Part shown: positions 1 through 64,000 of the stretch, piece after piece
How the letters are laid out: the number at the start of each line of letters is the position of its first letter
Numbering within the stretch: the stretch's first letter is position 1
NCBI GenBank assembly: GCA_027484965.1
Contig: JAIXRY010000015.1
Span: 91,807-155,806 of the forward strand
Direction: 5' to 3'
From: a bacterium
Lineage (GTDB): Bacteria; Patescibacteriota; Minisyncoccia; Phycocordibacterales; UBA9973
Length of the DNA stretch: 64,000 nt
Notes under the pieces: model-generated
What the model was told of the DNA's origin: nothing
Database searches by the model: none
Seen by the model: the letters and a program-made list of their open reading frames with translations, nothing else
Made by a program: the position numbers and the translations under genes

Positions 1-302
1 CAATTTTCATCATTAATAATTTCTTCTTTTTCCTTTTTAACAAGCAAAGTTCTGTCGTAAATACGTTTTTTTTCAAGTTCTAAATCTGATTGCTTATTGC
101 TCCAATACTTCTTTGTTTCCGATAAGTAATGATTTATGTCGGTCACTTGAAGGTGTGAATCTGATAATAATTTTTTTAGAATTTTTATATACAGAGTATG
201 AAGTTCGTCCTTTACTGGCTCCCTTTTGTTTTCTAATGTTTCTTTTGTTAGAAAATACCTAGCATACAACTTGATGGTTAAAGATTCAATGATTGTTTTC
301 AT
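1..302 (-). CDS. hypothetical protein, partial (runs off window start)
   Basis: Minus-strand ATG at 300-302 with open frame to position 1; translation begins MKTIIESLTIKLYARYFLTKE. Not in the ORF track because it is truncated. Confidence 0.3.
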   Translation of the reverse strand, partial: MKTIIESLTIKLYARYFLTKETLENKREPVKDELHTLYIKILKKLLSDSHLQVTDINHYLSETKKYWSNKQSDLELEKKRIYDRTLLVKKEKEEIINDEN

Positions 303-371
303 TCTTATTTTGTTTTAATTGTTCGTATATACTTTACTATTTTTGTTGATTTTGGTCAAACATGTGAATAT

Positions 372-3300
372 TTACTCAATATTTTTTACAGCCTCTATAA
401 TAATGCTTTTTTCATCATTTTTTAGAGAGACTTTTCCAGCAATTACAATAAGAGCGTCTTCAATAAGTATGGGTGCAAAGTCTTTGTAATTTTTAGGGAA
501 GAGGATTGTTTCAATACTTCCTGTAAGGTCTGTAATACGTACAAAAAGCATATAGTCGTTGTTTTTTGTTGTTATACGTTTAACTTCTTCAACAACACCA
601 CAAACCTTTATTGGGGCGTCTTTTTTGCCTTCTCTTTTAATACTCAAAATACTATTACACTTTGCAAGCTTTTCTTTGTAAGCTTCTAGAGGGTGACCAG
701 AAATATACAAACCAAGCAAATCTTTTTCCCAGGCCAGGCGAGTTTTTAGGTCTATTGGTTCTGTTGGACGAAGTCTTAGTTCTGGTGCAGACATGCCTCC
801 TAGGCCGAATAATGACGTCTGAGAATCACTTTTTTGTGCAAATGCTCTATTGTACTCAAGAAGCGCTTCGCTGTTAGCTAAGAGCAATCCACGCTCACCA
901 AACATATCCATCGCTCCAGCTTTAATGAGTGATTCGAGAGATTTTCTGTTGAGGTTTTTGTGAGTAATACGGTCGAGGAAGTTTCCAATAGAAGAGAAAG
1001 GTCCGTTCTTTTTTCTCTCTTCGATAATAGCGTCAGCAATATCCGTCCCGAGGTTTTTGATTGTGTAGAGTCCAAAACGAATTACTCTTGATTCTTCAAT
1101 AGTCTTATCTTCTTCTTTGATAACAGTAAATACACCAAAAGATTCATTGATATGTGGAGGAAGAACTTTTATTTTCATTCTTTCGCATTCATGAACATAA
1201 ATAGCGATCTGGTCTACATCGCCAGATTCAGCTGTCATACACGCACACATATAAGCAACAGGGAAGTTTGCTTTCATGAAAGCTGTTTGATACGCCACTA
1301 GTCCGTATGAAGCTGAGTGAGCTTTGTTGAAACCGTACGCCGCAAAAGGTTCGATCCATGACCATATTTCTGTAGCTTTCTTTTCACTCCATCCACTTGT
1401 TTTAACACAGCCTTTAATAAACTTTTCTCTTTGAGCTTGCATTTCTGCTGGAATTTTTTTACCAACAGCTTTACGGAATTTATCAACTTCACCCCAAGAA
1501 TACCCAGCCAAATGGTGAGCCATAAGTAGAAGGTCGTCTTGATATACAAGAATTCCATAGGTTGTTTTCAAAATATCTTCAAGTGCAGGGTCAAGATAAC
1601 TAATCAGTGCCGAGTTGTGTTTACGTGCAATATAGTCAGGAATGAATTGCATTGGACCTGGACGATAAAGCGCCACCATCGCATTGATGTCGTGAATTGT
1701 TGAAGGGCGAAGTTCTTTGAGCCATTTAGTCATTCCTGCGCCGTTTAATTGGAAAAGACCTTCTGTTTCTCCACGAGCAAGCATCTTGAAACTTCTTTCG
1801 TCAGCAAGATCTATATCATCAATATCAACTTTTATATTATAAATTTTATCTACGAGTGTGACAGCGTCTTTTAAAATTGAAAGGTTGCGAATACCAAGGA
1901 AGTCGAATTTTGTAAGTCCAGCCCCATCTTCACCCACAGAATACATATCGTACTGAGTAATAAGTTTTCCACCTTTAGGGTCGAACTGTAGAGGAGTATA
2001 GTCTGTAAGATCTGTTGGTCCAATAACAACACCTGCCGCGTGAACAGAGATGTGTCTTGCTCCACCTTCTATCTTTTTGGCCATGTCTATAATAATAGAA
2101 GTCTCACGGTCGTTATCGTACATTTCTTTGAGTTCAGGAACTTCTGCGAGTGCGCGTTCAATTGTCATTGGGAAACCCTGAGCTCCCATGGGAATCATTT
2201 TTGATATTCTATCTCCAACACCGTATGGATATCCGAGAGCACGTGCCACATCACGTACAGATCCACGTGCTGCCATTGTCCCAAAAGTTCCAATTTGTGC
2301 AACTTTTTTTTCTCCGTATTTATGACGCGCATAATCAATAATCTCATCGCGTCTGTTATCGGCGAAGTCCATATCAATATCAGGTGCAGAAGGACGTTCA
2401 GGGTTCAAGAAACGCTCAAAAGGAATGTTGTATAAAAGCGGATTAACTTTTGTAATACCAAGAGTATAAGTAGTCATTGATCCTGCAACAGATCCACGAA
2501 TGTTATAATAAATATCATTTTCTCGTGCGTAGCGGATAAGGTCGTGCACAACCAAAAAGTATGTTGCGTAACCTTTGAAAGCAATAATTCCAAGTTCGTA
2601 TTCCAATCTTTCTTTTGCTTTTTCATCATCTTCAAGCCCTCGAACAGTGAGTCCTTCTACACACAATTCATGAAGACGCATATCGGGTGTTACGTCTGGT
2701 GGTAGAGGGAAAATAGGGAAGACGAATTTACCTAGAGTTAGTTCTAGGTTGCACATATCCGCAACTTTTTTTGTATTTTCGTACGCTCCGGGAATATTTT
2801 CAAATGCTTTTTTAGCTTCTTCTGATGTAATGAAAGAATAATTTCCTTTCATTTTCATTTTATTGCTTTGGACATCTCCTCCTGTATTGATAGCGACAAG
2901 CGTTTCTTGAGCTTCCCAGTCTTCTTTGTGCATGTAGTGAGCGTCCCACGTACCAACTATCGGCAGATCAAATTCTTTTGAAAGTGTTTTTATATCTTCT
3001 ACAACCTTGTCATAACCTTCCATTTCAAAATGCCCCATGACTTCGAGGAAGAAGTTTTCTTTTTCAAATATATCAATAAAACTTTTTACTATTTCACGCC
3101 CTTTTTCTAAGTCACGATTAAATAAAGCTTTTGCAAGTTCACCGCTAGGACAACCAGAAAGACAGATTATTCCTTCACTGTGTGTTTTGAGTATTTCCTT
3201 GTCCATTCTTGGTTTATAATAATATCCATCAATCTGAGATATAGTTACAAGCTTCATCAAATTTTTATACCCTTCAAAATTCTTTGCAAGTAAGGTGAGG

Positions 3301-3566
3301 TGATAGCGCTTATTATCTACTCCTGGTTCTTTGTCTCCTAGATTACGTACAGCCATATATGCTTCAACACCAATGATTGGTTTGATGCCTGCTTTAGTAC
3401 ATTCCATATAAAAATCAATAGCACCATACATTGCGCCGTGATCTGTTAGAGCGATTGCTTCCATCCCGTCTTCTTTTGCTTTTTCCACAAGGTCACTAAT
3501 CTTTGAAAGGCCATCCAAAAGTGAGTAGTGTGAGTGCGTGTGTAGGTGGGTGAATTTTTGGTCCAT
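372..3566 (-). CDS. dnaE: DNA polymerase III alpha subunit
   Basis: 1064 aa; N-terminal PHP motif HLHTHSHYSLLDG; polymerase core and C-terminal OB region. Confidence 0.9.
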   Translation of the reverse strand: MDQKFTHLHTHSHYSLLDGLSKISDLVEKAKEDGMEAIALTDHGAMYGAIDFYMECTKAGIKPIIGVEAYMAVRNLGDKEPGVDNKRYHLTLLAKNFEGYKNLMKLVTISQIDGYYYKPRMDKEILKTHSEGIICLSGCPSGELAKALFNRDLEKGREIVKSFIDIFEKENFFLEVMGHFEMEGYDKVVEDIKTLSKEFDLPIVGTWDAHYMHKEDWEAQETLVAINTGGDVQSNKMKMKGNYSFITSEEAKKAFENIPGAYENTKKVADMCNLELTLGKFVFPIFPLPPDVTPDMRLHELCVEGLTVRGLEDDEKAKERLEYELGIIAFKGYATYFLVVHDLIRYARENDIYYNIRGSVAGSMTTYTLGITKVNPLLYNIPFERFLNPERPSAPDIDMDFADNRRDEIIDYARHKYGEKKVAQIGTFGTMAARGSVRDVARALGYPYGVGDRISKMIPMGAQGFPMTIERALAEVPELKEMYDNDRETSIIIDMAKKIEGGARHISVHAAGVVIGPTDLTDYTPLQFDPKGGKLITQYDMYSVGEDGAGLTKFDFLGIRNLSILKDAVTLVDKIYNIKVDIDDIDLADERSFKMLARGETEGLFQLNGAGMTKWLKELRPSTIHDINAMVALYRPGPMQFIPDYIARKHNSALISYLDPALEDILKTTYGILVYQDDLLLMAHHLAGYSWGEVDKFRKAVGKKIPAEMQAQREKFIKGCVKTSGWSEKKATEIWSWIEPFAAYGFNKAHSASYGLVAYQTAFMKANFPVAYMCACMTAESGDVDQIAIYVHECERMKIKVLPPHINESFGVFTVIKEEDKTIEESRVIRFGLYTIKNLGTDIADAIIEERKKNGPFSSIGNFLDRITHKNLNRKSLESLIKAGAMDMFGERGLLLANSEALLEYNRAFAQKSDSQTSLFGLGGMSAPELRLRPTEPIDLKTRLAWEKDLLGLYISGHPLEAYKEKLAKCNSILSIKREGKKDAPIKVCGVVEEVKRITTKNNDYMLFVRITDLTGSIETILFPKNYKDFAPILIEDALIVIAGKVSLKNDEKSIIIEAVKNIE

Positions 3567-3635
3567 GTTTTTACATTATAACAATATTGCTGATATATAA
3601 AAATCTTTTTTAAATATTGATTTTTTAGGAATTTA

Positions 3636-4268
3636 TTGTTGTTTTGTTATACTGTGATAATGCAATATATTGTTGGTATTGATGAAGTAGGAAGGGGGCC
3701 TATTGCTGGTCCTGTGGCTGTGTGTGCTTTTTTGGTAAGCAATGATTTTCAAAAAGAAGTAGAAGAATTTTCTAAAAAAAATAAGCTCCCCATTCGTGAC
3801 TCAAAAAAACTCACCGAAAAAATGCGTGATAGATGGTATGAATTTTTAATTAAAAGTAAAAAAGAAGGGAAGTGTGATTTTTCTGTCTCTCTTGTGTCTG
3901 CAAGTGATATAGACTCGCATGGAATAGTTCCTGCAATCAAAAAGGCACTTACGACTTCTTTAAAAAAAGTCGCAATAGATACTTCTGTAAAGATTGTTTT
4001 GGATGGAGGGTTGAAAGCACCTAGTGAATATACAAATCAAGAAAGTTTTATAAAAGGGGATGAATTATATCCTGTAATCTCTCTTGCTTCAATTGTGGCA
4101 AAAGTTTCTCGAGATACGCTGATGAAAAAGTATGCCAAAGAATTCTCAGAATATGGATTTGATAATAATGCAGGCTATGGGACAAAAGCTCATTATGAAG
4201 CAATACAAAAATACGGCCTAACTACACTTCATAGGAAGACTTTTCTTAGAAAGATAAAAATAGTATAA
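3636..4268 (+). CDS. rnhB: ribonuclease HII
   Basis: Motif GIDEVGRGPIAGPV typical of RNase HII; the true start is probably the internal Met near 3660 (MQYIVGIDE). Confidence 0.85.
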   Translation: MLFCYTVIMQYIVGIDEVGRGPIAGPVAVCAFLVSNDFQKEVEEFSKKNKLPIRDSKKLTEKMRDRWYEFLIKSKKEGKCDFSVSLVSASDIDSHGIVPAIKKALTTSLKKVAIDTSVKIVLDGGLKAPSEYTNQESFIKGDELYPVISLASIVAKVSRDTLMKKYAKEFSEYGFDNNAGYGTKAHYEAIQKYGLTTLHRKTFLRKIKIV

Positions 4269-4276
4269 TATGTTTT

Positions 4277-4915
4277 ATGAAAAAAATAATTAGTTTCTTA
4301 ATAGTTTTTCTTGTTTCTGCAAATATTTCTTTTGCAAGTACTAATAATATTCCACAAACAATTTTTACTGACACAGTGACTACAGGTAAGCAAAAAAGTG
4401 TAATATTTAATGGACATATAGATACAAATACTGGCTACCTAGGTACAACTGTTGGTCCAAATTTCTATTTCGAATATGGTACTGATATTAATAAATATAC
4501 AAAGACTAATTCTCAGACAATCAATGAGGGTGTTGATGGAAAATTTTCTGCAACAGTTACAGGACTTAAAAAGAATACACTTTATTATTATAGATTTGTT
4601 CAAGAAACAGGAAGTACTATGAATTCAGAAATAATAAAAACTGGAGGAGAACTACGTATTTTTTATCTTACAAAAAGTAATAAGGTAGAAATACTCAATC
4701 TTTGTTCTATTACAAAAAATATTCGTTTTGGTTCTAAGGATAGTGGTCAAGTTTATTTGTTGCAAAAATTCCTTAATGAAGCAAACGTTCTCTCTGCTCG
4801 TCCTGATGGAAATTTTGGTCCAAAAACTCTTGTTGCATGGAAGAAATATCAAAAAGACAGTGGAATAAAAAAGATATCAGATCTGAATTTTTGCGGTCAG
4901 AATCATGGAATGTAA
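4277..4915 (+). CDS. secreted protein with FN3-like region and C-terminal peptidoglycan-binding-like domain
   Basis: N-terminal signal peptide (MKKIISFLIVFLVSANISFA); C-terminal segment LLQKFLNEANVLSARPDGNFGPKTLVAWKKYQ resembles PG_binding_1 domains. Confidence 0.5.
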   Translation: MKKIISFLIVFLVSANISFASTNNIPQTIFTDTVTTGKQKSVIFNGHIDTNTGYLGTTVGPNFYFEYGTDINKYTKTNSQTINEGVDGKFSATVTGLKKNTLYYYRFVQETGSTMNSEIIKTGGELRIFYLTKSNKVEILNLCSITKNIRFGSKDSGQVYLLQKFLNEANVLSARPDGNFGPKTLVAWKKYQKDSGIKKISDLNFCGQNHGM

Positions 4916-4932
4916 TTAAAATAATAAATAGA

Positions 4933-4961
4933 AAAAAACACCCTTAAAAGGGTGTTTTTTT
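4933..4961. terminator. bidirectional rho-independent terminator
   Basis: aaaaaacaccc-ttaaaa-gggtgttttttt hairpin flanked by A and T runs, between convergent genes. Confidence 0.6.
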
Positions 4962-5813
4962 CTATTTATTATTCAAATATATTTTATAATCAACTTCTTT
5001 TTTGCCTTCAGTGATAACTTTTTGTATTTCAATATTTTCTTCATCAAAAGACATTTCTGTAATTTTTACTCTTTTATTATTTTTATCAAAGTAGAATATT
5101 CCAGGCCATGGAGTGTAGGCGCGAAATTTGTTCCAAATTTCGCGCCCTTTGTCGCTCAGCTTTACTTCACCATTTTCCCTTTTGAGTTTGTGAGTGAACG
5201 TTGCCTCACTGTGATTCTGCTCTTTTCTTTCAGGGAAGTCTTTTGTTAGATTTGGAATAATATCTGCGAGTATTTCTCCACCACGAGTAAAGAGTGTTTT
5301 TGCTAATGTTTCACTATTGTCTTTGTCCTTTATCTCGTATGTTTCTTGATAGATAATCGGTCCATGATCTATGTCTTTGTCGAGTTCCATAATGCTTACA
5401 CCTGTTATTCTATCATTTGATAGAAAAGGGAATTCTATAGGACTTGGTCCGCGATATCTTGGTAGAAGGGAAGGGTGTACATTTATGGTGCCCAAACTAG
5501 ATAAATCAAGAAGTTTTTCTGGAAGAATTTTTCCATATGCTGCAACAACAAACAAATCGAAAAAAGTTTTTTTGATTTCTTCTATTGCTTCATCATTTAT
5601 TTTATTTGGCTGAAATACTTTAATATTGTTTTCTATTGCCCAAACTTTTGTCTGAGGAGGAGTCATTATCTGATGTCTTCCGACTTTTTTATCTGGAGAA
5701 CATACCACAAGTTCAGGTAATATGTTTTTTGATTTTAGAGAATCTAAAACATACACCGCTTCTTGAGGTGTACCGAAAAATACAAATTTTTTAGTGTTGA
5801 TGTTCTGGTTCAT
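4962..5813 (-). CDS. fmt: methionyl-tRNA formyltransferase
   Basis: Formyltransferase N- and C-domains; overlaps def start, the conserved def-fmt arrangement. Confidence 0.85.
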   Translation of the reverse strand: MNQNINTKKFVFFGTPQEAVYVLDSLKSKNILPELVVCSPDKKVGRHQIMTPPQTKVWAIENNIKVFQPNKINDEAIEEIKKTFFDLFVVAAYGKILPEKLLDLSSLGTINVHPSLLPRYRGPSPIEFPFLSNDRITGVSIMELDKDIDHGPIIYQETYEIKDKDNSETLAKTLFTRGGEILADIIPNLTKDFPERKEQNHSEATFTHKLKRENGEVKLSDKGREIWNKFRAYTPWPGIFYFDKNNKRVKITEMSFDEENIEIQKVITEGKKEVDYKIYLNNK

Positions 5814-6300
5814 GAGCTTCTATGTCTTTTGCTTTACTGTCGAACAATATACCGTTTAGGTGATCTGCTTCATGTTGGAATATATGAGCAAGCATTCCTC
5901 CTGACGTCTCTGTGAATTTTTCACCATGTTCGTCATACGCTTCGATTGTTACATTGGTATGTCTTTGGACTGTTCCATAGAGCCATCTTACAGATAGACA
6001 TCCTTCACCTTTTTTCCAAGATTTTTTATTAGATAATTTTGTAAAAATAGGATTTATATATATTCTATCAGCTTTTATCGGACCATTCTTTTTTGTGAAG
6101 AGTCTTCCAGAAACAATAAAAATACGAGAAGATACTCCAATTTGAGGTGCCGCAATAGCAAGACCATCATCTTGGCTTTCTAATGCTTCTTTCATGTCTC
6201 TTATTATTCCTTGCACTTTCTCGCTTGTGATTTCTTCAACAGCTACAGGTAATGCTTCTTTTGAGAGTGCAGGGTGTCCTTTTTGTACAATCTCTATCAT
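5791..6300 (-). CDS. def: peptide deformylase
   Basis: Motifs GLAIAAPQIG, EGCLS, HEADHLNG. Confidence 0.85.
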   Translation of the reverse strand: MIEIVQKGHPALSKEALPVAVEEITSEKVQGIIRDMKEALESQDDGLAIAAPQIGVSSRIFIVSGRLFTKKNGPIKADRIYINPIFTKLSNKKSWKKGEGCLSVRWLYGTVQRHTNVTIEAYDEHGEKFTETSGGMLAHIFQHEADHLNGILFDSKAKDIEAHEPEHQH

Positions 6301-6303
6301 AAA

Positions 6304-7596
6304 TTACTTTAATTTCTTTAAGTAGTCTAGTAGTTTTTCAAGTGGAACCGTTTCTTGAGAACGAGTTTGCATATCACGAACAATTACAGAATTTTCGAGA
6401 GCTTCTTTTTGTCCAAATATGAGAGCATAAGGAATGCCAATTTTTTCGGCAACACCAAGTTGAGCACTAAGACCGTCTTTTGATAGTGCTTGATGAATAG
6501 GAATGTGAGCTTTTCTTAGTATTTCAATAACGCTAAGAGATTTTAATTTTGCTTCAGCGCCGAGTTGAATGAAGTAATATTTTGGAGCTTTCATTATACG
6601 AGGAGAAAGCTTTTTGTACCAAGGCATAGATACTACACGGTCAACACCAAGAGCCATACCTATTGCAGGTACATCTTTCTTACTCCCAATTTGTTTTGCC
6701 AGGTAGTCGTATCTTCCACCTCCGGCAATTGTAATAGATTCTTCACCTTCTGTTTGAATTACTTCGAACACTGTACGAGTATAATAAGAAAGTCCTCTTA
6801 CAAGATTTTTATTTATTGTGTAAGGAATATCCATTTCATCCAAGTGTTCAAGAACTTCTTTCAAGTGTTTTTTACATGGACCACAGAGAGAAGATACTGA
6901 TTCTGGGGCGTTCTCATTAATCTCTTTTGTCTTTAGATCTTTTGAATCTAGAATTCTTAGAGGATTTGTTTTTAATCTCTCTTTATCGATTGCAGGTAGC
7001 TTGTCTAAGTGTTTTTTGTAGTAATTTGTAAGTTCGCGAATATATGTATTACGACAATCTTTGTCACCAATAGAGTTGATATCAACAGAGAGATTTTTTG
7101 CTCCAGCTTCTTCGAGTATTACCATTGTTGCTTTAATAACAAGAGCGTCCATGATAGCTTTCTCACTTCCAAGAACGTCAAGGTCAAATTGATAAAACTG
7201 TCGATAACGACCTTTTTGAGGATTGTCGTGACGGAAAGATGGTCCATATTGATAGAACATTAAAGGTTGTGGAAGATTGTTCATTCCATTTGAAATGTAT
7301 GAACGCATAAGTGAGGCAGTGTGTTCTGGACGTAGGGCGAGTTTGTCACCACCTTTTGTACGAAGACTATACATCTCTTTGTCTATCACATCGGTTCCTT
7401 CACCAATAGACGTCGTAAAAACAGACTCGAATTCGAGAACAGGTGTTTCTATTGGCTTAAATCCGTAATAGACTGCGACTTCTTGAGCTTTTTCAAAAAA
7501 GCCTTGAAACTCATAATATTCTTCATTCATTATATCTCGCATTCCTTTTGGATTTGCTAGCTCATCTTTTTTTGCAGTTTTCTTTGCGGTACTCAT
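6304..7596 (-). CDS. hisS: histidine--tRNA ligase
   Basis: Class II aaRS motifs (RPEHTASLMRSY, GGGRYD) and C-terminal anticodon-binding domain. Confidence 0.9.
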   Translation of the reverse strand: MSTAKKTAKKDELANPKGMRDIMNEEYYEFQGFFEKAQEVAVYYGFKPIETPVLEFESVFTTSIGEGTDVIDKEMYSLRTKGGDKLALRPEHTASLMRSYISNGMNNLPQPLMFYQYGPSFRHDNPQKGRYRQFYQFDLDVLGSEKAIMDALVIKATMVILEEAGAKNLSVDINSIGDKDCRNTYIRELTNYYKKHLDKLPAIDKERLKTNPLRILDSKDLKTKEINENAPESVSSLCGPCKKHLKEVLEHLDEMDIPYTINKNLVRGLSYYTRTVFEVIQTEGEESITIAGGGRYDYLAKQIGSKKDVPAIGMALGVDRVVSMPWYKKLSPRIMKAPKYYFIQLGAEAKLKSLSVIEILRKAHIPIHQALSKDGLSAQLGVAEKIGIPYALIFGQKEALENSVIVRDMQTRSQETVPLEKLLDYLKKLK

Positions 7597-7597
7597 A

Positions 7598-8194
7598 TTA
7601 TTTTGAATTTGTTAGTGATTGATCAAATTTTCCCGGTAGGAAATTTATTGATTTTGGAGGATAGAGTCTAACCAAGGCTCTCCCAACCATATCTCTTTTT
7701 GGAAGGAAACCCCAATTACGTGAATCATAAGAAGCTGTTCTGTTATCTCCCATAACAAAGTATTGATCTTCTGGGACTGTGAATAGTAGGTTATTGTCAT
7801 TTCCTTTGTTCTCTACATAAGGTTCATCTATTACTACACCCAAAGGGTGTTTACTGTTTGAAATTTTTACCTCACTTCCATTGATTGAGATAGTGTCACC
7901 AGGTAGTCCAATAAGACGCTTGATAAAATATTTACTTTCATCCATTGGTGGTTTTATAACAACAACGTCACCGCGTGATGGATTGCCTGTTAGATATGAT
8001 ATTTGGTCGACAATAAGATAGTCACCATTGTGAAATGTTGGGAACATTGATAAACCGTCTACTATGAATGGCTTTGCAATGTACATGCGAATAGGAATTA
8101 CGATTAAAAGTGAAATAATAATGAAGCGCAAAACATCACGCCAATCTTCTTTCTTTTCTACTTTTTCCTCAACAATTTCTTGGGTTTTTTCCAT
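7598..8194 (-). CDS. lepB: signal peptidase I
   Basis: N-terminal TM; GLSMFPTF Ser box; GDNRTASYDSR box. Confidence 0.85.
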   Translation of the reverse strand: MEKTQEIVEEKVEKKEDWRDVLRFIIISLLIVIPIRMYIAKPFIVDGLSMFPTFHNGDYLIVDQISYLTGNPSRGDVVVIKPPMDESKYFIKRLIGLPGDTISINGSEVKISNSKHPLGVVIDEPYVENKGNDNNLLFTVPEDQYFVMGDNRTASYDSRNWGFLPKRDMVGRALVRLYPPKSINFLPGKFDQSLTNSK

Positions 8195-8275
8195 ATATTC
8201 CCACCATTATACAAGAAAAAAACATTCGACACAAATTACATATTTTTTTATATTGTGTGTTAAAATTTAAAAATC

Positions 8276-8833
8276 ATGTATACAATCATAGGACTCGGGA
8301 ATCCGGGAAGTGAATATAAAAATACTCGTCACAATGTGGCTTGGATTCTTGTTGATAAGGCTTTTTCTGACATAGAATTCGAAAAGAATAAATATGTAAA
8401 TTCTCTTGTTGCAAGAGCAAATATTGGAGAGGGAATACTGTTTGTTAAGCCAGAAACATTTATGAATGATTCCGGGAGTGTTATATCTCTTTTGCAAAAA
8501 CAATATGAAATTGATTTAGAAAAATTAGTTGTTGTTCAAGATGATATTGATTTACCCCTTGGAACTATTCGTATTTCTTATGATAGAGGGAGTGGAGGGC
8601 ATAATGGAATAAAATCTATTATTGAACACTATGGTGGAAAGAATTTCATCCGAGTGCGCGTAGGTGTAGCGATCACTGATGAGGGTGGAAAACTTCGCAA
8701 ACCAGACGTTATGGGGAATTTTTCAGAATCTGAATCAGAGGCGCTCGCTATACTCACCCCTCACTTCTACAAAGTAATTGAGACTATTGTTGTAGAAGGA
8801 AAAGAGAAAGCAATGAATCTATATAATCAATAA
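8276..8833 (+). CDS. pth: peptidyl-tRNA hydrolase
   Basis: IIGLGNPGSEYKNTRHNVAW N-terminal signature. Confidence 0.85.
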   Translation: MYTIIGLGNPGSEYKNTRHNVAWILVDKAFSDIEFEKNKYVNSLVARANIGEGILFVKPETFMNDSGSVISLLQKQYEIDLEKLVVVQDDIDLPLGTIRISYDRGSGGHNGIKSIIEHYGGKNFIRVRVGVAITDEGGKLRKPDVMGNFSESESEALAILTPHFYKVIETIVVEGKEKAMNLYNQ

Positions 8834-8878
8834 TTTTTAATATAATTTTTTTTATTTTGAATTTATAGAAAATTAAAT

Positions 8879-8906
8879 AGCGGGACCCCGAAGGGTCCCG
8901 CTATTT
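8879..8906. terminator. bidirectional rho-independent terminator
   Basis: gcgggaccc-cgaa-gggtcccgc hairpin between convergent pth and rpsA. Confidence 0.6.
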
Positions 8907-8915
8907 ATGTTTTGA

Positions 8916-9989
8916 TTACTTATTCTCTACGAGTGTAAGTGTCATCTTTTGTTCTTTTGGTTCAAACAATGTAACTGTGAAGTCATATGTTTTTCCTAGA
9001 GAAAGATGTTTTTTGAGTTCTGCATCTCCACCAAATGAAGAGTTGTGTACTAGACCAGCAACACCTTCTTTGATTGATACGAGAGCACCGTGTTTGTTGT
9101 ATTTGATAACAACACCTGAGATTGTATCTCCTTTTTTGAGTTTACCTTCGAATGATGTCCAAGGGTTTTCTTTAAGAGCTTTGATAGAAAGAGAAACTTT
9201 TCCTTCTTTGATATCAATAACTTTTGCTTGAACTTTGTCACCGATTTTGAACATTTGGCGAGGATCTTCTACTAGACCCCAATCGATTTCTGAGATGTGA
9301 ACAAGTCCTTCTAGACCTTCTTCAACTTTCAAGAATACTCCGAAATCAACAAGTCCTGCAACAGTTGTAGTAACTTCGTCACCGATATTGTATTTTCCAA
9401 CCATTTCTTGGCGTTCTCCAGAATCAGATTCTTTTTCTGAGAAGATAAGTTTACCTTCTTTTGAGAGAGCTGAAATGATAGTAACAGAAAGAGATTGTCC
9501 AACGAGTTTCTTCAATTCTTTCAAGATTTTATCTTTATCTGAATCAAGAACACGAGGGTAGTGATCTGCTTTCAATTGTGATGCAGGAAGGAATCCTGGA
9601 ATACCTTGCCATTCAAGGATAAGACCACCTTTGTTTGCTTCTTTAACGATTAAGTCGATAGGAAGTTTTGCTTTGATAGCTTTTTCAGCTTCACTCCAAA
9701 TGAGGGCTTGTTTTGCTTCTTTCAAAGAAAGTTCAACATAACCTTCTTCGTTTTCGATATCTACTACTTTTGCTTTGATTGTATCTCCAAGATTAATCTT
9801 GCGGATAATATCACGAGCGTTTATAAATTCACGTCCATAGATGATACCTGTTCCTTGTGGTCCAAGATCAACATAAACTGATGATTTTTGAATTGATATA
9901 ACTGGTCCTTCGACTAATGCGTCAAGAACTGGTTTATCCATTATTTTTTCTGCAAATTGTTTCATATTGGTATAAAAAATACCGCACAT
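8916..9989 (-). CDS. rpsA: 30S ribosomal protein S1 (short form)
   Basis: Repeated S1 domains; likely true start at the second Met (MKQFAEK, about 9965). A small hairpin (ccgca-cata-tgcgg, 9985-9998) lies between the two candidate starts. Confidence 0.8.
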   Translation of the reverse strand: MCGIFYTNMKQFAEKIMDKPVLDALVEGPVISIQKSSVYVDLGPQGTGIIYGREFINARDIIRKINLGDTIKAKVVDIENEEGYVELSLKEAKQALIWSEAEKAIKAKLPIDLIVKEANKGGLILEWQGIPGFLPASQLKADHYPRVLDSDKDKILKELKKLVGQSLSVTIISALSKEGKLIFSEKESDSGERQEMVGKYNIGDEVTTTVAGLVDFGVFLKVEEGLEGLVHISEIDWGLVEDPRQMFKIGDKVQAKVIDIKEGKVSLSIKALKENPWTSFEGKLKKGDTISGVVIKYNKHGALVSIKEGVAGLVHNSSFGGDAELKKHLSLGKTYDFTVTLFEPKEQKMTLTLVENK

Positions 9990-10169
9990 ACTGCGGTGTA
10001 ATTGATTTCCTGGAGTTTATAAGTCAAAAAGGGATTCCGGGGGTTATTTCAATTACGACTTGGTAATAGAGAAATTCTATCACAAACCCGTTTGTTTTGC
10101 AATAAAATAGATTGACCTATTAGATTAAAAACTGTATAATGCATTACGGACAATTAAAATAAAATAAAA

Positions 10170-10514
10170 ATGAAAAAACAAGCTCAACAACCATTTAACT
10201 TAAAATTTTGTGTGTTAAATTCATACAGAAAATTAAAAGAATTAAATGAAAAGATTGCTTATCAATTTGCAGAACAAGTTGGATTAATCCATAAAGCTTA
10301 CAAAAAAATGATTACTGCTTTAGATAAGACGATTATTCTACCTGAACTATCTCACATTAGTCTCAAAGACAAAATTTCTTTTTTTGAAGAAAAAATGAGA
10401 GAGTTTAGTGCTTGGGCACAAGCGTCAATTGAAGCAACTTTTGATTTGTTGCTTTCTCTTGCAACAAAAAATAAAGACACTTCTGTTTTGGTATTTATTC
10501 CAATAGTGAAATAA
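10170..10514 (+). CDS. hypothetical protein
   Basis: 114-aa ORF followed by a strong terminator; no recognisable motif. Confidence 0.4.
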   Translation: MKKQAQQPFNLKFCVLNSYRKLKELNEKIAYQFAEQVGLIHKAYKKMITALDKTIILPELSHISLKDKISFFEEKMREFSAWAQASIEATFDLLLSLATKNKDTSVLVFIPIVK

Positions 10515-10523
10515 AACCAAATT

Positions 10524-10566
10524 AAAGCCGAATTTTCCCTTTGGGAAAATTCGGCTTTTTCTTTTT
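10524..10566 (+). terminator. rho-independent terminator
   Basis: aaagccgaattttccc-ttt-gggaaaattcggcttttt perfect hairpin plus T-run. Confidence 0.65.
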
Positions 10567-10595
10567 CTCTAAAAATTTGTTAGAATACATATATT

Positions 10596-11237
10596 ATGGT
10601 TATTACATATCTAGGAAAACAATTCTTTAAAATTACTCAAGGTGATTTAACTATCGCTGTCAATCCAATATCAAAAGATTCAGATCATAAAGAATCACGT
10701 TTTGGAGCTGATATTGTTTTGGTTACAACAAATTATCAAGACTATAACGGTGTTGAAATGGTAACTTTCGGAGAGAAAGAACCTTTTGTTATTAATGGTC
10801 CTGGATCTTATGAAATTAAGAATATTCCAGTAGAAGGGGTAGAAACAGAAGTTCTCATTAATAATAAAAAATATATCAATACCGTGTATACACTTATTAT
10901 AGATGGTATTACTCTTGGTTTCCTAGGATCTTTTGGAGAAAATTCAGAAATCTCTTCTGATGTTCGTGAGCTTCTCAGTGTTGTTGATGTTCTCTTTGTT
11001 CCGATTGGGGGAGAAGGTGTTCTTGATTCAAAAAAGGCTTCAAAATTTGCGGTATCTACTGATACAAAAATAGTGATACCTATGGACTACGGAACAGATC
11101 GCACAGAAAAATCTCTCCCTCAATTCTTAAAAGAAATGGGTCAAGAAGGTGTTGTAGGAGAAGATAAATTAACTCTCAAGAAAAAAGATTTAGACGGGAA
11201 GGAAGCTGTGGTTTTCGTTTTAGAAAGTACTAAATAA
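10596..11237 (+). CDS. hypothetical protein (possible degenerate MBL-like fold)
   Basis: 213 aa; no HxHxDH motif; weak resemblance to the UPF0173 family only. Confidence 0.4.
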   Translation: MVITYLGKQFFKITQGDLTIAVNPISKDSDHKESRFGADIVLVTTNYQDYNGVEMVTFGEKEPFVINGPGSYEIKNIPVEGVETEVLINNKKYINTVYTLIIDGITLGFLGSFGENSEISSDVRELLSVVDVLFVPIGGEGVLDSKKASKFAVSTDTKIVIPMDYGTDRTEKSLPQFLKEMGQEGVVGEDKLTLKKKDLDGKEAVVFVLESTK

Positions 11238-11245
11238 TATATTGT

Positions 11246-11503
11246 ATGGAATACATTAAAAGGATAAGAGAAAAACCTGAACATGTAAGAAAAAACTGGG
11301 CTCTAGGTATTACTTTTGTTTTTGGAGTGATAATATTCTTTATTTGGATTTTTGGATTTATTTCATCATTAAATGCTCCAAGCATAGAAACTAAAGTAAA
11401 AGCCAATATTTCACCTTTTAAAGTTTTGAAAGATAGCCTTGTAAAAACAACTGAACAAGTTGGCTCTGGTGTTAAAAATTTATCAGATTCGTTTAAAAAA
11501 TAG
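11246..11503 (+). CDS. small membrane protein
   Basis: 85 aa with one TM helix (ALGITFVFGVIIFFIWIFGFI). Confidence 0.4.
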   Translation: MEYIKRIREKPEHVRKNWALGITFVFGVIIFFIWIFGFISSLNAPSIETKVKANISPFKVLKDSLVKTTEQVGSGVKNLSDSFKK

Positions 11504-11562
11504 TTAAAATTACCTTATATTCTTTGGAAAAAAGCCAAAAAATGCTATAATAAATACCTATT

Positions 11563-14010
11563 ATGAAAGAAGAACAACCATTGATACCTAAGCACGAAGG
11601 AGTTATTTCTGTAAATATTACTTCAGAAATGAAGACTGCATATATTGACTATGCCATGTCTGTTATTACAGAACGTGCACTTCCTGATGTTCGTGATGGA
11701 TTGAAGCCTGTTCATCGTCGTATTTTGTTTGCGATGCACGAAATGGGTCTCACTGCCTCTTCTAAAGCTCGTAAGTCTGCAGCGGTGGTCGGAGACGTAC
11801 TTGGAAAATATCACCCTCACGGTGACGTATCTGTATATGATGCAATGGTAAACCTTGCTCAAGATTTCTCAACTCGCTACCCACTTATTATTGGGCAAGG
11901 TAACTTTGGTTCTATTGATGGTGATAATGCTGCTGCGATGCGTTATACCGAAGCTCGTATGTCTAAGCTTTCTGGTGAACTTTTGAGAGATCTTGAAAAA
12001 GACACTGTTGATTTTCGTCCAAACTATGACGGTTCAAAAAAAGAACCTACAGTTCTCCCAACAGCTGTTCCAAATCTTCTTTTGAATGGAACTCTTGGTA
12101 TTGCTGTGGGTATGGCAACAAATATTCCTCCTCACAATTTGAGTGAGGTTATTGATGCTTGTACTCATCTTATTGATAATCCTGACGCTACTACTGACGA
12201 TCTAGCCGAATTTGTACTAGGTCCAGACTTCCCAACAGGAGGAATTATCTACAACAAGCAAGACATCTTGCATGCATATGCATCTGGACGTGGAGGAGTT
12301 GTATGTCGCGGAGAAACCGAAATCATCGAAGCAAAAAATGGAACTTTTCATATTATCATTACTTCAATTCCATATCGTGTAAACAAGGCTGATTTGATTA
12401 TGAATATGGCTGACCTTGTTCATGAGAAGAAGCTCGAAGGTATCAAGGATATGCGTGATGAATCTGCAAAAGATATCCGCATTGTTATTGAACTCAAGAG
12501 TGGGGTGCATCCACAAAAAGTTTTGAACTATCTCTTCAAACACACACAACTCGAAAGTACCTTCCATTTTAATGTAGTAGCGCTTGTTGATGGTGTTCCA
12601 CAAACTCTTTCACTCAAATCTTTACTTTCAGAATTCATTAGCCACAGACAAGTGATAGTTCGTCGTCGTACAGAATTCGATCTTCGTAAAGCAAAAGAAC
12701 GTGAACATATATTGCTTGGTTTGAAAAAAGCTCTCGATCATATTGATCGTGTTATTACAATTATTCGTGAATCAAAAGACGCTGCACTCGCAAAGGTTAA
12801 CTTGATGAAAGAATTCAAATTCAGTGAATTGCAAACAATTGCAATTCTTGAAATGCGTTTGCAAAAGCTGGCTGGTCTCGAGAGAAAAGCAGTAGAGCTA
12901 GAACTCAAAGAGAAACAAGCTTTCATTGCAGAGTGTGAAGCGCTCCTTGCAAGCCCAAAGAAAATGCTCAAAGTTATTGGAGAAGAACTGACTGCAATCA
13001 AAGAAAAATATGGTGATGAACGTCGTACTCGCGTAATGAAAGGTGGTGTTGCAAGTATTTCTGATGAAGATTTAATTCCTGAAAAAGAAAGCCTTCTCGT
13101 GTATACAAAAGGTGGTTATGTAAAACGTACTGATCCGTCAGAATACCGTTCACAAAAACGCGGAGGTGTTGGTGTTATTGATATTGAAACAAAAGAAGAA
13201 GATTTTGTGACAATGTTACTTACTGCAAACACTCACAGTGAACTTCTATTCTTCACTAATCTTGGAAAAGCATACCAAATCAAAATGTATGAAATTCCAG
13301 AAGGAAAACGTGCAACAAAAGGAAAATCAATTATGAATTTCCTACAGCTTTCTGACGCTGAAAAAGTAACATCTATTCTTCCAATTTCAAAAGAAAAGAA
13401 AGCAAGTGTTGGTCAACTTGTCCTTATAACAAAACACGGTGAAGTCAAAAAGGTTTCAGCAGAATCATTCAAAGATGTTCGTCGTTCTGGAATCATTGCA
13501 ATCAAACTTGAAGCAGGTGATGAGCTCGTATCAGTAGTAACAGCCGAAAAGAATACAGAAGTATTGCTTGCAACTATGCAAGGTCAATCAATCCGTTTTG
13601 ATGTATCTGATGTTCGTGAAATGGGACGTGCTGCAGGTGGAGTACGCGGAATGAAACTTTCAAAAGGCGATGGAGTTATTGGAGTTGCTGCTATTAATGG
13701 TGACGAAAAAGACGGTTCACTTCTCGTGCTTTCTGCAAATGGTCTTGGAAAGAAAACACCTTTGAAAGAATACAAAGTTCAAAAGCGTGGTGGATCTGGT
13801 GTGAAGACTGCTAAGATTACAGCAAAGACAGGTCAGCTAATCGCTGCAGCTGTGGTGAATGAAGCAACAGAGCTTGTGGCTGTATCTCAAAAAGGTCAAA
13901 TCATCCGTACTGAAATTAAGAGTATTTCAACATCAGGACGCGACACTCAAGGTGTAACTATTATGAAAATGCGTGATGGAGACTCAATTGCGTCATTGGC
14001 GTTTTTGTAG
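11563..14010 (+). CDS. gyrA: DNA gyrase subunit A
   Basis: [11 protein letters not shown] active-site Tyr region, YHPHGD, C-terminal beta-pinwheel repeats. Confidence 0.9.
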
Positions 14011-14425
14011 AATGAAAAAATCATTTTCAATTTTAGGAATATTAATCTTGCCTGTCATTATTTTAGGTTATTTCTGGTATCAGAATCAAAAAGATATTAT
14101 TCGTGGAATTTTTGCGAGATGTGAGCGATCTGAGTATTTTGTTTATCCTGGTCAATCGCGTAAAGAAATAGACGGAAGTCCTAAGATAGTAACACCAGAA
14201 GTAATAGATACAATACCTCAGGTTACTGTTTATTCAGGGGAGAAAGTACTAGTAAAAGATACTCCCGTCGAAATTAGTTTGTATGGCTTTGCTCCAGTTC
14301 CAGGACAAGAAGGATTTATTGGTCCGCTATATGGTATAAAAGGAAATGATAATAAAGTGTATGATATATGGAAAAGAGGTTCTGTTGATAAATGTGGAGT
14401 TATTTTTGCAATAAAAAAACTATAA
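13973..14425 (+). CDS. membrane-anchored hypothetical protein
   Basis: Likely start at internal Met 14012 ([16 protein letters not shown]), which removes the overlap with gyrA; followed by a terminator. Confidence 0.45.
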
Positions 14426-14463
14426 AAGAACAGAGGCGCCCTTCGGCGCCTCTGTTCTTTTAT
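14424..14463 (+). terminator. rho-independent terminator
   Basis: aaaagaacagaggcgcc-cttc-ggcgcctctgttctttt hairpin. Confidence 0.65.
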
Positions 14464-14594
14464 AGTTTTTAAAACCTAAAAACTAATCCCTACCTCTTTT
14501 CCCTCATCCTTTGTTGTAATATAACTATAATATATAGTAATTTTACCACTTGAAAATGACACTAAAATAGTTATACTTATTCTAAAACATTAAT

Positions 14595-14789
14595 ATGAAA
14601 GTTAAAATAAGTTTAAAAGCCAGGGAATTGTTTAAAAACAAATTAATGACCCGTCAATTTTTGCGTGAACTTATGAGAGTTCAAAAAGAAGGTTTGGCAA
14701 ATCTAGAAGGCAATAATATAAAACAAAATAGTGGTTTATCTTATGAAATTAGACTAGGCAATACTGTCTATAAGGTAAAACAACTTTAG
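14595..14789 (+). CDS. small basic hypothetical protein
   Basis: 64 aa, Lys/Arg-rich, bracketed by two terminators. Confidence 0.3.
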   Translation: MKVKISLKARELFKNKLMTRQFLRELMRVQKEGLANLEGNNIKQNSGLSYEIRLGNTVYKVKQL

Positions 14790-14825
14790 TGTTCAGATTG
14801 TTTTTAGATGAAAAGTAAAAGAAAT

Positions 14826-14872
14826 AAAGGCGCCGTGTGAGATATTTACCTCGCTTGGCGCCTCTCTTTTTT
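14826..14872 (+). terminator. putative terminator
   Basis: aggcgcc ... ggcgcct stem then tctctttttt. Confidence 0.4.
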
Positions 14873-15446
14873 GTTGTTAACTTTTAACTTTTACCTTTTA
14901 ACATTATACTTAGAGTACATGTTTATAAATCCAGACAATATTGTAAATTCACTACCAATTCATCCAGGGATGGTTGTTGCTGATATTGGAGCGGGAAGTG
15001 GAGCTTTTTCTATTCCTTTTGCAAAAATAGTGGGTAATTCCGGAAAAGTCTATGCAGTGGATGTTCAAAGGGAATTACTTTCTCGTATTCAAAAAGACGC
15101 ACACTCACTCGGTCTTCGAAATATATCGATACTATGGGGTAATGCCGAACAGCATAATGGAACGCACCTAAAAGAAAAGAGTATAGACGTTGTTCTTGTT
15201 TCAAATGTCTTATTTCAAATAGAACACAAAGAAAATTTTGCAAAAGAGATTTTGCGCATACTTCGTCCAAATGGATTTGTCGTGTTAATAGATTGGTCAG
15301 AAAGTTTTGGTAATCTTGGTCCAAGATCTGATCACGTTTTTTCTGAAAAACAAGCAAAAGAGCTTTTTGAAAGTTCTGGATTTACTTACTCACAAAAAAT
15401 ATCTTCCGGCGCACATCATTATGGTATAATATTTAAACATGGATAG
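14871..15446 (+). CDS. class I SAM-dependent methyltransferase
   Basis: Motif I VADIGAGSGAFS; probable start at internal Met 14916 (MFINPDN). Confidence 0.7.
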   Translation: MLLTFNFYLLTLYLEYMFINPDNIVNSLPIHPGMVVADIGAGSGAFSIPFAKIVGNSGKVYAVDVQRELLSRIQKDAHSLGLRNISILWGNAEQHNGTHLKEKSIDVVLVSNVLFQIEHKENFAKEILRILRPNGFVVLIDWSESFGNLGPRSDHVFSEKQAKELFESSGFTYSQKISSGAHHYGIIFKHG

Positions 15447-16728
15447 TAAGAAATTTTCAATCATTCTTATTGTTATCTTCATTATTGGAGCAATATTTGC
15501 TGTACTTCTTTTTTCTGGTGCTATTAAGGTGGGAAAGTCTAAAACAGACACTACGCCAAGCGGTTCTGTTGTTATTTGGGGTACTCTTCCACAAGCATCT
15601 CTTTCTGATATCTTGGATAAAATAAATATGTCCACAAAGACTATTTCTGTTACATATATAGAGAAAGACGCTAATACTATTCCAAGTGACCTTACAAAAG
15701 CAACTTTAGGTGGATTTTCTCCTGATATTATACTTGCTCCAGAAGATACTATTTTTCAGATTTCATCATTAATTAAAAGCACTCCATACACGAGTTACCC
15801 AGAAAGTTTGTTCAGACAGTCTTTTATGGAAGCTGGGGAAGTCTTTTTGGATAAAGACGGTATTATTGCTTTTCCTGTTACTATTGATCCTCTTGTATTT
15901 TTTTATAACAGAGACGTGCTTTCTGTTTCTGGTTTTTCACAACCACCTCTAATATGGGATGAGTTGTTTATCATGAATGATTTAATCACTCTTAAGGATG
16001 CGAGTGGTACTATCACTCGCGCACTTATTCCTTTTGGGCAATTTGATAATGTATTTCACGCTAAAGATATATTAGCAGCGCTTATGCTTCAAAGTGGTAA
16101 TAAAATTGTAGACACAACAAGTGGTGTAAAAATATCAACACTCGCAGACACTACAGACACTTCTAAAGTAATAAACTTCTTCACTTCATTTAGTGATCCA
16201 ATATCTAATGTATATGCTTGGAATAGAGCTCTTCCTGAGGCACGCGATACTTTCTTGGTAGGGAAGCTTGCTTTCTATCCTGGTTTTGCAAGTGAAATTT
16301 ATACTCTTCGTGAAAAGAATCCCAATCTTAATTTTGCTCCAGGTCAACTTCCTCAAATAAGAGGTACAGAGCGTCCAATAACTCTTGCTCATGTTCTTGG
16401 AGTGTCTTTGACCAAGTCAGCGCCTAATCCAAACGCTGCGTATTCAGTAATGCTTTTATTGTCAGGGCAAGAATTTTCTGGAGCTCTCGCAGATACACTA
16501 GGTCTTCCGAGTGCTCGTCGTGACACTATAAACAAAGCTACAACATCTTCGTATGGAAACTTGTTTCTACGCTCTGCACTTATAGGACGCTCTTGGTTTG
16601 ACCCAAACAAAGATGCTACAAATTTAATATTTAAAAATATGATTTTAAATATTAATAGAGGTAGAAGTTCTGTTGACCAAGCAATCTCTCAAGCAAATAT
16701 TGAACTTAGAAGTCTTTTGAGTCAATAA
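15439..16728 (+). CDS. extracellular solute-binding protein (ABC transporter family 1-like), membrane anchored
   Basis: N-terminal TM; pattern VVIWGTLP ... SPDIILAP typical of SBP_bac_1 proteins. Confidence 0.5.
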   Translation: MDSKKFSIILIVIFIIGAIFAVLLFSGAIKVGKSKTDTTPSGSVVIWGTLPQASLSDILDKINMSTKTISVTYIEKDANTIPSDLTKATLGGFSPDIILAPEDTIFQISSLIKSTPYTSYPESLFRQSFMEAGEVFLDKDGIIAFPVTIDPLVFFYNRDVLSVSGFSQPPLIWDELFIMNDLITLKDASGTITRALIPFGQFDNVFHAKDILAALMLQSGNKIVDTTSGVKISTLADTTDTSKVINFFTSFSDPISNVYAWNRALPEARDTFLVGKLAFYPGFASEIYTLREKNPNLNFAPGQLPQIRGTERPITLAHVLGVSLTKSAPNPNAAYSVMLLLSGQEFSGALADTLGLPSARRDTINKATTSSYGNLFLRSALIGRSWFDPNKDATNLIFKNMILNINRGRSSVDQAISQANIELRSLLSQ

Positions 16729-16735
16729 TATTATT

Positions 16736-18970
16736 ATGAAAAAATATTCACCTATCATTACATTATGTCTTGCGCTTAGTTTGTTTGTTTTATTCCCAAA
16801 ACAAATACACGCATCATTTGATTTTACTGCTTCAGTATCTTCTGATATTGTTGAAAATGCCAAACCTGGAAATGATGGCACTAAATTAAACTTAAGATAT
16901 TCGGTAACAGCAGCTTCTGGAACAACTCAAACAAAGAGTATTAAAGTTTTCAAAAAAGACAATCCAACAGAAGTTGGTACTGTAAGTAATATTAGTACTA
17001 CTTATGTAAAACTTTACGATGAGGTTGGATGGGGTAGAAACGGCTCTCTGCCATATCATAACAAAGCGTTTTATGAACAAATAGGTACAAATCAGATTAC
17101 AAAAAGAAATTCTCTTTTTGTCTTGCTTTATAATGCTGTTCCAAAACAAGTTGATAAGCCAAATGAATTAATAAAAGGTACTCTTGTTTCTTGGCAAGAA
17201 ATACCTCTCAAAATAAATACTGTTTCAAATGATGGAAATATTGTTTTTGATTCTTTGATAAAAGATAAAAGTTACATTCCAGAAATTTTAGTCGTCAATA
17301 CTGGTTATGGTTCCAATTTAGTCGTCACTGGTAGTGCAATTAAAACAGGTAATACTGTAGGTGCTGGAAATACCTCAAGTGACGATCCTTTTGTGCAAGC
17401 TTCTATTAAGACTAAAGTGGTTTCTAATGTTACTCAATATAATATCTGTGTTGAGATAAATAAATACGCCAAAGCTGATAAGCCAATCAAAATAACAAAA
17501 GGAACTATTGTTGATGGAATTTTAGTCCCAAGCACTCCTTTGAGTGTTGTGAGTGTTACAGATCAAGTTCCAGAGACGCGTATTACTGATACTATGGCTC
17601 GTAGATTGCTTGACTGTACAGAACCTCAAGCGCTTCTTGCAAATACTTCATATGTCGCTGATTTTGATTTTTTAATTACAGATGACGATGCGTATGAACA
17701 AGATCCGGTAACAAGACCTTACTCAGTTCGTGTTTTAGTAAAGACTTATGCAAGTGGACTTGGAGCTGATATTAGTAGAGTGCCTTTATCTAATGGAAAT
17801 CCTGGTACAAATCAAACACCTTCAATCGGTAATTCTCCAAATCTAATTGCAACAAAATTAAGTAATGGTACACACAATGCTTGTGGTTATGTTGATCAAG
17901 CAGATAAGCTTTCAGATATAAACATATCTCTAACTATGGGGACACTAAGTCAGACAGGTAATGCAAGTCCTGTTATTACTCCTGATTATGATAATCGTAC
18001 AGTCACAAAAGCAAAAAGTGATATTAATGAGCAAATAAATCAAAGTACCAAGAGAGGTACTTACTGTACAAATTTTGGAGAACTACTTCCTGGAAACTAT
18101 GTCTTTAAAATGAGTACCATTTTTAATGGGCTTCCAAATATTACAGAATACAGAACTCTTTTTATTGGAGGGTTAAATCCTGGTAGAGTTCCTATGGTTG
18201 ACCCTGTAATTTCTGTTGTTTGGTCAAAAAAGAACAATGCATTTATTGTTACCGGAAAAATAACAAATCTTCCTCCTAATAATGGGGGTACAATAGTGCT
18301 TGTAAAAAAAGGTACTTTTCAAGAAATTAAGCCACTGCAAGCTGATATGGATGGATACTCTACTCCACAAAGAGAGTTTATTATTAGTGCGAAATTTAGA
18401 AATCTCGCCCCTGGTATCTATGTTGCTGTTGTGAGACCTTTACATTCAGATGCTACTCCATTTATTACACCTCAAGGTAGAATTGAGAGAGTTTCAGAAG
18501 AATTTGAAACCGAAAATATAAAAGCGATAAGTCCTGATGATACATTAGATCCGGGAACAGGTACAGGAACGGGAACTGGTTCCGGAACTGGTGGAGGTTT
18601 GTTTGATGATATTGGTGGAGATTTGCTTGAAATCCCAAAAAACGGACTTGTGTTGTGTGGAAGACCTGGTCAGCCTGCTTGTGATTTTAATATGTTGTTG
18701 ATAACTATAAATAAGGTTATTAATTTTGCACTTACGTTAATTGCTACTCCTATAATGCTCTATATGTTGTTTAAAACAGCATGGGAATTCTTTACAGCAG
18801 GAGGGAGTACAGATCAGATCAAGAGAGCAAAACAAAGACTACTCGCTATTGTTATTGGTTATGTGATTGCTCTTACTGCATGGCTTGTTATTAAGACAAT
18901 TATTATACTTCTGGTAGGTGAGGATAATATAACGGGAACTAACCCCATATTTAAGACATTCTTCAATTAA
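16736..18970 (+). CDS. large secreted protein with C-terminal VirB2/TrbC-like two-TM pilin module
   Basis: Signal peptide; about 640-aa extracellular region; Gly-Thr linker (GTGTGTGSGTGGG); C-terminal LLITINKVINFALTLIATPIMLYMLFKTAWEFF..GGSTDQIKRAKQ..LLAIVIGYVIALTAWLVIKTI has the same TM-loop-TM architecture as the four downstream small proteins. Confidence 0.5.
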   Translation: MKKYSPIITLCLALSLFVLFPKQIHASFDFTASVSSDIVENAKPGNDGTKLNLRYSVTAASGTTQTKSIKVFKKDNPTEVGTVSNISTTYVKLYDEVGWGRNGSLPYHNKAFYEQIGTNQITKRNSLFVLLYNAVPKQVDKPNELIKGTLVSWQEIPLKINTVSNDGNIVFDSLIKDKSYIPEILVVNTGYGSNLVVTGSAIKTGNTVGAGNTSSDDPFVQASIKTKVVSNVTQYNICVEINKYAKADKPIKITKGTIVDGILVPSTPLSVVSVTDQVPETRITDTMARRLLDCTEPQALLANTSYVADFDFLITDDDAYEQDPVTRPYSVRVLVKTYASGLGADISRVPLSNGNPGTNQTPSIGNSPNLIATKLSNGTHNACGYVDQADKLSDINISLTMGTLSQTGNASPVITPDYDNRTVTKAKSDINEQINQSTKRGTYCTNFGELLPGNYVFKMSTIFNGLPNITEYRTLFIGGLNPGRVPMVDPVISVVWSKKNNAFIVTGKITNLPPNNGGTIVLVKKGTFQEIKPLQADMDGYSTPQREFIISAKFRNLAPGIYVAVVRPLHSDATPFITPQGRIERVSEEFETENIKAISPDDTLDPGTGTGTGTGSGTGGGLFDDIGGDLLEIPKNGLVLCGRPGQPACDFNMLLITINKVINFALTLIATPIMLYMLFKTAWEFFTAGGSTDQIKRAKQRLLAIVIGYVIALTAWLVIKTIIILLVGEDNITGTNPIFKTFFN

Positions 18971-18988
18971 TAGGTTATAATTATTTAT

Positions 18989-19441
18989 ATGAAAAAGATA
19001 GTACCAACGTTTGGAATTTTAGGAATACTTTTTTTAGGAAGTATTTCACCTGTTTTTTTGTCTAACCAGAATCTTGTTCATGCTCAAGGAACATCGACAG
19101 GTACAACGACTGGGGGTGGGGGTGCGTCTACAGGGTCAGCATCTTCGAATACAAACAAATCATTCAACCTTTCTTTTACAATAGATAATCCTATTAAAGC
19201 AAACAACCTCCAAGAACTCATTGAAAGACTTTTAAAGCTTGTGTATCTTGTAGGTGTTCCAATACTTGTTTGTTTCTTGCTTTGGGCTGGGTTTCTATTT
19301 GTTGAAGCTCGCGGAAATGATAAGAAATTAGTTATTGCTCGTCAAAATTTATATAACGTCGTTATTGGGGCAGTTTTATTCCTCGGTGCATACACAATAG
19401 CAAAAGTTGTAATAGCAACATTAAAAGATATATTCAACTAA
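18989..19441 (+). CDS. pilin-like protein (TrbC/VirB2-like T4SS-pilin family resemblance)
   Basis: Signal peptide, Gly/Thr/Ser-rich linker, then two TM helices split by a short charged loop (WAGFLFVEARGNDKK). Confidence 0.5.
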   Translation: MKKIVPTFGILGILFLGSISPVFLSNQNLVHAQGTSTGTTTGGGGASTGSASSNTNKSFNLSFTIDNPIKANNLQELIERLLKLVYLVGVPILVCFLLWAGFLFVEARGNDKKLVIARQNLYNVVIGAVLFLGAYTIAKVVIATLKDIFN

Positions 19442-19445
19442 TAGT

Positions 19446-20264
19446 ATGAAAAATTTATTATACAAAATCATTGTTCCTTCATTACTTGTACTTGCTTTCA
19501 TAATCCCTATATTTCCCCAAAAAGCACAAGCTCTGACAGATCAAGAACAACAAGTAATTCTCCAGACAGCACTTTCTGCTATTATGATAGCTTTTCCGTA
19601 TATTTGTGGAGGTGCGTCTGTACCTACAGATACACCAGAGCAAGCGCAGCAACGTGAAAAAGTTAGACAAGCTTGTAGAAATACCGGGCAAATAAGTTCT
19701 CAAGTTATGTATATATTGATACAGTTATACCCTGAAGTATGTCAAAGAATGCCAAATGTTTGTTCTAGTATTATGCAAGTATTGGGTGCACTTGGTGGAA
19801 GTGGGGTTGTAGGTGGTTTTGGTGGTACAGGCCCTACAGTTATAGGAACTGGAGCGGGAGGAGCTATCTCTACTGGTCCAACTGCTGGTGGTGGTGGAGC
19901 TTTCGTTTCTACTGGCCCAACAGTTGCTAATATTACATACGCGTCCGGTCCTGCAAATGGAGGGTGCCCATCTGGTATATCTAATATTTCTGATATATAT
20001 CTACTCGCAAAATGTATTTTGGCTGGAATGGTTATTCCGATGATATTTATACTAGCATTCTTGGTATTTCTTTGGGGTGTGATGCAATTTATAAGAAAAG
20101 GAGACAATCAAGCAAAACGTCAAGAAGGTATTAATTTTATGTGGTACGGAATAGTTTCTCTTTTTGTAATGACTTCAGTGTGGGGAATTGTTAAGATTGC
20201 TACGACGACTCTCGGAGTAGATGGCACATATATACCAAAAGTAGAATCCCCAAAGAAAAACTAG
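19446..20264 (+). CDS. pilin-like protein (paralog)
   Basis: Same architecture; shared motifs FLWGVMQFIRKGDNQAKR and LFVMTSVWGIV. Confidence 0.5.
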   Translation: MKNLLYKIIVPSLLVLAFIIPIFPQKAQALTDQEQQVILQTALSAIMIAFPYICGGASVPTDTPEQAQQREKVRQACRNTGQISSQVMYILIQLYPEVCQRMPNVCSSIMQVLGALGGSGVVGGFGGTGPTVIGTGAGGAISTGPTAGGGGAFVSTGPTVANITYASGPANGGCPSGISNISDIYLLAKCILAGMVIPMIFILAFLVFLWGVMQFIRKGDNQAKRQEGINFMWYGIVSLFVMTSVWGIVKIATTTLGVDGTYIPKVESPKKN

Positions 20265-20356
20265 CACTTATATATATATATTTTGTATAATATGAAGAGT
20301 AGGCGCTGTCGTGTCTATGGACTATTAGTTTTTATTATTATTTATAATTTTTTATT

Positions 20357-20758
20357 ATGAAAAAGTTTATTCCTTTTGCAAGTGCACTTGCTCTTCCAGC
20401 TCTTGCTTTTGCACAAACTCGACCAGATTTTACTTATCTCGAATCTACATTTAATGCAGGTAAAGGTGTTTTAAGTGGTGCTATTAATGTGATAATGATT
20501 CTTGCATTCGTATATTTCCTTTGGACAGTTATTCAGTTTATTAGAGCAGAAGCTGGTAAAAAAGCAGATGCTCGTACAAATATGATTTATGCAATCATTG
20601 GTTTGTTTGTAATGACTTCTGTTTGGGGTATTGTTGGTATTCTTCGTCAAACAACTCAAGCAGGTCAAGGCGGTCAAGGTACTATTACTTGTCCTCCAGG
20701 AACTACTGCACAACAAGTAACTGGCGCTAATGGTCTTAGAACTGTTGTTTGTTACTAA
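20357..20758 (+). CDS. pilin-like protein (paralog)
   Basis: FLWTVIQFIRAEAGKKADAR and LFVMTSVWGIV motifs. Confidence 0.5.
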   Translation: MKKFIPFASALALPALAFAQTRPDFTYLESTFNAGKGVLSGAINVIMILAFVYFLWTVIQFIRAEAGKKADARTNMIYAIIGLFVMTSVWGIVGILRQTTQAGQGGQGTITCPPGTTAQQVTGANGLRTVVCY

Positions 20759-21087
20759 GTATGTTTTGGTTAATTCCTTTTACTCAAATAGCTCATGCAC
20801 AAGATGTGGGAGAAAAGTTGATTAATACTGTTTTAGACAAGATTATTAATCCACTAGTATTCTTCTTGTTCGTTGCAGCTCTTATATACTTTCTTTGGGG
20901 TGTCTTTATGTATCTCAAAGATGGTGATAAACAAGACGCTAGAACTACAGGTTCACGGCACATTCTTTGGGGGCTGGTGGGTTTGGTTATTATGATGAGT
21001 GTATACGGCATCATACGACTCGTTGTAAACACCTTCAACTTTCAAGCACCAAGTCGTACTGTAGACTTGAAGAGTATAGGGAAATAG
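20749..21087 (+). CDS. pilin-like protein (paralog)
   Basis: FLWGVFMYLKDGDKQDAR and VIMMSVYGII motifs. Confidence 0.5.
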   Translation: MLLSMFWLIPFTQIAHAQDVGEKLINTVLDKIINPLVFFLFVAALIYFLWGVFMYLKDGDKQDARTTGSRHILWGLVGLVIMMSVYGIIRLVVNTFNFQAPSRTVDLKSIGK

Positions 21088-21175
21088 AAATTCCAAAATC
21101 AGAATATTGAAATTTATATTTTGTCTTCGATTCGAATAATGTAAAAATATTTTTTACTTACTCCTCGCTCGACAA

Positions 21176-21212
21176 AATAAAAAAAGCCCCGCCGTAAGGT
21201 GGGGCTTTTTGT
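21176..21212. terminator. bidirectional terminator
   Basis: aaaaaaagcccc-gccgtaaggt-ggggctttttg between convergent genes. Confidence 0.55.
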
Positions 21213-21231
21213 TGCGAGTGCAACGAAAGAG

Positions 21232-21813
21232 CTAATCTAACAAAAATTTAAAATTAATCGGATTAATCCAAAATTTGAATTTGTTCCATAAAGATAATGG
21301 CTCTTTGGAAATTATTACAAATTGTGAGTCAGATGTTGCTTGTAAGTGATATAAGCCAACTCCATGTTCTCCTGCATTAATTGGAACATTTGGACAGAAT
21401 GTGTATTCTGCATAGTCTGGATAAATAACCTTAACACAATGTACTTGAGGATTAATCACAATCCTTTCGTTGTAAACATCGAAAGTGTAATCTTGTCCTT
21501 TTGTAACTGTAATCGTCTCAGAATAAGGAATATTCATTCTAATAATGAATCCGATAATTAAGATGATTATTCCTGGTCCTTTTATAAATTTCCATAAAGA
21601 AAATTTCTCAGTTTGTGTTTCAGAAGAATTGTTTACAGAATTTGTTGTCCCTGTACCTGATGTTGTGGTGGTTGTGGTAGTGTTTTGATTATCTCCACCT
21701 TGCTGATTTTGGTTTGTTGGTTTTTTGGTTATTTTATTAATCCAAAAAATTATCGCCCAAATTAGTAAAAAAAGAATAATTCCAACACTAAGCATTGTCG
21801 TCATCCTTTCCAT
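21232..21813 (-). CDS. membrane protein, possible NfeD-like partner of the SPFH protein
   Basis: Two TM segments, Thr-rich linker, C-terminal beta-rich domain; overlaps the upstream SPFH-like gene by 26 nt in the same order as qmcA-ybbJ. Confidence 0.3.
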   Translation of the reverse strand: MERMTTMLSVGIILFLLIWAIIFWINKITKKPTNQNQQGGDNQNTTTTTTTSGTGTTNSVNNSSETQTEKFSLWKFIKGPGIIILIIGFIIRMNIPYSETITVTKGQDYTFDVYNERIVINPQVHCVKVIYPDYAEYTFCPNVPINAGEHGVGLYHLQATSDSQFVIISKEPLSLWNKFKFWINPINFKFLLD

Positions 21814-22903
21814 CTAAAAGAATATTTGTACTTTTATCTCCCAATACCAATGTTTTGATTTTAGTTTCTTTTATTGCATCAGCTATAAGGATTATCTTAG
21901 TGTTAGGATTATCCTTCATTGCGTTGGCTAATTCAATTTTAGGTTTGTTTTTAGCTCTACCAACTTTTTCTTCATGATAAGCTAAACCATCAGCAGTTTT
22001 CTTTTTTTGCTTAAATTCTTCTTCAGCAATTTCTGTGTTTTTTCTAGCCTCATCTAGTTTAATCCTGGCTTCTTTTACAGCTTTGAAACTTTCATCAAGT
22101 TGGTAGCCAATAAAGTTTACCGAATTGATCCTAATACCAGTAGTATCTTCAATTTTTGGATTTCCTCCTTCACTTGAATGATCTTCGTTGATAGATAAGA
22201 TTCCTCCAATTAAATCATCGTTACTCGCAGAGCTTTTTGTTTCTGCTTTTGTTTCTTTTGTTACATCCTCTAATGATCTTCTTCCCACATATTCACGAAC
22301 CACGTCCGATACTCTTCCGGTTAGAAGAGCAAGATAATTACTTGACCCAAATAACGCTGTTCCAGCGTGAGTGAGCTCCACTCCAATTACTAGATCCATA
22401 TCAATAGCGATCTCATCTTCTGTTTCACACCCAGTAACTCTAACTGCGTAAGGATACAGTGCTTTGATTTGAGATACAGGTTCATCGCGAGGAATAAATT
22501 CATACTTCATTGTTGTCTTGTCTTTGATAGCATACTTCACCCAACTGTGTTTGTATGTGTGCTTACGATACATTGGGTATAGGTCCATCCATATAAAACC
22601 TTTGTTTGGCTTTGGGGTAAAATTAATACTACGATCAGTTTCTTTAAAAATTTCTCCTGTAGTAGGGTGTACAACTTTGCCAGAAATATTACCAATATAT
22701 TTTACTGGTGTATCTCCTTTTTTAATAACGATAACAGCTCCCGCAGGGACTGTTGTAAAAAATCTACTTTCCTTGCCATTTGCAAGATCTTCTCGCGAGA
22801 GATATTCTTGTAATAGAGGGAAGTAGTAGAAGTAGATAAGTAGGATCCCAATTATCAACCCAGTGATAATTACTGCCCAGACGATTGTGTTTATTGTTTC
22901 CAT
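21788..22903 (-). CDS. SPFH/band-7 (stomatin/flotillin-like) domain membrane protein, putative
   Basis: N-terminal TM then TVPAGAVIVIKKGD (compare IVPEGHVGVVERFGK), a conserved middle, and an Ala/Glu/Lys-rich coiled-coil C-terminus. Confidence 0.4.
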   Translation of the reverse strand: METINTIVWAVIITGLIIGILLIYFYYFPLLQEYLSREDLANGKESRFFTTVPAGAVIVIKKGDTPVKYIGNISGKVVHPTTGEIFKETDRSINFTPKPNKGFIWMDLYPMYRKHTYKHSWVKYAIKDKTTMKYEFIPRDEPVSQIKALYPYAVRVTGCETEDEIAIDMDLVIGVELTHAGTALFGSSNYLALLTGRVSDVVREYVGRRSLEDVTKETKAETKSSASNDDLIGGILSINEDHSSEGGNPKIEDTTGIRINSVNFIGYQLDESFKAVKEARIKLDEARKNTEIAEEEFKQKKKTADGLAYHEEKVGRAKNKPKIELANAMKDNPNTKIILIADAIKETKIKTLVLGDKSTNILLDGKDDDNA

Positions 22904-22966
22904 TTTTTTGTCAATTTTGTTTTAATATATTATACACCTTTTATATAAAAAAGTCAAGGAGTTCTC

Positions 22967-23060
22967 GGATTTACTTTCTGGAAGCACACGTAAAATCGTG
23001 CTCGATTTTCTGCTCTGCTCGCGCCGTCGCGCTCCGCAAGGCTTCCAGAAAGTAATATCC
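22967..23060. other. structured intergenic element, candidate small ncRNA
   Basis: 19-20 bp closing stem ggatttactttctggaagc / gcttccagaaagtaatatcc enclosing inner hairpin cacg-taaaat-cgtg and a GC-rich core. Confidence 0.25.
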
Positions 23061-23285
23061 TCGCTCGATAGTTAGTACAAAAAACCTTAATAAATAAAGT
23101 TTTAGGGGAGAGGGAGGACTTGAAACTTACAGTTTCAGTACACCTTTTGGATATTTTATTTCACTCTGTTCATAAAAGTATCTCAAAAGCTTTTCAAGTC
23201 CTACTCCTGTTTTTAGAAAAAAAACAGTTGCGTCTCCCAAGCAAAAAGTCCCTAAAAGGGACTTTTTTGTGCTGACAGGACTTTC

Positions 23286-23420
23286 CGACTACGTCGGCAG
23301 GTACTTTTCAATCTCGTAAACTCGATAATGAAAAGTCTTTCAAGTCCTCACGAAAAGTGTGCAGACATTTTTCTTCCCGAGCACAAAATAAAAAGCCTCA
23401 AAAATGAGGCTTTTTATTTT
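23286..23420. repeat. tRNA-associated palindromic repeat unit (copy 1, downstream of tRNA-Leu-TAG)
   Basis: cgac-tac-gtcg hairpin, ggtacttttcaat, ataatgaaaagtctttcaagtcc motif, gcag-loop hairpin, and inverted copy of the tRNA T-arm/acceptor (ttcaagtcctc...ttcccgagcac). Confidence 0.5.
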
Positions 23421-23503
23421 GTGCTCGGGAGAGGACTTGAACCTCCATGGATCACTCCACCTGTTCCTAAGACAGGCGCGGCTACCAATTACGCCACCCG
23501 AGC
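23421..23503 (-). tRNA. tRNA-Leu (anticodon TAG)
   Basis: Minus-strand 83-nt cloverleaf read by eye: acceptor GCTCGGG/CCCGAGC, anticodon loop CTTAGGA, long variable arm, T-loop TTCAAGT. Confidence 0.8.
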
Positions 23504-23643
23504 ATTACAATATCAATAATGATTTTGTATAGAAATAGTACCATAAGATTTATATTTTTCAAAGTGAAAGATAATCATATAATATAGACACTTTTCCACA
23601 AAATTATCTTATTAATTTACTGTGTTTATGAGACAATATAAAT

Positions 23644-26600
23644 ATGTTAAATAATTTTAAATATTTTATAACCAGAAGCTATACACTTTTTGTGGTATCT
23701 ATCTTCATCTTCACATTTTCTATATTAAAAGTATCAGCTGTATACTATCCTACAGACAACATAACTAATCCTACATGTGCACCAGGTGCAGTAGGATGTT
23801 ATGTATCTTTACTTCCTGATCAGGTAGGTAATGCAGGTAAACTTTTAATTACTAACGGTACAAATCCTTCTTGGTCCAATACTATTGGAAATGATCTTAC
23901 TATAAATACTCTGACTGTTGGCTTAGGTGGTGGAAGTGTTTCTACTAACACAGCTGTTGGTGTTGAGACATTGTTTAGTAATACTACTGGAGGTGCTAAT
24001 ACTGCTAATGGTTTTAGATCTTTAAGAGAAAATACTACAGGTGATATGAATAGTGCTCTTGGATATAATTCACTTAGATATAATACAACCGGATCTGAAA
24101 ATGTTGCTTTTGGATATAATTCAATGTTTGCCAATACTTCAGGAGGTAAGAATTCAGCTTTTGGTAAAGAAACACTTTCTAGTAATACTACAGGTACTTA
24201 TAATACTGCAATAGGATATCAATCTCTCTTGTCTAATACATCAGGTGCATACAATGTTGCAATAGGTAATAATGCGCTTGATGCAAATACTACAGGTATA
24301 AGTAATATTGGATTTGGTCATAACGCTCTAGGAGTTAACACTTCCGGCTCATACAATATTGCTTCAGGTTGGAATACTTTATCTGCAAATACTACAGGTA
24401 GTCATAATATTGCTTTTGGTTCAGACACTCTAGGTTTAAATACTACAGGTATTCAAAATATTGCACTGGGACAACAGGCGCTAGTTAATAATTTGTCTGG
24501 TCAATATAATGTTTCAATAGGGACACAGTCACTTTTTAATAATACTACCGGTGGCAACAATCTAGCTTATGGGTACTATGCTGGTTACAATAGTCAGACA
24601 GGTTCAAATAATATTTTTATTGGAGCACAAACTGGTCTTGGTATAACAACAGGTTCAAACAACACAATCATTGGTGCTAATGTTACAGGACTCTCTTCAT
24701 CTCTTTCAAATAATATTATTATTGCAGACGGTGCAGGGAATCAAAGAATTAATATAGATAGTAATGGTAATGCAGAAATAGGTGGAAATATTTATTCTGC
24801 TGGTTTGAAGTGGAGTACAACAGCCCCTGTAGCTGACAGGCAATGGGTTGATGTAGGTTATGGAAATGGACTCTTTGTTGCTGTAGCTCAAGGTTCTGGA
24901 ACAGACAGAATTATGACATCTCCTGATGGTGTAAACTGGACATTGAGAACTCACTCTACTTCATCATTAAAATCAATCACTTATGGTAATGGAATATTCG
25001 TAGCGGCTGGTCATTCTGGTACCCGTTTTTTAACCTCTACAGATGGAATAACTTGGACAGCCCGTACTGGTACAGGACAATCGTTTTATGTAACTTACGG
25101 TAATGGTCTTTTTGTTGCTTCAAAAATAGATAATGCTGGGCTTAGAATTATAACATCTCCAGATGGAATAACTTGGACAGATAGAGTAACTCCTGTAGGA
25201 GCTGATAAACCTTGGGTTGGAATAACTTACGGTAATGGTCTTTTTGTTACTGTGGCTGAGACGAATGGAACACAGTCTATTATGACATCTCCAGATGGTA
25301 TAAACTGGACACTACAGACACACCCATCTGTTTCTTCTGGTGGATTTGAAAACGTTGCTTATGGTGATGGTAAATTTGTAGCTGTCGGTATTGGTGGTTT
25401 AGTTATGACATCTCCAGACGGAGTAAACTGGACACAACAGTCTTTCCCAAATGCAGCCCTTCTTTATCGAATAACTTATGCTGAGGGCATGTTTGTTACA
25501 GCTGGAGCTTTCTCTACAACAAACAACAATATTTATACTTCACCTGATGGTATAACTTGGACAACAAGAGTTGTTCCTAAAAATGATTGGGCTGGAGTTG
25601 CTTATGGTAATGGACGTTTTGTAATGGTTGCCTTTTCTGGAACTCTCGGTAGTCGTGTTGCATACTCTGGTAAAATGTCTACACTAGACACTTTAACAGC
25701 AAATATATTCCACGGTAATCATTTCTTTACTGCTAACATCGGCATCGGCACAACCTCTCCCTTCGGCAAACTCGACGTTGCAGGCTCATCATCAAGTACA
25801 GACTTAGTAGCATTCGACACAAACAGAAGTATCTCTGTAATCAACACAAACACTACAACAAACAACGCACAAGGTATAGCACTCCGTTCATATGGTACAG
25901 ACGGAACAACTATCCAATCAGGTGTAAAACTCCTTGCAGTTAACACAGCAAGAACAGCTACAACAATAACTTCTGATCTTGCAATCCTTACCAACAATGC
26001 TGGTACGATAAGTGAGAAGATGCGTATTCTTGCAAATGGAAAAGTAAATATTGGAACGGGTAATGTTTATAATACTGATTCAAATACTCTTCTGAATGTT
26101 TATGGTAATATGGGGGTTGTTAGAGCTAATAATCCTGCCTCTGTTTTTGTAGGAAGAACTCAATCAGGAGGACTTCCTACAGCTAGTGCTACATTAGGTA
26201 GTCTCGGAGCTGCGCTTTTTGATGGGACAAATTGGGTGGCTGGTGGTAATAGATTTGCTTTCTTTGCTGCAGAAAACTGGACAAATAGTGCGCAAGGCAC
26301 TTGGATGAGATATGCAAGTGTTCCAGTGGGTTCGAATGCATCTGTTAATATTTTAGAAATAACACCTTCAGGACAATTTAATTTTGGTACAAGCACTCTC
26401 TATCCAGCTCTCACAGAAACATCTCGATTGATGGTTAATGGTCTAGGTTCAACATCATCTACATTTACAGCTCAATTTCATAATTCAACAGGAACTTCAA
26501 ATTCTTTAGTTGTTCGTGATGATGGTAGAGTAGGTATAGGAAACAACGCTCCATCACACACCCTCCACGTCGGCTCAGGCTCTGTAGTCGGCATCGTCTC

Positions 26601-27264
26601 CCGCTTCCAAAACAGTACCGGAACCTGTGACATCAACCCAACAACAACATCACTCTCATGTAGTTCAGATATCAACCTCAAGAAGAACATCACAACTCTA
26701 AAAGATAATCAACCTTTCGTACTAAACTCTCAAACTCCAGATACAAATGTCCTTAAGAATCTAAACAAACTAACACCAGTTATCTACAACTGGACTACAG
26801 AACAAGACACAGCTACAAAACAAACAGGATTCATCGCACAAGACGTAGAACAAATCTTCCCATCTCTTGTATCTACAGACCCTACAACAAACCTCAAGTC
26901 TCTTAACTACATAGGTCTCATCCCATATGCTATAGAAGGTATTAAAGAGTTAGATATCAAGGTTAATCAGTTGAGTTCTTTGGATGATACAGTTGAAGGA
27001 ACATTTGCTTCATTGATAAAATCATATTTATCTAATGCTACAAATCGTATAACTCGTATATTTACAGGAGAAGTTTGTTTGACTGATAGTGATGGAAGTT
27101 CTGAATGTTTGAACAAACAAGAACTACACCAGTTGAAGCAATTGCTTAATAATCAAGGAGTATCAAATAATACTAGTAATCCTGTAGTAGAAGAAGAAGT
27201 TGTAATTCCTGATGAGCCTGCAATTACACCTGAAAATCCTGTAATAGAAGAAGTAATTGAATAA
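23644..27264 (+). CDS. giant tail-fibre-like surface protein with C-terminal peptidase S74 intramolecular-chaperone domain
   Basis: 1206 aa. N-terminal signal anchor; about 20 repeats of a 14-15 aa N-x-A-x-G unit, Hep_Hag/tail-fibre-like; eight V-x-YGNGLFVAV...IMTSPDG(V/I)NWT Asp-box-like propeller repeats; C-terminal SSDINLKKNI...TGFIAQDVEQIFPSLV...LNYIGLIPYAIEGIKELDIKVNQL matches the auto-cleaving chaperone domain of phage endosialidase/tail fibres. Confidence 0.6.
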   Translation: MLNNFKYFITRSYTLFVVSIFIFTFSILKVSAVYYPTDNITNPTCAPGAVGCYVSLLPDQVGNAGKLLITNGTNPSWSNTIGNDLTINTLTVGLGGGSVSTNTAVGVETLFSNTTGGANTANGFRSLRENTTGDMNSALGYNSLRYNTTGSENVAFGYNSMFANTSGGKNSAFGKETLSSNTTGTYNTAIGYQSLLSNTSGAYNVAIGNNALDANTTGISNIGFGHNALGVNTSGSYNIASGWNTLSANTTGSHNIAFGSDTLGLNTTGIQNIALGQQALVNNLSGQYNVSIGTQSLFNNTTGGNNLAYGYYAGYNSQTGSNNIFIGAQTGLGITTGSNNTIIGANVTGLSSSLSNNIIIADGAGNQRINIDSNGNAEIGGNIYSAGLKWSTTAPVADRQWVDVGYGNGLFVAVAQGSGTDRIMTSPDGVNWTLRTHSTSSLKSITYGNGIFVAAGHSGTRFLTSTDGITWTARTGTGQSFYVTYGNGLFVASKIDNAGLRIITSPDGITWTDRVTPVGADKPWVGITYGNGLFVTVAETNGTQSIMTSPDGINWTLQTHPSVSSGGFENVAYGDGKFVAVGIGGLVMTSPDGVNWTQQSFPNAALLYRITYAEGMFVTAGAFSTTNNNIYTSPDGITWTTRVVPKNDWAGVAYGNGRFVMVAFSGTLGSRVAYSGKMSTLDTLTANIFHGNHFFTANIGIGTTSPFGKLDVAGSSSSTDLVAFDTNRSISVINTNTTTNNAQGIALRSYGTDGTTIQSGVKLLAVNTARTATTITSDLAILTNNAGTISEKMRILANGKVNIGTGNVYNTDSNTLLNVYGNMGVVRANNPASVFVGRTQSGGLPTASATLGSLGAALFDGTNWVAGGNRFAFFAAENWTNSAQGTWMRYASVPVGSNASVNILEITPSGQFNFGTSTLYPALTETSRLMVNGLGSTSSTFTAQFHNSTGTSNSLVVRDDGRVGIGNNAPSHTLHVGSGSVVGIVSRFQNSTGTCDINPTTTSLSCSSDINLKKNITTLKDNQPFVLNSQTPDTNVLKNLNKLTPVIYNWTTEQDTATKQTGFIAQDVEQIFPSLVSTDPTTNLKSLNYIGLIPYAIEGIKELDIKVNQLSSLDDTVEGTFASLIKSYLSNATNRITRIFTGEVCLTDSDGSSECLNKQELHQLKQLLNNQGVSNNTSNPVVEEEVVIPDEPAITPENPVIEEVIE

Positions 27265-27329
27265 TATAAATTAAGTCTCAGTAGGGATCTTTCGTTACAC
27301 GAACAGTAGACCTTTTGCATTTATTTAAA

Positions 27330-27445
27330 TCATAGATTTTCATAAATAAGCAAAAGCTTTTCGATCCCTACACGCATATGAAGCAGTTCATATGCTTGAG
27401 GGGACAAAAAAACAAAAACACCAATTTGGTGTTTTTGTTTTTTTG
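27330..27445. repeat. tRNA-associated palindromic repeat unit (copy 2, downstream of tRNA-Lys)
   Basis: aaaagcttttcgatccctac + gcatatgaa-gcag-ttcatatgc hairpin + ttgaggggac(a)n ... tgtcccctca long palindrome ending inside the tRNA acceptor. Confidence 0.5.
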
Positions 27446-27518
27446 TCCCCTCAGTAGGGATCGAACCTACGACATTCTCCTTAAGAGGGAGCTACTCTAC
27501 CAGCTGAGTTATGAGGGG
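27446..27518 (-). tRNA. tRNA-Lys (anticodon CTT)
   Basis: Minus strand; acceptor CCCCTCA/TGAGGGG (unusual C1-G72), D-loop AGCTGGTA, anticodon loop CTCTTAA, T-loop TTCGATC. Confidence 0.7.
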
Positions 27519-27628
27519 TCTTATATTATATTTTAAAACTTACTTTTACCCCACAATTCTTTTGTTGAAGCCACTACAGCTGAGTTATGAGGGGATTATA
27601 TTAAAAAAAATATGAAGGGGTCTCGCCT

Positions 27629-27727
27629 TAATGAAAAGTCTTTTGAAGCCCATCAAGGCAATAAGCTGGGCACCTGTGGACGGTCTTGGGCACAAAGTAA
27701 ATAAACCTAGAAGGTTTATTTACTTTG
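27629..27727. repeat. tRNA-associated palindromic repeat unit (copy 3, downstream of tRNA-Leu-TAA)
   Basis: aatgaaaagtcttttgaagccc motif then gcacaaagtaaataaacc-taga-aggtttatttactttgtgc hairpin running into the tRNA 3' end. Confidence 0.5.
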
Positions 27728-27809
27728 TGCCCAGAGTGGGGGTCGAACCCACATCCCTTGCGAGACACGATTTTAAGTCGTGCGCGTATACCAATTCCGC
27801 CATCCGGGC
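27728..27809 (-). tRNA. tRNA-Leu (anticodon TAA)
   Basis: Minus strand; acceptor GCCCGGA/TCTGGGC, anticodon loop CTTAAAA, long variable arm, T-loop TTCGACC. Confidence 0.8.
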
Positions 27810-27871
27810 AAATTATTTATTTTTAAATTATAGCATAAAATTCAGGGACAGGAATTAAATGGCGGGAATCT

Positions 27872-28002
27872 CGACTTACAGTCGCGGGTACTTTTCAATT
27901 TTTTACTTCATAAAAAATAATGAAAAGTCTTTCGATTCCCGCACGCAAGCAAAGCAGTTTGCTTGCTCCACGTCTCAAGAAAACCCCTAATGGGTTTTCT
28001 TG
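27872..28002. repeat. tRNA-associated palindromic repeat unit (copy 4, downstream of tRNA-Cys)
   Basis: cgact-tac-agtcg hairpin, ggtacttttcaat, ataatgaaaagtctttcgattcccgc, gcaagcaaa-gcag-tttgcttgc hairpin, ccacgtctcaagaaaacccc-taat-ggggttttcttgagacgtgg. Confidence 0.5.
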
Positions 28003-28074
28003 AGACGTGGGCGGGAATCGAACCCGCGCATGGCGGTTTTGCAGACCGCAGCGTTACCACTTCGCCACCACGTC
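28003..28074 (-). tRNA. tRNA-Cys (anticodon GCA)
   Basis: Minus strand; acceptor GACGTGG/CCACGTC, discriminator U, anticodon loop CTGCAAA, T-loop TTCGATT. Confidence 0.8.
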
Positions 28075-28107
28075 AATATTATATGTTCAATATATAATAT
28101 ATCTTAT

Positions 28108-28482
28108 TTAATCTTTTGTCACTTCTGTATCTTCTTCTGATGAGTTGTCTAAATGTGAATTGTCGTCGCGGAGTATTTGGTCAATTTTTTGCTTCATATG
28201 CTCTCCGTGATCAATCGAGACATCTAAGAAGGGAATTGTGTGAGTTTGGAGTCTCTTCTTTATTTCTTTTCTTATTTCACCTCTGTGGCGTTTTAGAAAT
28301 CCAAAAGCCGCATCTTCTTTGTCTTGAGGAAGACAGGTGAAATATATAGTCGCATTTTTTCCGTCATCAGATATTTCTGTACGAGTGATTGTAATAAGGG
28401 AAGTATTACCAGAGTTTGCTCCTATATATGAACTCGCTATTTCTTTTACGAGTATAGAGATTTTTTCGTTTCTATGTGCCAT
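28108..28482 (-). CDS. rbfA: ribosome-binding factor A
   Basis: 124 aa immediately downstream of infB, the conserved infB-rbfA order; the N-terminal KEIASSYIG...SLITITRTEISDDGKNATIYF fits RbfA. Confidence 0.6.
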   Translation of the reverse strand: MAHRNEKISILVKEIASSYIGANSGNTSLITITRTEISDDGKNATIYFTCLPQDKEDAAFGFLKRHRGEIRKEIKKRLQTHTIPFLDVSIDHGEHMKQKIDQILRDDNSHLDNSSEEDTEVTKD

Positions 28483-28483
28483 A

Positions 28484-29974
28484 TTATTTTTGTACCATAA
28501 TAAATGATTCTAAGATATCTCCAGACGCTATGTCGAGCTTTGCTTCTACAAATAGTCCACATTCTTCTCCTTCTATAGCGTCTTTTGTTTTTGACTTACT
28601 CTTTTGTACTTCAAGAATTTTTCCACGCCCAATTTCGTTTTCGCGACGGATAATTCTAACAATACTTCCTGATTCTATGCGTCCAGAAATAACTTTTCCT
28701 CCAACAACTTGTTTGTCGCGAGTTTGTGAAAATGTTTTTATTATTTTTAGTTGTCCGATAGATTCTATAGTCTCAACACGAGGTCTCTTTGCTTCGAGGT
28801 TTACTTCAAGCCATTCAGTGAGTTTGTAGATTATGTTGAAGAGTTCTATTGTGAGTCCAAGTTTTTCATTTGTGTCACGAGCAATAGGATCAATTTTTAC
28901 ATTAAATCCAACAATAACAGTGTCTTTGTCACTTGCAGCACGCTTGATATCTCCTTCAGAAATATTACCGACACCACAAGTCATTATTTTGTATGCAATT
29001 TTTTCTTGTGCAAGTTTCTTTACTTCTTTTTCAATAGCTTCAGCTGTTCCTAATACATCTGTTTTAATGATGAGGGGAATATATTTCTTTTCTGTGTCAG
29101 TAACTTCTACTGCAGATGATTCGTCTTGCCAATCAGCGATACTTTCTTCAGCTTCTTTCTTTGTATCAACAGTTGTAAATCTTGTTCCGACTTTTGGAAC
29201 ATTTGACCATCCAGAGACTCTTATGGCGTTTGAAAAACTTGCACTTTGAACAGGCTTACCCAAAAAATCTTCAAGCATCTTTGTACTTGCATATGCATTT
29301 CCAGCAACTATAAATTGACCTTTTTTAACAGTTCCATTTTTAATTATAAGAGTTGCTTGGGCGCCAATTTTAGAATCACTTTTTGATTCTATAATTAGTC
29401 CGTTAGCTGGGATTTCTGGCGTTCCTACAAATTCTTCCAAGTCAGCAACAAGACTGATTGTTTCAAAAAGATCTGGAACCCCTTCTCCTGTTTTTGCAGA
29501 AATGAGTACGAAAGGTGTTGTCCCTCCCATACCTTCTAGATACACTTCGTTTTCAGCAAGATCCATTTTTGTCTTGTCTACGTTTGCTCCTGGTTTGTCT
29601 ATTTTGTTTATTCCAACAATAAAAGGTACTTCATTTTCTTTGATTGTTTTTATTGCTTCAAGAGTTTGCATCTTTACACTATCTTCAGCAGACACTATAA
29701 GGATTGCAATATCGGCAACCTGAGCTCCACGAGAGCGCATACCAGAGAATGCAGCATGTCCTGGTGTGTCAATGAATGTTATTGCGCGTTCTTTTCCGTC
29801 AGAAGTTTTATGCTTTACTTCATAAGCAGATAAGTGTTGAGTTATTCCTCCAGCTTCTCCGTCTACGATGTTTGTTTTGCGAATGTAGTCGAGAAGGGTA
29901 GATTTACCATGGTCAACGTGTCCCATGATTACTACTACCGGCGCTCTTTCTTTTGTGGTTATTTTTATACTCAT
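28484..29974 (-). CDS. infB: translation initiation factor IF-2 (short form)
   Basis: G-domain VVIMGHVDHGKSTLLD, DTPGHAAF, NKID; only 496 aa, lacking the N-terminal extension. Confidence 0.9.
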   Translation of the reverse strand: MSIKITTKERAPVVVIMGHVDHGKSTLLDYIRKTNIVDGEAGGITQHLSAYEVKHKTSDGKERAITFIDTPGHAAFSGMRSRGAQVADIAILIVSAEDSVKMQTLEAIKTIKENEVPFIVGINKIDKPGANVDKTKMDLAENEVYLEGMGGTTPFVLISAKTGEGVPDLFETISLVADLEEFVGTPEIPANGLIIESKSDSKIGAQATLIIKNGTVKKGQFIVAGNAYASTKMLEDFLGKPVQSASFSNAIRVSGWSNVPKVGTRFTTVDTKKEAEESIADWQDESSAVEVTDTEKKYIPLIIKTDVLGTAEAIEKEVKKLAQEKIAYKIMTCGVGNISEGDIKRAASDKDTVIVGFNVKIDPIARDTNEKLGLTIELFNIIYKLTEWLEVNLEAKRPRVETIESIGQLKIIKTFSQTRDKQVVGGKVISGRIESGSIVRIIRRENEIGRGKILEVQKSKSKTKDAIEGEECGLFVEAKLDIASGDILESFIMVQK

Positions 29975-30432
29975 ATTAATTTCTTTTGATTAAGAAGAGC
30001 TGTTTGTTCTTCTTCTGTTAATTCTGTCTCACTTTCCCAAGCTGTAATCTTTTTTGCAAAAACTGTCATTCTGTCTCGTGCATAGAGTGTTGAAATTATT
30101 ACCCCTGTTCCTGTTTCATCAACAAGAGCAATTGCAAAACTCTGTGCGCCAGTAGTATCTCCCCAAGCATTAAAGCGAACAATATCTGTTCTCTTGATTG
30201 CTTGTTTTAATCTTTCTTCTATATCTGCCAAAAGTACATCATGGTTTTGTGTGTTCTTGTAGAGGATGTCTGTACGCTTTATAAGAAGCGAAAGTAATTC
30301 ATCTACACTACCTTCCTCTGTTTCTTTAAAAAGTCTCTGCCATTTTTTCTCAAGCTTCAAATTCCATATGAGTAAAGAGATACTCACAACCCCAAAAACA
30401 ATGAAAAACACACTGGAAATAGGTAATACCAT
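29971..30432 (-). CDS. hypothetical membrane-anchored protein
   Basis: 153 aa, N-terminal TM; sits upstream of infB in the same operon. Confidence 0.4.
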   Translation of the reverse strand: MVLPISSVFFIVFGVVSISLLIWNLKLEKKWQRLFKETEEGSVDELLSLLIKRTDILYKNTQNHDVLLADIEERLKQAIKRTDIVRFNAWGDTTGAQSFAIALVDETGTGVIISTLYARDRMTVFAKKITAWESETELTEEEQTALLNQKKLI

Positions 30433-30497
30433 GTAAAAACATTGTACTACAAAATAAGGATTTTTACAAATTTAGGACTTTATAAATACTCATTTTT

Positions 30498-31685
30498 GTG
30501 TATACTTCTTATATGAAAAGAATCTATTTAGATTACGCCGCACTAACTCCAATTTCATTTGGGGTACTTTTTCGTTCTTTTATTACAACCCTTACAGTAT
30601 ATGGAAATCCGGGCAGTCTCCACAGGGAGGGTGTTGTAGCGAAGAAAATGATAGAAAACACAAAAAAAGATATTGCAAAAATTCTCCACACTCAAAAAGA
30701 ACAGATTGTCTTTACTGGTGGAGGAACTGAAGGATGTAATTTGGTTATTTTTGGAGTCTTACACAAAGTAATCGCAAATGGTGTAGAAAGACCAGATATT
30801 ATAATAAGTGCAATTGAGCATCCAGCAGTTTATGACACCTGTATATCTCTTGAAAAAGAAAATAAAATCACACTTACAATTCTACCTGTTGATGAAAACG
30901 GTTTAGTGAAAGAAAAAGATTTGAGAGCTTCAATAAATGAAAATACAGTTCTTGTTTGTGTGCATTATGTAAACAATGAAATTGGTACAATAGAGCCAAT
31001 AAAAGATCTTGCACGTATAGTAAAAAAATATAGAAAAGAAAAAGAAAGTTCATATCCATTGTTTTTTACGGATTCTGCACAAGCTCCAAATTTATTTCCA
31101 ATTCATATAGATTCTCTCGGTGTTGATTTTGTAACTTTGAATGGTTCAAAAATGTATGGACCAAGATCTTCCGGAATACTTTTTGTAAAAGATAGAGAAA
31201 TGATTGACGGAATGATTCTTGGAGGTTCTCAAGAATATGGTCTTCGTGCTGGTACAGAAGATGTTGGTAAGATTGTCGGATTTACTCAAGCATTAATTAA
31301 TACTGACAAAAAGAGAATCTCTGAATATTCAAAAATAGAAAATCTTCAAAAAATAGCCAGAAAACTTTTAACAGAAAAGATACCTGAAGCACGTATTACA
31401 ATAGAGAGTGAATTTTGCTCTCCACATATACTACATATTACAATTCCTGGATTTGATAGTGAGACAGTTATTTTATATTTAGATCAAAAAGGATTTGCAG
31501 TATCTGCAAAAAGCGCTTGTAAGACAGATGATAAAGAAGTCTCACATGTTCTCAAAGCTCTTAATTTGGAAGAAAATAATTTGCTTTCAAGTGTTAGAAT
31601 TTCTTTTGGAAGAAAGACAAAAATTCGTGATATACAAAATTTTGTAAACGCATTGCGACAGACTTTAGACATTCTCAAAAAATAA
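30498..31685 (+). CDS. class V aminotransferase / cysteine desulfurase family protein
   Basis: GNPGSLHREG and PLP-lysine region LNGSKMYGP; probable start at internal Met 30513. Confidence 0.75.
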   Translation: MYTSYMKRIYLDYAALTPISFGVLFRSFITTLTVYGNPGSLHREGVVAKKMIENTKKDIAKILHTQKEQIVFTGGGTEGCNLVIFGVLHKVIANGVERPDIIISAIEHPAVYDTCISLEKENKITLTILPVDENGLVKEKDLRASINENTVLVCVHYVNNEIGTIEPIKDLARIVKKYRKEKESSYPLFFTDSAQAPNLFPIHIDSLGVDFVTLNGSKMYGPRSSGILFVKDREMIDGMILGGSQEYGLRAGTEDVGKIVGFTQALINTDKKRISEYSKIENLQKIARKLLTEKIPEARITIESEFCSPHILHITIPGFDSETVILYLDQKGFAVSAKSACKTDDKEVSHVLKALNLEENNLLSSVRISFGRKTKIRDIQNFVNALRQTLDILKK

Positions 31686-31731
31686 TGTATAAGTAACACT
31701 AAAATTTTATATTTTGGTATAATAAATAAAT

Positions 31732-34434
31732 ATGATGCCTGGATTTAACCAATTTACAACAAAAGCCAAAGAAGCTATTAAAAAAGCTCACGAATTCGCT
31801 ATTGAACGTGGTCAGAACCATGTTAGTGGACTTCATTTGCTCACAGCACTCCTTTTTCAAGAGGAGAGTGTTGTTATTTCTATACTAGATTCTCTTCAAG
31901 TAGATACTCTTCTTCTTTCTGATTCTGTTATTGAAAGTATAGAAGGACCAGAGGCAAAAAATACCATATCTCCTTCATATCAAATGTACCTTACACCTGA
32001 TATGGCAAAAACTATTGAAGATTCTCCAAAGCTGGCAAAAGCTATTGGTGATGAATTTGTAAGTACAGAACATCTATTTTTAGCTCTAGTTGAGACAGAA
32101 GGTCCTGCACAAGAATTGTTAAAACGTTTTCGTATTGAATCTGATTCTGTAAAACAGATAATAGAAAACTTCAAACATGATAAAGGAACACAAACTCAAG
32201 GCCCTAAGAAATTTCGTCTTCTTACAAAATACACTCGTAATCTTACAAAGCTCGCTCGTGAAGACAAACTCGATCCCGTCATTGGTCGTGATATTGAAGT
32301 GATGCGTATTATGCAAATACTTTCTCGTCGTACCAAGAATAATCCTATTTTGATAGGTGAACCGGGAACAGGTAAGACAGCTGTGGTAGAAGGGCTTGCC
32401 ACTCGTATTGCAAAAGGTGATGTTCCAGAATCTCTAAAAGATAAAGAAATGGTTTCTCTTGATCTCGGCCTTCTTATTGCCGGTACAAAATACCGTGGAG
32501 AATTCGAAGAGCGTCTTCGTGGAATAATGAAGGAAATAGAAAAAGCTGACGGGAAGATAGTTTTGTTTATTGACGAAATTCACACTATTGTCGGAGCAGG
32601 TGCTTCTGAAGGATCTATGGATGCTTCAAACATGCTAAAGCCAGCCCTTGCTCGTGGAGAATTAAAAGCAGTAGGAGCAACAACTCTCAAAGAATATCAA
32701 AAGTATATAGAAAAGGATCCTGCTCTCGCACGTCGTTTTCAGCCTGTATATATCGAAGAGCCAAGTAATGAAGATACAATAGCAATACTTCGAGGACTCA
32801 AAGATAAGTACGAATTATTCCATGGTGTAAGAATTACAGACGATGCAATACTAGCCGCTGTAAATCTCTCCACTCGTTATATTACAAACAGATATCTTCC
32901 TGATAAGGCTGTGGACTTGATCGATGAAGCGTCATCATCACTTCGTATGGCTCTTGAAAATAAGCCTGCAATTCTCGAAGAAACTCATCGCAAAATAATG
33001 CGTCTAGAAATAGAAAAAGAAGCCCTAACAAAAGAATCGTCTCTTTCTTCAAAAGAAAATAAAGATACAAAAAATCGTATAAAAGATGTAGAAAAAGAAA
33101 TCGCAAATCTAAAAGAAAAAACTTCAGAACTTGAATTGAAATGGCAAAATGAGAAGAGTGTTTTGGTGGATATTCGCACACTCAAGAAAGAACTCGACAC
33201 ACTCCGCGTTGAAGCTGAAAATGCAGAGAGTCGCGCTGACCTCACTCTTGCCGCAGAAATTCGTTATGGCAAAATTCCACAAGCCCAAAAAGAACTTGAT
33301 CACAAAATGGATAAGTTACAAAAACTTCAAAAGTCTCGTCGTATATTGAAGGAAGAAATTAATGAAGAAGATATTGCAGATGTTGTTGCACGTTGGACAG
33401 GAATTCCTCTTACAAAAATGCTTGAAGAAGAACGTGCAAAATTGGCTCGTATGGAAAGTGAACTCCAGGGGCGAGTTATTGGTCAAGAAAAAGCTATCAA
33501 AAGTGTGAGTGAGGTAATCAGAAGAAGTCGTGCAGGAATTTCTGATCCAAATCGTCCTATAGGTTCATTTATATTCTTGGGACCAACAGGAGTAGGTAAG
33601 ACAGAACTTACAAAATCACTTGCTTCATTTATGTTTAATGATGAGCGATCTCTCATACGTGTAGACATGTCTGAATACATGGAACGTCATAGTGTCTCTA
33701 AGCTTATTGGTTCACCTCCTGGATATGTAGGACACGAAGAATCAGGACAACTCACAGAAGCTGTGCGTCATCGCCCATACTCTGTAGTACTCTTTGATGA
33801 AATAGAAAAGGCTCATCCAGAAGTGTTTAATGTATTGCTTCAAGTTCTTGATGAAGGGAAGCTTACTGACTCAAAAGGTAGAACAGTAAACTTTAAAAAT
33901 ACAGTGATAATCCTTACTTCAAATATTGGTTCACAATATATTGAACAGATGGAATCTCTTGGTTTTGGATTAAAGAATGAAAAAGAAACATATGAAGGAA
34001 CTAAAGAAAATGTTTTGAAAGCTTTAAAAGATCATTTTCGTCCAGAATTCTTGAATCGTCTTGATGAGGTGATAGTCTTTGATATATTATCACCAGAATC
34101 AATCAGACAAATTGTAAAATTAAGAATTGATCAAGTCGCTTCTCGTCTAAAAGACAAAGAAATAGATTTGATTGTAAGTGATGAAGCCCTAGATATACTT
34201 GCAAAGGAAGGGTATGATCCACACTATGGAGCAAGACCTCTCAATCGCTTAATACAGAACAAAATTCTTAATCCTGTAGCAACATACATAATAGAGAATG
34301 GGTCAAATAAAGATTATACTGTTTATGTGACAATTTCAAAAGGTGAATTAGTTGTAGAGACGAAGAAAAAAAAGAAAGCAGTGTTAAGTATTAAAGTTAA
34401 AGAAGTTAAGAAATCAAAAGTTAAGACAAAATAG
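31732..34434 (+). CDS. clpB: ATP-dependent chaperone ClpB
   Basis: Two AAA+ modules ([16 protein letters not shown]) split by a long coiled-coil M-domain; Clp N-domain. Confidence 0.85.
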
Positions 34435-34467
34435 AAAGTGGGACCCGAAGGGTCCCACTTTCTATTT
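34431..34467. terminator. bidirectional terminator
   Basis: atagaaagtgggaccc-gaa-gggtcccactttctat palindrome between convergent clpB and topA. Confidence 0.65.
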
Positions 34468-36681
34468 TGTAACCTTTTTCTTTCTTGCGAAGCCTCTAGG
34501 TTTTTTCTCTATAGATAAGAGTTCGAGCGCTTGTTCAAGTGTGATTGTGTATGGATCAAGAGGAGTTTTAATTGATCGGAAATCTCTTTCGCATCCAACA
34601 TATGGTCCAAAGCGCCCTACATTTGCAATCACTTCAATATCATTTTTTGGATTAATACCGAGTGTACGAGGGAGGGCGAGATATTTCATTGCCATCTCAA
34701 CATTCACATTACTTGGGTCAACTGTTTTTGGAATAGAAGCCATTCTTGGTTTTTCAACTTTTTCTCCTTTTTTCTTTTTTGCTGCTTTCACTGGTTTTTC
34801 ACCGAGCTGTACGTATGGTCCGAAGCGTCCTACGAGCACATAGATAGGGAGTCCAGTTTCTGGATCAGTTCCGATAGGCTCATCTTTTTTGATTTCTGTA
34901 CCGTCTATCATGAGAGCTCCATCACATTCTGGATAGTTGTTACATGATAAGAATTTTCCTCCACGCCCAAGTTTTACAAGCATCTTGTTTCCACATTTTG
35001 GACAGATAAATTTATCGTCAGCTTCTTCGATTGTTGTAGCCTTGTCTAATTTATCTTTTTCTTTCACTTGTTTTTTGAATGGTCCGTAGAAGTCTTTGAG
35101 TGTCTTGCTGTATTCACGTGTTCCGTCAGCAATTTCATCAAGCTCGTTTTCCATTTCTGCTGTGAATGTGTCACTGATATATTGTTCGAAGTTTGTTTCG
35201 ATGAAGCGAGATACTACATCACCTGTATCTGTTGGCTTGAGAGATCTTCCTACTTTTTCTACATATTCACGGTCCTCGAGAGTTTTGATAATAGATGCGT
35301 ATGTAGAAGGTCTTCCTATACCACGAGATTCAAGCTCTTTTACGAGTCCTGCTTCAGAATATCTGTTTGGTGGTTGTGTTTGCTTTTCTGTATCTTTTAG
35401 TTCTATGAGAGCTAATTTTTCTCCTTCTGTTGTTTCTGGAAGGGTAACATCTTCACCACGAGCGTCAGGTTCTGCAAGAAGCCATCCAGCATAACGAACA
35501 ATAGAACCTGTTGTTGTAAAGTCGGGGATAGTACTACCTTCTATATTTGCTGTGATTTTTGTGCGAGATAAAATAGCATCCTTCATTTGAGAAGAAACAG
35601 TTCTCTCCCATATAAGAGAGTACAATTTTTTTTGCTCTTCAGTCATACCGAGAGATTTTTTCTCTACATGTGTAGGACGAATTGCTTCATGGGCTTCTTG
35701 AGCATTTTTTGATTTTGTTTTGTATTTGCGAATTTCCAAATGTTCTTTTCCAAAGTTTTTTTCTATAGCATTTGCAATTCCACCTATAGCAGTCTCGGCA
35801 ATATTTGTAGAGTCTGTACGCATATAAGTAATGTGTCCAGCTTCATAGAGTTTTTGTGCAATCTGCATTGTGCGAGAAGGAGAGAATCCTAGACGTGAAG
35901 ATGCTGTTTGTTGGAGTGTTGATGTTGTAAATGGTGCGCGAGGTGAACGTTTTTCTTCACTTTGTTTTACTCCAGAAATTATCCAAGTTCCATTTTTACC
36001 TTCTTTTAGTATACGATCAACCTCATTTCTATCTGTAGGTTCTTGTGTACAAGAAAGATTCAAATTTACTTTTTTGTTTGTTTTAAATTCACCCTCAAGT
36101 ACCCAATATGTTTCTGGGATGAATGCAGATATTTCTCTTTCACGTTCACAGAGTATACGAAGGGCAGGTGATTGAACACGTCCAGCAGAAAGTCCATAAC
36201 GAACTTTTTTCCAAATAATTCCAGATAGGTCATATCCAACAAGACGGTCTAGTACCCTGCGCGCTTCTTGAGCTTTACGCAGATTTGTATCGACTTCTCG
36301 TGGATGTTTTAACGCTTCTGTTATAGCTTCTTTTGTAATTTCGTTGAATGTTACGCGGCTTATAGGAGCTTTTACTTTTTTATCAGTTTTTAAGAGTTCT
36401 TCAATGTGCCAGGCTATAGCTTCTCCTTCGCGGTCCGGGTCGGGTGCAAGGAGTATTTCATTTGCAGAATGGGCAAGATCGCGTAATTCTTGTACTACGT
36501 GTTCTTTACCTTTTGAAATTTCATAACGAGGAATAAAGCCACCTTCTATATCGATAGCTGTTTTGTTTGATTTTGGGAGATCACGAATATGTCCTACAGA
36601 TGCGCGTACTGTGTATGCGCCAGCCAGATATTTTTCGATAGTCTTTGCTTTTGAAGGTGATTCAACGATTAGTAGTTTCAT
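34462..36681 (-). CDS. topA: DNA topoisomerase I
   Basis: TOPRIM N-terminus MKLLIVESPSKAKTI; C-terminal Cys4 zinc ribbon (CPKCGN...CNNYPEC). Confidence 0.9.
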   Translation of the reverse strand: MKLLIVESPSKAKTIEKYLAGAYTVRASVGHIRDLPKSNKTAIDIEGGFIPRYEISKGKEHVVQELRDLAHSANEILLAPDPDREGEAIAWHIEELLKTDKKVKAPISRVTFNEITKEAITEALKHPREVDTNLRKAQEARRVLDRLVGYDLSGIIWKKVRYGLSAGRVQSPALRILCEREREISAFIPETYWVLEGEFKTNKKVNLNLSCTQEPTDRNEVDRILKEGKNGTWIISGVKQSEEKRSPRAPFTTSTLQQTASSRLGFSPSRTMQIAQKLYEAGHITYMRTDSTNIAETAIGGIANAIEKNFGKEHLEIRKYKTKSKNAQEAHEAIRPTHVEKKSLGMTEEQKKLYSLIWERTVSSQMKDAILSRTKITANIEGSTIPDFTTTGSIVRYAGWLLAEPDARGEDVTLPETTEGEKLALIELKDTEKQTQPPNRYSEAGLVKELESRGIGRPSTYASIIKTLEDREYVEKVGRSLKPTDTGDVVSRFIETNFEQYISDTFTAEMENELDEIADGTREYSKTLKDFYGPFKKQVKEKDKLDKATTIEEADDKFICPKCGNKMLVKLGRGGKFLSCNNYPECDGALMIDGTEIKKDEPIGTDPETGLPIYVLVGRFGPYVQLGEKPVKAAKKKKGEKVEKPRMASIPKTVDPSNVNVEMAMKYLALPRTLGINPKNDIEVIANVGRFGPYVGCERDFRSIKTPLDPYTITLEQALELLSIEKKPRGFARKKKVTK

Positions 36682-36779
36682 AATGAGTTATAGATATTAG
36701 TATTACATATATATGTACGTTTATACAAAATATCAATCTGTGAGTTGTACTACAAATATATTTTTTATGCAAATTTTTC

Positions 36780-37640
36780 TTATTTTTTTATTATTTCCCC
36801 AAACTCTTCTTTAATCAAACCTTTTATCTCCATTAAGGACAAAAGTATAGAAGCTTTACTTGTTTCCATACCCAATTTGCTTATAAGAATATCTTTTGAT
36901 AAAGGTTCTTTTATTATCTCTAAAACTAATTTTTCTTCTGTATTTAAATTTATATTTTCTTGTTCATTTTGTTGATTATCTTTTTCAAATCCTAGTGCTT
37001 CAAGTAAGTCATCTGGCGAGGTGATAGGAGTTGCTCCAAGCCTAAGGAATTGGTTTGTACCTTTTGAATTATCAGAAAATATTGGTCCAGGTACTACTAG
37101 AACATCACGATTGTACTCTACAGCAAGACGGGCTGTGATAAGTGTTCCTGATTTTTCTTCCGCTTCTACTATGAGAATTGCTTTGCATAATCCAGCCATT
37201 ATTCTATTTCTTCTTGGGAAGCTCCAAAGAGTCGCTCGCATACTTGGCTCGAATTCAGAAAGTAAACATCCTCCTTTTTGAAGTATTTCTTCTGCAAGAC
37301 GAAAATTTGTTGCTGGATACAAGACATTTTTATCGAGTCCTGATCCTGGAATTGCAAGCGTAAGAATATTGTTCTCTATTGCGCGTTTATGTGCCAAACT
37401 ATCGATACCGAGCGCAAGTCCAGACACTATTACTACAGGATACCCTTTGAGTGAATCTACGAGTTTTTCTAAAACATCTTTTCCATATGATGTATATTTG
37501 CGTGAACCAACAATTCCTAAATAAATAAATTCTTCCGGATCTGGTATTTTCCCACGAATAAAAAGTTTCTTTGGTGGTTCTGGAATTTCTAAAAGACAAG
37601 GAGGGAATTCGGAGGGATCTAGTTTATAGATGTCTTCCAT
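36780..37640 (-). CDS. dprA: DNA processing protein DprA (Smf)
   Basis: Rossmann-like core GIVGSRKYTSYG ... AEEKSGTLITARLAVEYNRDVLVVPG. Confidence 0.8.
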   Translation of the reverse strand: MEDIYKLDPSEFPPCLLEIPEPPKKLFIRGKIPDPEEFIYLGIVGSRKYTSYGKDVLEKLVDSLKGYPVVIVSGLALGIDSLAHKRAIENNILTLAIPGSGLDKNVLYPATNFRLAEEILQKGGCLLSEFEPSMRATLWSFPRRNRIMAGLCKAILIVEAEEKSGTLITARLAVEYNRDVLVVPGPIFSDNSKGTNQFLRLGATPITSPDDLLEALGFEKDNQQNEQENINLNTEEKLVLEIIKEPLSKDILISKLGMETSKASILLSLMEIKGLIKEEFGEIIKK

Positions 37641-37914
37641 ATATCTATATTGTAATACTTTTTTGTATTGTGTACACTAGTAAAAATATTAAAATAATGA
37701 AAATGTCTGTTTTTTCGATTTATTGATGGTGTTCTTTATGTTCCATTCATACCTGGGTCCAAAGAATTAAAATGGGACCAAATGAGAAAAGATGATGAGA
37801 AAAGAAGAAAATTAAAAGAAAACCAAAAAAAACTTGAAGACCAAAAAAACTCTCAAAAATAGGGAGTTTTTATTTTTTTGAAAAAATATCTTTTTTCTTG
37901 TATACTCTATATAT

Positions 37915-39183
37915 ATGTTGGATATAAAATTTATTAAAGAAAATAGTGATCTTATTAAGCACGCGGTAGAAAAAAAGCATTTATCATTTGACGTGGATGC
38001 ATTTTTGAAGATTGACAGTAAGCGTGTTTCGATGCTTGAAGAGGTTGAAACTCTTCGTGCTCGTCAAAATAAGGCTACAGAAGAAATTCCAAACGCCGAC
38101 CAAGAACGTCGTAATATGTTGCTTAGTGAAATGCAGGTTTTAAAACTTGAGCTAGGTCAAAAAGAAGACGAACTAAAAGAAATAATGAAAGAATGGCAAC
38201 TGCTAATGCTTCAAGTACCAAACGTACCTGATATGTCAGTGCCAGAAGGTGAAAGTGATGAAGAAAATCTTGAAGTTTTTGTTTGGGGTGAAAAACCAAA
38301 ATTTGATTTTTCTCCAAAGAGTCATATAGAAATAATGGAAGAACTAGATCTTGCAGATTTTGAACGTGGAACAAAAGTTTCAGGTTTCCGTGGATACTTC
38401 TTGAAAAATGATGGAGCTCTTTTAGAGTTTGCTCTATGGCAATACTTCTTGGAAAAGTTAGTAAAAAAAGGATACAGCCCAATGATTGTTCCATCTCTTG
38501 TAAATCGTGAGACACTTTTTGGAACGGGATATCTACCACAAGGAGAAGATGATTTGTATAAAACTCAAGATGGAGATTATTTGGCTGGAACAGGTGAAGT
38601 AGCAACAATGTCATATTTTTCTGGTGAAATTATCGATAAGAAAGATTTACCAATGAAAATGGTGTCTTTCTCTCCATGTTTTCGTCGTGAAGCAGGAAGT
38701 CATGGTAAAGATGCAAAAGGTCTCTATCGTGTACATGAATTCTTCAAACTCGAACAAGTAATACTTTGTGAAGCGAGTCATGAAGAAAGTGTAAAACTTC
38801 ACGAAGAACTTGCTGAAAATGTAAAAGAATTATTACAAGAATTAAATCTTCCTTACCATGTTGTTGTAAACTGTGGAGGTGATCTTGGACTTGGACAAGT
38901 GAAGAAGTACGATATAGAAGTGTGGCGTCCAAGTGTAGAAAAATATGGAGAAACTCACTCTTGTTCATATTTTCATGATTTCCAAACACGTCGTTTGAAT
39001 ATTCGTTATCGTGATGAAGATGGTAAGATGCGTTACGTTCATTCATTAAATAATACTCTTGTTGCAACTCCTAGAATTCTTATTTCTATTTTGGAAAATT
39101 ACCAACAAGCAGACGGAACTATAAAAATTCCAGAAGTACTCCGTCCTTATATGATGAATAAGGAAGTAATCTCAAAAAAATAG
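37915..39183 (+). CDS. serS: serine--tRNA ligase
   Basis: N-terminal coiled-coil arm plus class II core (FRREAGS, GGDLGLG). Confidence 0.9.
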   Translation: MLDIKFIKENSDLIKHAVEKKHLSFDVDAFLKIDSKRVSMLEEVETLRARQNKATEEIPNADQERRNMLLSEMQVLKLELGQKEDELKEIMKEWQLLMLQVPNVPDMSVPEGESDEENLEVFVWGEKPKFDFSPKSHIEIMEELDLADFERGTKVSGFRGYFLKNDGALLEFALWQYFLEKLVKKGYSPMIVPSLVNRETLFGTGYLPQGEDDLYKTQDGDYLAGTGEVATMSYFSGEIIDKKDLPMKMVSFSPCFRREAGSHGKDAKGLYRVHEFFKLEQVILCEASHEESVKLHEELAENVKELLQELNLPYHVVVNCGGDLGLGQVKKYDIEVWRPSVEKYGETHSCSYFHDFQTRRLNIRYRDEDGKMRYVHSLNNTLVATPRILISILENYQQADGTIKIPEVLRPYMMNKEVISKK

Positions 39184-39186
39184 TAT

Positions 39187-40068
39187 ATGGATATTCGGCC
39201 GAAAACAACAAACCGGCACGAACTTCTTAAGGTTTCTAATGATAAGATTTTACGAGCAAGAAAATTAAGGAGAAAACGTCTTAGTATTATTTTTTTAATT
39301 ACAGGATTTTTAATTATTATTGGAGTCGTATTTCTTTTGAGAATGAAATTTATTCAGCTTAATAATATTGAAGTTTCTGGAAATGTTGTATTAGAAAAAA
39401 AAGATATACAAGATTTCATTAATAAAAAATACGAAGGAAAATATTTGTGGCTTATTCCAAAAAATAATACTCTTTTTGTATTGCCAAAAACAGTAACAAA
39501 ATCTCTCCAAAAAGAATTTCCTAGAATAAATAGTATTAACGTTAGACGTAATTTCCCAAGATCTTTATCTATTGAGATAACAGAGAGAAAGGGTGTATAT
39601 GTTTGGTGTGGAAATGATATTAGTATTTCTTCAACATCTAAAGACTTTCCTTGTTTTTTTGTTGATAAAGAAGGAATTATTTTTAGTGAAGCACCATATT
39701 TTTCTGGGACACCCTTCACTCTTTTTTTAGGTGGAGACAAAGATGTACCTAATATATTAGGTACACAATTGCTCGCACAAGATGATTTTAAAAATATACT
39801 ATTCATTTATGATATGGTAAATAAATTAAAATTATCTCCTTATACTGTCCGAATACTTACCGGAGGAGAATATGAAATATTACTTAGAAGTGATTCTGAT
39901 TTAATATCTTCAACGCGTATAAAATTAAGAGATATTAATGATCAAATAACTCTTTCTCAAAATTTAGCAGCAGCTTTAAATACAAAAGTATTCAAAGATC
40001 ATAAGATTAGTGAATTTGAATATATTGATGCGCGTTTTGGAAACAAAGTATTTTATAAATTAAAATAA
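39187..40068 (+). CDS. FtsQ/DivIB-like cell division protein (POTRA domain)
   Basis: N-terminal TM; IQLNNIEVSGN ... SINVRRNFPRSLSIEITER matches the FtsQ POTRA pattern. Confidence 0.45.
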   Translation: MDIRPKTTNRHELLKVSNDKILRARKLRRKRLSIIFLITGFLIIIGVVFLLRMKFIQLNNIEVSGNVVLEKKDIQDFINKKYEGKYLWLIPKNNTLFVLPKTVTKSLQKEFPRINSINVRRNFPRSLSIEITERKGVYVWCGNDISISSTSKDFPCFFVDKEGIIFSEAPYFSGTPFTLFLGGDKDVPNILGTQLLAQDDFKNILFIYDMVNKLKLSPYTVRILTGGEYEILLRSDSDLISSTRIKLRDINDQITLSQNLAAALNTKVFKDHKISEFEYIDARFGNKVFYKLK

Positions 40069-40069
40069 T

Positions 40070-41197
40070 ATGAACAACTTAGGGTTTTGGGAAAAATTTA
40101 CAAAAGATAAAAGAGGAGAAAATAATCCTTTTTTTGTTCTTGCTCCAATGGCAGATGTTACAGATCCAGCTTTTCGTCAAATCATTTGTAAATATTCTCG
40201 CCACGGAGAAGAAGGTGGTGGTCCTGATGTTGTTTGGACAGAATTCGTTTCAGCTGATGGTCTTACTCATGAAATAGGTAGAGAATCACTTCTTCGTGAC
40301 TTGGCTTTTACAGAAGCTGAACGTCCTATTGTGGCACAGCTTTTCTCTGCTCATCCAGATAAGATGCGAAAAGCTGCTGAAATAGTAGCAAGTCTCGGAT
40401 TTGATGGTGTTGATATTAATATGGGTTGCCCTGATAGGACTATAGAGAAGCAAGGTGCAGGTGCGTGCATGATGAAGACTCCAGATGTGGCAGTAGAAAT
40501 TATTCGCGCTGCAAAAGAAGGTATAAAAGACGCAGGTAAAAATATTCCAATATCTGTGAAGACTCGTGTTGGTTACAATAAAGTAGAAATAGATACTTGG
40601 ATACCGACAATCCTTAAAGAAGGTGTTGCTGTACTTACTGTGCATGCCCGTACTCGCAAAGACCTTTCTCTTGTTCCTGCAAATTGGAATTATATAGAAG
40701 AAGTTGTGAAGCTTCGAGACTCTCTTGGTGTAGAAACTTTAATCATAGGAAATGGTGATGTTAGAGATATAAAAGATGGTATAGATAAATCAAAAAATAC
40801 AGGTTGTGATGGAGTTATGATCGGACGTGCAGTGTTTGGTAATCCATGGATATTTGATAGAAGACAAACAAAAAAGACAGTTTCAAAATATGTAAAAATA
40901 AAAGAATATGTCGGAGGGGTATTGCTTCGTTTTGGATGGAAAACTAACGCTCACAAATATTGGCTCCACCAAGAAGAAATTATTCCGCTGTCAGAAAAAC
41001 TAAAAGTTCTAATAGAACACTCAGAACTTTTTGAGAAATTACTCGGAGATGTAAAACATTTTTCAATAATGAAAAAACATTTCAAAGCTTATGCACATGG
41101 ATTTAAAGGTGCAAAAGAACTCCGCACAGAACTTATGGATAATGGGAACAACTCAAAAGCTGTAAAAGAAATAGTAGATAAATTTCTAAACAAATAA
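40070..41197 (+). CDS. dus: tRNA-dihydrouridine synthase
   Basis: LAPMADVTDPAFRQI, DINMGCP and catalytic-Cys region of Dus family. Confidence 0.8.
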   Translation: MNNLGFWEKFTKDKRGENNPFFVLAPMADVTDPAFRQIICKYSRHGEEGGGPDVVWTEFVSADGLTHEIGRESLLRDLAFTEAERPIVAQLFSAHPDKMRKAAEIVASLGFDGVDINMGCPDRTIEKQGAGACMMKTPDVAVEIIRAAKEGIKDAGKNIPISVKTRVGYNKVEIDTWIPTILKEGVAVLTVHARTRKDLSLVPANWNYIEEVVKLRDSLGVETLIIGNGDVRDIKDGIDKSKNTGCDGVMIGRAVFGNPWIFDRRQTKKTVSKYVKIKEYVGGVLLRFGWKTNAHKYWLHQEEIIPLSEKLKVLIEHSELFEKLLGDVKHFSIMKKHFKAYAHGFKGAKELRTELMDNGNNSKAVKEIVDKFLNK

Positions 41198-41198
41198 T

Positions 41199-41236
41199 GA
41201 AAGAGATGCCTCCCTACGGGAGGCATCTCTTTCATT
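41199..41236 (+). terminator. rho-independent terminator
   Basis: aaagagatgcctccc-tac-gggaggcatctcttt hairpin. Confidence 0.6.
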
Positions 41237-41243
41237 TGTAAGA

Positions 41244-41774
41244 TTGACATTTATTTCAAAATCTATAAAGTATAGAAAAACAATTATAAAGATGAATACA
41301 GTACAAAACGAGGAACTTTTTGAGATAGTCTTAGAAAGTCAGGTTATAGGAATTCTTGAAGGAGTTCAGTTTAAAGAATCAGTGAAAGAATTTATTGTAA
41401 AACACTGGGGCAAAGAATTTTTGAGTAAAAATTTTGATATCTTGTTTGATGAGGTAAGTCTAGGAAAGAAGATCGTCATTATTAAGCTTTTGAGAGATTC
41501 TAATACTTCACAGATTATTAAAAGAATAAAAAAAGAAGGTTTAATATTAGGTAATTCTCTTGCTCTCGCTTTTGCAACTCTTTCAGCAAAAGATAATCTT
41601 CCAAAAAATGTTTACATCCGCTCTCTTGATGAAGCAGAAAATCTACCACCTGCTTTTGATGGTGACAGAAAAATCCCTTCAGTGTTTATAACAGAAGAAG
41701 GAGATATTTTTGATTTTTGTTATCTGAAACAAGGATTCCTAAAAGGTAAATGTTTTATTGTGTTTTCTGACTAG
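41244..41774 (+). CDS. hypothetical protein
   Basis: 176 aa; possible start at 41292 (MNTVQNEELFEI); followed by terminator agccctc-gtat-gagggttttcttttt. Confidence 0.4.
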   Translation: MTFISKSIKYRKTIIKMNTVQNEELFEIVLESQVIGILEGVQFKESVKEFIVKHWGKEFLSKNFDILFDEVSLGKKIVIIKLLRDSNTSQIIKRIKKEGLILGNSLALAFATLSAKDNLPKNVYIRSLDEAENLPPAFDGDRKIPSVFITEEGDIFDFCYLKQGFLKGKCFIVFSD

Positions 41775-41814
41775 CCCTCGTATGAGGGTTTTCTTTTTGG
41801 TATAATATAAACCT

Positions 41815-42852
41815 ATGTCATCAGTATCACTTTATCGCAAATATCGTCCATCTGTCTTCTCTGAAGTTCTTGGGCAAGAACACATTGTTTCCGTACTCGA
41901 GACTTCTATTAAGAATAATAAAGTAGGGCATGCATACCTCTTCTCTGGGACTCGTGGTACAGGCAAGACTTCTATTGCACGTATCTTTGCAAAAGAGCTT
42001 GGTACAGCACCTGAAGATATTATAGAGCTCGACGCTGCTTCAAATCGTCGTATTGATGATATTCGTGAAATTCGTGATGGGGTAAACACTCTTCCTTTTT
42101 CTTCAAAATACAAAGTATATATTATTGATGAAGTGCATATGCTTACAACAGAGGCATTCAATGCACTTCTGAAAACTCTCGAAGAGCCACCAGCTCATGT
42201 CATATTTATTCTCGCAACAACAGAGCTCGACAAAGTTCCAGACACAATCCTTTCACGTTGTGAATCATATCGTTTTAAAACTCCAACAACTGCAACTTTG
42301 AAAGATGTTGTATTGTCTGTATCAGAAAAAGAAGGCTATGTTGTAGACCAAAGTACTGCAGAGACTATTGCACTTCTTGGTGATGGATCATTTCGTGACA
42401 CTCTCGGAACACTACAAAAAATATTAGTTATATCAAAAGACAAGAAAATTGATCCAGAAGAAGTTACTCTTATTACAGGTGCACCAAATCAATCTCTTAT
42501 AAATGAATTTTTGGAAAGCCTTATTGATCGTGATCAAGAACGCGCACTCTCTATCGTAAAAAAAGCAGAAAACAACAAAATGAATCCAGAGCTTTTCCTT
42601 CGTCTTTCTCTTGAGAAATTTCGTACAATTCTTCTATTACGCATTGCACCTACAACAGGGAAGACTTTCGCTGGAAGTTATAGTGTGACAGACCAAGAAG
42701 TCTTGAAGAATCTTTCAGAGAAGAAGAGTTCTGTTCTTGTGTCAAAGTCGCTTGGTCTATTCTTGGATACAGATGAAAGAATTAGAAAAATTTCTCTTCC
42801 TTGGACACTCTTTGATTTATTGGTGATGGAGATATTGGAAGATAATAAATAA
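41815..42852 (+). CDS. dnaX: DNA polymerase III gamma/tau subunit (short)
   Basis: GQEHIVSVLETSIKNNKVGHAYLFSGTRGTGKTS Walker A; sensor motifs. Confidence 0.8.
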   Translation: MSSVSLYRKYRPSVFSEVLGQEHIVSVLETSIKNNKVGHAYLFSGTRGTGKTSIARIFAKELGTAPEDIIELDAASNRRIDDIREIRDGVNTLPFSSKYKVYIIDEVHMLTTEAFNALLKTLEEPPAHVIFILATTELDKVPDTILSRCESYRFKTPTTATLKDVVLSVSEKEGYVVDQSTAETIALLGDGSFRDTLGTLQKILVISKDKKIDPEEVTLITGAPNQSLINEFLESLIDRDQERALSIVKKAENNKMNPELFLRLSLEKFRTILLLRIAPTTGKTFAGSYSVTDQEVLKNLSEKKSSVLVSKSLGLFLDTDERIRKISLPWTLFDLLVMEILEDNK

Positions 42853-42855
42853 TAT

Positions 42856-43395
42856 ATGATTGATATTAAAGATAATCCTTCACTTGTTTCTTATTCAAAT
42901 ACAGTCACAGAAATAAAACCAGAAACTTTAGAAAAGGTTAAGTATTCTAAATTTGGATTAGTTTTGGATATATTGTTAGAATCATTATGGATTTTTGCTA
43001 TTTTATTTGTTTTTACATATCTTAAAATAAACAAAGAAACCCTTGGTGGTTTCGGTGGAATAATGGTTTTATATTTTGTAATGTTTTTTGTTGTTGTTTC
43101 TGTGTTTTTTGGAGTTTTTGGTTTTTTTACATCTGAAAAGATAATAATAAAATTAAAAAATAATAACGAAAAAATACCAAAACTTTTAAAATTTCAACAT
43201 ATTTTATCTTCTTTGATTTTTTATTCAACTTTATCTTTAATGGTTTCTTTAATAGTATTATTACCCTTATCTTTTATTAAAGATATTAGAAATATTTCTG
43301 AAGTTTATGGAAGAATTATATTTGCTATACCTTTTATTTTGTCACTGTACATTTTTCTGAAGCATCATTTTAGAGAGATTTTTAAACAAAATTAA
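42856..43395 (+). CDS. multi-pass membrane protein, hypothetical
   Basis: 179 aa, four or more hydrophobic helices; followed by a terminator at 43394-43430. Confidence 0.4.
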   Translation: MIDIKDNPSLVSYSNTVTEIKPETLEKVKYSKFGLVLDILLESLWIFAILFVFTYLKINKETLGGFGGIMVLYFVMFFVVVSVFFGVFGFFTSEKIIIKLKNNNEKIPKLLKFQHILSSLIFYSTLSLMVSLIVLLPLSFIKDIRNISEVYGRIIFAIPFILSLYIFLKHHFREIFKQN

Positions 43396-43443
43396 AGAGC
43401 GGTGCCGTATGGCGCCGCTCTTTATTTTTCTAAATCCTTTAAA

Positions 43444-43767
43444 CTATTGTTTCGGAGGAAGTGTAGTGTCTGTATTTTCTGGTGATACCACTGGTTGTTC
43501 CATTTGAATATTTTTCATCATTCCATCTTTGTTCCATTGTCCTTTTTCCATTTTTTGCATCTTCATCATTTTTCCACGCATATCATTTCCACGCATTTCG
43601 TGACGGAAACTTTTCACCATTCCAACTTGTACACCAAGCCAGAAAATAAAAAGAACGAAAATAATTTTTATAATACTTTTTCCAAAATGACAGTGCATCA
43701 TCTTAGAATTCTTCATCCATGTGCAACCTTTGCAGTCGCATGTATTTGTTTGTTCTTTTTGTTCCAT
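43444..43767 (-). CDS. small membrane protein with Cys/His cluster and Met-rich tail (possible metal binding)
   Basis: CDCKGC...HCH near the N-terminus; MRGNDMRGKMMKMQKMEKGQWNKDGMMKNIQM Met-rich region resembling Cu(I) Met-motifs. Confidence 0.4.
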   Translation of the reverse strand: MEQKEQTNTCDCKGCTWMKNSKMMHCHFGKSIIKIIFVLFIFWLGVQVGMVKSFRHEMRGNDMRGKMMKMQKMEKGQWNKDGMMKNIQMEQPVVSPENTDTTLPPKQ

Positions 43768-43863
43768 ATATATAAATTAACGTTATTAAATGGCTTTTAT
43801 GTGCCTTACTATATTATACGCTAAAGTATGGTATTTTATTTCAAATAGTTACTTTATTTTTCT

Positions 43864-44898
43864 ATGTGTTACACTTTGTATATGAATGGTTCAAAAATAA
43901 TCGAGAAATACTTCTTCTTTTTCCTTCTCCTTGTCACGGCGTCTTTTGTGGGGATGATACTTTTCCCATTTTTTAGGGTTATTGTGATTGGAATATCTAT
44001 TTCAGTCGTTCTCTATCCTTTGTATTTATGGATAGAAAAATACACCTCAAAAAAACACAACTGGATTCCTTCGTTACTAACAACCTTAATTTTTCTTGTA
44101 GGTCTTTGTATTCCTCTCTATATACTAGGCTCAACACTATTCAATCAATTTCAAAGCTTTTATTATTCTCTTAATACAACGAGCGCTCAATCAATTCTAA
44201 CAACAGTAGGGAACTCTCTGAATAATTTTCTTCCAAATGGGATAGCTTTTGATGTTCAAAAAGAAATTAGCACTATTACTTCTTCTTTTTCAAGTAATAT
44301 ACAAGGTATATTTTCTGCAACAGCCAAGACTGTCTTAATGTTCGTAATATTTTTACTTATCATATTCTATTTCCTTAAAGAGGGAAGTTCCTGGAAGAAG
44401 AAATATATACAAATGAGTCCACTGAATGAAAAACACAATGAAAAAGTTCTAAGTACTCTATCAAATACAATCAATGGCACCATAAAAGGGTACCTGATTA
44501 TTTCAGTGGTTCAAGGATTACTTATGGGTGTAGGGCTTGCAATATTTGGTGTACCTCACGCCGTGCTTTGGGCTTTTGTGACTAGCATTGCTTCTCTTAT
44601 TCCAACTATTGGTACAGCTTTAGTATCAGTACCAATTATTCTTTATTTATTCAGTATAGGTGAAACAGGAAATGCTGTAGGGCTCGCTGTCTGGTCAGCA
44701 ACTTTCGTGGGTACAATAGACAATTTCTTGAGTCCTTATATTGTGAGCAAACAAATAAAGATTTCTCCGCTCTTTATACTCCTTTCAGTTCTTGGAGGTA
44801 TTACACTTATGGGTCCTGTTGGAATAATTATAGGACCACTTGCAATAAGTCTTTTAAATGAACTTATTATTATATATAGAGAGGATAGTATTGAGTAG
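43864..44898 (+). CDS. AI-2E family (UPF0118/PerM-like) transporter
   Basis: 344 aa, about 8 TMs, ASLIPTIGTALVSVPIILYL motif. Confidence 0.55.
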   Translation: MCYTLYMNGSKIIEKYFFFFLLLVTASFVGMILFPFFRVIVIGISISVVLYPLYLWIEKYTSKKHNWIPSLLTTLIFLVGLCIPLYILGSTLFNQFQSFYYSLNTTSAQSILTTVGNSLNNFLPNGIAFDVQKEISTITSSFSSNIQGIFSATAKTVLMFVIFLLIIFYFLKEGSSWKKKYIQMSPLNEKHNEKVLSTLSNTINGTIKGYLIISVVQGLLMGVGLAIFGVPHAVLWAFVTSIASLIPTIGTALVSVPIILYLFSIGETGNAVGLAVWSATFVGTIDNFLSPYIVSKQIKISPLFILLSVLGGITLMGPVGIIIGPLAISLLNELIIIYREDSIE

Positions 44899-44903
44899 TA
44901 ATT

Positions 44904-45524
44904 TTATAGAATTATATTCTCTATTTCCGCTAATACTTTGAATTCAGCTTCTGTTTCTGGGGTTTTGTCAAAGTGCATAGGGATAACTTGTCCTATAGAT
45001 TTGAATTGTTTTACGAAATCAATCGCTTCTTGTGGTCCGAATGTATAGTGTCCTCCGACAGGAATAAGAGCTATATCTACTTCAAGTGTGCTTACATCTA
45101 TTCCAGATGAGTAGAACATATCACCGGCAAAGTATATTTTTTCTCCATCGAATTCTATAAGAAATCCAAAGTTTTCTTTTGGCCTTACTGTTGCATTTGG
45201 TCCATGATCAACATCAAAAAATAAGACTTTGAAATCTGGTGTTTCTAATAGGTCTCCAACCTTCACTTCTTCAACATCAAAAAACACAGCTTCTTCGGCA
45301 AGTAAATCAATACATTCTTTATTCAAATATAATTTGAGAGGGGAAAGTGCTTTTATGTGTTCAGCAGAGAAGTGGTCTCCGTGAATATGTGATACTAACA
45401 TTGCGTCCACTGACAATTTCTCTAGTTTTTCTAGTGGAGTAAATCCGGCAATATCTATCGCTATTTTATAGCCACTTGTGGATTCAAGTATGAACCCAGA
45501 TTGTTCAAATTTTTGTATCTTCAT
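44904..45524 (-). CDS. MBL-fold metallo-hydrolase
   Basis: LVSHIHGDHF (HxHxDH) motif. Confidence 0.7.
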   Translation of the reverse strand: MKIQKFEQSGFILESTSGYKIAIDIAGFTPLEKLEKLSVDAMLVSHIHGDHFSAEHIKALSPLKLYLNKECIDLLAEEAVFFDVEEVKVGDLLETPDFKVLFFDVDHGPNATVRPKENFGFLIEFDGEKIYFAGDMFYSSGIDVSTLEVDIALIPVGGHYTFGPQEAIDFVKQFKSIGQVIPMHFDKTPETEAEFKVLAEIENIIL

Positions 45525-45770
45525 ACTGAGATTATATCATATTGAGTTTTTTTCGAAATTCTTGTATTATAGTGGAGTTACGTTAAAAATATTGGAAATG
45601 TCTGAATTTGAGTTTTTAAAGAACAATTTATTGTTGCTTTAAAAAGCTCAAATTCACTTCGCGGATTGCCGTCTTTGGGCAACCAAGAAGCGAATGGTAG
45701 GAATAAAAAGTAATCTTCTTTACTTTTTATCTGATCCAAAGGAATTTCTTTTAATTCTTATGTTTATTGC

Positions 45771-45841
45771 TGGGGAATCGTCTAATGGTAGGACTTCGGA
45801 TTTTGGTTCCGACTATCTAGGTTCGAGTCCTAGTTCCCCAG
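45771..45841 (+). tRNA. tRNA-Gln (anticodon TTG)
   Basis: U1-A72 acceptor TGGGGAA/TTCCCCA, D-loop TAATGGTAG, anticodon stem TCGGA/TCCGA with loop TTTTGGT, T-arm CTAGG-TTCGAGT-CCTAG. Confidence 0.75.
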
Positions 45842-45866
45842 CTATATACGGAAGAATTAAGAAATA

Positions 45867-45961
45867 GGGGATTTTGGTTCCGTTTATCTAGGCGCCTATT
45901 TTTAAAGAACTGAGTGATTATAAAAATAGTGCGTTTCGAAGAGGCGAGTCCTAGTTCCCCA
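45867..45961 (+). pseudogene. tRNA-Gln 3'-fragment copy interrupted by a ~50-nt palindromic insertion
   Basis: ggggattttggttccgtttatctagg + [cgc-ctattttta...tataaaaatag-tgcg tttcgaagag] + gcgagtcctagttcccca mirrors the anticodon-to-3' part of the adjacent tRNA-Gln but lacks the 5' half. Confidence 0.35.
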
Positions 45962-46118
45962 ACCAATAAGAGTTAGAACAAATACGTCTAGTCGATTGAT
46001 AGATAAAAGCTTTCCACAAAATAGGTATTTATTTGTATTACGCACCGGGATATAATGTAACTTATATGAAAAAGTGTTTTATAATAGATAAATTAACGAT
46101 TACATTTGCACTCCTCTC

Positions 46119-46442
46119 ATGGTTTGTACCTTTATTTGTCAGTTTTTTTTAGTAGATCCAGAAACAAAAGTAACCATTATTAATCCAATACTTTTTAAAG
46201 TATTGATGATTGTAATTGTTACTATCATAACTTTTTATGGTTATAGTAAAATAAATACAAAAACTGGTATAAGTATTCAGACGTCTAATACTTTTTTGGC
46301 TCTTAATTTTTTACTAGACATTGTAGTTCTAATAGTGTTGTTTAGTGTTCCTTTTATGGTATGGGCTACAACCATACTACCTGTATATATACTAGTGTTT
46401 TACGGAGTGTGCTTTATCATTAAAGGACATGGTATTCAGTAG
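46119..46442 (+). CDS. small membrane protein, hypothetical
   Basis: 107 aa, three TM helices; contains a T8 tract at 46143-46150. Confidence 0.35.
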   Translation: MVCTFICQFFLVDPETKVTIINPILFKVLMIVIVTIITFYGYSKINTKTGISIQTSNTFLALNFLLDIVVLIVLFSVPFMVWATTILPVYILVFYGVCFIIKGHGIQ

Positions 46443-46815
46443 TTTTAATCCACCGTTTACAAATAAAACTCTAGAGGACTTTTTTGAATTTTATACAAAA
46501 CATACTAATGACGCTAATACTCTTAGAGACTGGATTTTAGATACTTACCCAGATTTAGATATAGGTCTTTCCTATCACGTTCCTTTTTTCTATATAAACA
46601 AAAAGAAGTTATTTTACTTATACTATTTCAAAAATGAAGACGAAGAACTTGCTCTTGAAATCAGTTTTATTAAAGGTGTAAATATAAAAGATAAATATGT
46701 TTTGTTTCAAGAAAAAAACAAAGAGACTAAGTCTATAATTATTACAAATGTATCTGCGCCATTTTTGGATAAACTAAGGTATTACATAGATACTGTAATT
46801 GAACAAAATATTTAA
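46429..46815 (+). CDS. DUF1801/YdhG-like protein, putative
   Basis: About 128 aa; LRDWILDTYPDLDIGLSYHVPFFYINKKKLFYLYYFKN pattern resembles YdhG family. Confidence 0.4.
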   Translation: MVFSSFNPPFTNKTLEDFFEFYTKHTNDANTLRDWILDTYPDLDIGLSYHVPFFYINKKKLFYLYYFKNEDEELALEISFIKGVNIKDKYVLFQEKNKETKSIIITNVSAPFLDKLRYYIDTVIEQNI

Positions 46816-47085
46816 TATATACTCTCAAGTACCGTCGAAAGTGAAGGCATCAACGACAGCCTTACAGAGCTTGACCAACCACGATTCTAGCTCAAGTACT
46901 CCAGCAATACTATATAAAAACACCCGCGATAAAGTGGGTGTTTTTATATAGTATATTGTTGCTGTGTGGACTCGAACTGTGGGTCGCAATCCTCGTCGAG
47001 AGGATGAAGGTCTCGAACTCAGCATAGTGAGAGAAGAGTCCTAGTTTCTCAGTATTATGTAAAAAATTATTCAAGAGTTAAAAAA

Positions 47086-47119
47086 TAAAAAAGTCTCCAT
47101 TATTAATGGAGACTTAAAA
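47086..47119 (-). terminator. rho-independent terminator for the 47120-47629 gene
   Basis: aaaaaagtctccat-tatta-atggagactt; the T-run is on the minus strand. Confidence 0.5.
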
Positions 47120-47629
47120 TTATTGTACTTGATGTGGAACTATATTTAATAGCGTGTCAAGCGGTTGTTTTAAAAGTTTGTGCAAATCTTTGATTATTTC
47201 TTTGCAATTTTTTCCTTTAATGGAGATAGAACGTGCTTCCATTATTTCTCTATCTTTACCTGAAAATATGTCAGCAGCTATAATCTGAACTTTACCACCT
47301 TTTTTAAGTACAGCTCTCATATATCCTCCATTTAAATGTTCTCGTTTAATTGTAAAAATAAAATCTTGAAAAACTATTGTAATCTCAAGTCTCAATACAC
47401 CCCAAAGTGTTTTCCTCTTTTTCTCTGAAGTAGGGTTATGACATCCTGTTCCATGAATATTGTAATTTTCTAGCCTATTTAATTTCCCAGGTCTGTTTTC
47501 ATAAAAAATTAAAGAAGTAAGTAGTGTTGCAATAACAATATCATTTTCAGAAGGCTCTTCTTTCTCTAATAAAGATTGAAGGTTTTTAATTTGGTCAGGA
47601 CTGTCCCGATTTTTAAAATCTATTTTCAT
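47120..47629 (-). CDS. orphan hypothetical protein
   Basis: 169 aa soluble protein, sole minus-strand gene in an AT-rich island-like stretch. Confidence 0.4.
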   Translation of the reverse strand: MKIDFKNRDSPDQIKNLQSLLEKEEPSENDIVIATLLTSLIFYENRPGKLNRLENYNIHGTGCHNPTSEKKRKTLWGVLRLEITIVFQDFIFTIKREHLNGGYMRAVLKKGGKVQIIAADIFSGKDREIMEARSISIKGKNCKEIIKDLHKLLKQPLDTLLNIVPHQVQ

Positions 47630-48012
47630 ATTATTTAATTTTTTAATTTACTTTATAATATAGTATTTTTTTTAATCTGTCAATATATACTATATGTATA
47701 GATTGTATAGTTTAATTTTCTTTCAACAGGTATTTCAAAATCAGAAATTTTTCCATGTTAAAATTATTAAGAACAACAAATTAATAAGTAAATGAGAAAA
47801 ATAAAATATTATAGTAAAATTTTTTTCTGAATATTTTTATTTATGTTTATTTTTAAACAAAATAAAATTATGCCTAATCCTAAAATGAGGAGGGGAAGAA
47901 AAGTAGAAAGAATTCACTCATAAAGCCGCAAGTATGCGGCTTTTATAATTACTTGCTTTTTTGTCTTAATGTGTTAAAATTGTATCGAAACCTTTAAAAA
48001 TATTTTATTATT

Positions 48013-48219
48013 ATGAAAAAGTTCTTTTTATTATTGATTGTTTTTATGTTGTTTGTTCCTGGGTCATACGCTCAGACAGGTCCAGGTGAGGATGACCTTG
48101 AAGAAACAGGAGATGATGTGCCTATATCAGGAGTTGAATTTCTTGTTCTTTCAGCTGTTGCTTTTGGATTTTATTCTGTAAACAAAAAACAAAAAGAATT
48201 GAAAAGCATTACTGCTTAA
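48013..48219 (+). CDS. small exported peptide with C-terminal TM anchor and basic tail
   Basis: Signal peptide, acidic stretch, VPISGVEFLVLSAVAFGFYSV-NKKQKELK; terminator immediately downstream. Confidence 0.35.
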   Translation: MKKFFLLLIVFMLFVPGSYAQTGPGEDDLEETGDDVPISGVEFLVLSAVAFGFYSVNKKQKELKSITA

Positions 48220-48225
48220 TTACTA

Positions 48226-48257
48226 AAAAGCCGCGTTAGACGCGGCTTTAATTTTTC
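48226..48257. terminator. bidirectional terminator
   Basis: aaaaagccgcg-ttaga-cgcggctttaattttt. Confidence 0.6.
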
Positions 48258-48260
48258 TAA

Positions 48261-48758
48261 TTAATGAACGTGTTTTTTCTTTTTCCAAAAATGATAGAAG
48301 ACACACCCTAGTATTCCACTTATCACTACCGCTTCTATTGGTTCATGTGTGTTTTCTGGAATTTCTAATCCGACAGCTTTTGAAATTATAAATATTCCAA
48401 CCAAAAGAATTCCTGTTAGAATTATTGTCTTTTTTGGGTTCTTTGTATGGGTTAAGCTCTCTTCATAAAGAAAGACTATATCCATTCCAATGTGGAGGAT
48501 TCCAAATAGATAATCTTGTAATTTGTAAGTTTCTAAATATATTCCATGAGTTATCATGTCTATTCCCATATGTATCATTAATAAGAAAAGGGCTACTCTC
48601 CCGTGATATGAGTGTGATATAAGTGCAAGAAGAAGACCTGCAATAAGTCCTATTATTACAAGCGGATTTAAAAAAGGTAACTCTATTGCGTGGAATATTA
48701 AAACACCCGCATATATTACAAGGAAAGCTTTAAAAAATTTGTGATGATGATGTTTCAT
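48261..48758 (-). CDS. His-rich multi-pass membrane protein (possible metal transporter)
   Basis: MKHHHHK start; His residues within predicted TMs (HSYHG, HMGIDMITHG, HIGMD); divergent from a Fur-family regulator. Confidence 0.45.
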   Translation of the reverse strand: MKHHHHKFFKAFLVIYAGVLIFHAIELPFLNPLVIIGLIAGLLLALISHSYHGRVALFLLMIHMGIDMITHGIYLETYKLQDYLFGILHIGMDIVFLYEESLTHTKNPKKTIILTGILLVGIFIISKAVGLEIPENTHEPIEAVVISGILGCVFYHFWKKKKHVH

Positions 48759-48784
48759 ATTTATTTTTTTTATTCATTCTACTC

Positions 48785-48807
48785 TATTTGCAAGTGGCTT
48801 GCAAATA
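48785..48807. promoter_or_regulatory. perfect 10-3-10 palindrome, candidate Fur-family operator
   Basis: tatttgcaag-tgg-cttgcaaata in the divergent promoter region between the His-rich membrane gene and the Fur-family regulator. Confidence 0.4.
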
Positions 48808-49164
48808 AGGTACCATAAAATACATATGAAGACTAACAAATGTAAACAAAATATATTGTCTGTATTGTCTCAAAATCACTTACTTAGTATTAAAGATATG
48901 CAAAAGAAGTTGGGTAATAATGATTTCTCTACCATTTTTAGGAATGTTCTAAATCTCGAAAAAGAAGGATATATAAAGAAAGTAATTATAGAAAAAGATG
49001 TTACTATGTATGAGCTTGTATCTCATAATCACAATCATTTTATCTGTAATAAATGTAAAAAAATTGAAGAAATATTTTTATCTGGTTTTTCAGGGTTCAT
49101 TTCTAAAGATTTTAATGTTCAAGATATTACAGTCAGGGGACTTTGTAATGGGTGTAATAAATAA
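48799..49164 (+). CDS. Fur-family transcriptional regulator (Fur/Zur/PerR-like)
   Basis: N-terminal winged helix, HNHFICNKC...CNGCN metal-binding Cys motifs; the true start is probably 48826 (MKTNKCKQ), which places the palindrome upstream. Confidence 0.7.
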   Translation: MQIRYHKIHMKTNKCKQNILSVLSQNHLLSIKDMQKKLGNNDFSTIFRNVLNLEKEGYIKKVIIEKDVTMYELVSHNHNHFICNKCKKIEEIFLSGFSGFISKDFNVQDITVRGLCNGCNK

Positions 49165-49179
49165 TATAATCTATCTTAC

Positions 49180-50283
49180 ATGAATATTTTTAATAAAGTA
49201 ATTGGTTTATTTTTTCTTTTGATTTTTATTCCTCAAATATCTTTTGCTTTAGAAAAAAATGAAATTCAAAGAGCTAGAGTTTTAGAGATTGTAAATGAAC
49301 AAAAAACAACAGTATTTGGAAGTAATAGTGATTTTACTGAACAAGAATTAAATATAGAGATAATTTCTGGTTCTGAAAAGGGGAAAAAAGTTATTATCTA
49401 CAATGATTATATAAATCTCAAAAAGGGAGATAAGATATTTATTGATAGACATATAGATACAGGAGAAACATTTTATAAAATTTTAGAAAAAGATCGAAGA
49501 TTAAACCTCTTTTTGTTTGTTGTATTTTTTATTGCAATGATACTTTTTTTTGGAAAAAAACAAGGATTAAGATCTCTCTTGTCTTTATTTGGAAGTATTT
49601 TATTGATAGCTTATATTTTATTACCTCTTATATTAAAAGGTTATAATCCTCTTTTTGTTAGTATCGGTATCTCGTCTCTAATTTTATTTTTTGCTATATA
49701 TTTTACCCATGGTTTTAAAAAGACTTCGACAATAGCATTTTTAGGAACTTTAATCGCTGTCTGTTTTACTAGTATTCTTTCTTATATTGCGAGTATTACT
49801 TTGGGATTTTCAGGTTTTGGAAGTGAAGAAGCTACTTTTCTAAGTCTAAAAGCTGATTCGTATATTGATTTTTCAGGACTTCTTTTAGGTGGGATTATAA
49901 TTGGAGTTCTCGGTGTTTTAGATGATATTGCTATTACTCAAGTCGCAATAGTTCGTGAGTTGTATAGTGTTGGTAATATATCAAAAAAAGAAATATACAA
50001 GAAAGCAATTTCTGTTGGTCAGGAGCATGTTGGTGCTTTAGTAAATACTTTAGCACTTGCATATACTGGAGCATCTCTACCTCTATTACTACTTTTGTCT
50101 ATGTCTGACGCTCCTTTGTCAGTTATTATTAGTCAAGAAAAATTTTCTGTAGAGATTATAAGGACTATTGTTGGTAGTGTTGGACTTGTGTTGACCGTAC
50201 CTATAACTACATTTTTAGCTGTTTATTTTGTAAAAAAAGAAGACAAATTGGAGAGCGTATGTAATCACAAGCACTTTCATTAA
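49180..50283 (+). CDS. multi-pass membrane protein (YibE/F-like?)
   Basis: 367 aa, N-terminal signal plus extracellular domain then about 7 TMs. Confidence 0.4.
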   Translation: MNIFNKVIGLFFLLIFIPQISFALEKNEIQRARVLEIVNEQKTTVFGSNSDFTEQELNIEIISGSEKGKKVIIYNDYINLKKGDKIFIDRHIDTGETFYKILEKDRRLNLFLFVVFFIAMILFFGKKQGLRSLLSLFGSILLIAYILLPLILKGYNPLFVSIGISSLILFFAIYFTHGFKKTSTIAFLGTLIAVCFTSILSYIASITLGFSGFGSEEATFLSLKADSYIDFSGLLLGGIIIGVLGVLDDIAITQVAIVRELYSVGNISKKEIYKKAISVGQEHVGALVNTLALAYTGASLPLLLLLSMSDAPLSVIISQEKFSVEIIRTIVGSVGLVLTVPITTFLAVYFVKKEDKLESVCNHKHFH

Positions 50284-50301
50284 TTTATATTTAATTAAAT
50301 A

Positions 50302-51768
50302 TTGTTCTATAATAGAATTATGAAATTTTTTAATTTTTTTACATCTCTCAAGAAAGTATTGTTGTTAAATATATTTATCGCATTTCTTATATTAGTATCA
50401 CTGATTATAGGGATTTTTTTTCTATATAAAGACACGAAGGTTGTATTAAAGGAGCAGCTCTTTAATTCTTTAAATTCTGTTGTTTCTAGCTATGTTAAAG
50501 ATATAGATTATAGAGATGTTGAAAAGCTTTCAAATCCAGAGATGTATACTTCTGATGAGTACAAGAGGGTGGTAAGCACACTTTCAAAAATAGTGAATTA
50601 CTATCCCGAAGTATCTTTTGCTTATATTGAAAAAATACAAAAAAATAAAGAAGGTTCTGAAGAAGTTGTGTTTTTGGCAGATGGATGGTCTTTAAATCCC
50701 TATGCAAATACTGATTCTGATAACACTAACAATATAGATATAAACAGAGATGGATTAATTAGCGAAGATGATGAACTTACTTATATTACAGAAATATATG
50801 AAAATGCTCCAATAAAATCTATAAAAGAGGGTTATAAAAATATTTACATTGATAATACATTTCATACTGATGAATGGGGGAGGTTCATTACTGGATACGC
50901 ACCAATAAAAAATGATATCGGAGAAACTGTAGCTGTCTTGGCTGTAGATATTCGTGATGTTACTTTTGATAAAATACTGGGAAATATATCTCAATTATTT
51001 TTTATATTTTCTTTGGTTGTACTTGGGTCTGTTTTAATATTGCTTAGCTTGTTTTTGGTTGTTTTTATAAAAAAAGAAAATCTAAATAAAACACTTGATG
51101 AAGAGAAATCTCTCGTTATAGGTCTTGTTGGACATGAAATGAAAACACCTCTTGCTCGTATTCGTTGGCTCTTATCTGCTGCGCGTGAAGAGTTGGCTAA
51201 TGGGGATCCTAAGGTTAATAAACATATTAAAGAAGCTTATGATGAGTCAGTAAAAGGTTCAGACTTCTCAAAAATAATACTCGATGTTTCTAGAATTCAA
51301 TTTGGTAAATTAAAATTAAATTTTGAAAAAATAGAATTAAATACAATGGTTCAAGACATAAGAGAAGATGTTGAATTTATGTTTAGAGAGAAAAATGTTC
51401 TTTTTAAGAATGAAGTTCCTGGAATAATTTTTTCTGCTGATCCTTATTATTTCTTACTTGCACTTAAAAATATTATAAGCAATGCTATTAAATATAGTCA
51501 TGATGGTGGGGAAGTTGTTGTATCTGCAAAAGAAAATAAAGACACGCTTGAAATTTCTGTTACTGACTCTGGTATTGGAATTCCAAAAGAAGAAAGAGAA
51601 AAGATTCTTTCTGGGTTTTATCGTGCAATGAATACGAAAGAGACCACAGGGCATGGTTTGGGTATGTATCTTGCTTATCAGATAATAAAACACCACGAAG
51701 GAGAGTTAGAGATCTATTCAGAAGAAGGTAAGGGTTCTAGATTCACTATCGTAATACCAAAAAAATAA
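50302..51768 (+). CDS. sensor histidine kinase
   Basis: Two TMs flanking an extracytoplasmic domain; HisKA LVGHEMKTPLARI; HATPase_c DSGIGIP...GHGLGMYLA. Confidence 0.8.
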   Translation: MFYNRIMKFFNFFTSLKKVLLLNIFIAFLILVSLIIGIFFLYKDTKVVLKEQLFNSLNSVVSSYVKDIDYRDVEKLSNPEMYTSDEYKRVVSTLSKIVNYYPEVSFAYIEKIQKNKEGSEEVVFLADGWSLNPYANTDSDNTNNIDINRDGLISEDDELTYITEIYENAPIKSIKEGYKNIYIDNTFHTDEWGRFITGYAPIKNDIGETVAVLAVDIRDVTFDKILGNISQLFFIFSLVVLGSVLILLSLFLVVFIKKENLNKTLDEEKSLVIGLVGHEMKTPLARIRWLLSAAREELANGDPKVNKHIKEAYDESVKGSDFSKIILDVSRIQFGKLKLNFEKIELNTMVQDIREDVEFMFREKNVLFKNEVPGIIFSADPYYFLLALKNIISNAIKYSHDGGEVVVSAKENKDTLEISVTDSGIGIPKEEREKILSGFYRAMNTKETTGHGLGMYLAYQIIKHHEGELEIYSEEGKGSRFTIVIPKK

Positions 51769-51784
51769 GTATAATTCTAATAAT

Positions 51785-52177
51785 ATGGAAACAAAAAATA
51801 AACATAAAATACTTTTAGTTGAAGATGATCAAACTTTTATTGATTTATTAAGAAATAAATGTCTTGATTCTGGAATCGAAGTCTTTGTTGCTGAAAATGG
51901 TGAACAAGGAATAAAAATTGCTCTTGAAGAAAAACCTGACGTTATTATTACAGACTTAACAATGCCGATAATGGATGGTTTTGAATTTATTAAACAATTA
52001 AGAAATGATGTTTGGGGTAAAAAAGTACCAGTGATCATTCTTTCTAATTATGGTGACTTTGACAGGATTTCAAAGGCTTTAGAGACAGGAGCATTTTATT
52101 ATTTAGTAAAATCTGATGTCGATCAGAATGATGTATTATCTTATATAAATAAAGCTATAGTAGAATCTAAGTCTTAA
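51785..52177 (+). CDS. response regulator, receiver domain only
   Basis: ILLVEDD...DLTMPIMDGFEF...K; no output domain. Confidence 0.8.
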   Translation: METKNKHKILLVEDDQTFIDLLRNKCLDSGIEVFVAENGEQGIKIALEEKPDVIITDLTMPIMDGFEFIKQLRNDVWGKKVPVIILSNYGDFDRISKALETGAFYYLVKSDVDQNDVLSYINKAIVESKS

Positions 52178-52184
52178 TCTCTTT

Positions 52185-52781
52185 ATGAAATTAGCATTAC
52201 TTCAGATACTATATATTTTTGTAGTACCTATTGTACTTATCTATACGGGTATTTTACCTGTTGATTTTAGGGTTTTATTATTATTTTTTGTTACCTTACT
52301 TACTGTAGGGATTATGCGTCATGAGAAAATGACTCATGAAGAATCTGGTCTAATAAAACCTTGGTGGAAATATTGGGAATGGTATTTATTGGTACTTGTT
52401 GTTGGATTAGCTTTTACTGTGTATCTTTCTAATTTTATACCAGAGAGAAAAATTATACCTATCTGGAAAAACGTAAGACTTCTAACTCTCTTTATTCCCA
52501 TATCAATTCTTCAAGAAGTTTTATATAGAAGTTTTTTGATGCACAAATTAAAGAGTCTGTTTAATAATATGTGGACAGTTATTCTTGCTAATACATTTTT
52601 ATTTACTTTACTCCATATTATTTATCCACATAAAGAAATAATGCTACCTTTTGCATTTTCTGGTGGTATTGTTTTTGCTTATATATATTACAAAAAACCA
52701 AACATTGTTTTGATTTCAATTCTGCATGCAATACTTAATTTCACGGCTGTATATTTAGGGTTTTTTGTTATACCTTCTTAG
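52185..52781 (+). CDS. CPBP family intramembrane metalloprotease (CAAX/Abi-like)
   Basis: QEVLYRSF (EExxxR-like), FTLLHIIYP (FxxxH), HAILN (HxxxN) motifs in TMs. Confidence 0.7.
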   Translation: MKLALLQILYIFVVPIVLIYTGILPVDFRVLLLFFVTLLTVGIMRHEKMTHEESGLIKPWWKYWEWYLLVLVVGLAFTVYLSNFIPERKIIPIWKNVRLLTLFIPISILQEVLYRSFLMHKLKSLFNNMWTVILANTFLFTLLHIIYPHKEIMLPFAFSGGIVFAYIYYKKPNIVLISILHAILNFTAVYLGFFVIPS

Positions 52782-52800
52782 ATTTTTCTTGTGATATAAT

Positions 52801-53628
52801 ATGTCCATGCGTTTCATAAAAAATACTTTTTTATGTAGTATTATGTTTTTCTCTGTCTTGAGTACCACTCAAGTTTTTGCTAGTGATAATACATCTGTCG
52901 GATTTATACAAAATCCAATATGGTTTTCAAAAGACTATATTGTAAGTGGTGATGGTGTTAAAATATATACACTAATCTATAATGGTAGTTCTGATCAATT
53001 AAAAGGAATGGTTGTCTTTTATAATGGAAAAGTAGTCTTGGGTAGGAGAGAAATTATTGTTCCTGGTAAAAGCGTAAAAGACGTTTCTATTGATTGGAAG
53101 CCTGTTTCGGGAACATACAAAGTCAGAGCTCTTCTTGAGAATCCACGATTGATAGATCTGCGCGGAGTAGAATTAAAAACTGTCGATATTTCAGAAGAAA
53201 CAAAAGAAAATGTTGTCGAAGTAAAAGAAAAAGAATTAGTTAAAGCTGAGCAAAATATAAAAGATTCAGGAACAGAAAATATTTCAAAACAATTTAGCGA
53301 TCTTGGGACAAGTCTTGCTACTGATATACCAAAAACAGCTTCGAATATATTTACAAAAATAGACAGAGCTCGGTCTGATAGTGCGGACTTTTTAGAAAAA
53401 CAAAAAGATATTGCAGAACAAGAAAAAAATAAACCAGTAGTAAAGAGTGATTCTGTAGAATCAAAAAAACCTTCATTTATACCTGACAATCCGTTCGCAA
53501 TTGCAAAATATTACTTATATACAGTAGCTCTCTTTGTTTTTAATATAAAAGTTATATTTTTTAGCTTACTAATCTTAATACTATATTTCTTAATACGTTT
53601 TGTATACAGAAAAATAAAAAACAGATAA
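52801..53628 (+). CDS. secreted hypothetical protein with C-terminal TM anchor
   Basis: Signal peptide (start likely 52807), beta-rich N-terminal domain, Lys/Glu-rich middle, C-terminal TM LFVFNIKVIFFSLLILILYFLI. Confidence 0.4.
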   Translation: MSMRFIKNTFLCSIMFFSVLSTTQVFASDNTSVGFIQNPIWFSKDYIVSGDGVKIYTLIYNGSSDQLKGMVVFYNGKVVLGRREIIVPGKSVKDVSIDWKPVSGTYKVRALLENPRLIDLRGVELKTVDISEETKENVVEVKEKELVKAEQNIKDSGTENISKQFSDLGTSLATDIPKTASNIFTKIDRARSDSADFLEKQKDIAEQEKNKPVVKSDSVESKKPSFIPDNPFAIAKYYLYTVALFVFNIKVIFFSLLILILYFLIRFVYRKIKNR

Positions 53629-53632
53629 ATAT

Positions 53633-54760
53633 ATGAATCCACTAGAATTCCATCAAAAAAATAAAGGGAAAATACAAATATCTCTTATAGAACCTTTAAC
53701 AAAAGAAAATTTACCACTTGCATATACTCCTGGAGTTGCGGAAGTGTCTCTTGCTATATCAAAAAATAAAGAATTGGTTAATGAATATACTTGGAAAAAT
53801 AGAGTCGTCGCTGTTGTTACTGACGGTTCTGCAGTGCTCGGTCTTGGCAATCTTGGTCCAGAAGCATCTTTTCCTGTTATGGAAGGAAAAGCTGCCTTAT
53901 TTAAACAATTTGCAAATGTAGATGCTGTTCCGATCTGTCTTGATACTCAAGACACAGAAGAGATAATAAAAGCAGTTATTGCGATAGCACCATCATTCGG
54001 AGGAATTAATTTGGAAGACATATCTGCTCCTAGGTGTTTTGAGATAGAAAGAGCTCTTAGAGAGAAACTATCTATTCCAGTAATGCATGATGATCAGCAT
54101 GGCACAGCCACTGTTGTTTTAGCTGGACTCATAAATTCTCTCAAGCTTCGAGATTCTAAAATCGATGAAATTAAAATCGTACTTTCTGGTGCAGGCGCTG
54201 CTGGAATTGCTATCACAGAACTTCTTGTTGTAGCAGGTGTAAGACATATAGCACTTGTCGATAGTCATGGAGTTATGACAAATACTCGAGAAGATTTAAA
54301 TTTAGAAAAGAAAAAACTTCTTGAAAAAATAGGCGAACCTTGGACAACTGGAAGTCTGTCAGATATTCTTGCTGGCGCAGATGTTTTTGTGGGTGTAAGT
54401 AAAGCAGGAGTTCTTACTGAAGATATGATAAGAATAATGGCTAAAGACCCAATCATTTTTGCTCTTGCAAATCCAACTCCAGAAATATTCCCAGAGCAAG
54501 CGATAAGTGCTGGAGCTCTGATCGTATCTACTGGACGTTCAGATTTTCCAAATCAAATAAACAACGTTCTTGCTTTCCCGGGTATTTTTAAAGGAGCTCT
54601 AGAAAACAGGCTTTCACAGTTTACAGACGAACATTTCTTGAAAGTAGCGCACGCTTTAGCTTCTCTTGTAGAAAATCCTACAAGAGAAAATATTTTACCT
54701 GGAGCGTTTGATGAGCGTGTAGTGAGTGCTGTGTCTTCTATATTTAAAGATGAAAAATAA
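53633..54760 (+). CDS. NAD(P)-dependent malic enzyme (short form)
   Basis: [38 protein letters not shown], Rossmann GAGAAG. Confidence 0.8.
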
Positions 54761-55029
54761 TAAACTTAATACAAATAATAAATTATTAAAAACCATTCTG
54801 TTGGCTATCAGTGGAATTATTTTTCCTTTTTATGTTGGATCTCTTTTTTTGTTTGGAGGTATTATAATGAATTGGTTTGGTTTAACAACTGCATTGTTTT
54901 TTGCTCTTTTGAGAGTTTCTTTATTTGCAAGTGGTGCCCGCAATTTTTTCTTTGAAGGTTTTTTGATTATAGGTGCATCTTTGTGTATTTTAATTATTAA
55001 AAAGTATACAAGAAAAAATACTACTTCAT

Positions 55030-56706
55030 ATGAGTTTATTTAGGAAAAAAAGAAAAAAATATAGGGATGTTGATCCAGATGAAATATTGATTGACGCACA
55101 AAATCTCCCAAACTTTAATAGGCAACAATTTGAAGGGAGACTAGAAAAAGCAATTAAAGAAAAACCTTTTTTTATTTTTGGATTTTTTGTTACTGTCGTA
55201 TTTATTATTTTTTCCGGTAGGCTTTTTTACATTCAAGTTATACAGGGTGACGAATATTTGGCCAAGAGTGAAAGAAATAGTTTAAACACTACTCCTATTT
55301 TTGCTGACCGTGGAATTATATATGATAGAAATAAAGTAGAACTTGCTTGGAATGAAAGACTTATTCCAGAACAACCTTTTGCTGATCGTGTATACATAAA
55401 ACAACCCGGATTCGCTCATTTGCTTGGCTATATAAAATATCCAGAAAAAGATAGTTCTGGTAATTTTTGGAGAGATTCTTTTATTGCAAAAGATGGAATT
55501 GAAAAGATATACAGCAAACTTCTTGAAGGAAAAAATGGTGTAAAAATATTTGAGGAAGATGTTTATGGAAATACATATTCAGAAAACACAATCAATCCAC
55601 CAATTCATGGTACGGACCTTATGCTCTCTATCGACTCTAAAGTGCAAGAGGGTCTTTATAAAGGAATTGAAAATCTTGCCCAAAGTTCTGGATATCGTGG
55701 AGGAGGAGGAATTATTATTGATGTAGATACTGGTGATGTCTTAGCAATGACAAGTTATCCAGAATATGACCCTAATATTTTATCAAAAGGTGAAGATCAA
55801 AATATTATTAAAGGTTATTTAGAAGATTCAAGAAGGGTTTTTATTAATCGTGTCTTGTCTGGTGTTTATACTCCAGGATCTATTGTTAAACCTTTTGTAG
55901 CTATAGGTGCTCTTAATGAACGTATTATAGATCCTCGTACTCAGATTTTGAGCACAGGAAAACTCGTCATTCCAAACATATACGGAGGTCCAGATAGTAT
56001 TTTTAAAGACTGGAAAGCTCATGGATATGTTGATATGAGGGAGTCTATCGCAGTTTCTTCTAATATATATTTTTATGAAATCGGTGGGGGGTATAAAGAC
56101 CAAAAGGGTCTAGGAATTGCAAACATTGAAAAGTATTCAAAAGCTTTTGGTATTGGTAAGAAGAGTGGTATTGATTTACCAAATGAACTTTCTGGTGTTA
56201 TTCCAAATATCGAATGGAAAAAGAAAAACTTTCCAAATGATCCTTGGAGAATTGGAAATACATATCACACAGCTATTGGTCAGTATGGTTTTCAAGTAAC
56301 ACCAATACAAATGGCTCGTGCTACAGCAGCTATTGTAAATGGAGGTAATCTTGTAACCCCTGGTCTTATCTTGAATGCGGCCAGACCAAAAGAACATATT
56401 GATATAATAAAAGACGAAAATGATTACAAAGTTGTGCAAGAGGGAATGCGACAGGTTGTGACAGATGGTACAGGTACTTCAATGAAAGCTTTTTCTGTGG
56501 CTGCTAAGTCAGGAACGGCTCAAGTTGGAGTTTCTAAAGATAGAGTCAATTCTTGGATAATTGGATTTTTCCCTTATGAAAACCCAAAATATGCATTTGC
56601 TATTTTGATGGAGAGTGGAACAGCAAATCAAGTTGCAAGTGCTTCTAATGCGATGAAATATACTCTTGAATGGATGCAGATGAATACTCCTGAGTATTTG
56701 AAATAA
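55030..56706 (+). CDS. mrdA: penicillin-binding protein 2 (class B transpeptidase)
   Basis: N-terminal TM, dimerisation domain, SIVKP / SSN / KSGTA motifs; lies outside the dcw cluster, so PBP2 (mrdA) rather than ftsI. Confidence 0.7.
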   Translation: MSLFRKKRKKYRDVDPDEILIDAQNLPNFNRQQFEGRLEKAIKEKPFFIFGFFVTVVFIIFSGRLFYIQVIQGDEYLAKSERNSLNTTPIFADRGIIYDRNKVELAWNERLIPEQPFADRVYIKQPGFAHLLGYIKYPEKDSSGNFWRDSFIAKDGIEKIYSKLLEGKNGVKIFEEDVYGNTYSENTINPPIHGTDLMLSIDSKVQEGLYKGIENLAQSSGYRGGGGIIIDVDTGDVLAMTSYPEYDPNILSKGEDQNIIKGYLEDSRRVFINRVLSGVYTPGSIVKPFVAIGALNERIIDPRTQILSTGKLVIPNIYGGPDSIFKDWKAHGYVDMRESIAVSSNIYFYEIGGGYKDQKGLGIANIEKYSKAFGIGKKSGIDLPNELSGVIPNIEWKKKNFPNDPWRIGNTYHTAIGQYGFQVTPIQMARATAAIVNGGNLVTPGLILNAARPKEHIDIIKDENDYKVVQEGMRQVVTDGTGTSMKAFSVAAKSGTAQVGVSKDRVNSWIIGFFPYENPKYAFAILMESGTANQVASASNAMKYTLEWMQMNTPEYLK

Positions 56707-56714
56707 AAATCCTA

Positions 56715-56754
56715 AAAAGGCCTGATTTTGCTTCGCAAAATCAGGCCTTTTTTC
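56715..56754 (+). terminator. rho-independent terminator
   Basis: aaaaaggcctgattttgc-ttc-gcaaaatcaggcctttttt. Confidence 0.65.
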
Positions 56755-56786
56755 TGTAAACATTTTTATTTGAACTTAGTATCGTT

Positions 56787-57272
56787 TTGATGTACTATAC
56801 CTCTATGGAATACGAAAAAGACTATATCACTAAAGAAAAGAAAGCAGCTCTAGAAGAGGAGCTGGAATTTCTTCGTAGTACAAAAAGACGCGAAATTTTA
56901 ACGCAACTTGAGTATGCGAAAGCTTTAGGTGACTTATCAGAAAATGCTGAATATCACGAAGCTCGTGAACTCCAAGGAAAAAATGAAGATCGTATAAAAA
57001 TTATCGATCACGTTTTAAGAAATTCTATTGTAATGTCAGACAATCGCGTAACGGATATTGTTGTTATGGGTTCTACAGTTACTGTTATTGCTGATGACGG
57101 GAAAGAAAAAACTTTTCAAATTGTAGGAAAAGAAGATGCTGATATTTTAGAAGGAAGGATATCTCACCACTCACCACTTGGGACTGCATTGTTTGGAGGA
57201 CGTGTTGGAGATAATGTTGAATTCTCAACACCTAGAGGAACTACACTATATAAAATAAAAGAAATAATGTAA
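56787..57272 (+). CDS. greA: transcription elongation factor GreA
   Basis: N-terminal coiled coil with DLSENAEY acidic tip, C-terminal FKBP-like domain; likely start 56805. Confidence 0.8.
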   Translation: MMYYTSMEYEKDYITKEKKAALEEELEFLRSTKRREILTQLEYAKALGDLSENAEYHEARELQGKNEDRIKIIDHVLRNSIVMSDNRVTDIVVMGSTVTVIADDGKEKTFQIVGKEDADILEGRISHHSPLGTALFGGRVGDNVEFSTPRGTTLYKIKEIM

Positions 57273-57283
57273 TATAGAGTATT

Positions 57284-58771
57284 ATGGCATCACTCGAAGA
57301 ATTACGTTTAGCTCGTTTGCAAAAAAAGTCGCTTCTAGAACAATCTGGAATGTCTCCTTATGCAACACAAGTAGAAAGAACTCATACAACAAATGAAGCT
57401 TTAGAGCAGTTTGATATGCTCTCATCACAAAATTCAATTGTTACTGTGGTTGGAAGAGTTATGGCGCTTCGTGGTCAAGGTGCAATCATGTTTTTCAATG
57501 TTAAAGATGGAAGTGGTATTATCCAATGCTGTATTAAGAAGGATGAAATTTCAGAACTTCTTATGAGTCTTTTTGTAGATACTGTTGATATTGGAGACTT
57601 TGTTCAAGTTTCTGGAACTTTGTTTGAAACAAAAACAGGACAAAAGACAATTCTTATTACTGACTGGATAATGCTTACAAAGACACTCAGGCCACTTCCT
57701 GATAAATGGCACGGTCTTCAAGATGTAGAAGAAACATATCGCAAAAGATATCTTGATGCACTGATGGATGATTCTGTTCATAATCGTTTTATCGTTCGTG
57801 CAAAAGTCATAAAGGCCATTCGTGCATTCTTTGATGATCTTGGTTTCTTAGAAATAGAGACTCCAATACTCCAAACACAAGCAGGAGGTGCAATGGCTCG
57901 CGTTTTTGAAACTTTCCATAACGATTACCAAATCCCAATAGTTCTTCGTATTGCGCTTGAACTTGATCACAAGATTTTGACTGCTGCAGGATATGAACGT
58001 ATTTATGAAATAGGAAAGAACTTTAGAAATGAGGGTTCTGATCCTACACATATTCAAGAATTTACAATGATGGAATGGTACGCAGCTTATGCGTCTCTCG
58101 AAGAAAATCTAGATTGGACAGAAGCGCTTCTTCGTCATCTCGCTCAAGACATTGTTGGTAAAACAACATTTAGCGTTTTTGATAAAGAGGGAAATGAGCA
58201 TACTGTATATTTTGATGGTGCGTGGACTCGTATAAAATTCGCTGATCTTTTGAAAGAGTATGCAGATTTCGATATGAATTCTTCTACACTTGATGATATT
58301 CGTGACAAAGCAATACAACTTGGTCTTGATAAAAATGAATCACTAAAAATAGGAAAGGGAAACTTGCTTGATTATATTTTTAAAAAGACCGCTCGTCCAA
58401 AACTTATTCAACCAACATTTGTTCTTGACTATCCAAGTGACTTGAAACCTCTTGCTCAGCAAAATGAAAATGGTACAGCTCGTGTTGCACAGCTCGTGAT
58501 TGCAGGTGCCGAGATTACAAATCAATATGCCGAACTCGTTGACCCAATACTAGAGAGAAATCTTCTCGAAGAGCAAGCTAGTGCAAAAGAAGGTGGTGAC
58601 GATGAAGCGATGTCTGTCGATGAAAGATTCCTTACAGCAATGGAGCATGGTATGCCTCCAATGACAGGTTTTGGAATGGGGATTGATAGACTGGTAGCAC
58701 TTTTCACTGAACAGCGAAATCTGCGCGATGTTATCTTCTTTCCAATAATGAAACCAAAAAGTGACGAATAA
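57284..58771 (+). CDS. lysS: lysine--tRNA ligase (class II)
   Basis: OB anticodon-binding domain plus class II motifs (FRNEG, GGAMAR, GMGIDR). Confidence 0.9.
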   Translation: MASLEELRLARLQKKSLLEQSGMSPYATQVERTHTTNEALEQFDMLSSQNSIVTVVGRVMALRGQGAIMFFNVKDGSGIIQCCIKKDEISELLMSLFVDTVDIGDFVQVSGTLFETKTGQKTILITDWIMLTKTLRPLPDKWHGLQDVEETYRKRYLDALMDDSVHNRFIVRAKVIKAIRAFFDDLGFLEIETPILQTQAGGAMARVFETFHNDYQIPIVLRIALELDHKILTAAGYERIYEIGKNFRNEGSDPTHIQEFTMMEWYAAYASLEENLDWTEALLRHLAQDIVGKTTFSVFDKEGNEHTVYFDGAWTRIKFADLLKEYADFDMNSSTLDDIRDKAIQLGLDKNESLKIGKGNLLDYIFKKTARPKLIQPTFVLDYPSDLKPLAQQNENGTARVAQLVIAGAEITNQYAELVDPILERNLLEEQASAKEGGDDEAMSVDERFLTAMEHGMPPMTGFGMGIDRLVALFTEQRNLRDVIFFPIMKPKSDE

Positions 58772-58780
58772 AAAAACCTC

Positions 58781-58809
58781 CCAATTGGGAGGTTTTTTGT
58801 AGATAATTT
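58781..58809 (+). terminator. rho-independent terminator
   Basis: aaaaaacctccc-aatt-gggaggttttttg. Confidence 0.65.
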
Positions 58810-58846
58810 ATAAAAAATAAAACCTTATTTGTTAAACAAATAAGGT

Positions 58847-59092
58847 TTAATAATTAAATTCGTACTGAGCTTTGTCATCCACAATTTCTTCGTGTATCTT
58901 GGATATTATCCAAGATTTAATGCCGTGACATTTTTTTATCATTTTTAGGAAAGCTTTCCTTTTTCTAGATAAAAGCATGCGTGCTTTTTTTTGATATGCT
59001 GCGATAAGGTCTTTTACTGAACCATCATCTATTGTAGAGTGTGTTTTTTTAAGCTCATTAAGAATTTCTGTTTCCAAAAATCTTTTTTTCAT
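58847..59092 (-). CDS. small basic hypothetical protein
   Basis: 81 aa; hairpin aaaccttatttg-ttaaa-caaataaggttt downstream. Confidence 0.35.
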   Translation of the reverse strand: MKKRFLETEILNELKKTHSTIDDGSVKDLIAAYQKKARMLLSRKRKAFLKMIKKCHGIKSWIISKIHEEIVDDKAQYEFNY

Positions 59093-59376
59093 GGCGTTAT
59101 TTTTTCTATATTAATCATATATTTTATATATTTTTTGTCAAATGAATATTTGTATTTTACCAAAGAATGAGGTTTCTACTTTTAAAATACATTACGGAGG
59201 CAAAATTTCTTAAATATTTAATTGGTAGTTTTTGTATTTTACTATCAAGCGAGGTTACTCCTCTAGAACGACATTTCGCAGCCGGGCAGGCGAGAATAGT
59301 AATTTCGTAGCAACAAAATATACGCGTCCTTCTAGAGGAGTGGCCGAGCGCCACTTATCCACACAGATTCTTTTGA

Positions 59377-59425
59377 AAGTGGGGTACAAGTGGTGTAAAA
59401 TGGTAACAAGTGGGATGAAGTGGGA
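59377..59425 (+). promoter_or_regulatory. MraZ-box direct repeats upstream of mraZ
   Basis: AAGTGGGG / AAGTGGTG / AATGGTAA / AAGTGGGA / AAGTGGGA starting at 59377, 59388, 59398, 59408 and 59418 (10-11 bp periodicity), 44 bp upstream of the mraZ start. Confidence 0.5.
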
Positions 59426-59468
59426 AATTTGACGGCATCAATTTTCTCCAAATCTTGCGAAGAATTAT

Positions 59469-59903
59469 ATGCTTATTGGCGAATACACACACACCCTTGA
59501 TGAAAAAAAACGCATTTCGCTTCCTATAAAGTTCCGAAAGGAGCTTGGGAATGAAGTGGTTATTACTCCAGGGCTTGATCAATGTTTATTTGTCTTTCCA
59601 ATAAGTGAATGGGAAAAGATTTCTTTAAAGTTATCAGATACATCAATTCTTCAAAAAGACCCACGAAGTTTTAATCGTCATTTCTTTGGGCAAGCCTCTG
59701 TTGTAGATGTGGATACGAATGGTCGTATTCTTCTACCAGAACGTCTAAAAGGAAAAGCAGGTTTAAGTAAAAATGTTGTCTTTATTGGCGTTCAAAGCCG
59801 TGTCGAAATGTGGGATGAAGCAACGTGGATATCTTACCGTGATGAAATAGAAAAAGGTGCTGACGATCTTGCCGAGAAGCTTGGCAGTGTCGGTATCTTA
59901 TAG
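59469..59903 (+). CDS. mraZ: transcriptional regulator MraZ
   Basis: MLIGEYTHTLDEKKRISLPIKFR duplicated-MraZ-domain protein. Confidence 0.85.
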   Translation: MLIGEYTHTLDEKKRISLPIKFRKELGNEVVITPGLDQCLFVFPISEWEKISLKLSDTSILQKDPRSFNRHFFGQASVVDVDTNGRILLPERLKGKAGLSKNVVFIGVQSRVEMWDEATWISYRDEIEKGADDLAEKLGSVGIL

Positions 59904-60804
59904 AAGGAATATGACACATATTCCTGTACTTTTAAAAGAAGCTGTTCTCGGACTTGACCTTAAGTCAGGGAACACTTATCTCGATGGAACACTTGGTTCT
60001 GGGGGTCATGCACGTTTTGTGTGTGAACATTTTGGCCCGTCAATTCGTGTTATTGGTATTGACCGTGACTTAGATGCGATTAATCGTGCAGAGGGAACGT
60101 TCAAATATCTTCCAAACGAACACCATTTTGTTCTTGATGAATTTCGCAACTTAGACAATGTGCTTTCAAATTTACATATTGAAAAAGTTGACGGAATTCT
60201 TTTCGATTTAGGTATAAGTTCTCCTCATGTTGATACATCAGGTAGAGGATTCTCTTTTATGAGAGATGAACCTCTTCTTATGACTATGCAAAAAGATCCA
60301 AAAGAGGATGTAATGACCGCATACGATATTGTAAATACATGGGCGGAAGAGAACTTGGAAACTATACTTCGATATTATGGCGAAGAAAAATATTCACGTC
60401 GTATTGCTCGAAATATAGTCTCAAAAAGAGAAGAAAAACCAATCAAAACAACCTTTGAATTAGTTGCCATCATTAAAGAAGCTGTTCCTGCTCTGTATCG
60501 TTTTGGGAGAATACATCCAGCAACAAGAACTTTCCAAGCAATAAGAATCGCTGTTAATGATGAATTAGAGAATATAAAAGAAGGTTTGAAAAAAGGTTTT
60601 GATTCTCTTGCACCAGGAGGCACATTCGCAGTTATTAGTTTTCATTCTCTTGAAGATAGAATTGTAAAACATTTCTTTCAAGATAAAGTAAAAGAAGAAA
60701 CTGCATTTTTAATACAACGAAAGCCTATCATTCCGACAGATGAAGAAATAGAAAGTAATCCAAGGTCACGAAGTTCGAAGTTGCGCATTATTAGAAAATT
60801 ATAA
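59857..60804 (+). CDS. rsmH: 16S rRNA (cytosine1402-N4)-methyltransferase RsmH
   Basis: HIPVLLKE, DGTLGSGGHA; likely start at internal Met 59911. Confidence 0.85.
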   Translation: MLTILPRSLAVSVSYRRNMTHIPVLLKEAVLGLDLKSGNTYLDGTLGSGGHARFVCEHFGPSIRVIGIDRDLDAINRAEGTFKYLPNEHHFVLDEFRNLDNVLSNLHIEKVDGILFDLGISSPHVDTSGRGFSFMRDEPLLMTMQKDPKEDVMTAYDIVNTWAEENLETILRYYGEEKYSRRIARNIVSKREEKPIKTTFELVAIIKEAVPALYRFGRIHPATRTFQAIRIAVNDELENIKEGLKKGFDSLAPGGTFAVISFHSLEDRIVKHFFQDKVKEETAFLIQRKPIIPTDEEIESNPRSRSSKLRIIRKL

Positions 60805-60816
60805 CCACTATTATTT

Positions 60817-61155
60817 ATGTCACTATCACAAACAAAAGAAAGAGTAATAGATATCTTTAATGGATCTCTTGAACGATTTGTTCGTTCTGCTATGATTCTA
60901 TCTGCTGCTTTATTTTTTGTGTACGTGATTGTAGTCGGGCTAATTACTTTTAGTGTGGTTCACCGAAAAACCGTTCAAGGGCAAACAAAACAACTTCGCT
61001 CTGATATTGCTTCACTTGAGCTTTCATATCTTGCACAAGCAAATACTATTGATATGGCGTATGTACAAACACTTGGTTATACCGAGGTTAAAAATCCTAC
61101 ATATACCAATCGCACAGAAGGTCTAGCATTGCTTAGTACTCATGAATCTCTCTAA
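60817..61155 (+). CDS. ftsL: FtsL-like cell division protein
   Basis: 112 aa, single TM, positioned between rsmH and ftsI as in dcw clusters. Confidence 0.45.
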   Translation: MSLSQTKERVIDIFNGSLERFVRSAMILSAALFFVYVIVVGLITFSVVHRKTVQGQTKQLRSDIASLELSYLAQANTIDMAYVQTLGYTEVKNPTYTNRTEGLALLSTHESL

Positions 61156-62860
61156 AATCAAAAACAACTCCAGAACAAATTTTCTATCCTATGGAATTGT
61201 TCTCATAGGCTTCCTTATTGTAGTGAGGCTTTTTTCTTTGCAGATAATACATAAGTCTGATTATGCTGATAAGGCTGATAGGCAATATACAACCCCTAAA
61301 GGTTCTATTTTTGATAGAGGAACAATATTCTTTACCAAAAAAGATGGAAGTCTCGTATCTGCAGGAACTGTTATGACGGGTTTTAAAGTTGCAATAAATC
61401 CAAAACAAATCGTTGAACCAGAAAAAACTTATGAAGTCATTAATGCTATTACTCCTATAGATAAAAAAGATTTTATAGACAGAACAAAAAAGAAAAATGA
61501 TCCATACGAAGAAATAAAAGTACATCTCACAAAAGAGGTGGCTGATAGAATAGACTCACTAAAAATAACAGGAGTCTCTATTTATCAAGATAAGTGGCGT
61601 TTTTATCCCGGAGGAACGCTCGCATCCCACGTGATAGGTTTTGTTTCTTTTAAGGGAGACGATCTTCTTGGGAGATATGGAATAGAAAGATCCTATAACG
61701 ACACACTTTCTCGTGGCAAAAAAGATCCTTATATAAATTTCTTTGCTGAAGTTTTCTCTAACATTAGAGAAACTCTGTTTAGTCGTGATGATATTGAAGG
61801 TGATATTGTGATGAGTATTGAACCAACAGTCCAAGCGTATGCAGAAAAAAGTTTGCAAAATTTGAATACAAAATGGAGTCCAGATAGTGCTGGTATTATA
61901 ATCCTTAATCCTAATACTGGGTCTATTTATGCGATGGCTGCAACTCCAGATTTTAATCCTAATGAATTTAACAAATTAAAAACAGGATTTTCTTTTTCAA
62001 ATCCTCTTGTAGAAAGTGTTATAGAAATGGGGTCTGTAATCAAACCTTTAGTTATCGCTGCTGGTCTTGATACTGGTGTTGTAACAGCTACTACGACTTA
62101 TTTAGATACTGGTTCTGTGCGTGTTGCAGATAAGGTTATAAATAACTTTGATAAAAAAGGTAGAGGTACGGTAAATATACAAGAAGTTCTTAATCAGTCT
62201 CTTAATACAGGGATGGTGTTTGTTGAACAAAAATTAGGGAAACAAAAGTTTCGTGACTATATGCTCGGATACAAAATAGGTGAGAAAACTGGTATTGATT
62301 TACCGGGAGAGGTTTCTGGTATTGTTTCAAACTTGAAAGCTCCTGGAGATGTCGAATATGCTAATGCTGCTTTTGGACAAGGTATCGCGCTTACACCGGT
62401 AGCAGCAGCTCGCGCTTTCTCTGTTATTGCAAACGGTGGTAATCTCATAACTCCTCATATTGTTGATAGAATAAACTTTAATATGGATAAAGATAAGAAA
62501 GTTGGAGCAGAGCCCACTCCTCTAGGACTTCTAAAGCCAGAAACAACAAAAGAAATAACTCGTATGCTTGTTGATGTTGTAGATAATTATGGAAGTGGTT
62601 CTTATAAACTTGATCGCTATACAATTGCAGGTAAGACAGGAACAGCTCAAGTAGCTGATCTCAATAATGGAGGATATTACAAAGATCAGCATACTCACTC
62701 TTTCTTTGGATATTTCCCAGCATATCAGCCAAAGTTTTTAATTTATTTATACGTAAAAAATCCTAAAGGTGCTCAATTTGCATCACAATCCGTACTTCCT
62801 GTATTTATGGAAAATACAAAATTTCTTTTGAATTACTATGAAGTTCCTCCTGATAGATAA
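61142..62860 (+). CDS. ftsI: peptidoglycan transpeptidase FtsI (PBP3-like)
   Basis: N-terminal TM, PBP dimer domain, SVIKP / SLN / KTGTA motifs; dcw position. Confidence 0.8.
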   Translation: MNLSKIKNNSRTNFLSYGIVLIGFLIVVRLFSLQIIHKSDYADKADRQYTTPKGSIFDRGTIFFTKKDGSLVSAGTVMTGFKVAINPKQIVEPEKTYEVINAITPIDKKDFIDRTKKKNDPYEEIKVHLTKEVADRIDSLKITGVSIYQDKWRFYPGGTLASHVIGFVSFKGDDLLGRYGIERSYNDTLSRGKKDPYINFFAEVFSNIRETLFSRDDIEGDIVMSIEPTVQAYAEKSLQNLNTKWSPDSAGIIILNPNTGSIYAMAATPDFNPNEFNKLKTGFSFSNPLVESVIEMGSVIKPLVIAAGLDTGVVTATTTYLDTGSVRVADKVINNFDKKGRGTVNIQEVLNQSLNTGMVFVEQKLGKQKFRDYMLGYKIGEKTGIDLPGEVSGIVSNLKAPGDVEYANAAFGQGIALTPVAAARAFSVIANGGNLITPHIVDRINFNMDKDKKVGAEPTPLGLLKPETTKEITRMLVDVVDNYGSGSYKLDRYTIAGKTGTAQVADLNNGGYYKDQHTHSFFGYFPAYQPKFLIYLYVKNPKGAQFASQSVLPVFMENTKFLLNYYEVPPDR

Positions 62861-62886
62861 ATATTAATACATAAAACAAAATAAAA

Positions 62887-62926
62887 ATACAAGAGCGGAA
62901 CCCTTCGGGTTCCGCTCTTGTATTTC
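62887..62926 (+). terminator. rho-independent terminator
   Basis: aatacaagagcggaaccc-ttc-gggttccgctcttgtattt. Confidence 0.65.
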
Positions 62927-62967
62927 TCTAACACTTTTCCCCACAAAAACCTATAAAATCTATACTA

Positions 62968-64000
62968 TAATAAACACATGTTAAGTACTCTCAAGTACTT
63001 CTTGAGCCGAGCCTACACGATAGTATCTATCGTGCTTTTTGTACTATCTTACGGAGCTCTCAAAGTATCAGCTATATACTATCCTACAGATAATATAACA
63101 AACCCTACATGTGCACCAGGGGACTCTGGTTGTTATGTATCTTTACTTCCTGACCAAACATCTAATGCAGGGAAGTTTTTGACTACAAACGGCACTACTA
63201 CATCTTGGGCTACGGTGTCTGGTGGTATTTCAAGTTTCAACACTAGAACAGGTGCTATCACTTTAACATCTGGTGATGTAACTGGAGCTCTAGCGTACAC
63301 ACCTTTAAATAAAACTGGAGATACGATGACTGGAGACTTGAATTTGTTAAATATTCAAGCATCTACTTCTTCTGGAATTAATCTAAAAAATATCGGGGGT
63401 ACAACAATTTTTAATGTTGGGTCTGGTAGTGGAGTAAATGCAACAATCACTGCTCCATTAGCTTTAACGGGTGCTTTAACTCAAACAGGAAACGCAGACG
63501 CAGTTCAACTTCGCGTTCGAGGACACAGCACTCAAACTTCAGACTTGACTCAATGGGTGAATTCTTCTGGAACAGTTCTTAATTCAATCAGTGGAGCTGG
63601 TAACGCTGTTTTTGGGCCATCTATCGCACAAGTTCCAAAGGTAGGAATTAGTACAACTAACATCAATCAACCTCTTTTAGTTTTAAAAGCTCCTACTTCT
63701 TTCGCATCATTTTTATTTTTTGCTTTAGATTCTTCTGGGGTTCAAGTTGCTACTATTCATAATTCTGGTGAAAGTATTTTTAAATCTATTACAACAAGGA
63801 GTTCTTTAAACATTGAATCTACAGGAGATGCAACTATTTTTGTCGGTTCTCCAGACGGTGCTACATCTTCGATTGATTTTTTTTCAGATGGTAATGCAAA
63901 TTTTAAGGTTTTAGTAGAACCTTCAACAGATAATTTTATTATAAAGGATGAGGAGACTAATACTCCTTGGTTTAATATTGATAGAGCTAATCGTCGTGTT
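62968..64000 (+). CDS. tail-fibre-like surface protein paralog, partial (runs off window end)
   Basis: ATG at 62968, open to the window end; N-terminus VSAIYYPTDNITNPTCAPGDSGCYVSLLPDQ is near-identical at DNA level to 23720-23840; contains the GDTMTGDL motif common in phage tail-fibre proteins. Confidence 0.5.

Follow-up and report, generated by a model that had tools for sequence, protein, structure and literature searches.

A fixed five-slot array of PF18895-family two-helix proteins downstream of gyrA in a Paceibacteria bacterium

A Paceibacteria ("Ca. Nomurabacteria"-like) bacterium carries five consecutive open reading frames of 744, 150, 272, 133 and 108/112 aa on the + strand (nt 16736-21087) of the window analyzed here, a 64-kb stretch of a 156,834-bp contig. 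All five encoded proteins close with a shared C-terminal two-helix membrane module, and the genes are the members of an ancient array in which each position, or slot, has been conserved separately across related genomes, suggesting that the five proteins are distinct components. Together with the methyltransferase and sugar-type solute-binding protein (SBP) genes that precede them, the five VirB2-like genes probably constitute a single transcription unit, a structural-subunit locus of a Patescibacteria-type T4SS. Tandem VirB2-like pilin arrays in Patescibacteria have been described previously (Wang 2023; Quinonero-Coronel 2025), and this kind of gene array is thus already known. We found no earlier description of a fixed five-slot locus with same-slot orthology, of methyltransferase and SBP genes preceding the array in 69/69 loci, or of a slot 1 protein that combines a conserved module with lineage-specific Ig/FnIII-like ectodomains.

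Organization of the locus

The unit is flanked by terminators at both ends. Upstream, a strong bidirectional terminator (nt 14420-14465) lies just ahead of a candidate promoter, TTGAAA-16-TATACT (nt 14550-14577, + strand), which is no more than a pattern match from a consensus scan and by itself lacks significance. The first gene (nt 14871-15446, + strand) encodes a class I SAM-dependent methyltransferase (Pfam Methyltransf_11/25/31, Ubie_methyltran) of 191 aa from a TTG codon, or of 175 aa from the start at 14919 chosen by gene callers. Its end overlaps by 8 nt the start of the second gene (nt 15439-16728, + strand), which encodes a 429-aa membrane-anchored, carbohydrate-type SBP-like protein (SBP_bac_8, 5e-11; SBP_bac_1, 6e-10) whose best matches of known structure are sugar-binding proteins (4r9f, 3.8e-7). 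The SBP stop codon is 7 nt ahead of the start of slot 1.

The five array genes predicted by the initial annotation are all present on the + strand. Slot 1 (nt 16736-18970, 744 aa) comprises a signal peptide (aa 1-26, IHA/S), a predicted all-beta ectodomain (aa 27-600, nt 16814-18535), a Gly/Thr/Ser linker (aa 601-632, nt 18536-18631) and the pilin module (aa 633-744, nt 18632-18967), which consists of a Cys-x7-Cys juxtamembrane motif, TM1, a basic loop and TM2. Slot 2 (nt 18989-19441, + strand, 150 aa) has a signal peptide (VHA/Q at residue 32), a Gly/Thr/Ser linker and the module. Slot 3 (nt 19446-20264, + strand, 272 aa) possesses a signal peptide (AQA/L at residue 29) followed by a Cys-rich helical segment, a long Gly-rich linker, a Cys pair and the module, and in slot 4 (nt 20357-20758, + strand, 133 aa) the signal peptide (AFA/Q at residue 19) and module are followed by a C-terminal tail bearing a Cys pair (C112, C132). 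Slot 5 (nt 20761-21087, + strand) is a short N-terminal leader joined to the module; gene callers and orthologs use the ATG at 20761, 2 nt past the slot 4 stop (108 aa), and an alternative TTG at 20749 would yield 112 aa. The leaders belong to the type I class of signal peptides and carry A-x-A sites. A signal peptide and a Gly/Thr/Ser-rich linker had been proposed for every member. Leaders do occur on all five, that of slot 5 being a hydrophobic stretch of merely 13-17 aa, and the linker is confined to the 744-, 150- and 272-aa proteins, the 133-aa protein having instead a G/Q-rich tail past TM2 and the 108/112-aa protein none.

Intergenic gaps of 2-18 nt are consistent with an operon, the exception being an AT-rich stretch of 92 nt that separates slot 3 from slot 4 (nt 20265-20356, + strand) and contains a TATAAT hexamer. 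Relatives have a gap of about 65-185 nt at the same position. The stretch may harbor an internal promoter or a site of processing, and the fold predicted for it is not significant (z -1.4). The unit ends at a bidirectional intrinsic terminator, GCCCCGCC-GTAA-GGTGGGGC (nt 21185-21212), which has an A-run on its upstream side and a T-run on its downstream side and is located between slot 5 and a convergent 193-aa gene. This terminator was read directly from the sequence and is absent from the pattern-scan list.

The two-helix module and its relation to VirB2

Two C-terminal hydrophobic segments separated by a short K/R-rich loop are found in each of the five proteins, as had been suggested, and the T4SS_pilin profile PF18895 matches all of them (150-aa, 35.4 bits; 133-aa, 29.7; 112-aa, 28.6; 272-aa, 23.2; 744-aa, 21.0; gathering cut-off, 26.6). 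When the module of the 744-aa protein is scanned by itself, its score is 26.7 bits. PF18895, a family typical of CPR/Patescibacteria, also matches 102/102 sampled modules. The proposed resemblance to T4SS pilins holds at the level of this family and is weaker for TrbC/VirB2 (PF04956), to which 32 of the 102 modules show similarity and whose cut-off of 27.9 bits none of the five array proteins reaches (slot 2, 18.7; slot 5, the best, 24.7). Some relatives are named 'pilin' by NCBI, and slots 2 and 4 of one related locus, L072 (GCA_000991415.1), carry the UniRef label 'TrbC/VIRB2 family protein'.

The paralogs are related beyond shared hydrophobicity, as judged from their sequences. Pairwise phmmer scores are 52 bits for 272-133, 47 for 272-112, 32 for 133-112, 24 for 744-150 and 18 for 150-112. 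There are two subgroups, {744, 150} and {272, 133, 112}, and the consensus FLWGV../LFVMTSVWGIV, originally ascribed to the whole array, applies to the second subgroup and not to the first. A module HMM found 393 matches among 6174 open reading frames of related loci, skipped 211 other reading frames with at least two hydrophobic segments, and matched 0/1965 shuffled controls. The strand of all 393 is that of gyrA, and each, with a single exception, adjoins another module gene.

Homology of the module to canonical VirB2 is weak. The likeness to VirB2/TrbC/TraA (PF04956) lies in the leader, in two hydrophobic helices linked through a short basic loop, and in the small size of the mature protein; alignment to mature VirB2 by hhalign is co-linear and sub-cut-off TrbC matches are frequent. 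Against seven annotated VirB2/TrbC proteins, however, hhalign returned a probability of 10.7 % (P 0.003), which counts against a T4SS-subunit assignment. Whereas the canonical pilin is encoded by one gene per system within a virB1-virB3-virB4 operon and bears no large ectodomain, the array modules fall under the family threshold in sequence similarity, and no pilin cyclization or acetylation enzymes were identified. Structural comparison with VirB2 does not discriminate. The hairpin is a generic fold, and the AF2 model of slot 5 shows it with confidence (pLDDT 81.5, helices H7-53 and H58-91).

Five separately conserved slots

Of 72 related genomes, 63 have precisely five module genes downstream of gyrA and another 6 have six; in about 70 species the array occupies a core chromosomal position beside gyrA. 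The best cross-genome match of a module falls in the same slot in 321 of 326 cases, with slot 2 orthology at 63/63. In most genomes slots 2-5 are mostly module alone (median 108-149 aa). Cys pairs are slot-specific, lying either ahead of TM1 (52/52 slot 3 proteins) or after TM2, in the C-terminal tail (35/63 slot 4 proteins), and slot 5 varies least of the five when close orthologs are compared (79-94 % identity).

This conservation bears on three other explanations. The array could supply interchangeable major-pilin variants for antigenic or host-range variation, as proposed for Bartonella Trw; Quinonero-Coronel et al. suggest such a role for arrays averaging 25 % identity, and the array proteins do diverge far faster than the flanking housekeeping genes. 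The Trw locus (trwL = VirB2 and trwJ = VirB5 copies) likewise consists of tandem pilin paralogs with proposed wider host-surface interactions, but its copies are recent amplifications within a T4SS locus, whereas the five genes described here are ancient and slot-orthologous over 63 genomes. A conserved signature, a leader type and a pattern of Cys residues distinguish each slot, and signs of recent duplication are confined to slots 3 and 4 (49 % within-genome identity, 11 fused double modules). Together with a copy number constant at five, these features are typical of non-redundant components rather than amplified variants, making this explanation unlikely. A second possibility is that the proteins are non-polymerizing: the hairpin would be an anchor, or part of a PrgF-like monoderm T4SS platform, slot 1 an ordinary surface protein, and no filament would form. 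Gram-positive-type T4SSs, kin of the Patescibacteria VirB4, mostly lack pili, one array member of a related genome was picked up with the FATA_PrgF profile and not with one for pilins, and a generic fold with weak VirB2 similarity would suit such a role. An anchor alone is hard to reconcile with five paralogous hairpins, each conserved separately and all in strict order, with slots 2-5 that have nearly nothing to anchor, or with the TrbC/VirB2 similarity of about a third of the modules, and we regard this explanation as doubtful. Finally, the array might be taken for a degraded prophage or toxin locus encoding small membrane proteins of the holin, bacteriocin or immunity type, given a tail-fiber-like 1206-aa gene 2.5 kb downstream and marginal matches to MscL-type models and the phage holin model TIGR01598 (E 0.089). 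These matches are far under cut-offs, the 1206-aa gene is a strain-specific insertion missing in the related locus L004, and no lysin, integrase or toxin genes lie nearby; a core position beside gyrA effectively refutes this origin.

The methyltransferase gene is kept between gyrA and the SBP gene, upstream of the array on the same strand, in 69/69 array loci; the SBP gene is directly upstream of slot 1 in the same 69/69, and the pair likewise precedes the array in Ca. Yonathbacteria. We found no ABC permease or ATPase gene near the SBP gene. These observations, and the uptake via the Patescibacteria T4SS speculated upon in reviews, could point to an SBP-dependent, VirB4-independent uptake device of seven genes, in which the SBP takes a host-derived ligand and the two-helix proteins form the channel or conduit. 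This is improbable: no known transporter is made of hairpins bearing Sec leaders, the locus contains no energy-coupling component, the SBP could serve an ABC transporter encoded elsewhere, and the PF18895/VirB2-like family co-localizes with virB4 in 1135 assemblies (Quinonero-Coronel 2025).

Slot 1 and the secretion machinery

Slot 1 is modular and diverges rapidly. Its identity is down to 55 % where that of GyrA is 98 %; against the orthologs at 56 % identity, the module is 70-71 % and residues 221-370 are 31-33 % identical. In five-slot arrays its length ranges from 127 to 749 aa, always with the module at the C-terminus, and slot 1 of other lineages bears fn3, TIG or Pur_ac_phosph_N domains. 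Searches for homologs of the 744-aa ectodomain found none in other lineages, its relatives being confined to its own clade. The low-confidence model (mean pLDDT 49) is all-beta with generic tandem Ig/FnIII-like matches. A predicted all-beta, orphan, fast-evolving ectodomain on a conserved module fits the idea, raised in the initial annotation, of a tip or adhesin subunit, and the outer domain may recognize a host or a surface. A bulky 600-residue N-terminal domain may fit a VirB2-type helical lattice poorly except at the tip or at low stoichiometry, and this we count against the T4SS-subunit assignment.

VirB5, CagL/CagI and PrgB, the tip or adhesin proteins of T4SSs, are separate proteins that lack a pilin module. 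They are surface-exposed recognition elements, the role proposed for slot 1, in which the recognition domain is instead covalently fused N-terminal to a VirB2-like module. Type II secretion systems (GspG with GspH/I/J/K) and type IV pili (PilA with FimU/PilV/W/X/E and PilY1) have sets of major and minor subunits. Like these sets, the array has about five co-encoded paralogs with a shared module, and the largest or adhesin-bearing subunit would be at the tip. The analogy is functional only, as fold and biogenesis are unrelated and the leaders here are type I A-x-A, with no class III leader or prepilin-peptidase motif.

No VirB4, VirD4 or VirB6 was found among the open reading frames of the window, in agreement with the initial annotation, and this absence too weighs against the T4SS-subunit assignment. 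The further proposal of a system independent of conjugation or T4SS is unsupported, because the window spans just 64 kb of the 156,834-bp contig and a related genome with the same array (that of L072) encodes a VirB2-like gene, VirB4, TrsD, VirB3 and VirB6 at genes 292-298 (Table S3, Quinonero-Coronel 2025), far from the array. In roughly 40 % of the assemblies positive for VirB4, the VirB2-like genes and virB4 lie apart (Quinonero-Coronel 2025). By extrapolation from this relative, whose GyrA is 71 % identical, the present genome would carry such machinery as well.

The published Patescibacteria arrays (Ca. Southlakia epibionticum ML1 SEML1_0006-0019; the TM7x 'Sec secreted array'; 441 arrays, Quinonero-Coronel et al. 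2025) likewise consist of tandem, divergent PF18895/VirB2-like two-helix proteins that bear Sec leaders, and they share a chromosomal T4SS background of the monoderm type that is poor in relaxases. They lie inside or beside the virB4 cluster and are reported mainly in Saccharimonadia and Microgenomatia, whereas the present array belongs to Paceibacteria, is remote from virB4, is fixed downstream of gyrA-methyltransferase-SBP, has five orthologous slots and includes subunits fused to large ectodomains. Quinonero-Coronel et al. 2025 make no mention of gyrase, solute-binding proteins or pilin fusions, their table flags only two isolated remote matches in the related genome, and they found no PrgB-like adhesins in Patescibacteria. 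In Ca. Southlakia epibionticum a predicted pilin series is essential (PMC10633639), and PMC12857230 proposes a pilus or conduit. No PF18895 protein has been demonstrated to polymerize, which counts against the T4SS-subunit assignment, and filament formation by the array proteins is inferred.

In the mechanism we favor, each subunit would be exported by Sec and its leader cut at the A-x-A site, leaving in the membrane a hairpin of two helices whose termini face outward and whose basic loop faces inward, as the sequences suggest. A VirB4/VirB3/VirB6/TrsD machine encoded elsewhere would pull these hairpins out into a surface filament or conduit. The five subunits would not be interchangeable and would resemble one major subunit accompanied by minor or tip subunits. 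The slot 1 module would tether a lineage-specific string of Ig/FnIII-like beta-sandwich domains outside the cell, so that slot 1, as a putative adhesin, would most likely be the host- or surface-recognition element.

A shared two-helix module of the T4SS_pilin family

Five consecutive genes on the plus strand (slots 1 to 5) encode proteins of 744 (16736-18970), 150 (18989-19441), 272 (19446-20264), 133 (20357-20758) and 112 aa (20749-21087), the last when read from a TTG codon; gene callers and orthologs place its start at ATG 20761, giving 108 aa. Each protein has a hydrophobic N-terminus with an A-x-A-type cleavage site (IHA/S, VHA/Q, AQA/L, AFA/Q and AHA/Q for slots 1 to 5, respectively), and hydropathy analysis places two hydrophobic segments at each C-terminus, separated by a short K/R-rich loop. 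An AF2 model of the slot 5 protein is a hairpin with a pLDDT of 81.5. The initial annotation had described a tandem array of pilin-like proteins with one common architecture, and all five ORFs are present as it described them. The leader and the C-terminal module (TM1, basic loop and TM2) occur in every member; the Gly/Thr/Ser linker ahead of the module, also held to be general, is confined to three of the five, the leader of slot 5 is unusually short, and the proteins fall into two paralog subgroups, one comprising the 744- and 150-aa proteins and the other the 272-, 133- and 112-aa proteins. Pairwise phmmer comparison yielded 52 bits (272 with 133 aa), 47 (272 with 112), 32 (133 with 112), 24 (744 with 150) and 18 (150 with 112). 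An HMM built from the modules matched 393 of 6174 ORFs of related loci, all on the gyrA strand and all but one adjoining another match. It matched none of 1965 shuffled controls and none of the 211 other ORFs in related loci that possess at least two hydrophobic segments. The module similarity thus reflects true homology beyond hydrophobicity.

All five proteins match the Pfam family PF18895 (T4SS_pilin), which by profile comparison establishes their membership. The 150-, 133- and 112-aa proteins score 35.4, 29.7 and 28.6 bits, above the gathering cut-off of 26.6 bits; the module of the 744-aa protein, scanned alone, scores 26.7 bits, and the 272-aa protein 23.2 bits, below the cut-off. The same profile matched all 102 modules sampled from the related loci (E<0.01). 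Agreement with the classical TrbC/VirB2 model, PF04956, is partial: 32 of the 102 modules of relatives match it at E<0.01 (best E-value 3.8e-6), and the best scores in the window, 24.7 bits for slot 5 and 18.7 bits for slot 2, are both below the cut-off of 27.9 bits. NCBIfam yielded weak matches only, to a model of a "pilin-like conjugal transfer protein" of Mycoplasma ICEs. Seven annotated virB2 or TrbC/VirB2 genes on MPF_T-typed plasmids, all immediately preceding virB3 and most immediately following virB1, served as a comparison set. A profile of the 102 modules aligned to these proteins by hhalign with a weak score (probability 10.7 %, P 0.003), and in this weak match the alignment is co-linear, with TM1, loop and TM2 of the module lying over mature VirB2. 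A search of PDB sequences with the module profile returned noise only (a de novo designed channel and rhodopsin). Homology of the array modules to canonical VirB2 is plausible as judged from these profile comparisons. The genetic context differs: canonical TrbC/VirB2 is encoded by a single gene in a virB1-virB2-virB3-virB4 operon, whereas here five paralogs follow genes for a methyltransferase and a solute-binding protein.

Two other identities for these small membrane proteins were considered and rejected. Type IV pilins and type II secretion pseudopilins carry a class III leader, cleaved after G and before F/M-x-x-x-E, with a single N-terminal helix; slots 1-5 have type I leaders with A-x-A sites, their conserved module is a C-terminal two-helix hairpin, and no type IV pilin Pfam family is among the matches listed for the five proteins. 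A phage holin identity rests on a marginal TIGR01598 match (E 0.089), and the locus is core chromosomal, lying beside gyrA in about 70 species.

Five orthologous slots linked to a methyltransferase and a solute-binding protein

The closest GyrA relatives of the window belong to Patescibacteria, class Paceibacteria, in metagenome-assembled genomes labelled Ca. Nomurabacteria or Paceibacterota; GyrA of the reference assembly DALYDY010000004.1 is 98 % identical. We scanned the window, 80 GyrA-anchored loci of species-representative genomes (GyrA identity 70-98 %) and additional loci; removal of redundant copies left 72 loci with module ORFs. In 63 of these the gyrA strand carries five module genes in a row, no more and no fewer, and in another 6 it carries six; the remaining loci are probably truncated contigs. 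For 321 of 326 modules the best cross-genome BLAST match is a module of the corresponding slot, identity being 44-53 % within a slot between genomes and 24-50 % between slots within a genome. The slots differ from one another in consensus, in leader type and in the pattern of their cysteines. A pair of cysteines precedes TM1 in slot 3 (52/52) and in slot 1 (47/63), and a pair follows TM2 in slot 4 (35/63); cysteine pairs on both outer sides of the hairpin are consistent with an N-out/C-out topology in which the basic loop would be cytoplasmic. The same-slot best matches and the slot-specific traits are the signature of ancient, non-redundant components rather than of a variable, amplified array. 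An antigenic-variation system, in which the array genes would encode interchangeable variants, was rejected against the same five slot-orthologous, separately conserved components.

Variation is superimposed on this organisation in particular slots. Signs of recent duplication are confined to slots 3 and 4, and comprise 49 % within-genome identity, the six-gene arrays and 11 cases of two modules fused into one protein; slot 3 is such a double pilin module (about 210-276 aa) at loci L055, L058, L059, L068-L070, L080, L082 and L084-L088. Slot 2 proteins are sometimes enlarged, reaching 613 aa. In 11 genomes slot 5 is extended at its C-terminus by as much as about 520 aa; the extensions of 200-520 aa at L015, L019, L021, L040, L041, L067 and L077 have no Pfam match.

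In 69 of 69 loci the array is directly preceded, on its own strand, by a small class I SAM-dependent methyltransferase gene (MTase; 14871-15446, plus strand) and a gene for a solute-binding-protein-like product (SBP; 15439-16728, plus strand), the MTase always between gyrA and the SBP. In the window the two genes overlap by 8 nt, and the following intervals, through slot 5, are 7, 18, 4, 92 and 2 nt; across loci, 2-8 nt typically separate the SBP stop codon from the start of slot 1. A strong bidirectional terminator, a perfect palindrome with a 20-bp stem (14420-14465), divides the gyrA-side genes from the MTase, and a second terminator (21185-21212) lies downstream of slot 5. The tight spacing and the flanking terminators indicate that the MTase, the SBP and the array form one predicted transcription unit. 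The 92-nt gap between slots 3 and 4 may hold an internal promoter; the RNA fold predicted for this gap is not significant (z -1.4). The SBP, 429-445 aa across loci, possesses an N-terminal membrane anchor and an SBP_bac_1/8 match, and its closest solved relatives are sugar-binding proteins. It lacks the adjacent genes of an SBP-dependent ABC importer: the scanned window ORFs gave no match to an ABC_tran or BPD_transp family, and this orphan, carbohydrate-type SBP is flanked by the MTase and slot 1 rather than by permease and ATP-binding-cassette genes. PrgZ of pCF10 is a precedent for an SBP encoded alongside a Gram-positive type IV secretion system (T4SS); PrgZ is of the OppA type and is not homologous to the SBP of the window.

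Conservation is weaker on the other side of the array. Two convergent membrane protein genes on the minus strand (21232-22903) encode a protein of 193 aa, which has a low-complexity stretch rich in Thr, Asn and Gln, and one of 371 aa, which weakly matches SPFH/Band_7. They were rejected as conserved partners, being present in 4 and 11 of 58 loci, respectively. Ca. Yonathbacteria have the same gyrA-MTase-SBP order followed by six pilin genes, and there too an SPFH-like gene lies 3' of the array; the association of the SPFH-like gene is thus patchy and not core. The remainder of the window is largely housekeeping (DnaE, RNase HII, Fmt, Def, HisRS, LepB, Pth, S1, GyrA, IF-2, RbfA, ClpB, TopA, DprA, SerRS, FtsQ, Dus, HolB, PBPs and MraW). 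The LepB-type Peptidase_S26 gene (7598-8194, minus strand) lies about 9 kb upstream of the array; TraF, which cyclises the RP4 pilin, is homologous to S26 enzymes, and the gene here is most likely the housekeeping signal peptidase. Between tRNA-Leu (23421-23503, minus strand) and tRNA-Lys/Leu/Cys (27445-28074, minus strand) a gene at 23644-27264 (plus strand) encodes a protein of 1206 aa. This protein has a hydrophobic segment at the N-terminus, long repeats rich in Asn, Thr and Gly, and propeller-like "TSPDGxxWT" repeats (DUF6242); the Peptidase_S74 intramolecular-chaperone domain at its C-terminus is characteristic of the tail fibres of phages and of endosialidases. This gene is missing at the corresponding position in the related locus L004, its 90 % cluster has a single member, and it resembles a strain-specific insertion next to tRNA genes. 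A low-GC stretch at about 46000-52000 (28-30 %, against about 35 % elsewhere) holds several ORFs without a Pfam match (47120-47629 and 48261-48758) beside YibE/F-like and two-component-system genes.

A modular, fast-evolving ectodomain in slot 1

The slot 1 protein varies from 127 to 749 aa among relatives and reaches at least 250 aa in 28 of 63, with the module C-terminal in every case. A word-indexed search of a 5.8-billion-protein collection with the 744-aa protein returned five clusters only, and an exhaustive HMMER search of 1.84 billion representatives with the ectodomain returned its own cluster and one marginal match, and offered no family assignment. With the ectodomain (residues 27-600) as query, jackhmmer found matches in no locus beyond the closest relatives; the 744-aa protein as query against genome contigs gave no match, whereas a GyrA query recovered relatives. 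By these searches, homologs of the 744-aa ectodomain appear confined to the closest relatives. In the long slot 1 proteins of other lineages its place is taken by fn3, Pur_ac_phosph_N (FnIII-like) or IPT/TIG domains. Because five clusters make a shallow alignment, the AF2 model of the 744-aa protein is poor, with an overall pLDDT of 49; at this low confidence it is all-beta to about residue 590 (pLDDT 70-83 at about 380-590), followed by the disordered Gly/Thr/Ser linker and the hairpin. Foldseek with this model (pLDDT 49) matched tandem Ig/FnIII-type ectodomains only.

Divergence within the locus is graded. Between the window and its relative L010 (DALYDY01), identity is 98 % for GyrA, 83 % for the MTase, 78 % for the SBP, 70-79 % for slots 2-5 and 55 % for slot 1. 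In two ortholog clusters about 56 % identical to slot 1 (P0004 and P0005), identity is 31-33 % over residues 221-370 and 70-71 % over the module. As far as sequence comparison can tell, slot 1 looks like a conserved assembly module that bears an exposed recognition domain undergoing rapid diversification or recombination.

Relation to type IV secretion and proposed role

Pilin arrays of this kind have been described. A survey of 3,035 Patescibacteria genomes with profiles from PF04956, PF18895 and CONJScan (Quinonero-Coronel et al. 2025, PMC12102498) recovered VirB2-like pilins from 1,948 VirB4-positive assemblies, in 1,135 of which they lie close to virB4, and reported 441 pilin arrays, 2-11 genes in size and averaging 25 % identity. 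Wang et al. 2023 (PMC10633639) found a predicted pilin series in the T4SS cluster of Ca. Southlakia epibionticum to be essential, and a 2025 review (PMC12857230) counts six divergent VirB2-like pilins in that species and offers a pilus conduit as a speculation. Given the arrays reported in PMC12102498 and PMC10633639, the window array is an instance of a published phenomenon. The array type is already known, and this locus is a distinct variant of it: the literature searched yielded no description of a five-slot core-genome locus remote from virB4, of linkage to an MTase and an SBP, or of pilin-ectodomain fusions, and PMC12102498 makes no mention of gyrase or solute-binding proteins.

No VirB4, VirB3, VirB6 or VirD4 was found among the ORFs of the 64-kb window, which is part of a 156,834-bp contig. 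The initial annotation had noted the absence of VirB4, VirD4 and VirB6 and read it as a possible sign of a display system independent of a T4SS. Its observation of a pilin-like array stands, placed now in PF18895; the proposed independence is not supported and is, for this particular genome, the less economical reading. GCA_000991415.1, the genome of locus L072 (LBRM01), which carries the same five-slot array, is Ca. Nomurabacteria GW2011_GWA1_36_15 in Table S3 of PMC12102498, where genes 292-298 comprise a VirB2-like pilin (PF18895), VirB4, TrsD, VirB3 and VirB6. That position, together with the 1,135 of 1,948 assemblies that have pilin genes near virB4, implies that adjacency to virB4 is not obligatory. 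The same table lists two isolated genes "not near virB4", gene 551 (T_virB2 profile) and gene 554 (FATA_PrgF profile). Lying three apart, they match the spacing of slots 2 and 5, which are the slots that give TrbC matches in scans of the window; they are probably slots of the gyrA-linked array, and we infer that the published accessions KKP98470 and KKP98473 are members of the L072 array. Some of the 627 "PrgF" matches reported for Patescibacteria may be members of PF18895 pilin arrays, and some survey matches called "PrgF" or isolated "VirB2" may be slots of gyrA-linked arrays. The locus suggests that published surveys centred on virB4 neighbourhoods under-count the pilin arrays of Paceibacteria. 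The most economical reading is that the T4SS machinery is encoded elsewhere in the genome and that the gyrA-linked array supplies subunits.

In the mechanism that we favour, the subunits would be exported by Sec, their leaders cleaved, and the products held in the membrane as N-out/C-out hairpins. A remote VirB4/VirB3/VirB6/TrsD machine would then extract them and assemble a heteromeric surface filament or conduit, in which slot 1 may be a low-copy tip or decorating subunit whose Ig/FnIII-like stalk serves host or surface recognition, and the SBP may act as a sensor or ligand-capture partner. We regard a heteromeric, T4SS-assembled filament or conduit with slot 1 as its recognition subunit as reasonably probable, though well short of certain. 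The fixed five-subunit organisation argues for a heteromeric structure over interchangeable variants. For the PF18895 family, the published functional evidence is Tn-seq essentiality in Ca. S. epibionticum (PMC10633639), and a pilus is put forward as a possibility. That the array proteins are instead non-polymerising anchors or platforms is unlikely, and each of the other rival readings is very unlikely. A more detailed proposal is itself a long shot, namely that Paceibacteria possess a core seven-gene module (MTase, orphan sugar-type SBP and five VirB2-like subunits) that builds a heteromeric T4SS filament, with rapidly exchanged Ig/FnIII-like host-recognition domains in slot 1 and an SBP that senses or captures host glycans.

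In the sole species tested, epibiotic growth requires the Patescibacteria T4SS and its pilin genes, and recent reviews call the function of this T4SS completely unknown. Strict linkage to an orphan SBP and a methyltransferase is unexpected for a pilin array. A conserved pilin module bearing exchangeable, fast-evolving Ig/FnIII-like ectodomains is a concrete candidate for what determines host specificity in Paceibacteria, a class of which almost no members are in culture. If the seven-gene filament exists, it would represent the first pilin-fused adhesin and the first architecture of major and minor subunits in the VirB2 pilus class, and a mechanism of host specificity and nutrient acquisition in CPR bacteria other than Saccharibacteria would become directly testable.

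What the first reader, a model, noticed from the sequence alone, without database searches (positions are those of the whole stretch)
23283..28080. tRNA genes embedded in long palindromes made from inverted copies of their own 3' arms, with a conserved spacer motif
All four minus-strand tRNAs (Leu-TAG, Lys-CTT, Leu-TAA, Cys-GCA) share one downstream architecture. A 20-27 bp perfect hairpin uses the acceptor 3' strand as one arm (for example gtcccc...ggggac, cacgtctcaaga...tcttgagacgtg). An inverted copy of the T-arm follows (ttcgatccctac, ttcgattcccgc, ttcaagtcctc), interrupted by a small hairpin with a conserved GCAG loop. A shared motif ATAATGAAAAGTCTTTCRA follows; in two copies it is preceded by a further palindrome plus GGTACTTTTCAAT. 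The first hairpins may simply be intrinsic terminators. The extended, conserved, multi-part structure is unusual. It could instead be a miniature palindromic element that targets tRNA 3' ends, or a processing or regulatory RNA.
Basis: seen in the sequence. Interest (0 to 1): 0.6.

Follow-up and report, generated by a model that had tools for sequence, protein, structure and literature searches.

The report
Palindromic repeat modules behind tRNA genes
Behind most tRNA genes of this tiny (Patescibacteria/CPR) bacterium sits a roughly 140-base hairpin-rich DNA module that carries a forward and a backward copy of that tRNA's own last 20 bases around a conserved core; it appears to be an undescribed, fast-turning-over repeat family specific to tRNA and tmRNA gene ends, not a known RNA gene.

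Summary
All four minus-strand tRNAs are followed by perfect 19-28-nt-arm palindromes that include the acceptor 3' strand. A, B and D also have an inverted T-loop/T-stem copy, a 9-bp GCAG-loop hairpin and a conserved motif; C is degenerate. Two older modules lie outside the given coordinates (about 22960-23267). Each unit is: antisense copy of the tRNA 3' end, hairpin P2, conserved hairpin P3, sense T-loop/T-stem copy, hairpin P4, sense acceptor copy, bidirectional terminator, tRNA. The same architecture recurs in more than 140 Patescibacteria loci. It is always convergent with a tRNA (104) or tmRNA (4) 3' end, across 33 or more anticodons, often in tandem arrays. Rfam has no match. The stems covary but lack the G-U over A-C bias that tRNA stems in the same loci show. 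Presence and module type differ between genomes with 94-96% identical IF-2. Identical 55-nt cores sit at different tRNAs with locally matching arms. No recombinase lies in cis. Best reading (about 0.5): a DNA-level, non-autonomous repeat family targeting the T-loop-to-3'-end segment of tRNA/tmRNA genes, with arms made by target duplication and template switching. A tRNA-like RNA role is not excluded.

The parts
22960..23075 (+). Module A3: degenerate, oldest module of the tRNA-Leu-TAG array (type-2 remnant). It has the signature CTCGCGCCGTCGCGCTCCG at 23018 and the palindrome 22971-22985 / 23041-23055.
   Evidence: the same signature occurs in type-2 modules of L143, L129, L096
23082..23104 (.). 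Decayed terminator hairpin (term0, AAAACCTTA..TAAAGTTTT), distal to the array. It is orthologous to an intact hairpin in L257.
23105..23243 (+). Module A2 (type 3). In order: antisense arm AGGACTTGAAA 23115-23125; P2 GAAACTTACAGTTTC 23122-23136; P3 about 23140-23191 (CAGTACACCTTTTGG..CTCAAAAGC); sense T-loop/T-stem copy TTTCAAGTCCT 23192-23202; a P4-like hairpin 23207-23228; acceptor copy TCTCCCAAGCA 23233-23243.
   Evidence: (I3, 11 nt, 100%). Its sense arm plus terminator is orthologous to the real tRNA-Leu-TAG 3' end in L253.
23243..23267 (.). Terminator hairpin 1 (AAAAAGTCCCT aaa AGGGACTTTTT) between modules A2 and A.
   Evidence: I5; the same hairpin follows the inverted tRNA-Leu-TAG in L253/L254
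23269..23374 (+). Module A (type 1). In order: antisense arm remnants GTGCT 23269-23273 and AGGACTT 23278-23284; P2 CCGACTACGTCGG 23285-23297; GGTAC 23300; P3 23303-23336; sense T-loop/T-stem copy TTCAAGTCCTC 23339-23349; P4 (GCAG loop) 23352-23373.
   Evidence: I2, I4
23375..23430 (.). 26-nt-arm perfect palindrome. It consists of the sense acceptor copy, a bidirectional terminator, and the acceptor strand of tRNA-Leu-TAG.
   Evidence: I1
23421..23503 (-). tRNA-Leu(TAG)
27277..27396 (+). Module B (type-3-like). In order: antisense arm CTCAGTAGGGATC 27277-27289; P2 27291-27303; P3 27312-27356 (CTTTTGC..GCAAAAG); sense T-loop/T-stem copy TTCGATCCCTAC 27360-27371; P4 GCATATGAA-GCAG-TTCATATGC 27374-27395.
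   Evidence: (I6, I8, I18); the ortholog in L253 shows compensatory changes
27397..27453 (.). 28-nt-arm perfect palindrome: sense acceptor copy, terminator, and the tRNA-Lys acceptor strand.
   Evidence: I1
27445..27518 (-). tRNA-Lys(CTT)
27573..27686 (+). Module C (degenerate and chimeric). It contains a partial duplicate of the tRNA-Lys 5' end; the P3 3' half TTAATGAAAAGTCTTTT 27628-27644; a decayed T-arm copy; and the type-4 signature GGCAATAAGCTGGGCACCTGTGGACGG at 27657.
   Evidence: (I5); the ortholog in L249 has different deletions
27687..27733 (.). 22-nt-arm perfect palindrome: sense acceptor copy, terminator, and the tRNA-Leu(TAA) acceptor strand.
   Evidence: I2
27727..27809 (-). tRNA-Leu(TAA)
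27862..27967 (+). Module D (type 1). In order: antisense arm GCGGGAATC 27862-27870; P2 CGACTTACAGTCG 27872-27884; GGTAC 27887; P3 27890-27928; sense T-loop/T-stem copy TTCGATTCCCGC 27931-27942; P4 GCAAGCAAA-GCAG-TTTGCTTGC 27945-27966.
   Evidence: (I7, I11, I19, I20)
27968..28010 (.). 19-nt-arm perfect palindrome: sense acceptor copy, terminator, and the tRNA-Cys acceptor strand.
   Evidence: I4
28002..28074 (-). tRNA-Cys(GCA)

Best explanation
These are DNA-level modular palindromic repeats: a non-autonomous, mobile or recombining repeat family of Patescibacteria that lodges at the 3' end of tRNA and tmRNA genes.

A fresh module has the following order, read on the strand opposite to the tRNA:
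- an antisense copy of the tRNA from about C56/G57 of the T-loop to its 3' end
- hairpin P2 (4-6 bp, YTAC loop)
- hairpin P3, with an invariant base GGTACTTTTC-N / N'-GAAAAGTC
- a sense copy of the T-loop and the T-stem 3' strand
- hairpin P4 (9 bp, GCAG loop)
- a sense copy of the acceptor 3' strand and discriminator
- an A-tract / GC-hairpin / T-tract bidirectional terminator
- the tRNA gene itself

The 'long palindromes' are therefore ordinary terminators whose stems are lengthened by the sense acceptor copy.

Shown:
- the anatomy
- the exclusive convergent association with tRNA/tmRNA ends
- tandem arrays in which distal modules are decayed
- gain, loss and replacement between near-identical genomes
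- identical P2-P3 cores at different tRNAs, with arms that match each local tRNA
- covarying stems with no strand-specific wobble

Inferred:
- The roughly 55-60-nt P2-P3 core is the unit that spreads.
- It is inserted by a trans-acting enzyme that recognises the T-loop region of tRNA-like genes.
- The direct repeat of the tRNA's last roughly 19 nt is a target or att-type duplication that keeps the tRNA intact.
- The reverse-complement copies, and the near-perfect and jointly changing stems, are made and maintained by replication template switching at hairpins.
For: (1) Association with tRNA/tmRNA ends. Of 147 pattern-defined units, 104 are convergent with a tRNA 3' end, 4 with a tmRNA 3' end and 0 are co-oriented. 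The median distance is 76 nt and 33 anticodons are represented.

(2) The arms are copies of the neighbouring tRNA. The T-loop + T-stem 12-mer is identical in 44 of 83 units and 11/12 in 19 more. The antisense arm most often covers 19 nt, ending at ...ATTCG. An exact 16-mer direct repeat lies 90-150 nt downstream of 43 tRNAs.

(3) Turnover between close relatives.
- Nucleotide homology between the window and L249 stops at the tRNA-Cys 3' end.
- L249 (IF-2 94% identical) lacks unit B; L253 (IF-2 96%) has it.
- The tRNA-Cys unit differs in type between these genomes.
- L250 has no units at 3 of 3 tRNAs.

(4) Tandem arrays of different module types, with the distal modules decayed: L143, L096, L129, L163, L061, L062, and A/A2/A3 in the window.

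(5) The core is shared across tRNAs. Of 60 core pairs at least 88% identical, 49 lie at different tRNAs (for example 100% between a Ser-TGA and a Ser-GGA locus, 98% between Gly-GCC and Gln-TTG), each with different arms and different P4.

(6) The structure is real. Covariation score is 0.377 against 0.159 in shuffles (0 of 500 shuffles as high) and 0.06-0.11 in slid controls.

(7) There is no RNA-type wobble bias. G-U versus A-C counts are P4 6:3, P3 inner 13:20, P2 8:4, P5 48:42. tRNA stems in the same loci give 68:1.

(8) Not a known RNA: no Rfam family matches.

(9) Cargo can sit between units. An R-M cassette is flanked by two tRNA-Ser-type units in L248.

(10) Precedents from the literature.
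- tRNA/tmRNA genes are integration targets that accumulate partial tRNA repeats, with newer insertions nearest the tRNA (10.1101/2020.12.28.424599).
- A casposase target comprises the T-psi-C-loop part of a tRNA gene plus a 15-bp duplicated segment (PMC5137440).
- Template switching creates and repairs perfect stems in a single event (PMC8794818, PMC7202029).
Against: - No integrase, transposase or HUH gene was found next to 80 units, next to the orphan units, or in the 64-kb window. One orphan is beside an unrelated IS3 transposase.
- No free, viral or plasmid copy was found: the 8 hits of the one viral-contig scan lie next to no tRNA and none fits the full unit pattern.
- The mechanism that makes the inverted target copy is conjecture.
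- The invariant P3 base, the precise junctions and the fixed orientation could equally reflect a host function.
- Orthologous unit B shows compensatory changes in P1 and P4. These could reflect selection on a transcript rather than template switching.
- The wobble test also shows no bias for the terminator stem P5, which is certainly transcribed. Its power on these AT-rich, near-perfect stems is therefore limited.
- The tRNA-Lys filled versus empty comparison (window versus L249) does not show the displaced original terminator that a simple T-loop insertion predicts.
Confidence: 0.5

Rival explanations
1. A functional structured RNA. On the tRNA-sense strand each unit has tRNA-like topology: acceptor 5' strand, P4 in place of the D/anticodon body, T-stem, an expanded T-loop (P3, P2), T-stem, acceptor 3' strand, discriminator. 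It would mimic its neighbour and act as a processing signal or decoy for RNase P, RNase Z or the CCA-adding enzyme on read-through transcripts, like plant-mitochondrial t-elements. Alternatively, on the opposite strand, it would be a convergent small RNA ending in the shared terminator.
For: - Very strong predicted structure.
- Covariation in P1, P2 and P4 and at the P3 36/55 pair.
- Invariant P3 base sequence across Paceibacteria and a Saccharibacteria MAG.
- Compensatory changes between orthologous copies of unit B.
- Fixed position and orientation relative to the tRNA.
- Some units follow the tRNA with no terminator in between: L013, L018, L136, L160, L169.
Against: - No G-U over A-C bias on either strand, whereas tRNA stems in the same loci give 68:1.
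- No consistent promoter.
- A terminator usually separates the tRNA from the unit.
- Units are absent from close relatives and from whole loci (L250), differ in type at orthologous tRNAs, and are often decayed, as unit C is. They are therefore dispensable.
- No Rfam family matches.
- In either orientation the T-loop is paired or interrupted, so the tRNA mimicry is poor.
Confidence: 0.2
2. A passive by-product without mobility. Convergent (palindromic) duplications of tRNA gene ends around bidirectional terminators arise by replication template switching and then decay. The units would be relics of such inverted tRNA copies, and the conserved core would be an old sequence spread only by homologous recombination between strains.
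For: - In L253/L254 the real tRNA-Leu-TAG lies in the opposite orientation. Its 3' end plus terminator is orthologous to the sense arm plus terminator 1 of window module A2.
- A tRNA-Gln pseudo-copy lies downstream of tRNA-Gln, and there is a partial tRNA-Lys 5' duplicate.
- DprA is present, so uptake and homologous recombination are plausible.
- Template switching is known to create perfect reverse-complement repeats (PMC8794818).
Against: - A decayed tRNA body cannot explain a 55-nt core that is identical at different tRNA species and shared between genomes.
- It cannot explain the precise core/T-loop junction in more than 140 units.
- It does not explain the existence of several discrete module types that recur across genomes.
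Confidence: 0.15
3. Scars (attL/attR remnants) left by classical integrase-bearing islands or prophages that integrate into tRNA/tmRNA genes, as with tycheposons. P2-P3-P4 would be conserved arm-type protein-binding sites of one family of integrative elements.
For: - Direct repeats of the tRNA 3' end starting in the T-loop.
- tmRNA is also targeted.
- Arrays have the older copies distal to the tRNA.
- One cargo-bearing case exists, L248.
- The behaviour of tRNA-targeting elements is described in 10.1101/2020.12.28.424599.
Against: - The interval between direct repeats is about 100-150 nt in 43 of 44 cases, with no genes in between.
- No integrase is present in the flanks.
- The same core is used with 33 or more different tRNA cores, whereas integrases are tRNA-specific.
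- Classical att scars have no inverted copy of the target and no P4.
Confidence: 0.1
4. Nothing special: just unusually long intrinsic terminators plus chance similarity.
For: The inner hairpins have the A-tract / stem / T-tract form of bidirectional terminators.
Against: - The multi-part architecture recurs in more than 140 loci with arms tracking 33 or more tRNAs.
- Fold z-scores are -12.7 and -14.5.
- Relatives without units have terminators that stop before the acceptor.
Confidence: 0.03

Closest known systems
tRNA/tmRNA-targeting integrative elements and their partial-tRNA repeat arrays (e.g. tycheposons; T-loop class of integrase sites, Williams 2002 as cited in 10.1101/2020.12.28.424599)
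   Same: - The target set is tRNA and tmRNA gene 3' parts.
- There is a direct repeat of the tRNA 3' segment from the T-loop to the end, and the tRNA stays intact.
- Successive insertions stack, with the newest next to the tRNA and older ones decaying.
- Content varies strongly between close strains.
   Different: - The interval is about 140 nt with no integrase or cargo (one R-M exception).
- One conserved core is associated with 33 or more different tRNAs.
- There is an extra inverted copy of the target, interrupted by a hairpin.
- The whole unit is a set of covarying hairpins.
Casposon / Cas1-type integration next to a tRNA gene (PMC5137440)
   Same: - The recognition region includes the T-psi-C-loop part of a tRNA gene.
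- An adjacent segment of about 15-20 bp is duplicated on insertion.
- The logic is polar: a 'leader' (the tRNA) followed by a repeat.
   Different: - Casposons are elements of several kb with conserved terminal inverted repeats, a Cas1 gene and a PolB-like polymerase gene.
- No Cas1 or conserved TIR was found here.
- Here the duplicated segment lies inside the tRNA (56 to 3' end), not mostly downstream of it.
MITEs and REP/BIME-type extragenic palindromes (own knowledge of these families)
   Same: - Small, non-coding, hairpin-forming and multi-copy.
- Intergenic, at gene 3' ends.
- Occur in clusters.
- No transposase in cis.
- Can double as terminators.
   Different: - The inverted arms are copies of the local target, not conserved element ends.
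- They occur only at tRNA/tmRNA 3' ends.
- The short motifs are not over-represented elsewhere in the window.
Folded single-strand recombination sites (integron attC, CTX-phage attP) and IS200/IS605-type hairpin ends (own knowledge)
   Same: - Function would depend on hairpins formed by one DNA strand.
- Sequence is variable while structure is conserved.
- The folded arms rebuild a double-stranded copy of the target sequence, as CTX attP mimics dif.
   Different: - No IntI, Xer or TnpA link is shown.
- attC has no target copy.
- IS200/IS605 elements make no duplication.
- All of this rests on analogy only.
tRNA-like processing elements (plant mitochondrial t-elements, mascRNA, tmRNA tRNA-like domain; own knowledge)
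   Same: Acceptor-stem plus T-stem mimicry next to genuine tRNA genes.
   Different: - The T-loop is disrupted.
- There is no RNA-type wobble pattern.
- The units are dispensable between strains.
- No Rfam hit to tRNA, tmRNA or mascRNA covers the units.

Membership tests
Intrinsic (bidirectional) terminator | GC-containing stem-loop flanked by an A-tract upstream and a T-tract downstream, immediately after the gene | tested here: inconclusive
   Direct reading shows the feature: A has AAAAAGCCTCA-aaaa-TGAGGCTTTTT, D has GAAAACCC-ctaat-GGGTTTTC, and B and C are similar. The consensus scan called none of them. I think this is because it extends the stem through the whole palindrome, so no T-run follows the stem; this cause was not tested.
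Intrinsic (bidirectional) terminator | The stem does not need sequence from the mature RNA | tested here: not met
   The perfect arms include 8-10 nt of the acceptor strand plus the discriminator. Unit-free relatives have terminators that stop before the acceptor.
MITE | Small, non-coding, multi-copy, without its own transposase | tested here: met
   Units are about 140 nt. More than 140 copies were found in sampled loci. No transposase lies in the flanks.
MITE | Terminal inverted repeats conserved among copies | tested here: not met
   The inverted arms equal the neighbouring tRNA's 3' end and differ from locus to locus.
MITE | Short target-site duplication flanking the element | tested here: inconclusive
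   A direct repeat of about 19 nt of the tRNA 3' end flanks the unit. Whether it is a duplication made at insertion cannot be shown from sequence alone.
REP/BIME with RAYT transposase | Palindromes of 20-40 nt dispersed genome-wide in intergenic regions, with a conserved 5' tetranucleotide and an associated RAYT gene | tested here: not met
   Units occur only at tRNA/tmRNA ends. The motifs are not over-represented in the window. No Y1/HUH gene was seen among the window ORFs that were scanned. A whole-genome search was not possible.
Integrase att duplication at tRNA genes (genomic islands, tycheposons) | Direct partial-tRNA repeats bounding the inserted DNA, with the tRNA restored | tested here: met
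Integrase att duplication at tRNA genes (genomic islands, tycheposons) | An integrase gene and cargo between the repeats, with integrase specific for one tRNA | tested here: not met
   Repeat spacing is 58-232 nt in all but one case. No integrase was found. The same core occurs at 33 or more anticodons.
Casposon | Cas1 casposase, PolB-like polymerase and conserved TIRs | tested here: not met
   None appeared among the flanking ORFs or the scanned window ORFs.
Any Rfam RNA family (tRNA-like, tmRNA, riboswitch, ribozyme, sRNA) | Covariance-model score at or above the family's gathering threshold | tested here: not met
   Only the five tRNAs pass. At E<=5, only sub-threshold hits (chiefly miRNA-precursor models, plus scattered leader/sRNA models) overlap the units.
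Structured functional RNA (generic) | Covariation with G-U tolerated on the transcribed strand only | tested here: not met
   Covariation is present. G-U versus A-C counts are 6:3, 13:20, 8:4 and 48:42, against 68:1 in tRNA stems.
IS200/IS605-derived palindrome-associated elements | Subterminal hairpins recognised by a Y1 TnpA; insertion 3' of a fixed tetra- or pentanucleotide; no duplication | not testable with these tools
   Hairpins P2 and P4 and a fixed junction in the T-loop are compatible. A duplication is present, however, and no TnpA was found. This would need a genome-wide protein census and biochemistry.

The most novel reading that the evidence does not exclude
A new kind of site-specific DNA insertion system that recognises the universal T-arm/T-loop of tRNA-like genes, possibly as a DNA hairpin. 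It would insert a roughly 55-nt two-hairpin core while duplicating the tRNA's last roughly 20 nt in both orientations, so that a single element family can colonise every tRNA and the tmRNA gene without inactivating them. The folded module rebuilds a double-stranded copy of its own target. It would be driven by a still unidentified trans-acting enzyme of Patescibacteria.
Probability: 0.2. Interest if true: 0.85.

Novelty: new variant of a known kind. Interest (0 to 1): 0.68.

Why it matters
tRNA gene ends are the classical landing pads for mobile DNA, yet no small, enzyme-less repeat family has been described that occupies them and copies each target in both orientations.

Practical consequences in Patescibacteria:
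- At least 29% of tRNAs not used to select the sampled loci carry a copy of their own 3' end downstream, and 4 of 5 tRNAs in this window carry a unit.
- Gene callers place spurious ORFs over the units, for example the 145-aa 'gene' in L255.
- The units mark hotspots where strain-specific genes enter: the S74 fibre gene here, and an R-M cassette in L248.

If the units are mobile, the family points to an unknown recombinase with T-loop specificity and a target-copying mechanism. If they are RNA, it would be a new tRNA-linked processing signal in organisms with minimal RNA-processing machinery. Either way it is a clean, testable system, because hundreds of natural variants exist.

Tried and rejected
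- Rfam at gathering and at permissive thresholds: only tRNAs plus sub-threshold noise, mostly miRNA-precursor hairpin models.
- Viral-contig scan with the P3 pattern: 8 chance hits, none next to a tRNA and none fitting the full pattern.
- Primer-binding-site idea (antisense arm as the complement of the mature tRNA including CCA): the CCA complement is not consistently present.
- Promoter inside P3 (TTTTCA..ATAAT): the spacing varies by 10-40 nt, so this was rejected.
- Small ORF starting at the ATG of AATGAAAAG: the ATG is not conserved (ACG, CTG and AGG variants occur).
- DNA uptake signal: the motifs are not over-represented in the window.
- Cis-encoded recombinase: the nearest distal ORFs of 80 units gave 86 Pfam families in total; the 25 with most members (at most 3 each, top one MiaA) are unrelated housekeeping functions and include no integrase or transposase. 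Orphan flanks gave one unrelated IS3 transposase. The window ORFs are housekeeping genes.
- Group I intron relation (PMC13011429 describes introns in Patescibacteria tRNA anticodon loops): the units are downstream of intact tRNAs and too small.
- A simple 'gain in the window lineage' reading for unit B was dropped once L253 (IF-2 96%) proved to carry the ortholog.
- The ungapped hairpin counter gives unreliable wobble counts for the whole of P3, because of its internal loop. Only the P3 inner-stem count was used.
- Literature searches found no description of this element.

Full report
**Context.** The window is a 34.5% G+C bacterial chromosome segment. It carries DnaE, GyrA, a short 496-aa IF-2, RbfA, ClpB, TopA, PBPs, aminoacyl-tRNA synthetases, DprA and a cluster of T4SS-pilin genes. 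Some of the best IF-2 homologs carry source names, and those are Candidatus Paceibacterota or Parcubacteria MAGs. The organism is therefore a member of the Patescibacteria (CPR). ARAGORN and Rfam agree on five tRNAs: four on the minus strand inside the finding, plus tRNA-Gln at 45771-45842 on the plus strand.

**Checking the observation.**
- Perfect palindromes reach into the acceptor 3' strand at all four minus-strand tRNAs, with arms of 26, 28, 22 and 19 nt at 100% complementarity.
- In units A, B and D an 11-12-nt perfect inverted copy of the T-loop plus T-stem 3' strand lies 63-82 nt away.
- Next to that copy sits a 9-bp hairpin with a GCAG loop.
- ATAATGAAAAGTCTTTC is exact in A and D and has 2 mismatches in C. 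B has ATAAGCAAAAGCTTTTC. GGTACTTTTCAAT is exact in A and D.
- On their own these short AT-rich motifs are not significant in 64 kb. The composite is: as single strands, units D and B fold with z = -12.7 and -14.5.
- Unit C is a decayed chimera.

**Anatomy.** Folding and alignment give one plan, read on the plus strand, which is opposite to the tRNA:
1. An antisense copy of the tRNA 3' end (for example GCGGGAATC in D).
2. P2, a 4-6-bp hairpin with a YTAC loop.
4. This pairs with the antisense arm to form helix P1.
5. P4, the GCAG-loop hairpin, inserted exactly between the T-stem and acceptor copies.
6. A sense copy of the acceptor 3' strand and discriminator.
7. An A-tract / GC-hairpin / T-tract terminator.
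8. The tRNA itself.

The long palindromes are thus bidirectional terminators whose stems are lengthened by item 6. Unit B has the same plan with compensated P3 sequences (CTTTTGC/GCAAAAG).

One is complete, of the B type (A2, 23105-23243, with its own terminator 23243-23267). Beyond it is a remnant of a third type (about 22960-23075).

- Every genome hit that fits the full pattern is from Paceibacteria, Parcubacteria or Nomurabacteria MAGs, plus one MAG labelled Saccharibacteria.
- Of 147 units, 104 are convergent with a tRNA 3' end, 4 with a tmRNA 3' end, and none is co-oriented. The median gap is 76 nt and 33 anticodons are represented.
- The remaining 39 are at contig ends, next to an intron-interrupted tRNA, or 'orphans' followed by a truncated acceptor copy. 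One orphan is cut off by an IS3 insertion. Another bounds an R-M cassette whose other side is a second unit plus tRNA-Ser.
- The T-loop/T-stem 12-mer equals the neighbouring tRNA in 44 of 83 cases and is 11/12 in 19 more.
- The antisense arm typically covers the tRNA from C56/G57 to 1-2 nt past the called 3' end (modal length 19 nt). In tRNA sense it is therefore a direct repeat of the tRNA's end. An exact 16-mer repeat lies 58-232 nt downstream of 43 tRNAs.
- Among tRNAs that were not used to select the loci, 26 of 89 still carry such copies. The figure is 0 of 13 in loci from other phyla.
- Tandem arrays of two or three modules, often of different P3 types, occur in L143, L096, L129, L163, L061 and L062. 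The distal modules have lost P4, the acceptor copy and the terminator.

**Is it an RNA?** The helices are real. On 39 length-matched units the covariation score is 0.377, against 0.159 in shuffles (0 of 500 as high) and 0.06-0.11 for slid partners. Double changes occur in P1, P2 and P4 and at the P3 pair 36/55.

The stems do not behave like RNA stems, however. G-U versus A-C counts on the unit strand are 6:3 (P4), 13:20 (P3 inner), 8:4 (P2) and 48:42 (P5). The acceptor and T stems of tRNAs in the same loci give 68 G-U to 1 A-C. P4 is Watson-Crick in 816 of 825 pairs despite dozens of different stem sequences.

No Rfam family matches, even at E<=5, and no promoter-like site recurs at a fixed place. 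One caveat applies: the terminator stem, which is certainly transcribed, shows no bias either, so the test is suggestive rather than decisive.

**Evolutionary behaviour.** Three close relatives were recovered through IF-2 and the neighbouring ORF: L249 (IF-2 94% identical), L253 (96%) and L257. Two more distant ones are L250 (68%) and L251 (65%).
- Synteny is conserved, but nucleotide homology between the window and L249 ends at the 3' end of tRNA-Cys.
- L249 has no unit at tRNA-Lys, and there the terminator stops before the acceptor.
- L253 has the ortholog of unit B at 90% identity. It shows paired changes in P1 (GGG/CCC to GAG/CTC) and in P4 (G-C to A-T), plus several single G-to-A changes.
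- At tRNA-Cys the window has a plain type-1 module. L249 and L253 instead carry a roughly 47-nt nested module and a rearranged 3' part.
- L251 has other module types, and L250 has none at three tRNAs.
- In L253/L254 tRNA-Leu-TAG is inverted relative to the window and L257. Its genuine 3' end plus terminator is orthologous to the sense arm plus terminator 1 of window module A2.
- The 3.6-kb S74-domain gene between tRNA-Leu-TAG and unit B is absent from L253.

Most telling, 49 of 60 pairs of P2-P3 cores that are at least 88% identical lie at different tRNAs. Examples are 100% between a Ser-TGA and a Ser-GGA locus, 98% between Gly-GCC and Gln-TTG, and 97% between Glu and Gly. In each pair the arms match the local tRNA and the P4 stems differ.

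No integrase or transposase is enriched among the nearest genes of 80 units, and none is present in the scanned ORFs of the 64-kb window.

**Interpretation.** The data fit a DNA-level repeat family best. Its roughly 55-nt two-hairpin core spreads, or is homogenised, among tRNA-like gene ends. Its tRNA-specific parts are produced locally.

The direct repeat from the T-loop to the tRNA end is what site-specific insertion into tRNA genes leaves behind. New insertions next to the tRNA push older ones outward, as described for tRNA-targeting islands (10.1101/2020.12.28.424599). A Cas1-type integrase is known whose minimal target is the T-psi-C-loop segment of a tRNA gene plus an adjacent 15-bp segment that becomes duplicated (PMC5137440).

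Three features are what replication template switching at hairpins produces: the reverse-complement copies, the near-perfect stems, and the multi-base 'compensatory' differences without wobble intermediates (PMC8794818, PMC7202029).

These mechanistic steps are inferred, not shown. The enzyme is unknown, and no free form of the element was found. The window-versus-L249 comparison at tRNA-Lys does not show the displaced original terminator that a simple T-loop insertion predicts.

I put this explanation at about 0.5. The rivals are:
- a functional tRNA-like RNA, about 0.2
- passive decay of convergent tRNA-end duplications, about 0.15
- scars of classical integrase-bearing elements, about 0.1
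- plain terminators, about 0.03 (effectively excluded)

**Comparison with known systems.** The modules work like a cross between tRNA-gene att duplications and small extragenic palindromes. They fail defining tests of each family: no conserved terminal repeats (MITE), no genome-wide dispersal or RAYT (REP), no integrase or cargo (islands), no Cas1 or TIRs (casposons), and no covariance-model match (Rfam). My literature searches found no description of them. The one relevant Patescibacteria tRNA paper concerns group I introns in anticodon loops (PMC13011429).

I therefore class the finding as a new variant of a known kind, namely target-specific palindromic repeat DNA. There is a real chance (about 0.2) that it represents a new T-loop-directed, target-copying insertion system.

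Noticed in passing
window 45868-45965: Directly downstream of tRNA-Gln (45771-45842, + strand) lies a same-strand pseudo-copy of its 3' two-thirds. A hairpin-bearing insertion of about 52 nt sits exactly in the T-loop (CTAGG|...|CGAGTCCTAG). This is a different arrangement from the four convergent units, but it involves the same T-loop position.
   Followed up: partly
window 23644-27264: A 1206-aa repeat protein with a C-terminal Peptidase_S74 (endosialidase chaperone) domain lies between tRNA-Leu-TAG and unit B. The gene is absent from the relative L253 (IF-2 96% identical), so it is a strain-variable insertion in this tRNA cluster.
   Followed up: partly
L253 9771-9853 and L254 100-182, versus window 23421-23503: tRNA-Leu-TAG and about 60 nt of its 5' flank are inverted in L253/L254 relative to the window and L257. 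The terminator AAAAAGTCCCT..AGGGACTTTTT stays in place in both arrangements.
   Followed up: partly
window 27573-27610: A partial duplicate of the tRNA-Lys 5' end and its upstream flank (..CAGCTGAGTTATGAGGGGATTATATTAAAAAAA) is embedded in degenerate unit C.
   Followed up: no
L248 2300-5245: A type II restriction-modification cassette (MvaI/BcnI-family endonuclease plus an N4/N6 methyltransferase) and an unknown 243-aa ORF are flanked by two units with tRNA-Ser arms. No integrase lies in between.
   Followed up: partly
L250 3389-3865; L018 2990-3679: Free-standing homing-endonuclease-type genes (HNH; LAGLIDADG) sit between or next to the orthologous tRNA genes in relatives.
   Followed up: no
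L131 / L144 (unit at L131 400-442): A unit is followed by a tRNA-like 3' end (GCTCCGGCGGCAGGATTCGAACCTGC...) that ARAGORN does not call. It is probably an intron-interrupted tRNA of the kind described in PMC13011429.
   Followed up: no
L255 2284-2721: A 145-aa 'gene' called in the public record overlaps a near-identical copy of window unit A, in a stretch that ARAGORN was not run on, so no tRNA was confirmed there. It may be a spurious ORF call over the unit.
   Followed up: no
window 16736-21087 and 36780-37640: A cluster of T4SS-pilin-domain genes and a DprA gene are present. Both are compatible with DNA uptake and recombination as a route for exchange of the tRNA-flank modules.
   Followed up: no
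many units, e.g. L084 838-952, L160 62-163: One common P2 variant (CGCCCTACGGTCG) keeps a conserved C.T mismatch in mid-stem. Many P3 apices carry a conserved sequence that does not form a hairpin (CTCGCTTCGCTCG). Neither feature is explained.
   Followed up: no

What the first reader, a model, noticed from the sequence alone, without database searches (positions are those of the whole stretch)
23644..27264. 1206-aa tail-fibre-like adhesin with self-cleaving S74 chaperone domain in a cellular (CPR-like) genome
The protein has four recognisable modules. An N-terminal signal anchor carries a Cys pair (TCAPGAVGCYV). About 20 repeats of a 14-15 aa N-x-A-x-G unit are typical of phage tail fibres and YadA-like beta-rolls. 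Eight repeats of ...YGNGLFVAV...IMTSPDG(V/I)NWT match the Asp-box (S-x-D-x-G-x-T-W) of BNR/sialidase-like beta-propellers. The C-terminus (SSDINLKKNI...TGFIAQDVEQIFPSLV...LNYIGLIPYAIEGIKELDIKVNQL) matches the intramolecular-chaperone/peptidase S74 domain that auto-cleaves after trimerisation in K1F endosialidase and T5 L-shaped fibres. No capsid, terminase, portal or integrase gene is nearby. It may therefore be a host-encoded trimeric fibre, for example for attachment of an episymbiont to its host cell, or a domesticated phage receptor-binding protein.
Basis: partly seen in the sequence, partly recalled or inferred. Interest (0 to 1): 0.8.

Follow-up and report, generated by a model that had tools for sequence, protein, structure and literature searches.

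The report
Self-cleaving surface fibre of a CPR bacterium
A tiny, probably symbiotic (CPR) bacterium encodes in its own chromosome an exported, phage-tail-fibre-like protein with a self-cleaving assembly domain; it most likely forms a three-stranded surface fibre for sticking to other cells, as a family already shown in the predator Bdellovibrio does.

Summary
The ORF (23644-27264, +, 1206 aa) is real and modular. The C-terminal Peptidase_S74 / intramolecular-chaperone domain is confirmed: Pfam E 7.6e-14, and the S1008-D-x-x-x-K1013 dyad is invariant in the homologues aligned.

There are 16 units of 17 aa, not about 20 of 14-15 aa. The propeller has seven blades, not eight, and is Ycf48-like rather than sialidase-like. 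There is no YadA/Hep_Hag match.

The whole 64-kb window is housekeeping, with no phage genes found. The gene's codon usage matches its neighbours. It has a Sec-type signal peptide, which virion fibres lack. A second paralogue starts at 62978.

Relatives form a large mosaic family, often multi-copy, mostly in MAGs labelled Patescibacteria. The family is marked by:
- a Cys-loop leader (DPxCxPGxxxCxV);
- a Cys pair just before the cleavage serine;
- a Cys-hairpin extension after S74.

The leader and the extension were not seen in viral contigs.

The closest characterised system is the S74 subgroup of Bdellovibrio MAT fibres. These share the S74 end and capping loops but not the N-terminal domain.

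Verdict: a genuine, cell-encoded, self-processing fibre, probably an adhesin. It is a new variant of a known kind. Its adhesive role and trimer state are inferred, not shown.

The parts
23556..23583 (+). sigma-70-like promoter candidate (TTTTCA-16-TATAAT) 60 nt upstream of the start codon
   Evidence: Consensus scan only. Weak evidence.
23644..27264 (+). Whole coding sequence, 1206 aa (126.5 kDa precursor)
   Evidence: ORF list and translation. An identical protein, P0001, is in the NCBI-derived collection on a 156,834-bp contig.
23644..23739 (+). Signal peptide, aa 1-32: n-region K6/R11, 17-residue hydrophobic core, VSA|VY
   Evidence: Sequence. The same layout with an AxA-like site is seen in nearly all complete homologues. 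A signal peptidase I gene is in the window at 7598-8194. SignalP was not run.
23740..23877 (+). Conserved leader of the mature protein, aa 33-78: YYPTDNITNPTCAPGxxGCYVSLLPDQ..GK.L.TNGT..SW, with Cys45/Cys52 loop
   Evidence: 29 of 34 residues (aa 29-62) are identical in the window's second paralogue. The motif [DN]PxCxPx(3-5)Cx[VI] is found in 30 of 327 fetched homologues, in 14 of 33 complete genes in genome loci, and in 88 of the 131 representatives (of the best 150) that begin with Met. It was not found in viral contigs.
23929..24738 (+). Shaft repeats, aa ~96-365: about 16 units of 17 aa (SNTTGxxNxAxGxxxLx)
   Evidence: 51-nt direct-repeat family and motif positions 102...357 at 17-aa spacing. 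Matches PHROG virion structural / tail spike families, E 1e-61 to 1e-34, and phage tail-fibre genes by tblastn.
24805..25668 (+). Seven-bladed beta-propeller, aa ~388-675
   Evidence: 117-132-nt repeats. AlphaFold2 model: pLDDT 87, pTM 0.87, 28 strands. Best solved matches are Ycf48 (E 4.5e-11, TM ~0.68). Weak DUF6242 Pfam hit.
25711..26664 (+). Distal 'tip' region, aa ~690-1007, presumed intertwined beta-helix; mature C-terminus at S1007
   Evidence: Homologues cover it at 25-40% identity. The monomer model is poor here, as expected for an intertwined trimer. The best PDB fold matches are Bdellovibrio fibre tips 8OND, 8OML and 8ONC, then T5 fibre 4UW8.
25735..25773 (+). Capping-loop motif 1, aa 698-710 (NIGIGTTSPFGKL)
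   Evidence: Fits the V-G-G/N-pi-x-x-P-x-x-x-L consensus defined for MAT/S74 fibres (PMC10769870). Sequence.
26527..26565 (+). Capping-loop motif 2, aa 962-974 (RVGIGNNAPSHTL)
   Evidence: Same consensus. V and G are nearly invariant in alignment A3.
26626..26661 (+). Cys995...Cys1006 loop (CDINPTTTSLSC) immediately before the cleavage site
   Evidence: C1006 is invariant in A1 and nearly invariant in A3. A pre-cleavage Cys pair is present in 145 of the 150 best representatives.
26665..26976 (+). Peptidase S74 / intramolecular chaperone auto-processing domain, aa 1008-1111. Catalytic Ser1008 (26665-26667) and Lys1013 (26680-26682); GFIAQ motif; terminal coiled-coil helix
   Evidence: Pfam PF13884, E 7.6e-14. 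S, D, K, G, A and Q are invariant in both A1 and A3. The profile hits PDB 6F45, 8JOV, MYRF 7DC3 and T5 8HQZ. pLDDT of about 90 or more over most of this domain.
26977..27153 (+). Post-S74 extension, aa 1112-1170: helix, Cys1145/Cys1155 beta-hairpin (FTGEVCLTD...ECL), helix
   Evidence: Conserved in Patescibacteria homologues. Modelled with pLDDT 62-86. Covered by nearly all of the 150 best representatives. In the viral-contig scan all but two of 43 matches stop within the S74 domain itself (query residues up to ~112 of 165), and none reaches the Cys-hairpin.
27154..27261 (+). Acidic, Pro/Glu/Val-rich low-complexity tail, aa 1171-1206
   Evidence: Sequence. Similar Pro/Ser/Thr/Glu-rich tails are seen in homologues.
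27400..27450 (.). Perfect 24-bp hairpin between the fibre stop codon and the 3' end of tRNA-Lys; possible bidirectional terminator
   Evidence: Sequence and ViennaRNA fold. Not picked up by the consensus terminator scan.
62978..64000 (+). Start of a second family member that runs off the window. It has the same signal peptide and Cys-loop leader and a different passenger.
   Evidence: tblastn of the fibre against the window: aa 1-136, 48% identity, E 8e-31. Translation. It lies directly after mraZ-mraW-PBP.

Best explanation
This is a chromosomal gene of a Paceibacteria-type CPR/Patescibacteria bacterium. It encodes a Sec-exported precursor of a trimeric, phage-tail-fibre-like surface fibre.

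Proposed mechanism:
1. The 32-residue signal peptide takes the unfolded chain across the membrane and is removed by signal peptidase I (inferred).
2. Outside the cell, three chains are brought into register by the C-terminal S74 intramolecular-chaperone domain (aa 1008-1111). This domain nucleates folding of the preceding beta-helical tip (aa ~690-1007, bounded by two capping loops). Folding then proceeds towards the N-terminus. This step is inferred from what is established for K1F endosialidase, the T5 L-shaped fibre, MYRF and Bdellovibrio Bd3182.
3. Each chain also folds its own seven-bladed propeller (aa 388-675), so three propellers would project from the shaft. The 16 x 17-aa repeats form the proximal shaft.
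4. The Ser1008/Lys1013 dyad then cuts the S1007|S1008 bond. This releases a 22-kDa C-terminal fragment and leaves a ~100-kDa mature chain ending in a conserved Cys-bridged loop (inferred).
5. The conserved Cys-loop leader at the new N-terminus holds the fibre on the cell surface. The variable passenger (propeller plus tip) binds a ligand on a partner or host cell (inferred by analogy; no partner is known).

Shown here: the domain identities, the intact catalytic motif, the cellular context, the native codon usage, the export signal, and the existence of a large mosaic family that is often multi-copy. Not shown: trimerisation, cleavage, surface retention and the ligand.
For: S74 domain:
- Pfam E 7.6e-14, starting exactly at S1008.
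- S-D-x-x-x-K and GxIAQ are invariant in 8-sequence and 52-sequence alignments.
- The profile hits solved S74 domains: 6F45 1.6e-13, 8JOV 2e-12, MYRF 7DC3 7e-6 and T5 8HQZ 3e-5.
- The model has pLDDT of about 90 or more over most of the domain.
- Fold matches are Bdellovibrio fibres, then T5 and K1F, and phage 'intramolecular chaperone auto-processing' proteins.

Cellular, not viral:
- The scanned ORFs across the 64-kb window are housekeeping genes: dnaE, gyrA, infB, rbfA, clpB, topA, dprA, serS, ftsQ, lepB, the dcw genes and others.
- The neighbouring unknown ORFs have no PHROG hit.
- RSCU correlation with the other genes is 0.91, and GC3 is 0.20, within the range of its neighbours.

Export:
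- A signal-peptide-like N-terminus with an AxA-type site occurs here and in most complete homologues.

Family:
- A second paralogue is in the window.
- Several MAGs carry 2-3 copies. 40 of the 80 loci kept carry Patescibacteria-type labels.
- Related genes sit among rplB/adk/map and leuS/murJ/lepA.
- 245 clusters at 50% identity reach E<=1e-30 for the C-terminal module. Lengths among the 150 best range from 257 to 4953 aa.
- P0089 shares both termini with this protein but has a different middle.

Precedent:
- Bdellovibrio MAT fibres have a signal peptide and an S74 domain with SDxxxK. Cleavage at S782 is blocked by S782A. They locate to the predator surface or prey and have capping loops (PMC10769870).
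Against: - No experiment or multimer model supports trimerisation or cleavage here. The tip region modelled poorly as a monomer: mean pLDDT 66, below 50 over about 157 residues.
- There is no recognisable anchoring device (no LPXTG, lipobox or C-terminal transmembrane segment). If the signal peptide is cleaved, the fibre could simply be released.
- The N-terminal leader has no similarity to the MAT N-terminal domain, and its partner is unknown.
- The organism's lifestyle is not known from the window. The CPR assignment is indirect: the taxon labels of homologues, the VirB2-like pilin array and low GC.
- No ligand can be inferred. The propeller's best structural match, Ycf48, is a protein-binding assembly factor, not an adhesin.
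Confidence: 0.65

Rival explanations
1. It is a secreted, released enzyme (a polysaccharide depolymerase or glycosidase) built like K1F endosialidase, with a propeller, a beta-helical stalk and an S74 chaperone. Its job would be to degrade a host capsule or wall polymer rather than to hold on to a cell.
For: The domain order (propeller, then beta-helix, then S74) resembles the endosialidase layout; this comparison is from established knowledge of PDB 3GW6/1V0E, not tested here. Some phage hits to the shaft region are annotated 'endo N acetylneuraminidase'. No anchoring device was found. The signal peptide looks cleavable.
Against: No sialidase or other glycosidase appears among the 50 best PDB matches of the propeller model. 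It has 7 blades and matches Ycf48 best, followed mainly by WD40-type propellers. There is no BNR or glycosyl-hydrolase Pfam hit. The Asp-box-like motif is non-canonical. Only 1 of the 150 closest C-terminal relatives carries the propeller, so the propeller is an exchangeable passenger, not the family's core function.
Confidence: 0.12
2. It is a structural envelope or S-layer-associated spike, or a phage decoy, with no specific role in partner-cell recognition. The mosaicism would reflect antigenic or phage-evasion variation.
For: It is an exported, repetitive member of a mosaic family that is multi-copy in several genomes. Surface-protein variation is common in CPR genomes, for example the VirB2-like arrays. 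The closest homologues carry only generic annotations.
Against: S74-terminated fibres that have been characterised (phage receptor-binding proteins, Bdellovibrio MATs) are ligand-binding devices. Conserved termini with variable distal passengers is the pattern of receptor-binding proteins.
Confidence: 0.13
3. It is a phage, tailocin or eCIS tail fibre (a prophage remnant or recently domesticated receptor-binding protein) that still works as part of a particle assembled in the cytoplasm.
For: Each module has phage relatives: PHROG virion/tail-spike families, tblastn hits to phage tail-fibre genes and BFVD S74 proteins. The gene lies inside a cluster of four tRNA genes, and tRNA genes are classical integration sites.
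Against: - No phage, integrase, tail-tube or sheath gene was found among the ORFs scanned across 64 kb.
- No att-like direct repeat brackets the gene.
- Codon usage is native.
- It has a Sec signal peptide, which virion fibres lack.
- The Cys-loop leader and the post-S74 extension were not found in IMG/VR contigs.
- Related genes in other genomes are not next to tRNAs, apart from a single tRNA about 2.7 kb from one of 15 loci, and sit among housekeeping genes.
Confidence: 0.05

Closest known systems
Bdellovibrio bacteriovorus MAT (mosaic adhesive trimer) fibres, S74 subgroup (e.g. Bd3182; Caulton et al. 2024, PMC10769870)
   Same: - Chromosomally encoded, about 1,000 aa, with a signal peptide.
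- Conserved N-terminal part, mosaic passenger and VGxGxxxPxxxL capping loops.
- C-terminal S74 domain with SDxxxK.
- Multi-copy in the genome.
- The best PDB fold matches of the C-terminal model are Bd2133, Bd1334 and Bd3182.
- A Bdellovibrio homologue aligns over aa 944-1165 at 30% identity, E 3e-18.
   Different: - The ~130-aa beta-rich MAT N-terminal domain is replaced by an unrelated short Cys-loop leader; no similarity was detected.
- This protein adds a Cys pair right before the cleavage Ser and a ~95-aa extension after S74 (Cys-hairpin plus acidic/Pro-rich tail).
- It carries a seven-bladed propeller in the passenger.
- The organism is a presumed monoderm CPR bacterium, not a diderm predator.
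- There are no functional data.
Phage S74 (intramolecular chaperone) receptor-binding proteins: K1F endosialidase endoNF, T5 L-shaped tail fibre pb1, phi29 gp12, S16 long tail fibre
   Same: Homologous S74 domain with a Ser/Lys dyad. A beta-helical region precedes it. The shaft repeats are homologous to phage virion/tail-spike PHROGs. The fold matches many phage ICA-domain proteins.
   Different: It has a Sec signal peptide and extracytoplasmic Cys pairs. It is not in a phage genome. The S74 domain is not at the very C-terminus: 199 aa follow the catalytic Ser, against ~100-140 in the shorter-tailed S74 proteins recovered here. The N-terminus is a conserved exported leader rather than a virion-attachment domain.
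MYRF (eukaryotic myelin regulatory factor) ICA domain
   Same: A cell-encoded, not viral, use of the S74/ICA domain for trimerisation-dependent self-cleavage. The profile hits 7DC3 at E 6.8e-6.
   Different: In MYRF the cleavage frees an N-terminal transcription factor from a C-terminal membrane anchor. Here there is no transmembrane segment after the S74 domain, and the N-terminal product is extracellular.
Ycf48/HCF136-type seven-bladed propellers (BNR/Asp-box-like repeats)
   Same: This is the best structural match of the aa 380-695 model (E 4.5e-11, TM ~0.68). Seven blades, with an Asp-box-like loop in each blade.
   Different: Only 13-18% identity. The motif is one residue shorter than the Asp-box. 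Here the propeller is a passenger domain inside a fibre protein, not a free assembly factor.

Membership tests
Peptidase S74 / intramolecular chaperone auto-processing (ICA) domain, PF13884 | Significant match to the family profile above the curated cut-off | tested here: met
   52.2 bits against a cut-off of 22, E 7.6e-14, aa 1008-1076 on profile 1-57/58. An alignment-derived profile hits solved S74 domains 6F45, 8JOV, 7DC3 and 8HQZ.
Peptidase S74 / intramolecular chaperone auto-processing (ICA) domain, PF13884 | Catalytic Ser-Lys dyad in the S-D-x-x-x-K arrangement at the domain start | tested here: met
   S1008-D-I-N-L-K1013. S, D and K are invariant in A1 (8 sequences) and A3 (52 sequences).
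Peptidase S74 / intramolecular chaperone auto-processing (ICA) domain, PF13884 | Domain fold (beta-rich core plus C-terminal coiled-coil helix) preceded by a beta-helical stalk | tested here: met
   The model has pLDDT of about 90 or more over most of the domain (block means 89-97 for aa ~1006-1105), with a terminal helix at aa 1092-1111. Foldseek matches Bdellovibrio, T5 and K1F entries and phage ICA proteins. The stalk itself is poorly modelled as a monomer.
Peptidase S74 / intramolecular chaperone auto-processing (ICA) domain, PF13884 | Trimerisation-dependent autoproteolysis releasing the C-terminal domain | not testable with these tools
   This needs expression with S1008A/K1013A controls, or a multimer prediction. 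Only monomer AlphaFold2 was available.
Bdellovibrio MAT fibre family (Caulton 2024) | Signal peptide | tested here: met
   Positively charged n-region, 17-residue hydrophobic core and VSA|VY. The assessment is heuristic; SignalP was not run.
Bdellovibrio MAT fibre family (Caulton 2024) | Conserved ~130-aa beta-rich domain immediately after the signal peptide | tested here: not met
   BLASTP of aa 33-140 against the N-terminus of a Bdellovibrio S74 fibre (locus L055) gives nothing below E 0.07. A short Cys-loop leader takes its place.
Bdellovibrio MAT fibre family (Caulton 2024) | Capping-loop motif V-G-G/N-pi-x-x-P-x-x-x-L flanking the tip, and (S74 subgroup) a terminal S74 domain | tested here: met
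   NIGIGTTSPFGKL (698-710) and RVGIGNNAPSHTL (962-974). S74 as above.
Bdellovibrio MAT fibre family (Caulton 2024) | Surface display and binding to a target cell | not testable with these tools
   No expression or localisation data are available.
BNR/Asp-box sialidase-type propeller | Canonical Asp-box S-x-D-x-G-x-T-W and a match to BNR/sialidase profiles | tested here: not met
   The motif is S-x-D-G-x-x-W, one residue shorter. No BNR, BNR_2 or PSII_BNR Pfam hit at E<=1; only DUF6242 at 29.2 bits against a cut-off of 29.
BNR/Asp-box sialidase-type propeller | Six-bladed sialidase fold | tested here: not met
   The model has seven blades. The top matches are Ycf48, followed mainly by WD40-type propellers. 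No sialidase is in the top 50.
YadA-like trimeric autotransporter adhesin | Hep_Hag/YadA head repeats (14-aa period) and a C-terminal YadA beta-barrel anchor | tested here: not met
   No PF05658 or YadA-anchor hit. The period is 17 aa. The C-terminus is S74, not a barrel. The shaft has no PDB relatives by sequence.
Phage virion tail fibre / prophage gene | Located in a phage structural module or prophage | tested here: not met
   No phage hallmark gene among the ORFs scanned across 64 kb. Native codon usage. Relatives lie among housekeeping genes.
Phage virion tail fibre / prophage gene | Sequence homology of shaft and tip to phage fibre families | tested here: met
   phrog_6002 1.4e-61, phrog_23837 2e-42, phrog_4636 1e-33. 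125 phage records match by tblastn, none covering more than 26% of the query.

The most novel reading that the evidence does not exclude
This protein represents a large, so far undescribed family of Sec-exported, self-cleaving trimeric fibres that is found mainly in Patescibacteria. The family is defined by a Cys-loop leader (DPxCxPGxxxCxV), a Cys-bridged loop at the cleavage site and a Cys-hairpin extension after S74. Its members would be the organelles by which episymbiotic CPR cells recognise and hold their hosts. They would act as host-range determinants assembled from phage receptor-binding modules, evolving by exchange of passenger cassettes between fixed termini.
Probability: 0.35. Interest if true: 0.8.

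Novelty: new variant of a known kind. Interest (0 to 1): 0.55.

Why it matters
How CPR/Patescibacteria cells find and attach to their hosts is largely open. In the literature read here, type IV pili are the only named adhesion factor, and a 2025 survey of their type IV secretion genes reported no adhesins in its CPR dataset.

A family of exported, phage-fibre-like proteins with exchangeable distal domains, multi-copy in several genomes, would give concrete candidates for host recognition. Recombinant tips or propellers could be used as probes to identify the hosts of uncultured lineages.

It also extends the cell-encoded use of the S74 self-cleaving chaperone, so far characterised in Bdellovibrio and in eukaryotic MYRF, to a major bacterial radiation, with its own leader and C-terminal additions.

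Against this, S74 'tail fiber domain-containing proteins' are already routinely annotated in these genomes, and the mechanism is known. The advance is one of recognition and framing rather than a new principle.

Tried and rejected
- **Prophage or integrative element at the tRNA cluster.** No att-like direct repeats bracket the gene. The repeats found are an intergenic motif recurring downstream of each minus-strand tRNA and an 18-nt duplication of the 5' end of tRNA-Lys on the far side of that tRNA. 14 of 15 related loci have no tRNA in their flanks; one has a single tRNA about 2.7 kb from the gene. Rejected.
- **Recent horizontal acquisition.** GC, GC3 and RSCU are indistinguishable from the housekeeping genes. 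Rejected as recent; ancient phage ancestry of the modules remains likely.
- **Diversity-generating retroelement target.** No long near-identical template/variable repeat pair in 22.9-28.2 kb, and no reverse transcriptase among the scanned ORFs. Not supported.
- **Functional link to the type IV secretion or VirB2-like pilin array 2.5 kb upstream.** A TraG-like gene lies near the L030 relative. tblastn of TraG-like and pilin proteins against all 80 genome loci found no recurrence; only a type IV pilin-like gene turned up near L028. Dropped.
- **YadA/Hep_Hag and sialidase assignments.** No profile or structural support.
- **Synteny with relatives.** None of the window's neighbouring genes recur in the related loci. 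The window's own genome is not in the species-representative collection. The exact-sequence look-up found neither the fibre nor IF-2 on record, so the organism could not be named.
- **Technical limits.** The 8-sequence alignment A1 was too diverse for locus scanning, so a 3-sequence alignment was used instead. The N-terminal leader is too short for a whole-library profile search, so its distribution was estimated by motif counting only.
- **Literature.** Searches pairing Patescibacteria, CPR or Saccharibacteria with S74, endosialidase, tail fibre or the Bdellovibrio paper's author found nothing relevant. This covers only the open-access library.

Full report

The window has one open reading frame at 23644..27264 on the + strand, encoding 1206 aa.

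- N-terminus. It has K6 and R11, a 17-residue hydrophobic core and the sequence VSA|VYYP. Cys45 and Cys52 lie after this point. This is the layout of a cleavable Sec signal peptide followed by a Cys loop, not a signal anchor that carries the cysteines. SignalP was not available, so this is a heuristic reading.
- Shaft repeats. The N-x-A-x-G motif recurs at aa 102, 119, 136 ... 357 with a strict 17-aa spacing. The DNA repeat finder gives the same 51-nt period. There are about 16 units of 17 aa, not about 20 units of 14-15 aa.
- Propeller repeats. There are seven YG(N/D)GxFV motifs and six SxDGxxW motifs, with a period of 117-132 nt. The motif is one residue shorter than the canonical Asp-box.
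- C-terminus. It matches Pfam Peptidase_S74 (PF13884) with E 7.6e-14 and 52 bits against a cut-off of 22. The match starts exactly at S1008, and S1008-D-I-N-L-K1013 has the Ser/Lys spacing of the family.

**2. What the modules are**

*Shaft (aa ~96-365).* It matches three PHROG families annotated as virion structural protein or tail spike, with E 1e-61 to 1e-34. It also matches tail-fibre genes of Pelagibacter, Roseobacter and cyanophages by tblastn. No Hep_Hag/YadA Pfam model hits, and there is no relative among solved structures by sequence.

*Propeller (aa 380-695).* Modelled with an alignment of 33 homologues, it gave a confident seven-bladed propeller: pLDDT 87, pTM 0.87, 28 strands. Its best solved matches are Ycf48 (E 4.5e-11, TM about 0.68), followed mainly by WD40-type propellers and, further down, sortilin Vps10. 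No sialidase appears in the first 50 matches. The 'BNR/sialidase-like' label is therefore right only in the loose sense of an Asp-box-like propeller.

*Tip and S74 (aa 676-1175).* This region was modelled with 51 homologues. [quoted passage not shown] - The best PDB fold matches of this model are the Bdellovibrio fibre tips 8OND (E 2e-4), 8OML and 8ONC, then the T5 L-shaped fibre with its chaperone (4UW8) and K1F (3GW6). TM-scores are low, so the ranking matters more than the scores.
- Against predicted viral structures, the best matches that carry a name are phage 'intramolecular chaperone auto-processing domain' or Peptidase S74 proteins, with E down to 8e-13 overall.
- A profile of eight C-terminal regions hits solved S74 domains by sequence: 6F45 1.6e-13, 8JOV 2e-12, MYRF 7DC3 7e-6 and T5 8HQZ 3e-5.
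- In that alignment and in a 52-sequence one, S1008, D1009, K1013 and the G-x-I-A-Q motif are conserved. S, D, K, G, A and Q are invariant in both; the Ile is invariant in one and nearly invariant in the other.
- Two copies of the 'capping loop' motif defined for S74/MAT fibres (V-G-G/N-pi-x-x-P-x-x-x-L; PMC10769870) sit at aa 698-710 and aa 962-974.

**3. Cellular or viral?**

I scanned nearly all ORFs of 100 aa or more that do not overlap a larger one, across the 64-kb window. They encode:
- dnaE, RNase HII, fmt, def, hisS, signal peptidase I, pth and S1;
- gyrA, a solute-binding protein and five VirB2-like 'T4SS_pilin' proteins;
- rbfA, infB, clpB, topA, dprA, serS, ftsQ and dus;
- a clamp-loader subunit, greA, lysS, mraZ, mraW and two PBPs.

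There is no capsid, portal, terminase, tail or integrase gene. The two unknown ORFs next to the fibre gene have no PHROG hit.

The gene sits inside a cluster of four minus-strand tRNA genes, but no att-like repeat brackets it. Its GC (0.375), GC3 (0.20) and codon usage (RSCU r = 0.91 against the other genes) are those of its neighbours. Arrays of VirB2-like pilin genes are a described feature of CPR genomes (bioRxiv 10.1101/2025.01.22.634366). This feature, the taxon labels of the homologues and the low GC support the 'CPR-like' label. The organism itself could not be named.

**4. The family**

- A second member starts at 62978, right after the mraZ-mraW-PBP genes, and runs off the window. It shares the signal peptide and leader (29 of 34 residues identical over aa 29-62) and then diverges.
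- P0089 (845 aa) shares both the N-terminus and the C-terminal ~250 aa with this protein (64-76% identity over that region) but has a different middle.
- A scan of one genome per species recovered 113 relatives. Of the 80 loci kept, 40 carry Patescibacteria-type labels (Paceibacterota, Nomurabacteria, Yonath-, Taylor-, Roizman-, Woesebacteria and others). Several MAGs have two or three copies.
- Nearly all complete Patescibacteria genes have a signal-peptide-like start, the motif [DN]PxCxPx(3-5)Cx[VI], and mostly 175-260 residues (occasionally more) after the catalytic Ser. Many of the S74 genes from other phyla (Bacteroidota, Acidobacteriota, Bdellovibrio, Omnitrophota) also have signal peptides, but most have only about 110-140 residues after the Ser. 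Some of them start the mature protein with a different 'F-x-Y-Q-G-x-L' motif.
- In the closest related genome, one copy lies between rplB plus a type IV pilin-like gene and adk/map. Another lies between murJ and lepA.
- A whole-library search with aa 960-1175 found 15,782 clusters at 50% identity with E<=1e-3, 1,396 with E<=1e-10 and 245 with E<=1e-30.
- The 150 best nearly all cover the query through the post-S74 extension. Their lengths run from 257 to 4953 aa. Of these, 103 have a signal-peptide-like start, 88 have the Cys-loop leader and 145 have the Cys pair before the cleavage site. Only this protein carries the propeller.
- In IMG/VR viral contigs, the S74 domain itself is common at 48% identity or less. 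None of the matches reaches the Cys-hairpin extension, and none contains the leader. These scans depend on short peptide patterns, so absence is suggestive, not proof.

**5. How it most likely works**

What is shown is the anatomy and the context described above. The rest follows from established knowledge of S74 domains in K1F endosialidase, the T5 fibre pb1 and MYRF, and from the demonstration for Bdellovibrio Bd3182. That protein self-cleaves at S782, and S782A blocks the cleavage.

The proposed sequence of events is:
1. The precursor is exported by Sec and its signal peptide is removed.
2. Three chains are registered by the S74 domain, which templates the beta-helical tip.
3. Each chain contributes one lateral propeller, and the 17-aa repeats form the shaft.
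4. The Ser1008/Lys1013 dyad cuts before S1008. This releases a 22.0-kDa acidic fragment and leaves a 100.6-kDa mature chain ending in the conserved loop C995...C1006.
5. Conserved termini with exchangeable distal domains is the design of receptor-binding proteins. I therefore take the passenger (propeller plus tip) to be the ligand-binding part and the Cys-loop leader to be the attachment to the producing cell.

The weakest steps are surface retention (no anchor motif was found) and the nature of the ligand.

**6. Comparison with what is known**

It works like the S74 subgroup of Bdellovibrio MAT fibres. It is not a member of that family as defined, because the defining N-terminal ~130-aa domain is absent. 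It is a bona fide member of the S74/ICA domain family. It is not a YadA-type adhesin, not a sialidase and not a prophage gene.

Databases already label Patescibacteria homologues 'tail fiber domain-containing protein'. I found no paper in the searchable library that connects CPR/Patescibacteria with S74 fibres.

**7. Verdict**

It is a new variant of a known kind: cell-encoded S74 fibres. What is distinctive is the leader, the cysteine-bracketed cleavage site, the post-S74 extension and the propeller passenger, all in a lineage where host attachment is an open problem. Interest is moderate (0.55). It would rise to about 0.8 if the family is shown to mediate host recognition.

Noticed in passing
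window 62978-64000 (+), runs off the end: A second gene of the same family sits immediately after mraZ-mraW-PBP. It has the same signal peptide and Cys-loop leader and a different passenger. Its C-terminus is outside the window, so whether it ends in S74 is unknown.
   Followed up: partly
window 16736-21087 (+): An array of five consecutive genes whose products match the VirB2-like T4SS_pilin model PF18895, three of them above its curated threshold. One is a 744-aa protein with the pilin domain at its C-terminus. Such arrays are described for CPR genomes. No recurrent linkage to the fibre family was found in 80 related loci.
   Followed up: partly
window 23184-23350, 27351-27371, 27628-27650, 27917-27939: A ~20-nt motif (AATGAAAAGTCTTTC.A..CC) recurs about 55-75 nt downstream of each of the four minus-strand tRNA genes, with one extra copy at 23184 that has no tRNA beside it. 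23114-23148 resembles part of tRNA-Leu at 71% identity, which could be a decayed tRNA.
   Followed up: no
window 27577-27594 vs 27501-27518: An exact 18-nt duplication of the 5' end of tRNA-Lys lies 76 nt upstream of that tRNA, on the side away from the fibre gene.
   Followed up: no
window 27400-27450: A perfect 24-bp A/T-rich hairpin closed by GGGG/CCCC lies between the fibre stop codon and tRNA-Lys and overlaps the tRNA's 3' end by a few bases. It is possibly a bidirectional terminator. The consensus terminator scan missed it.
   Followed up: partly
window 46001-54000: This stretch has markedly lower GC (0.28-0.30, against about 0.35 elsewhere). It holds a YibE/F-like membrane protein, a histidine kinase, a CAAX protease-like gene and several ORFs with no Pfam hit.
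   Followed up: no
window 28484-29974 (-): IF-2 is only 496 aa. It consists of the GTPase and C-terminal domains and lacks the long N-terminal region found in many bacteria.
   Followed up: no
L030 6669-12136 (Candidatus Paceibacterota MAG CTOTU14240): In the closest related genome, a type IV pilin-like gene (N_methyl motif) and the fibre gene lie between rplB and adk/map, where further ribosomal-protein genes and secY would be expected. A TraG/VirD4-like gene follows.
   Followed up: partly
proteins P0006, P0061 (Patescibacteria) and loci L019, L047, L053, L055: A second type of S74 fibre N-terminus (signal peptide, then a Y/F-Q-G-x-L motif) appears to be shared by Bdellovibrio, Bacteroidota, Acidobacteriota and some Patescibacteria proteins. 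This was judged by eye; a stricter pattern matched only a few of them. If so, both leader types occur in the radiation.
   Followed up: partly
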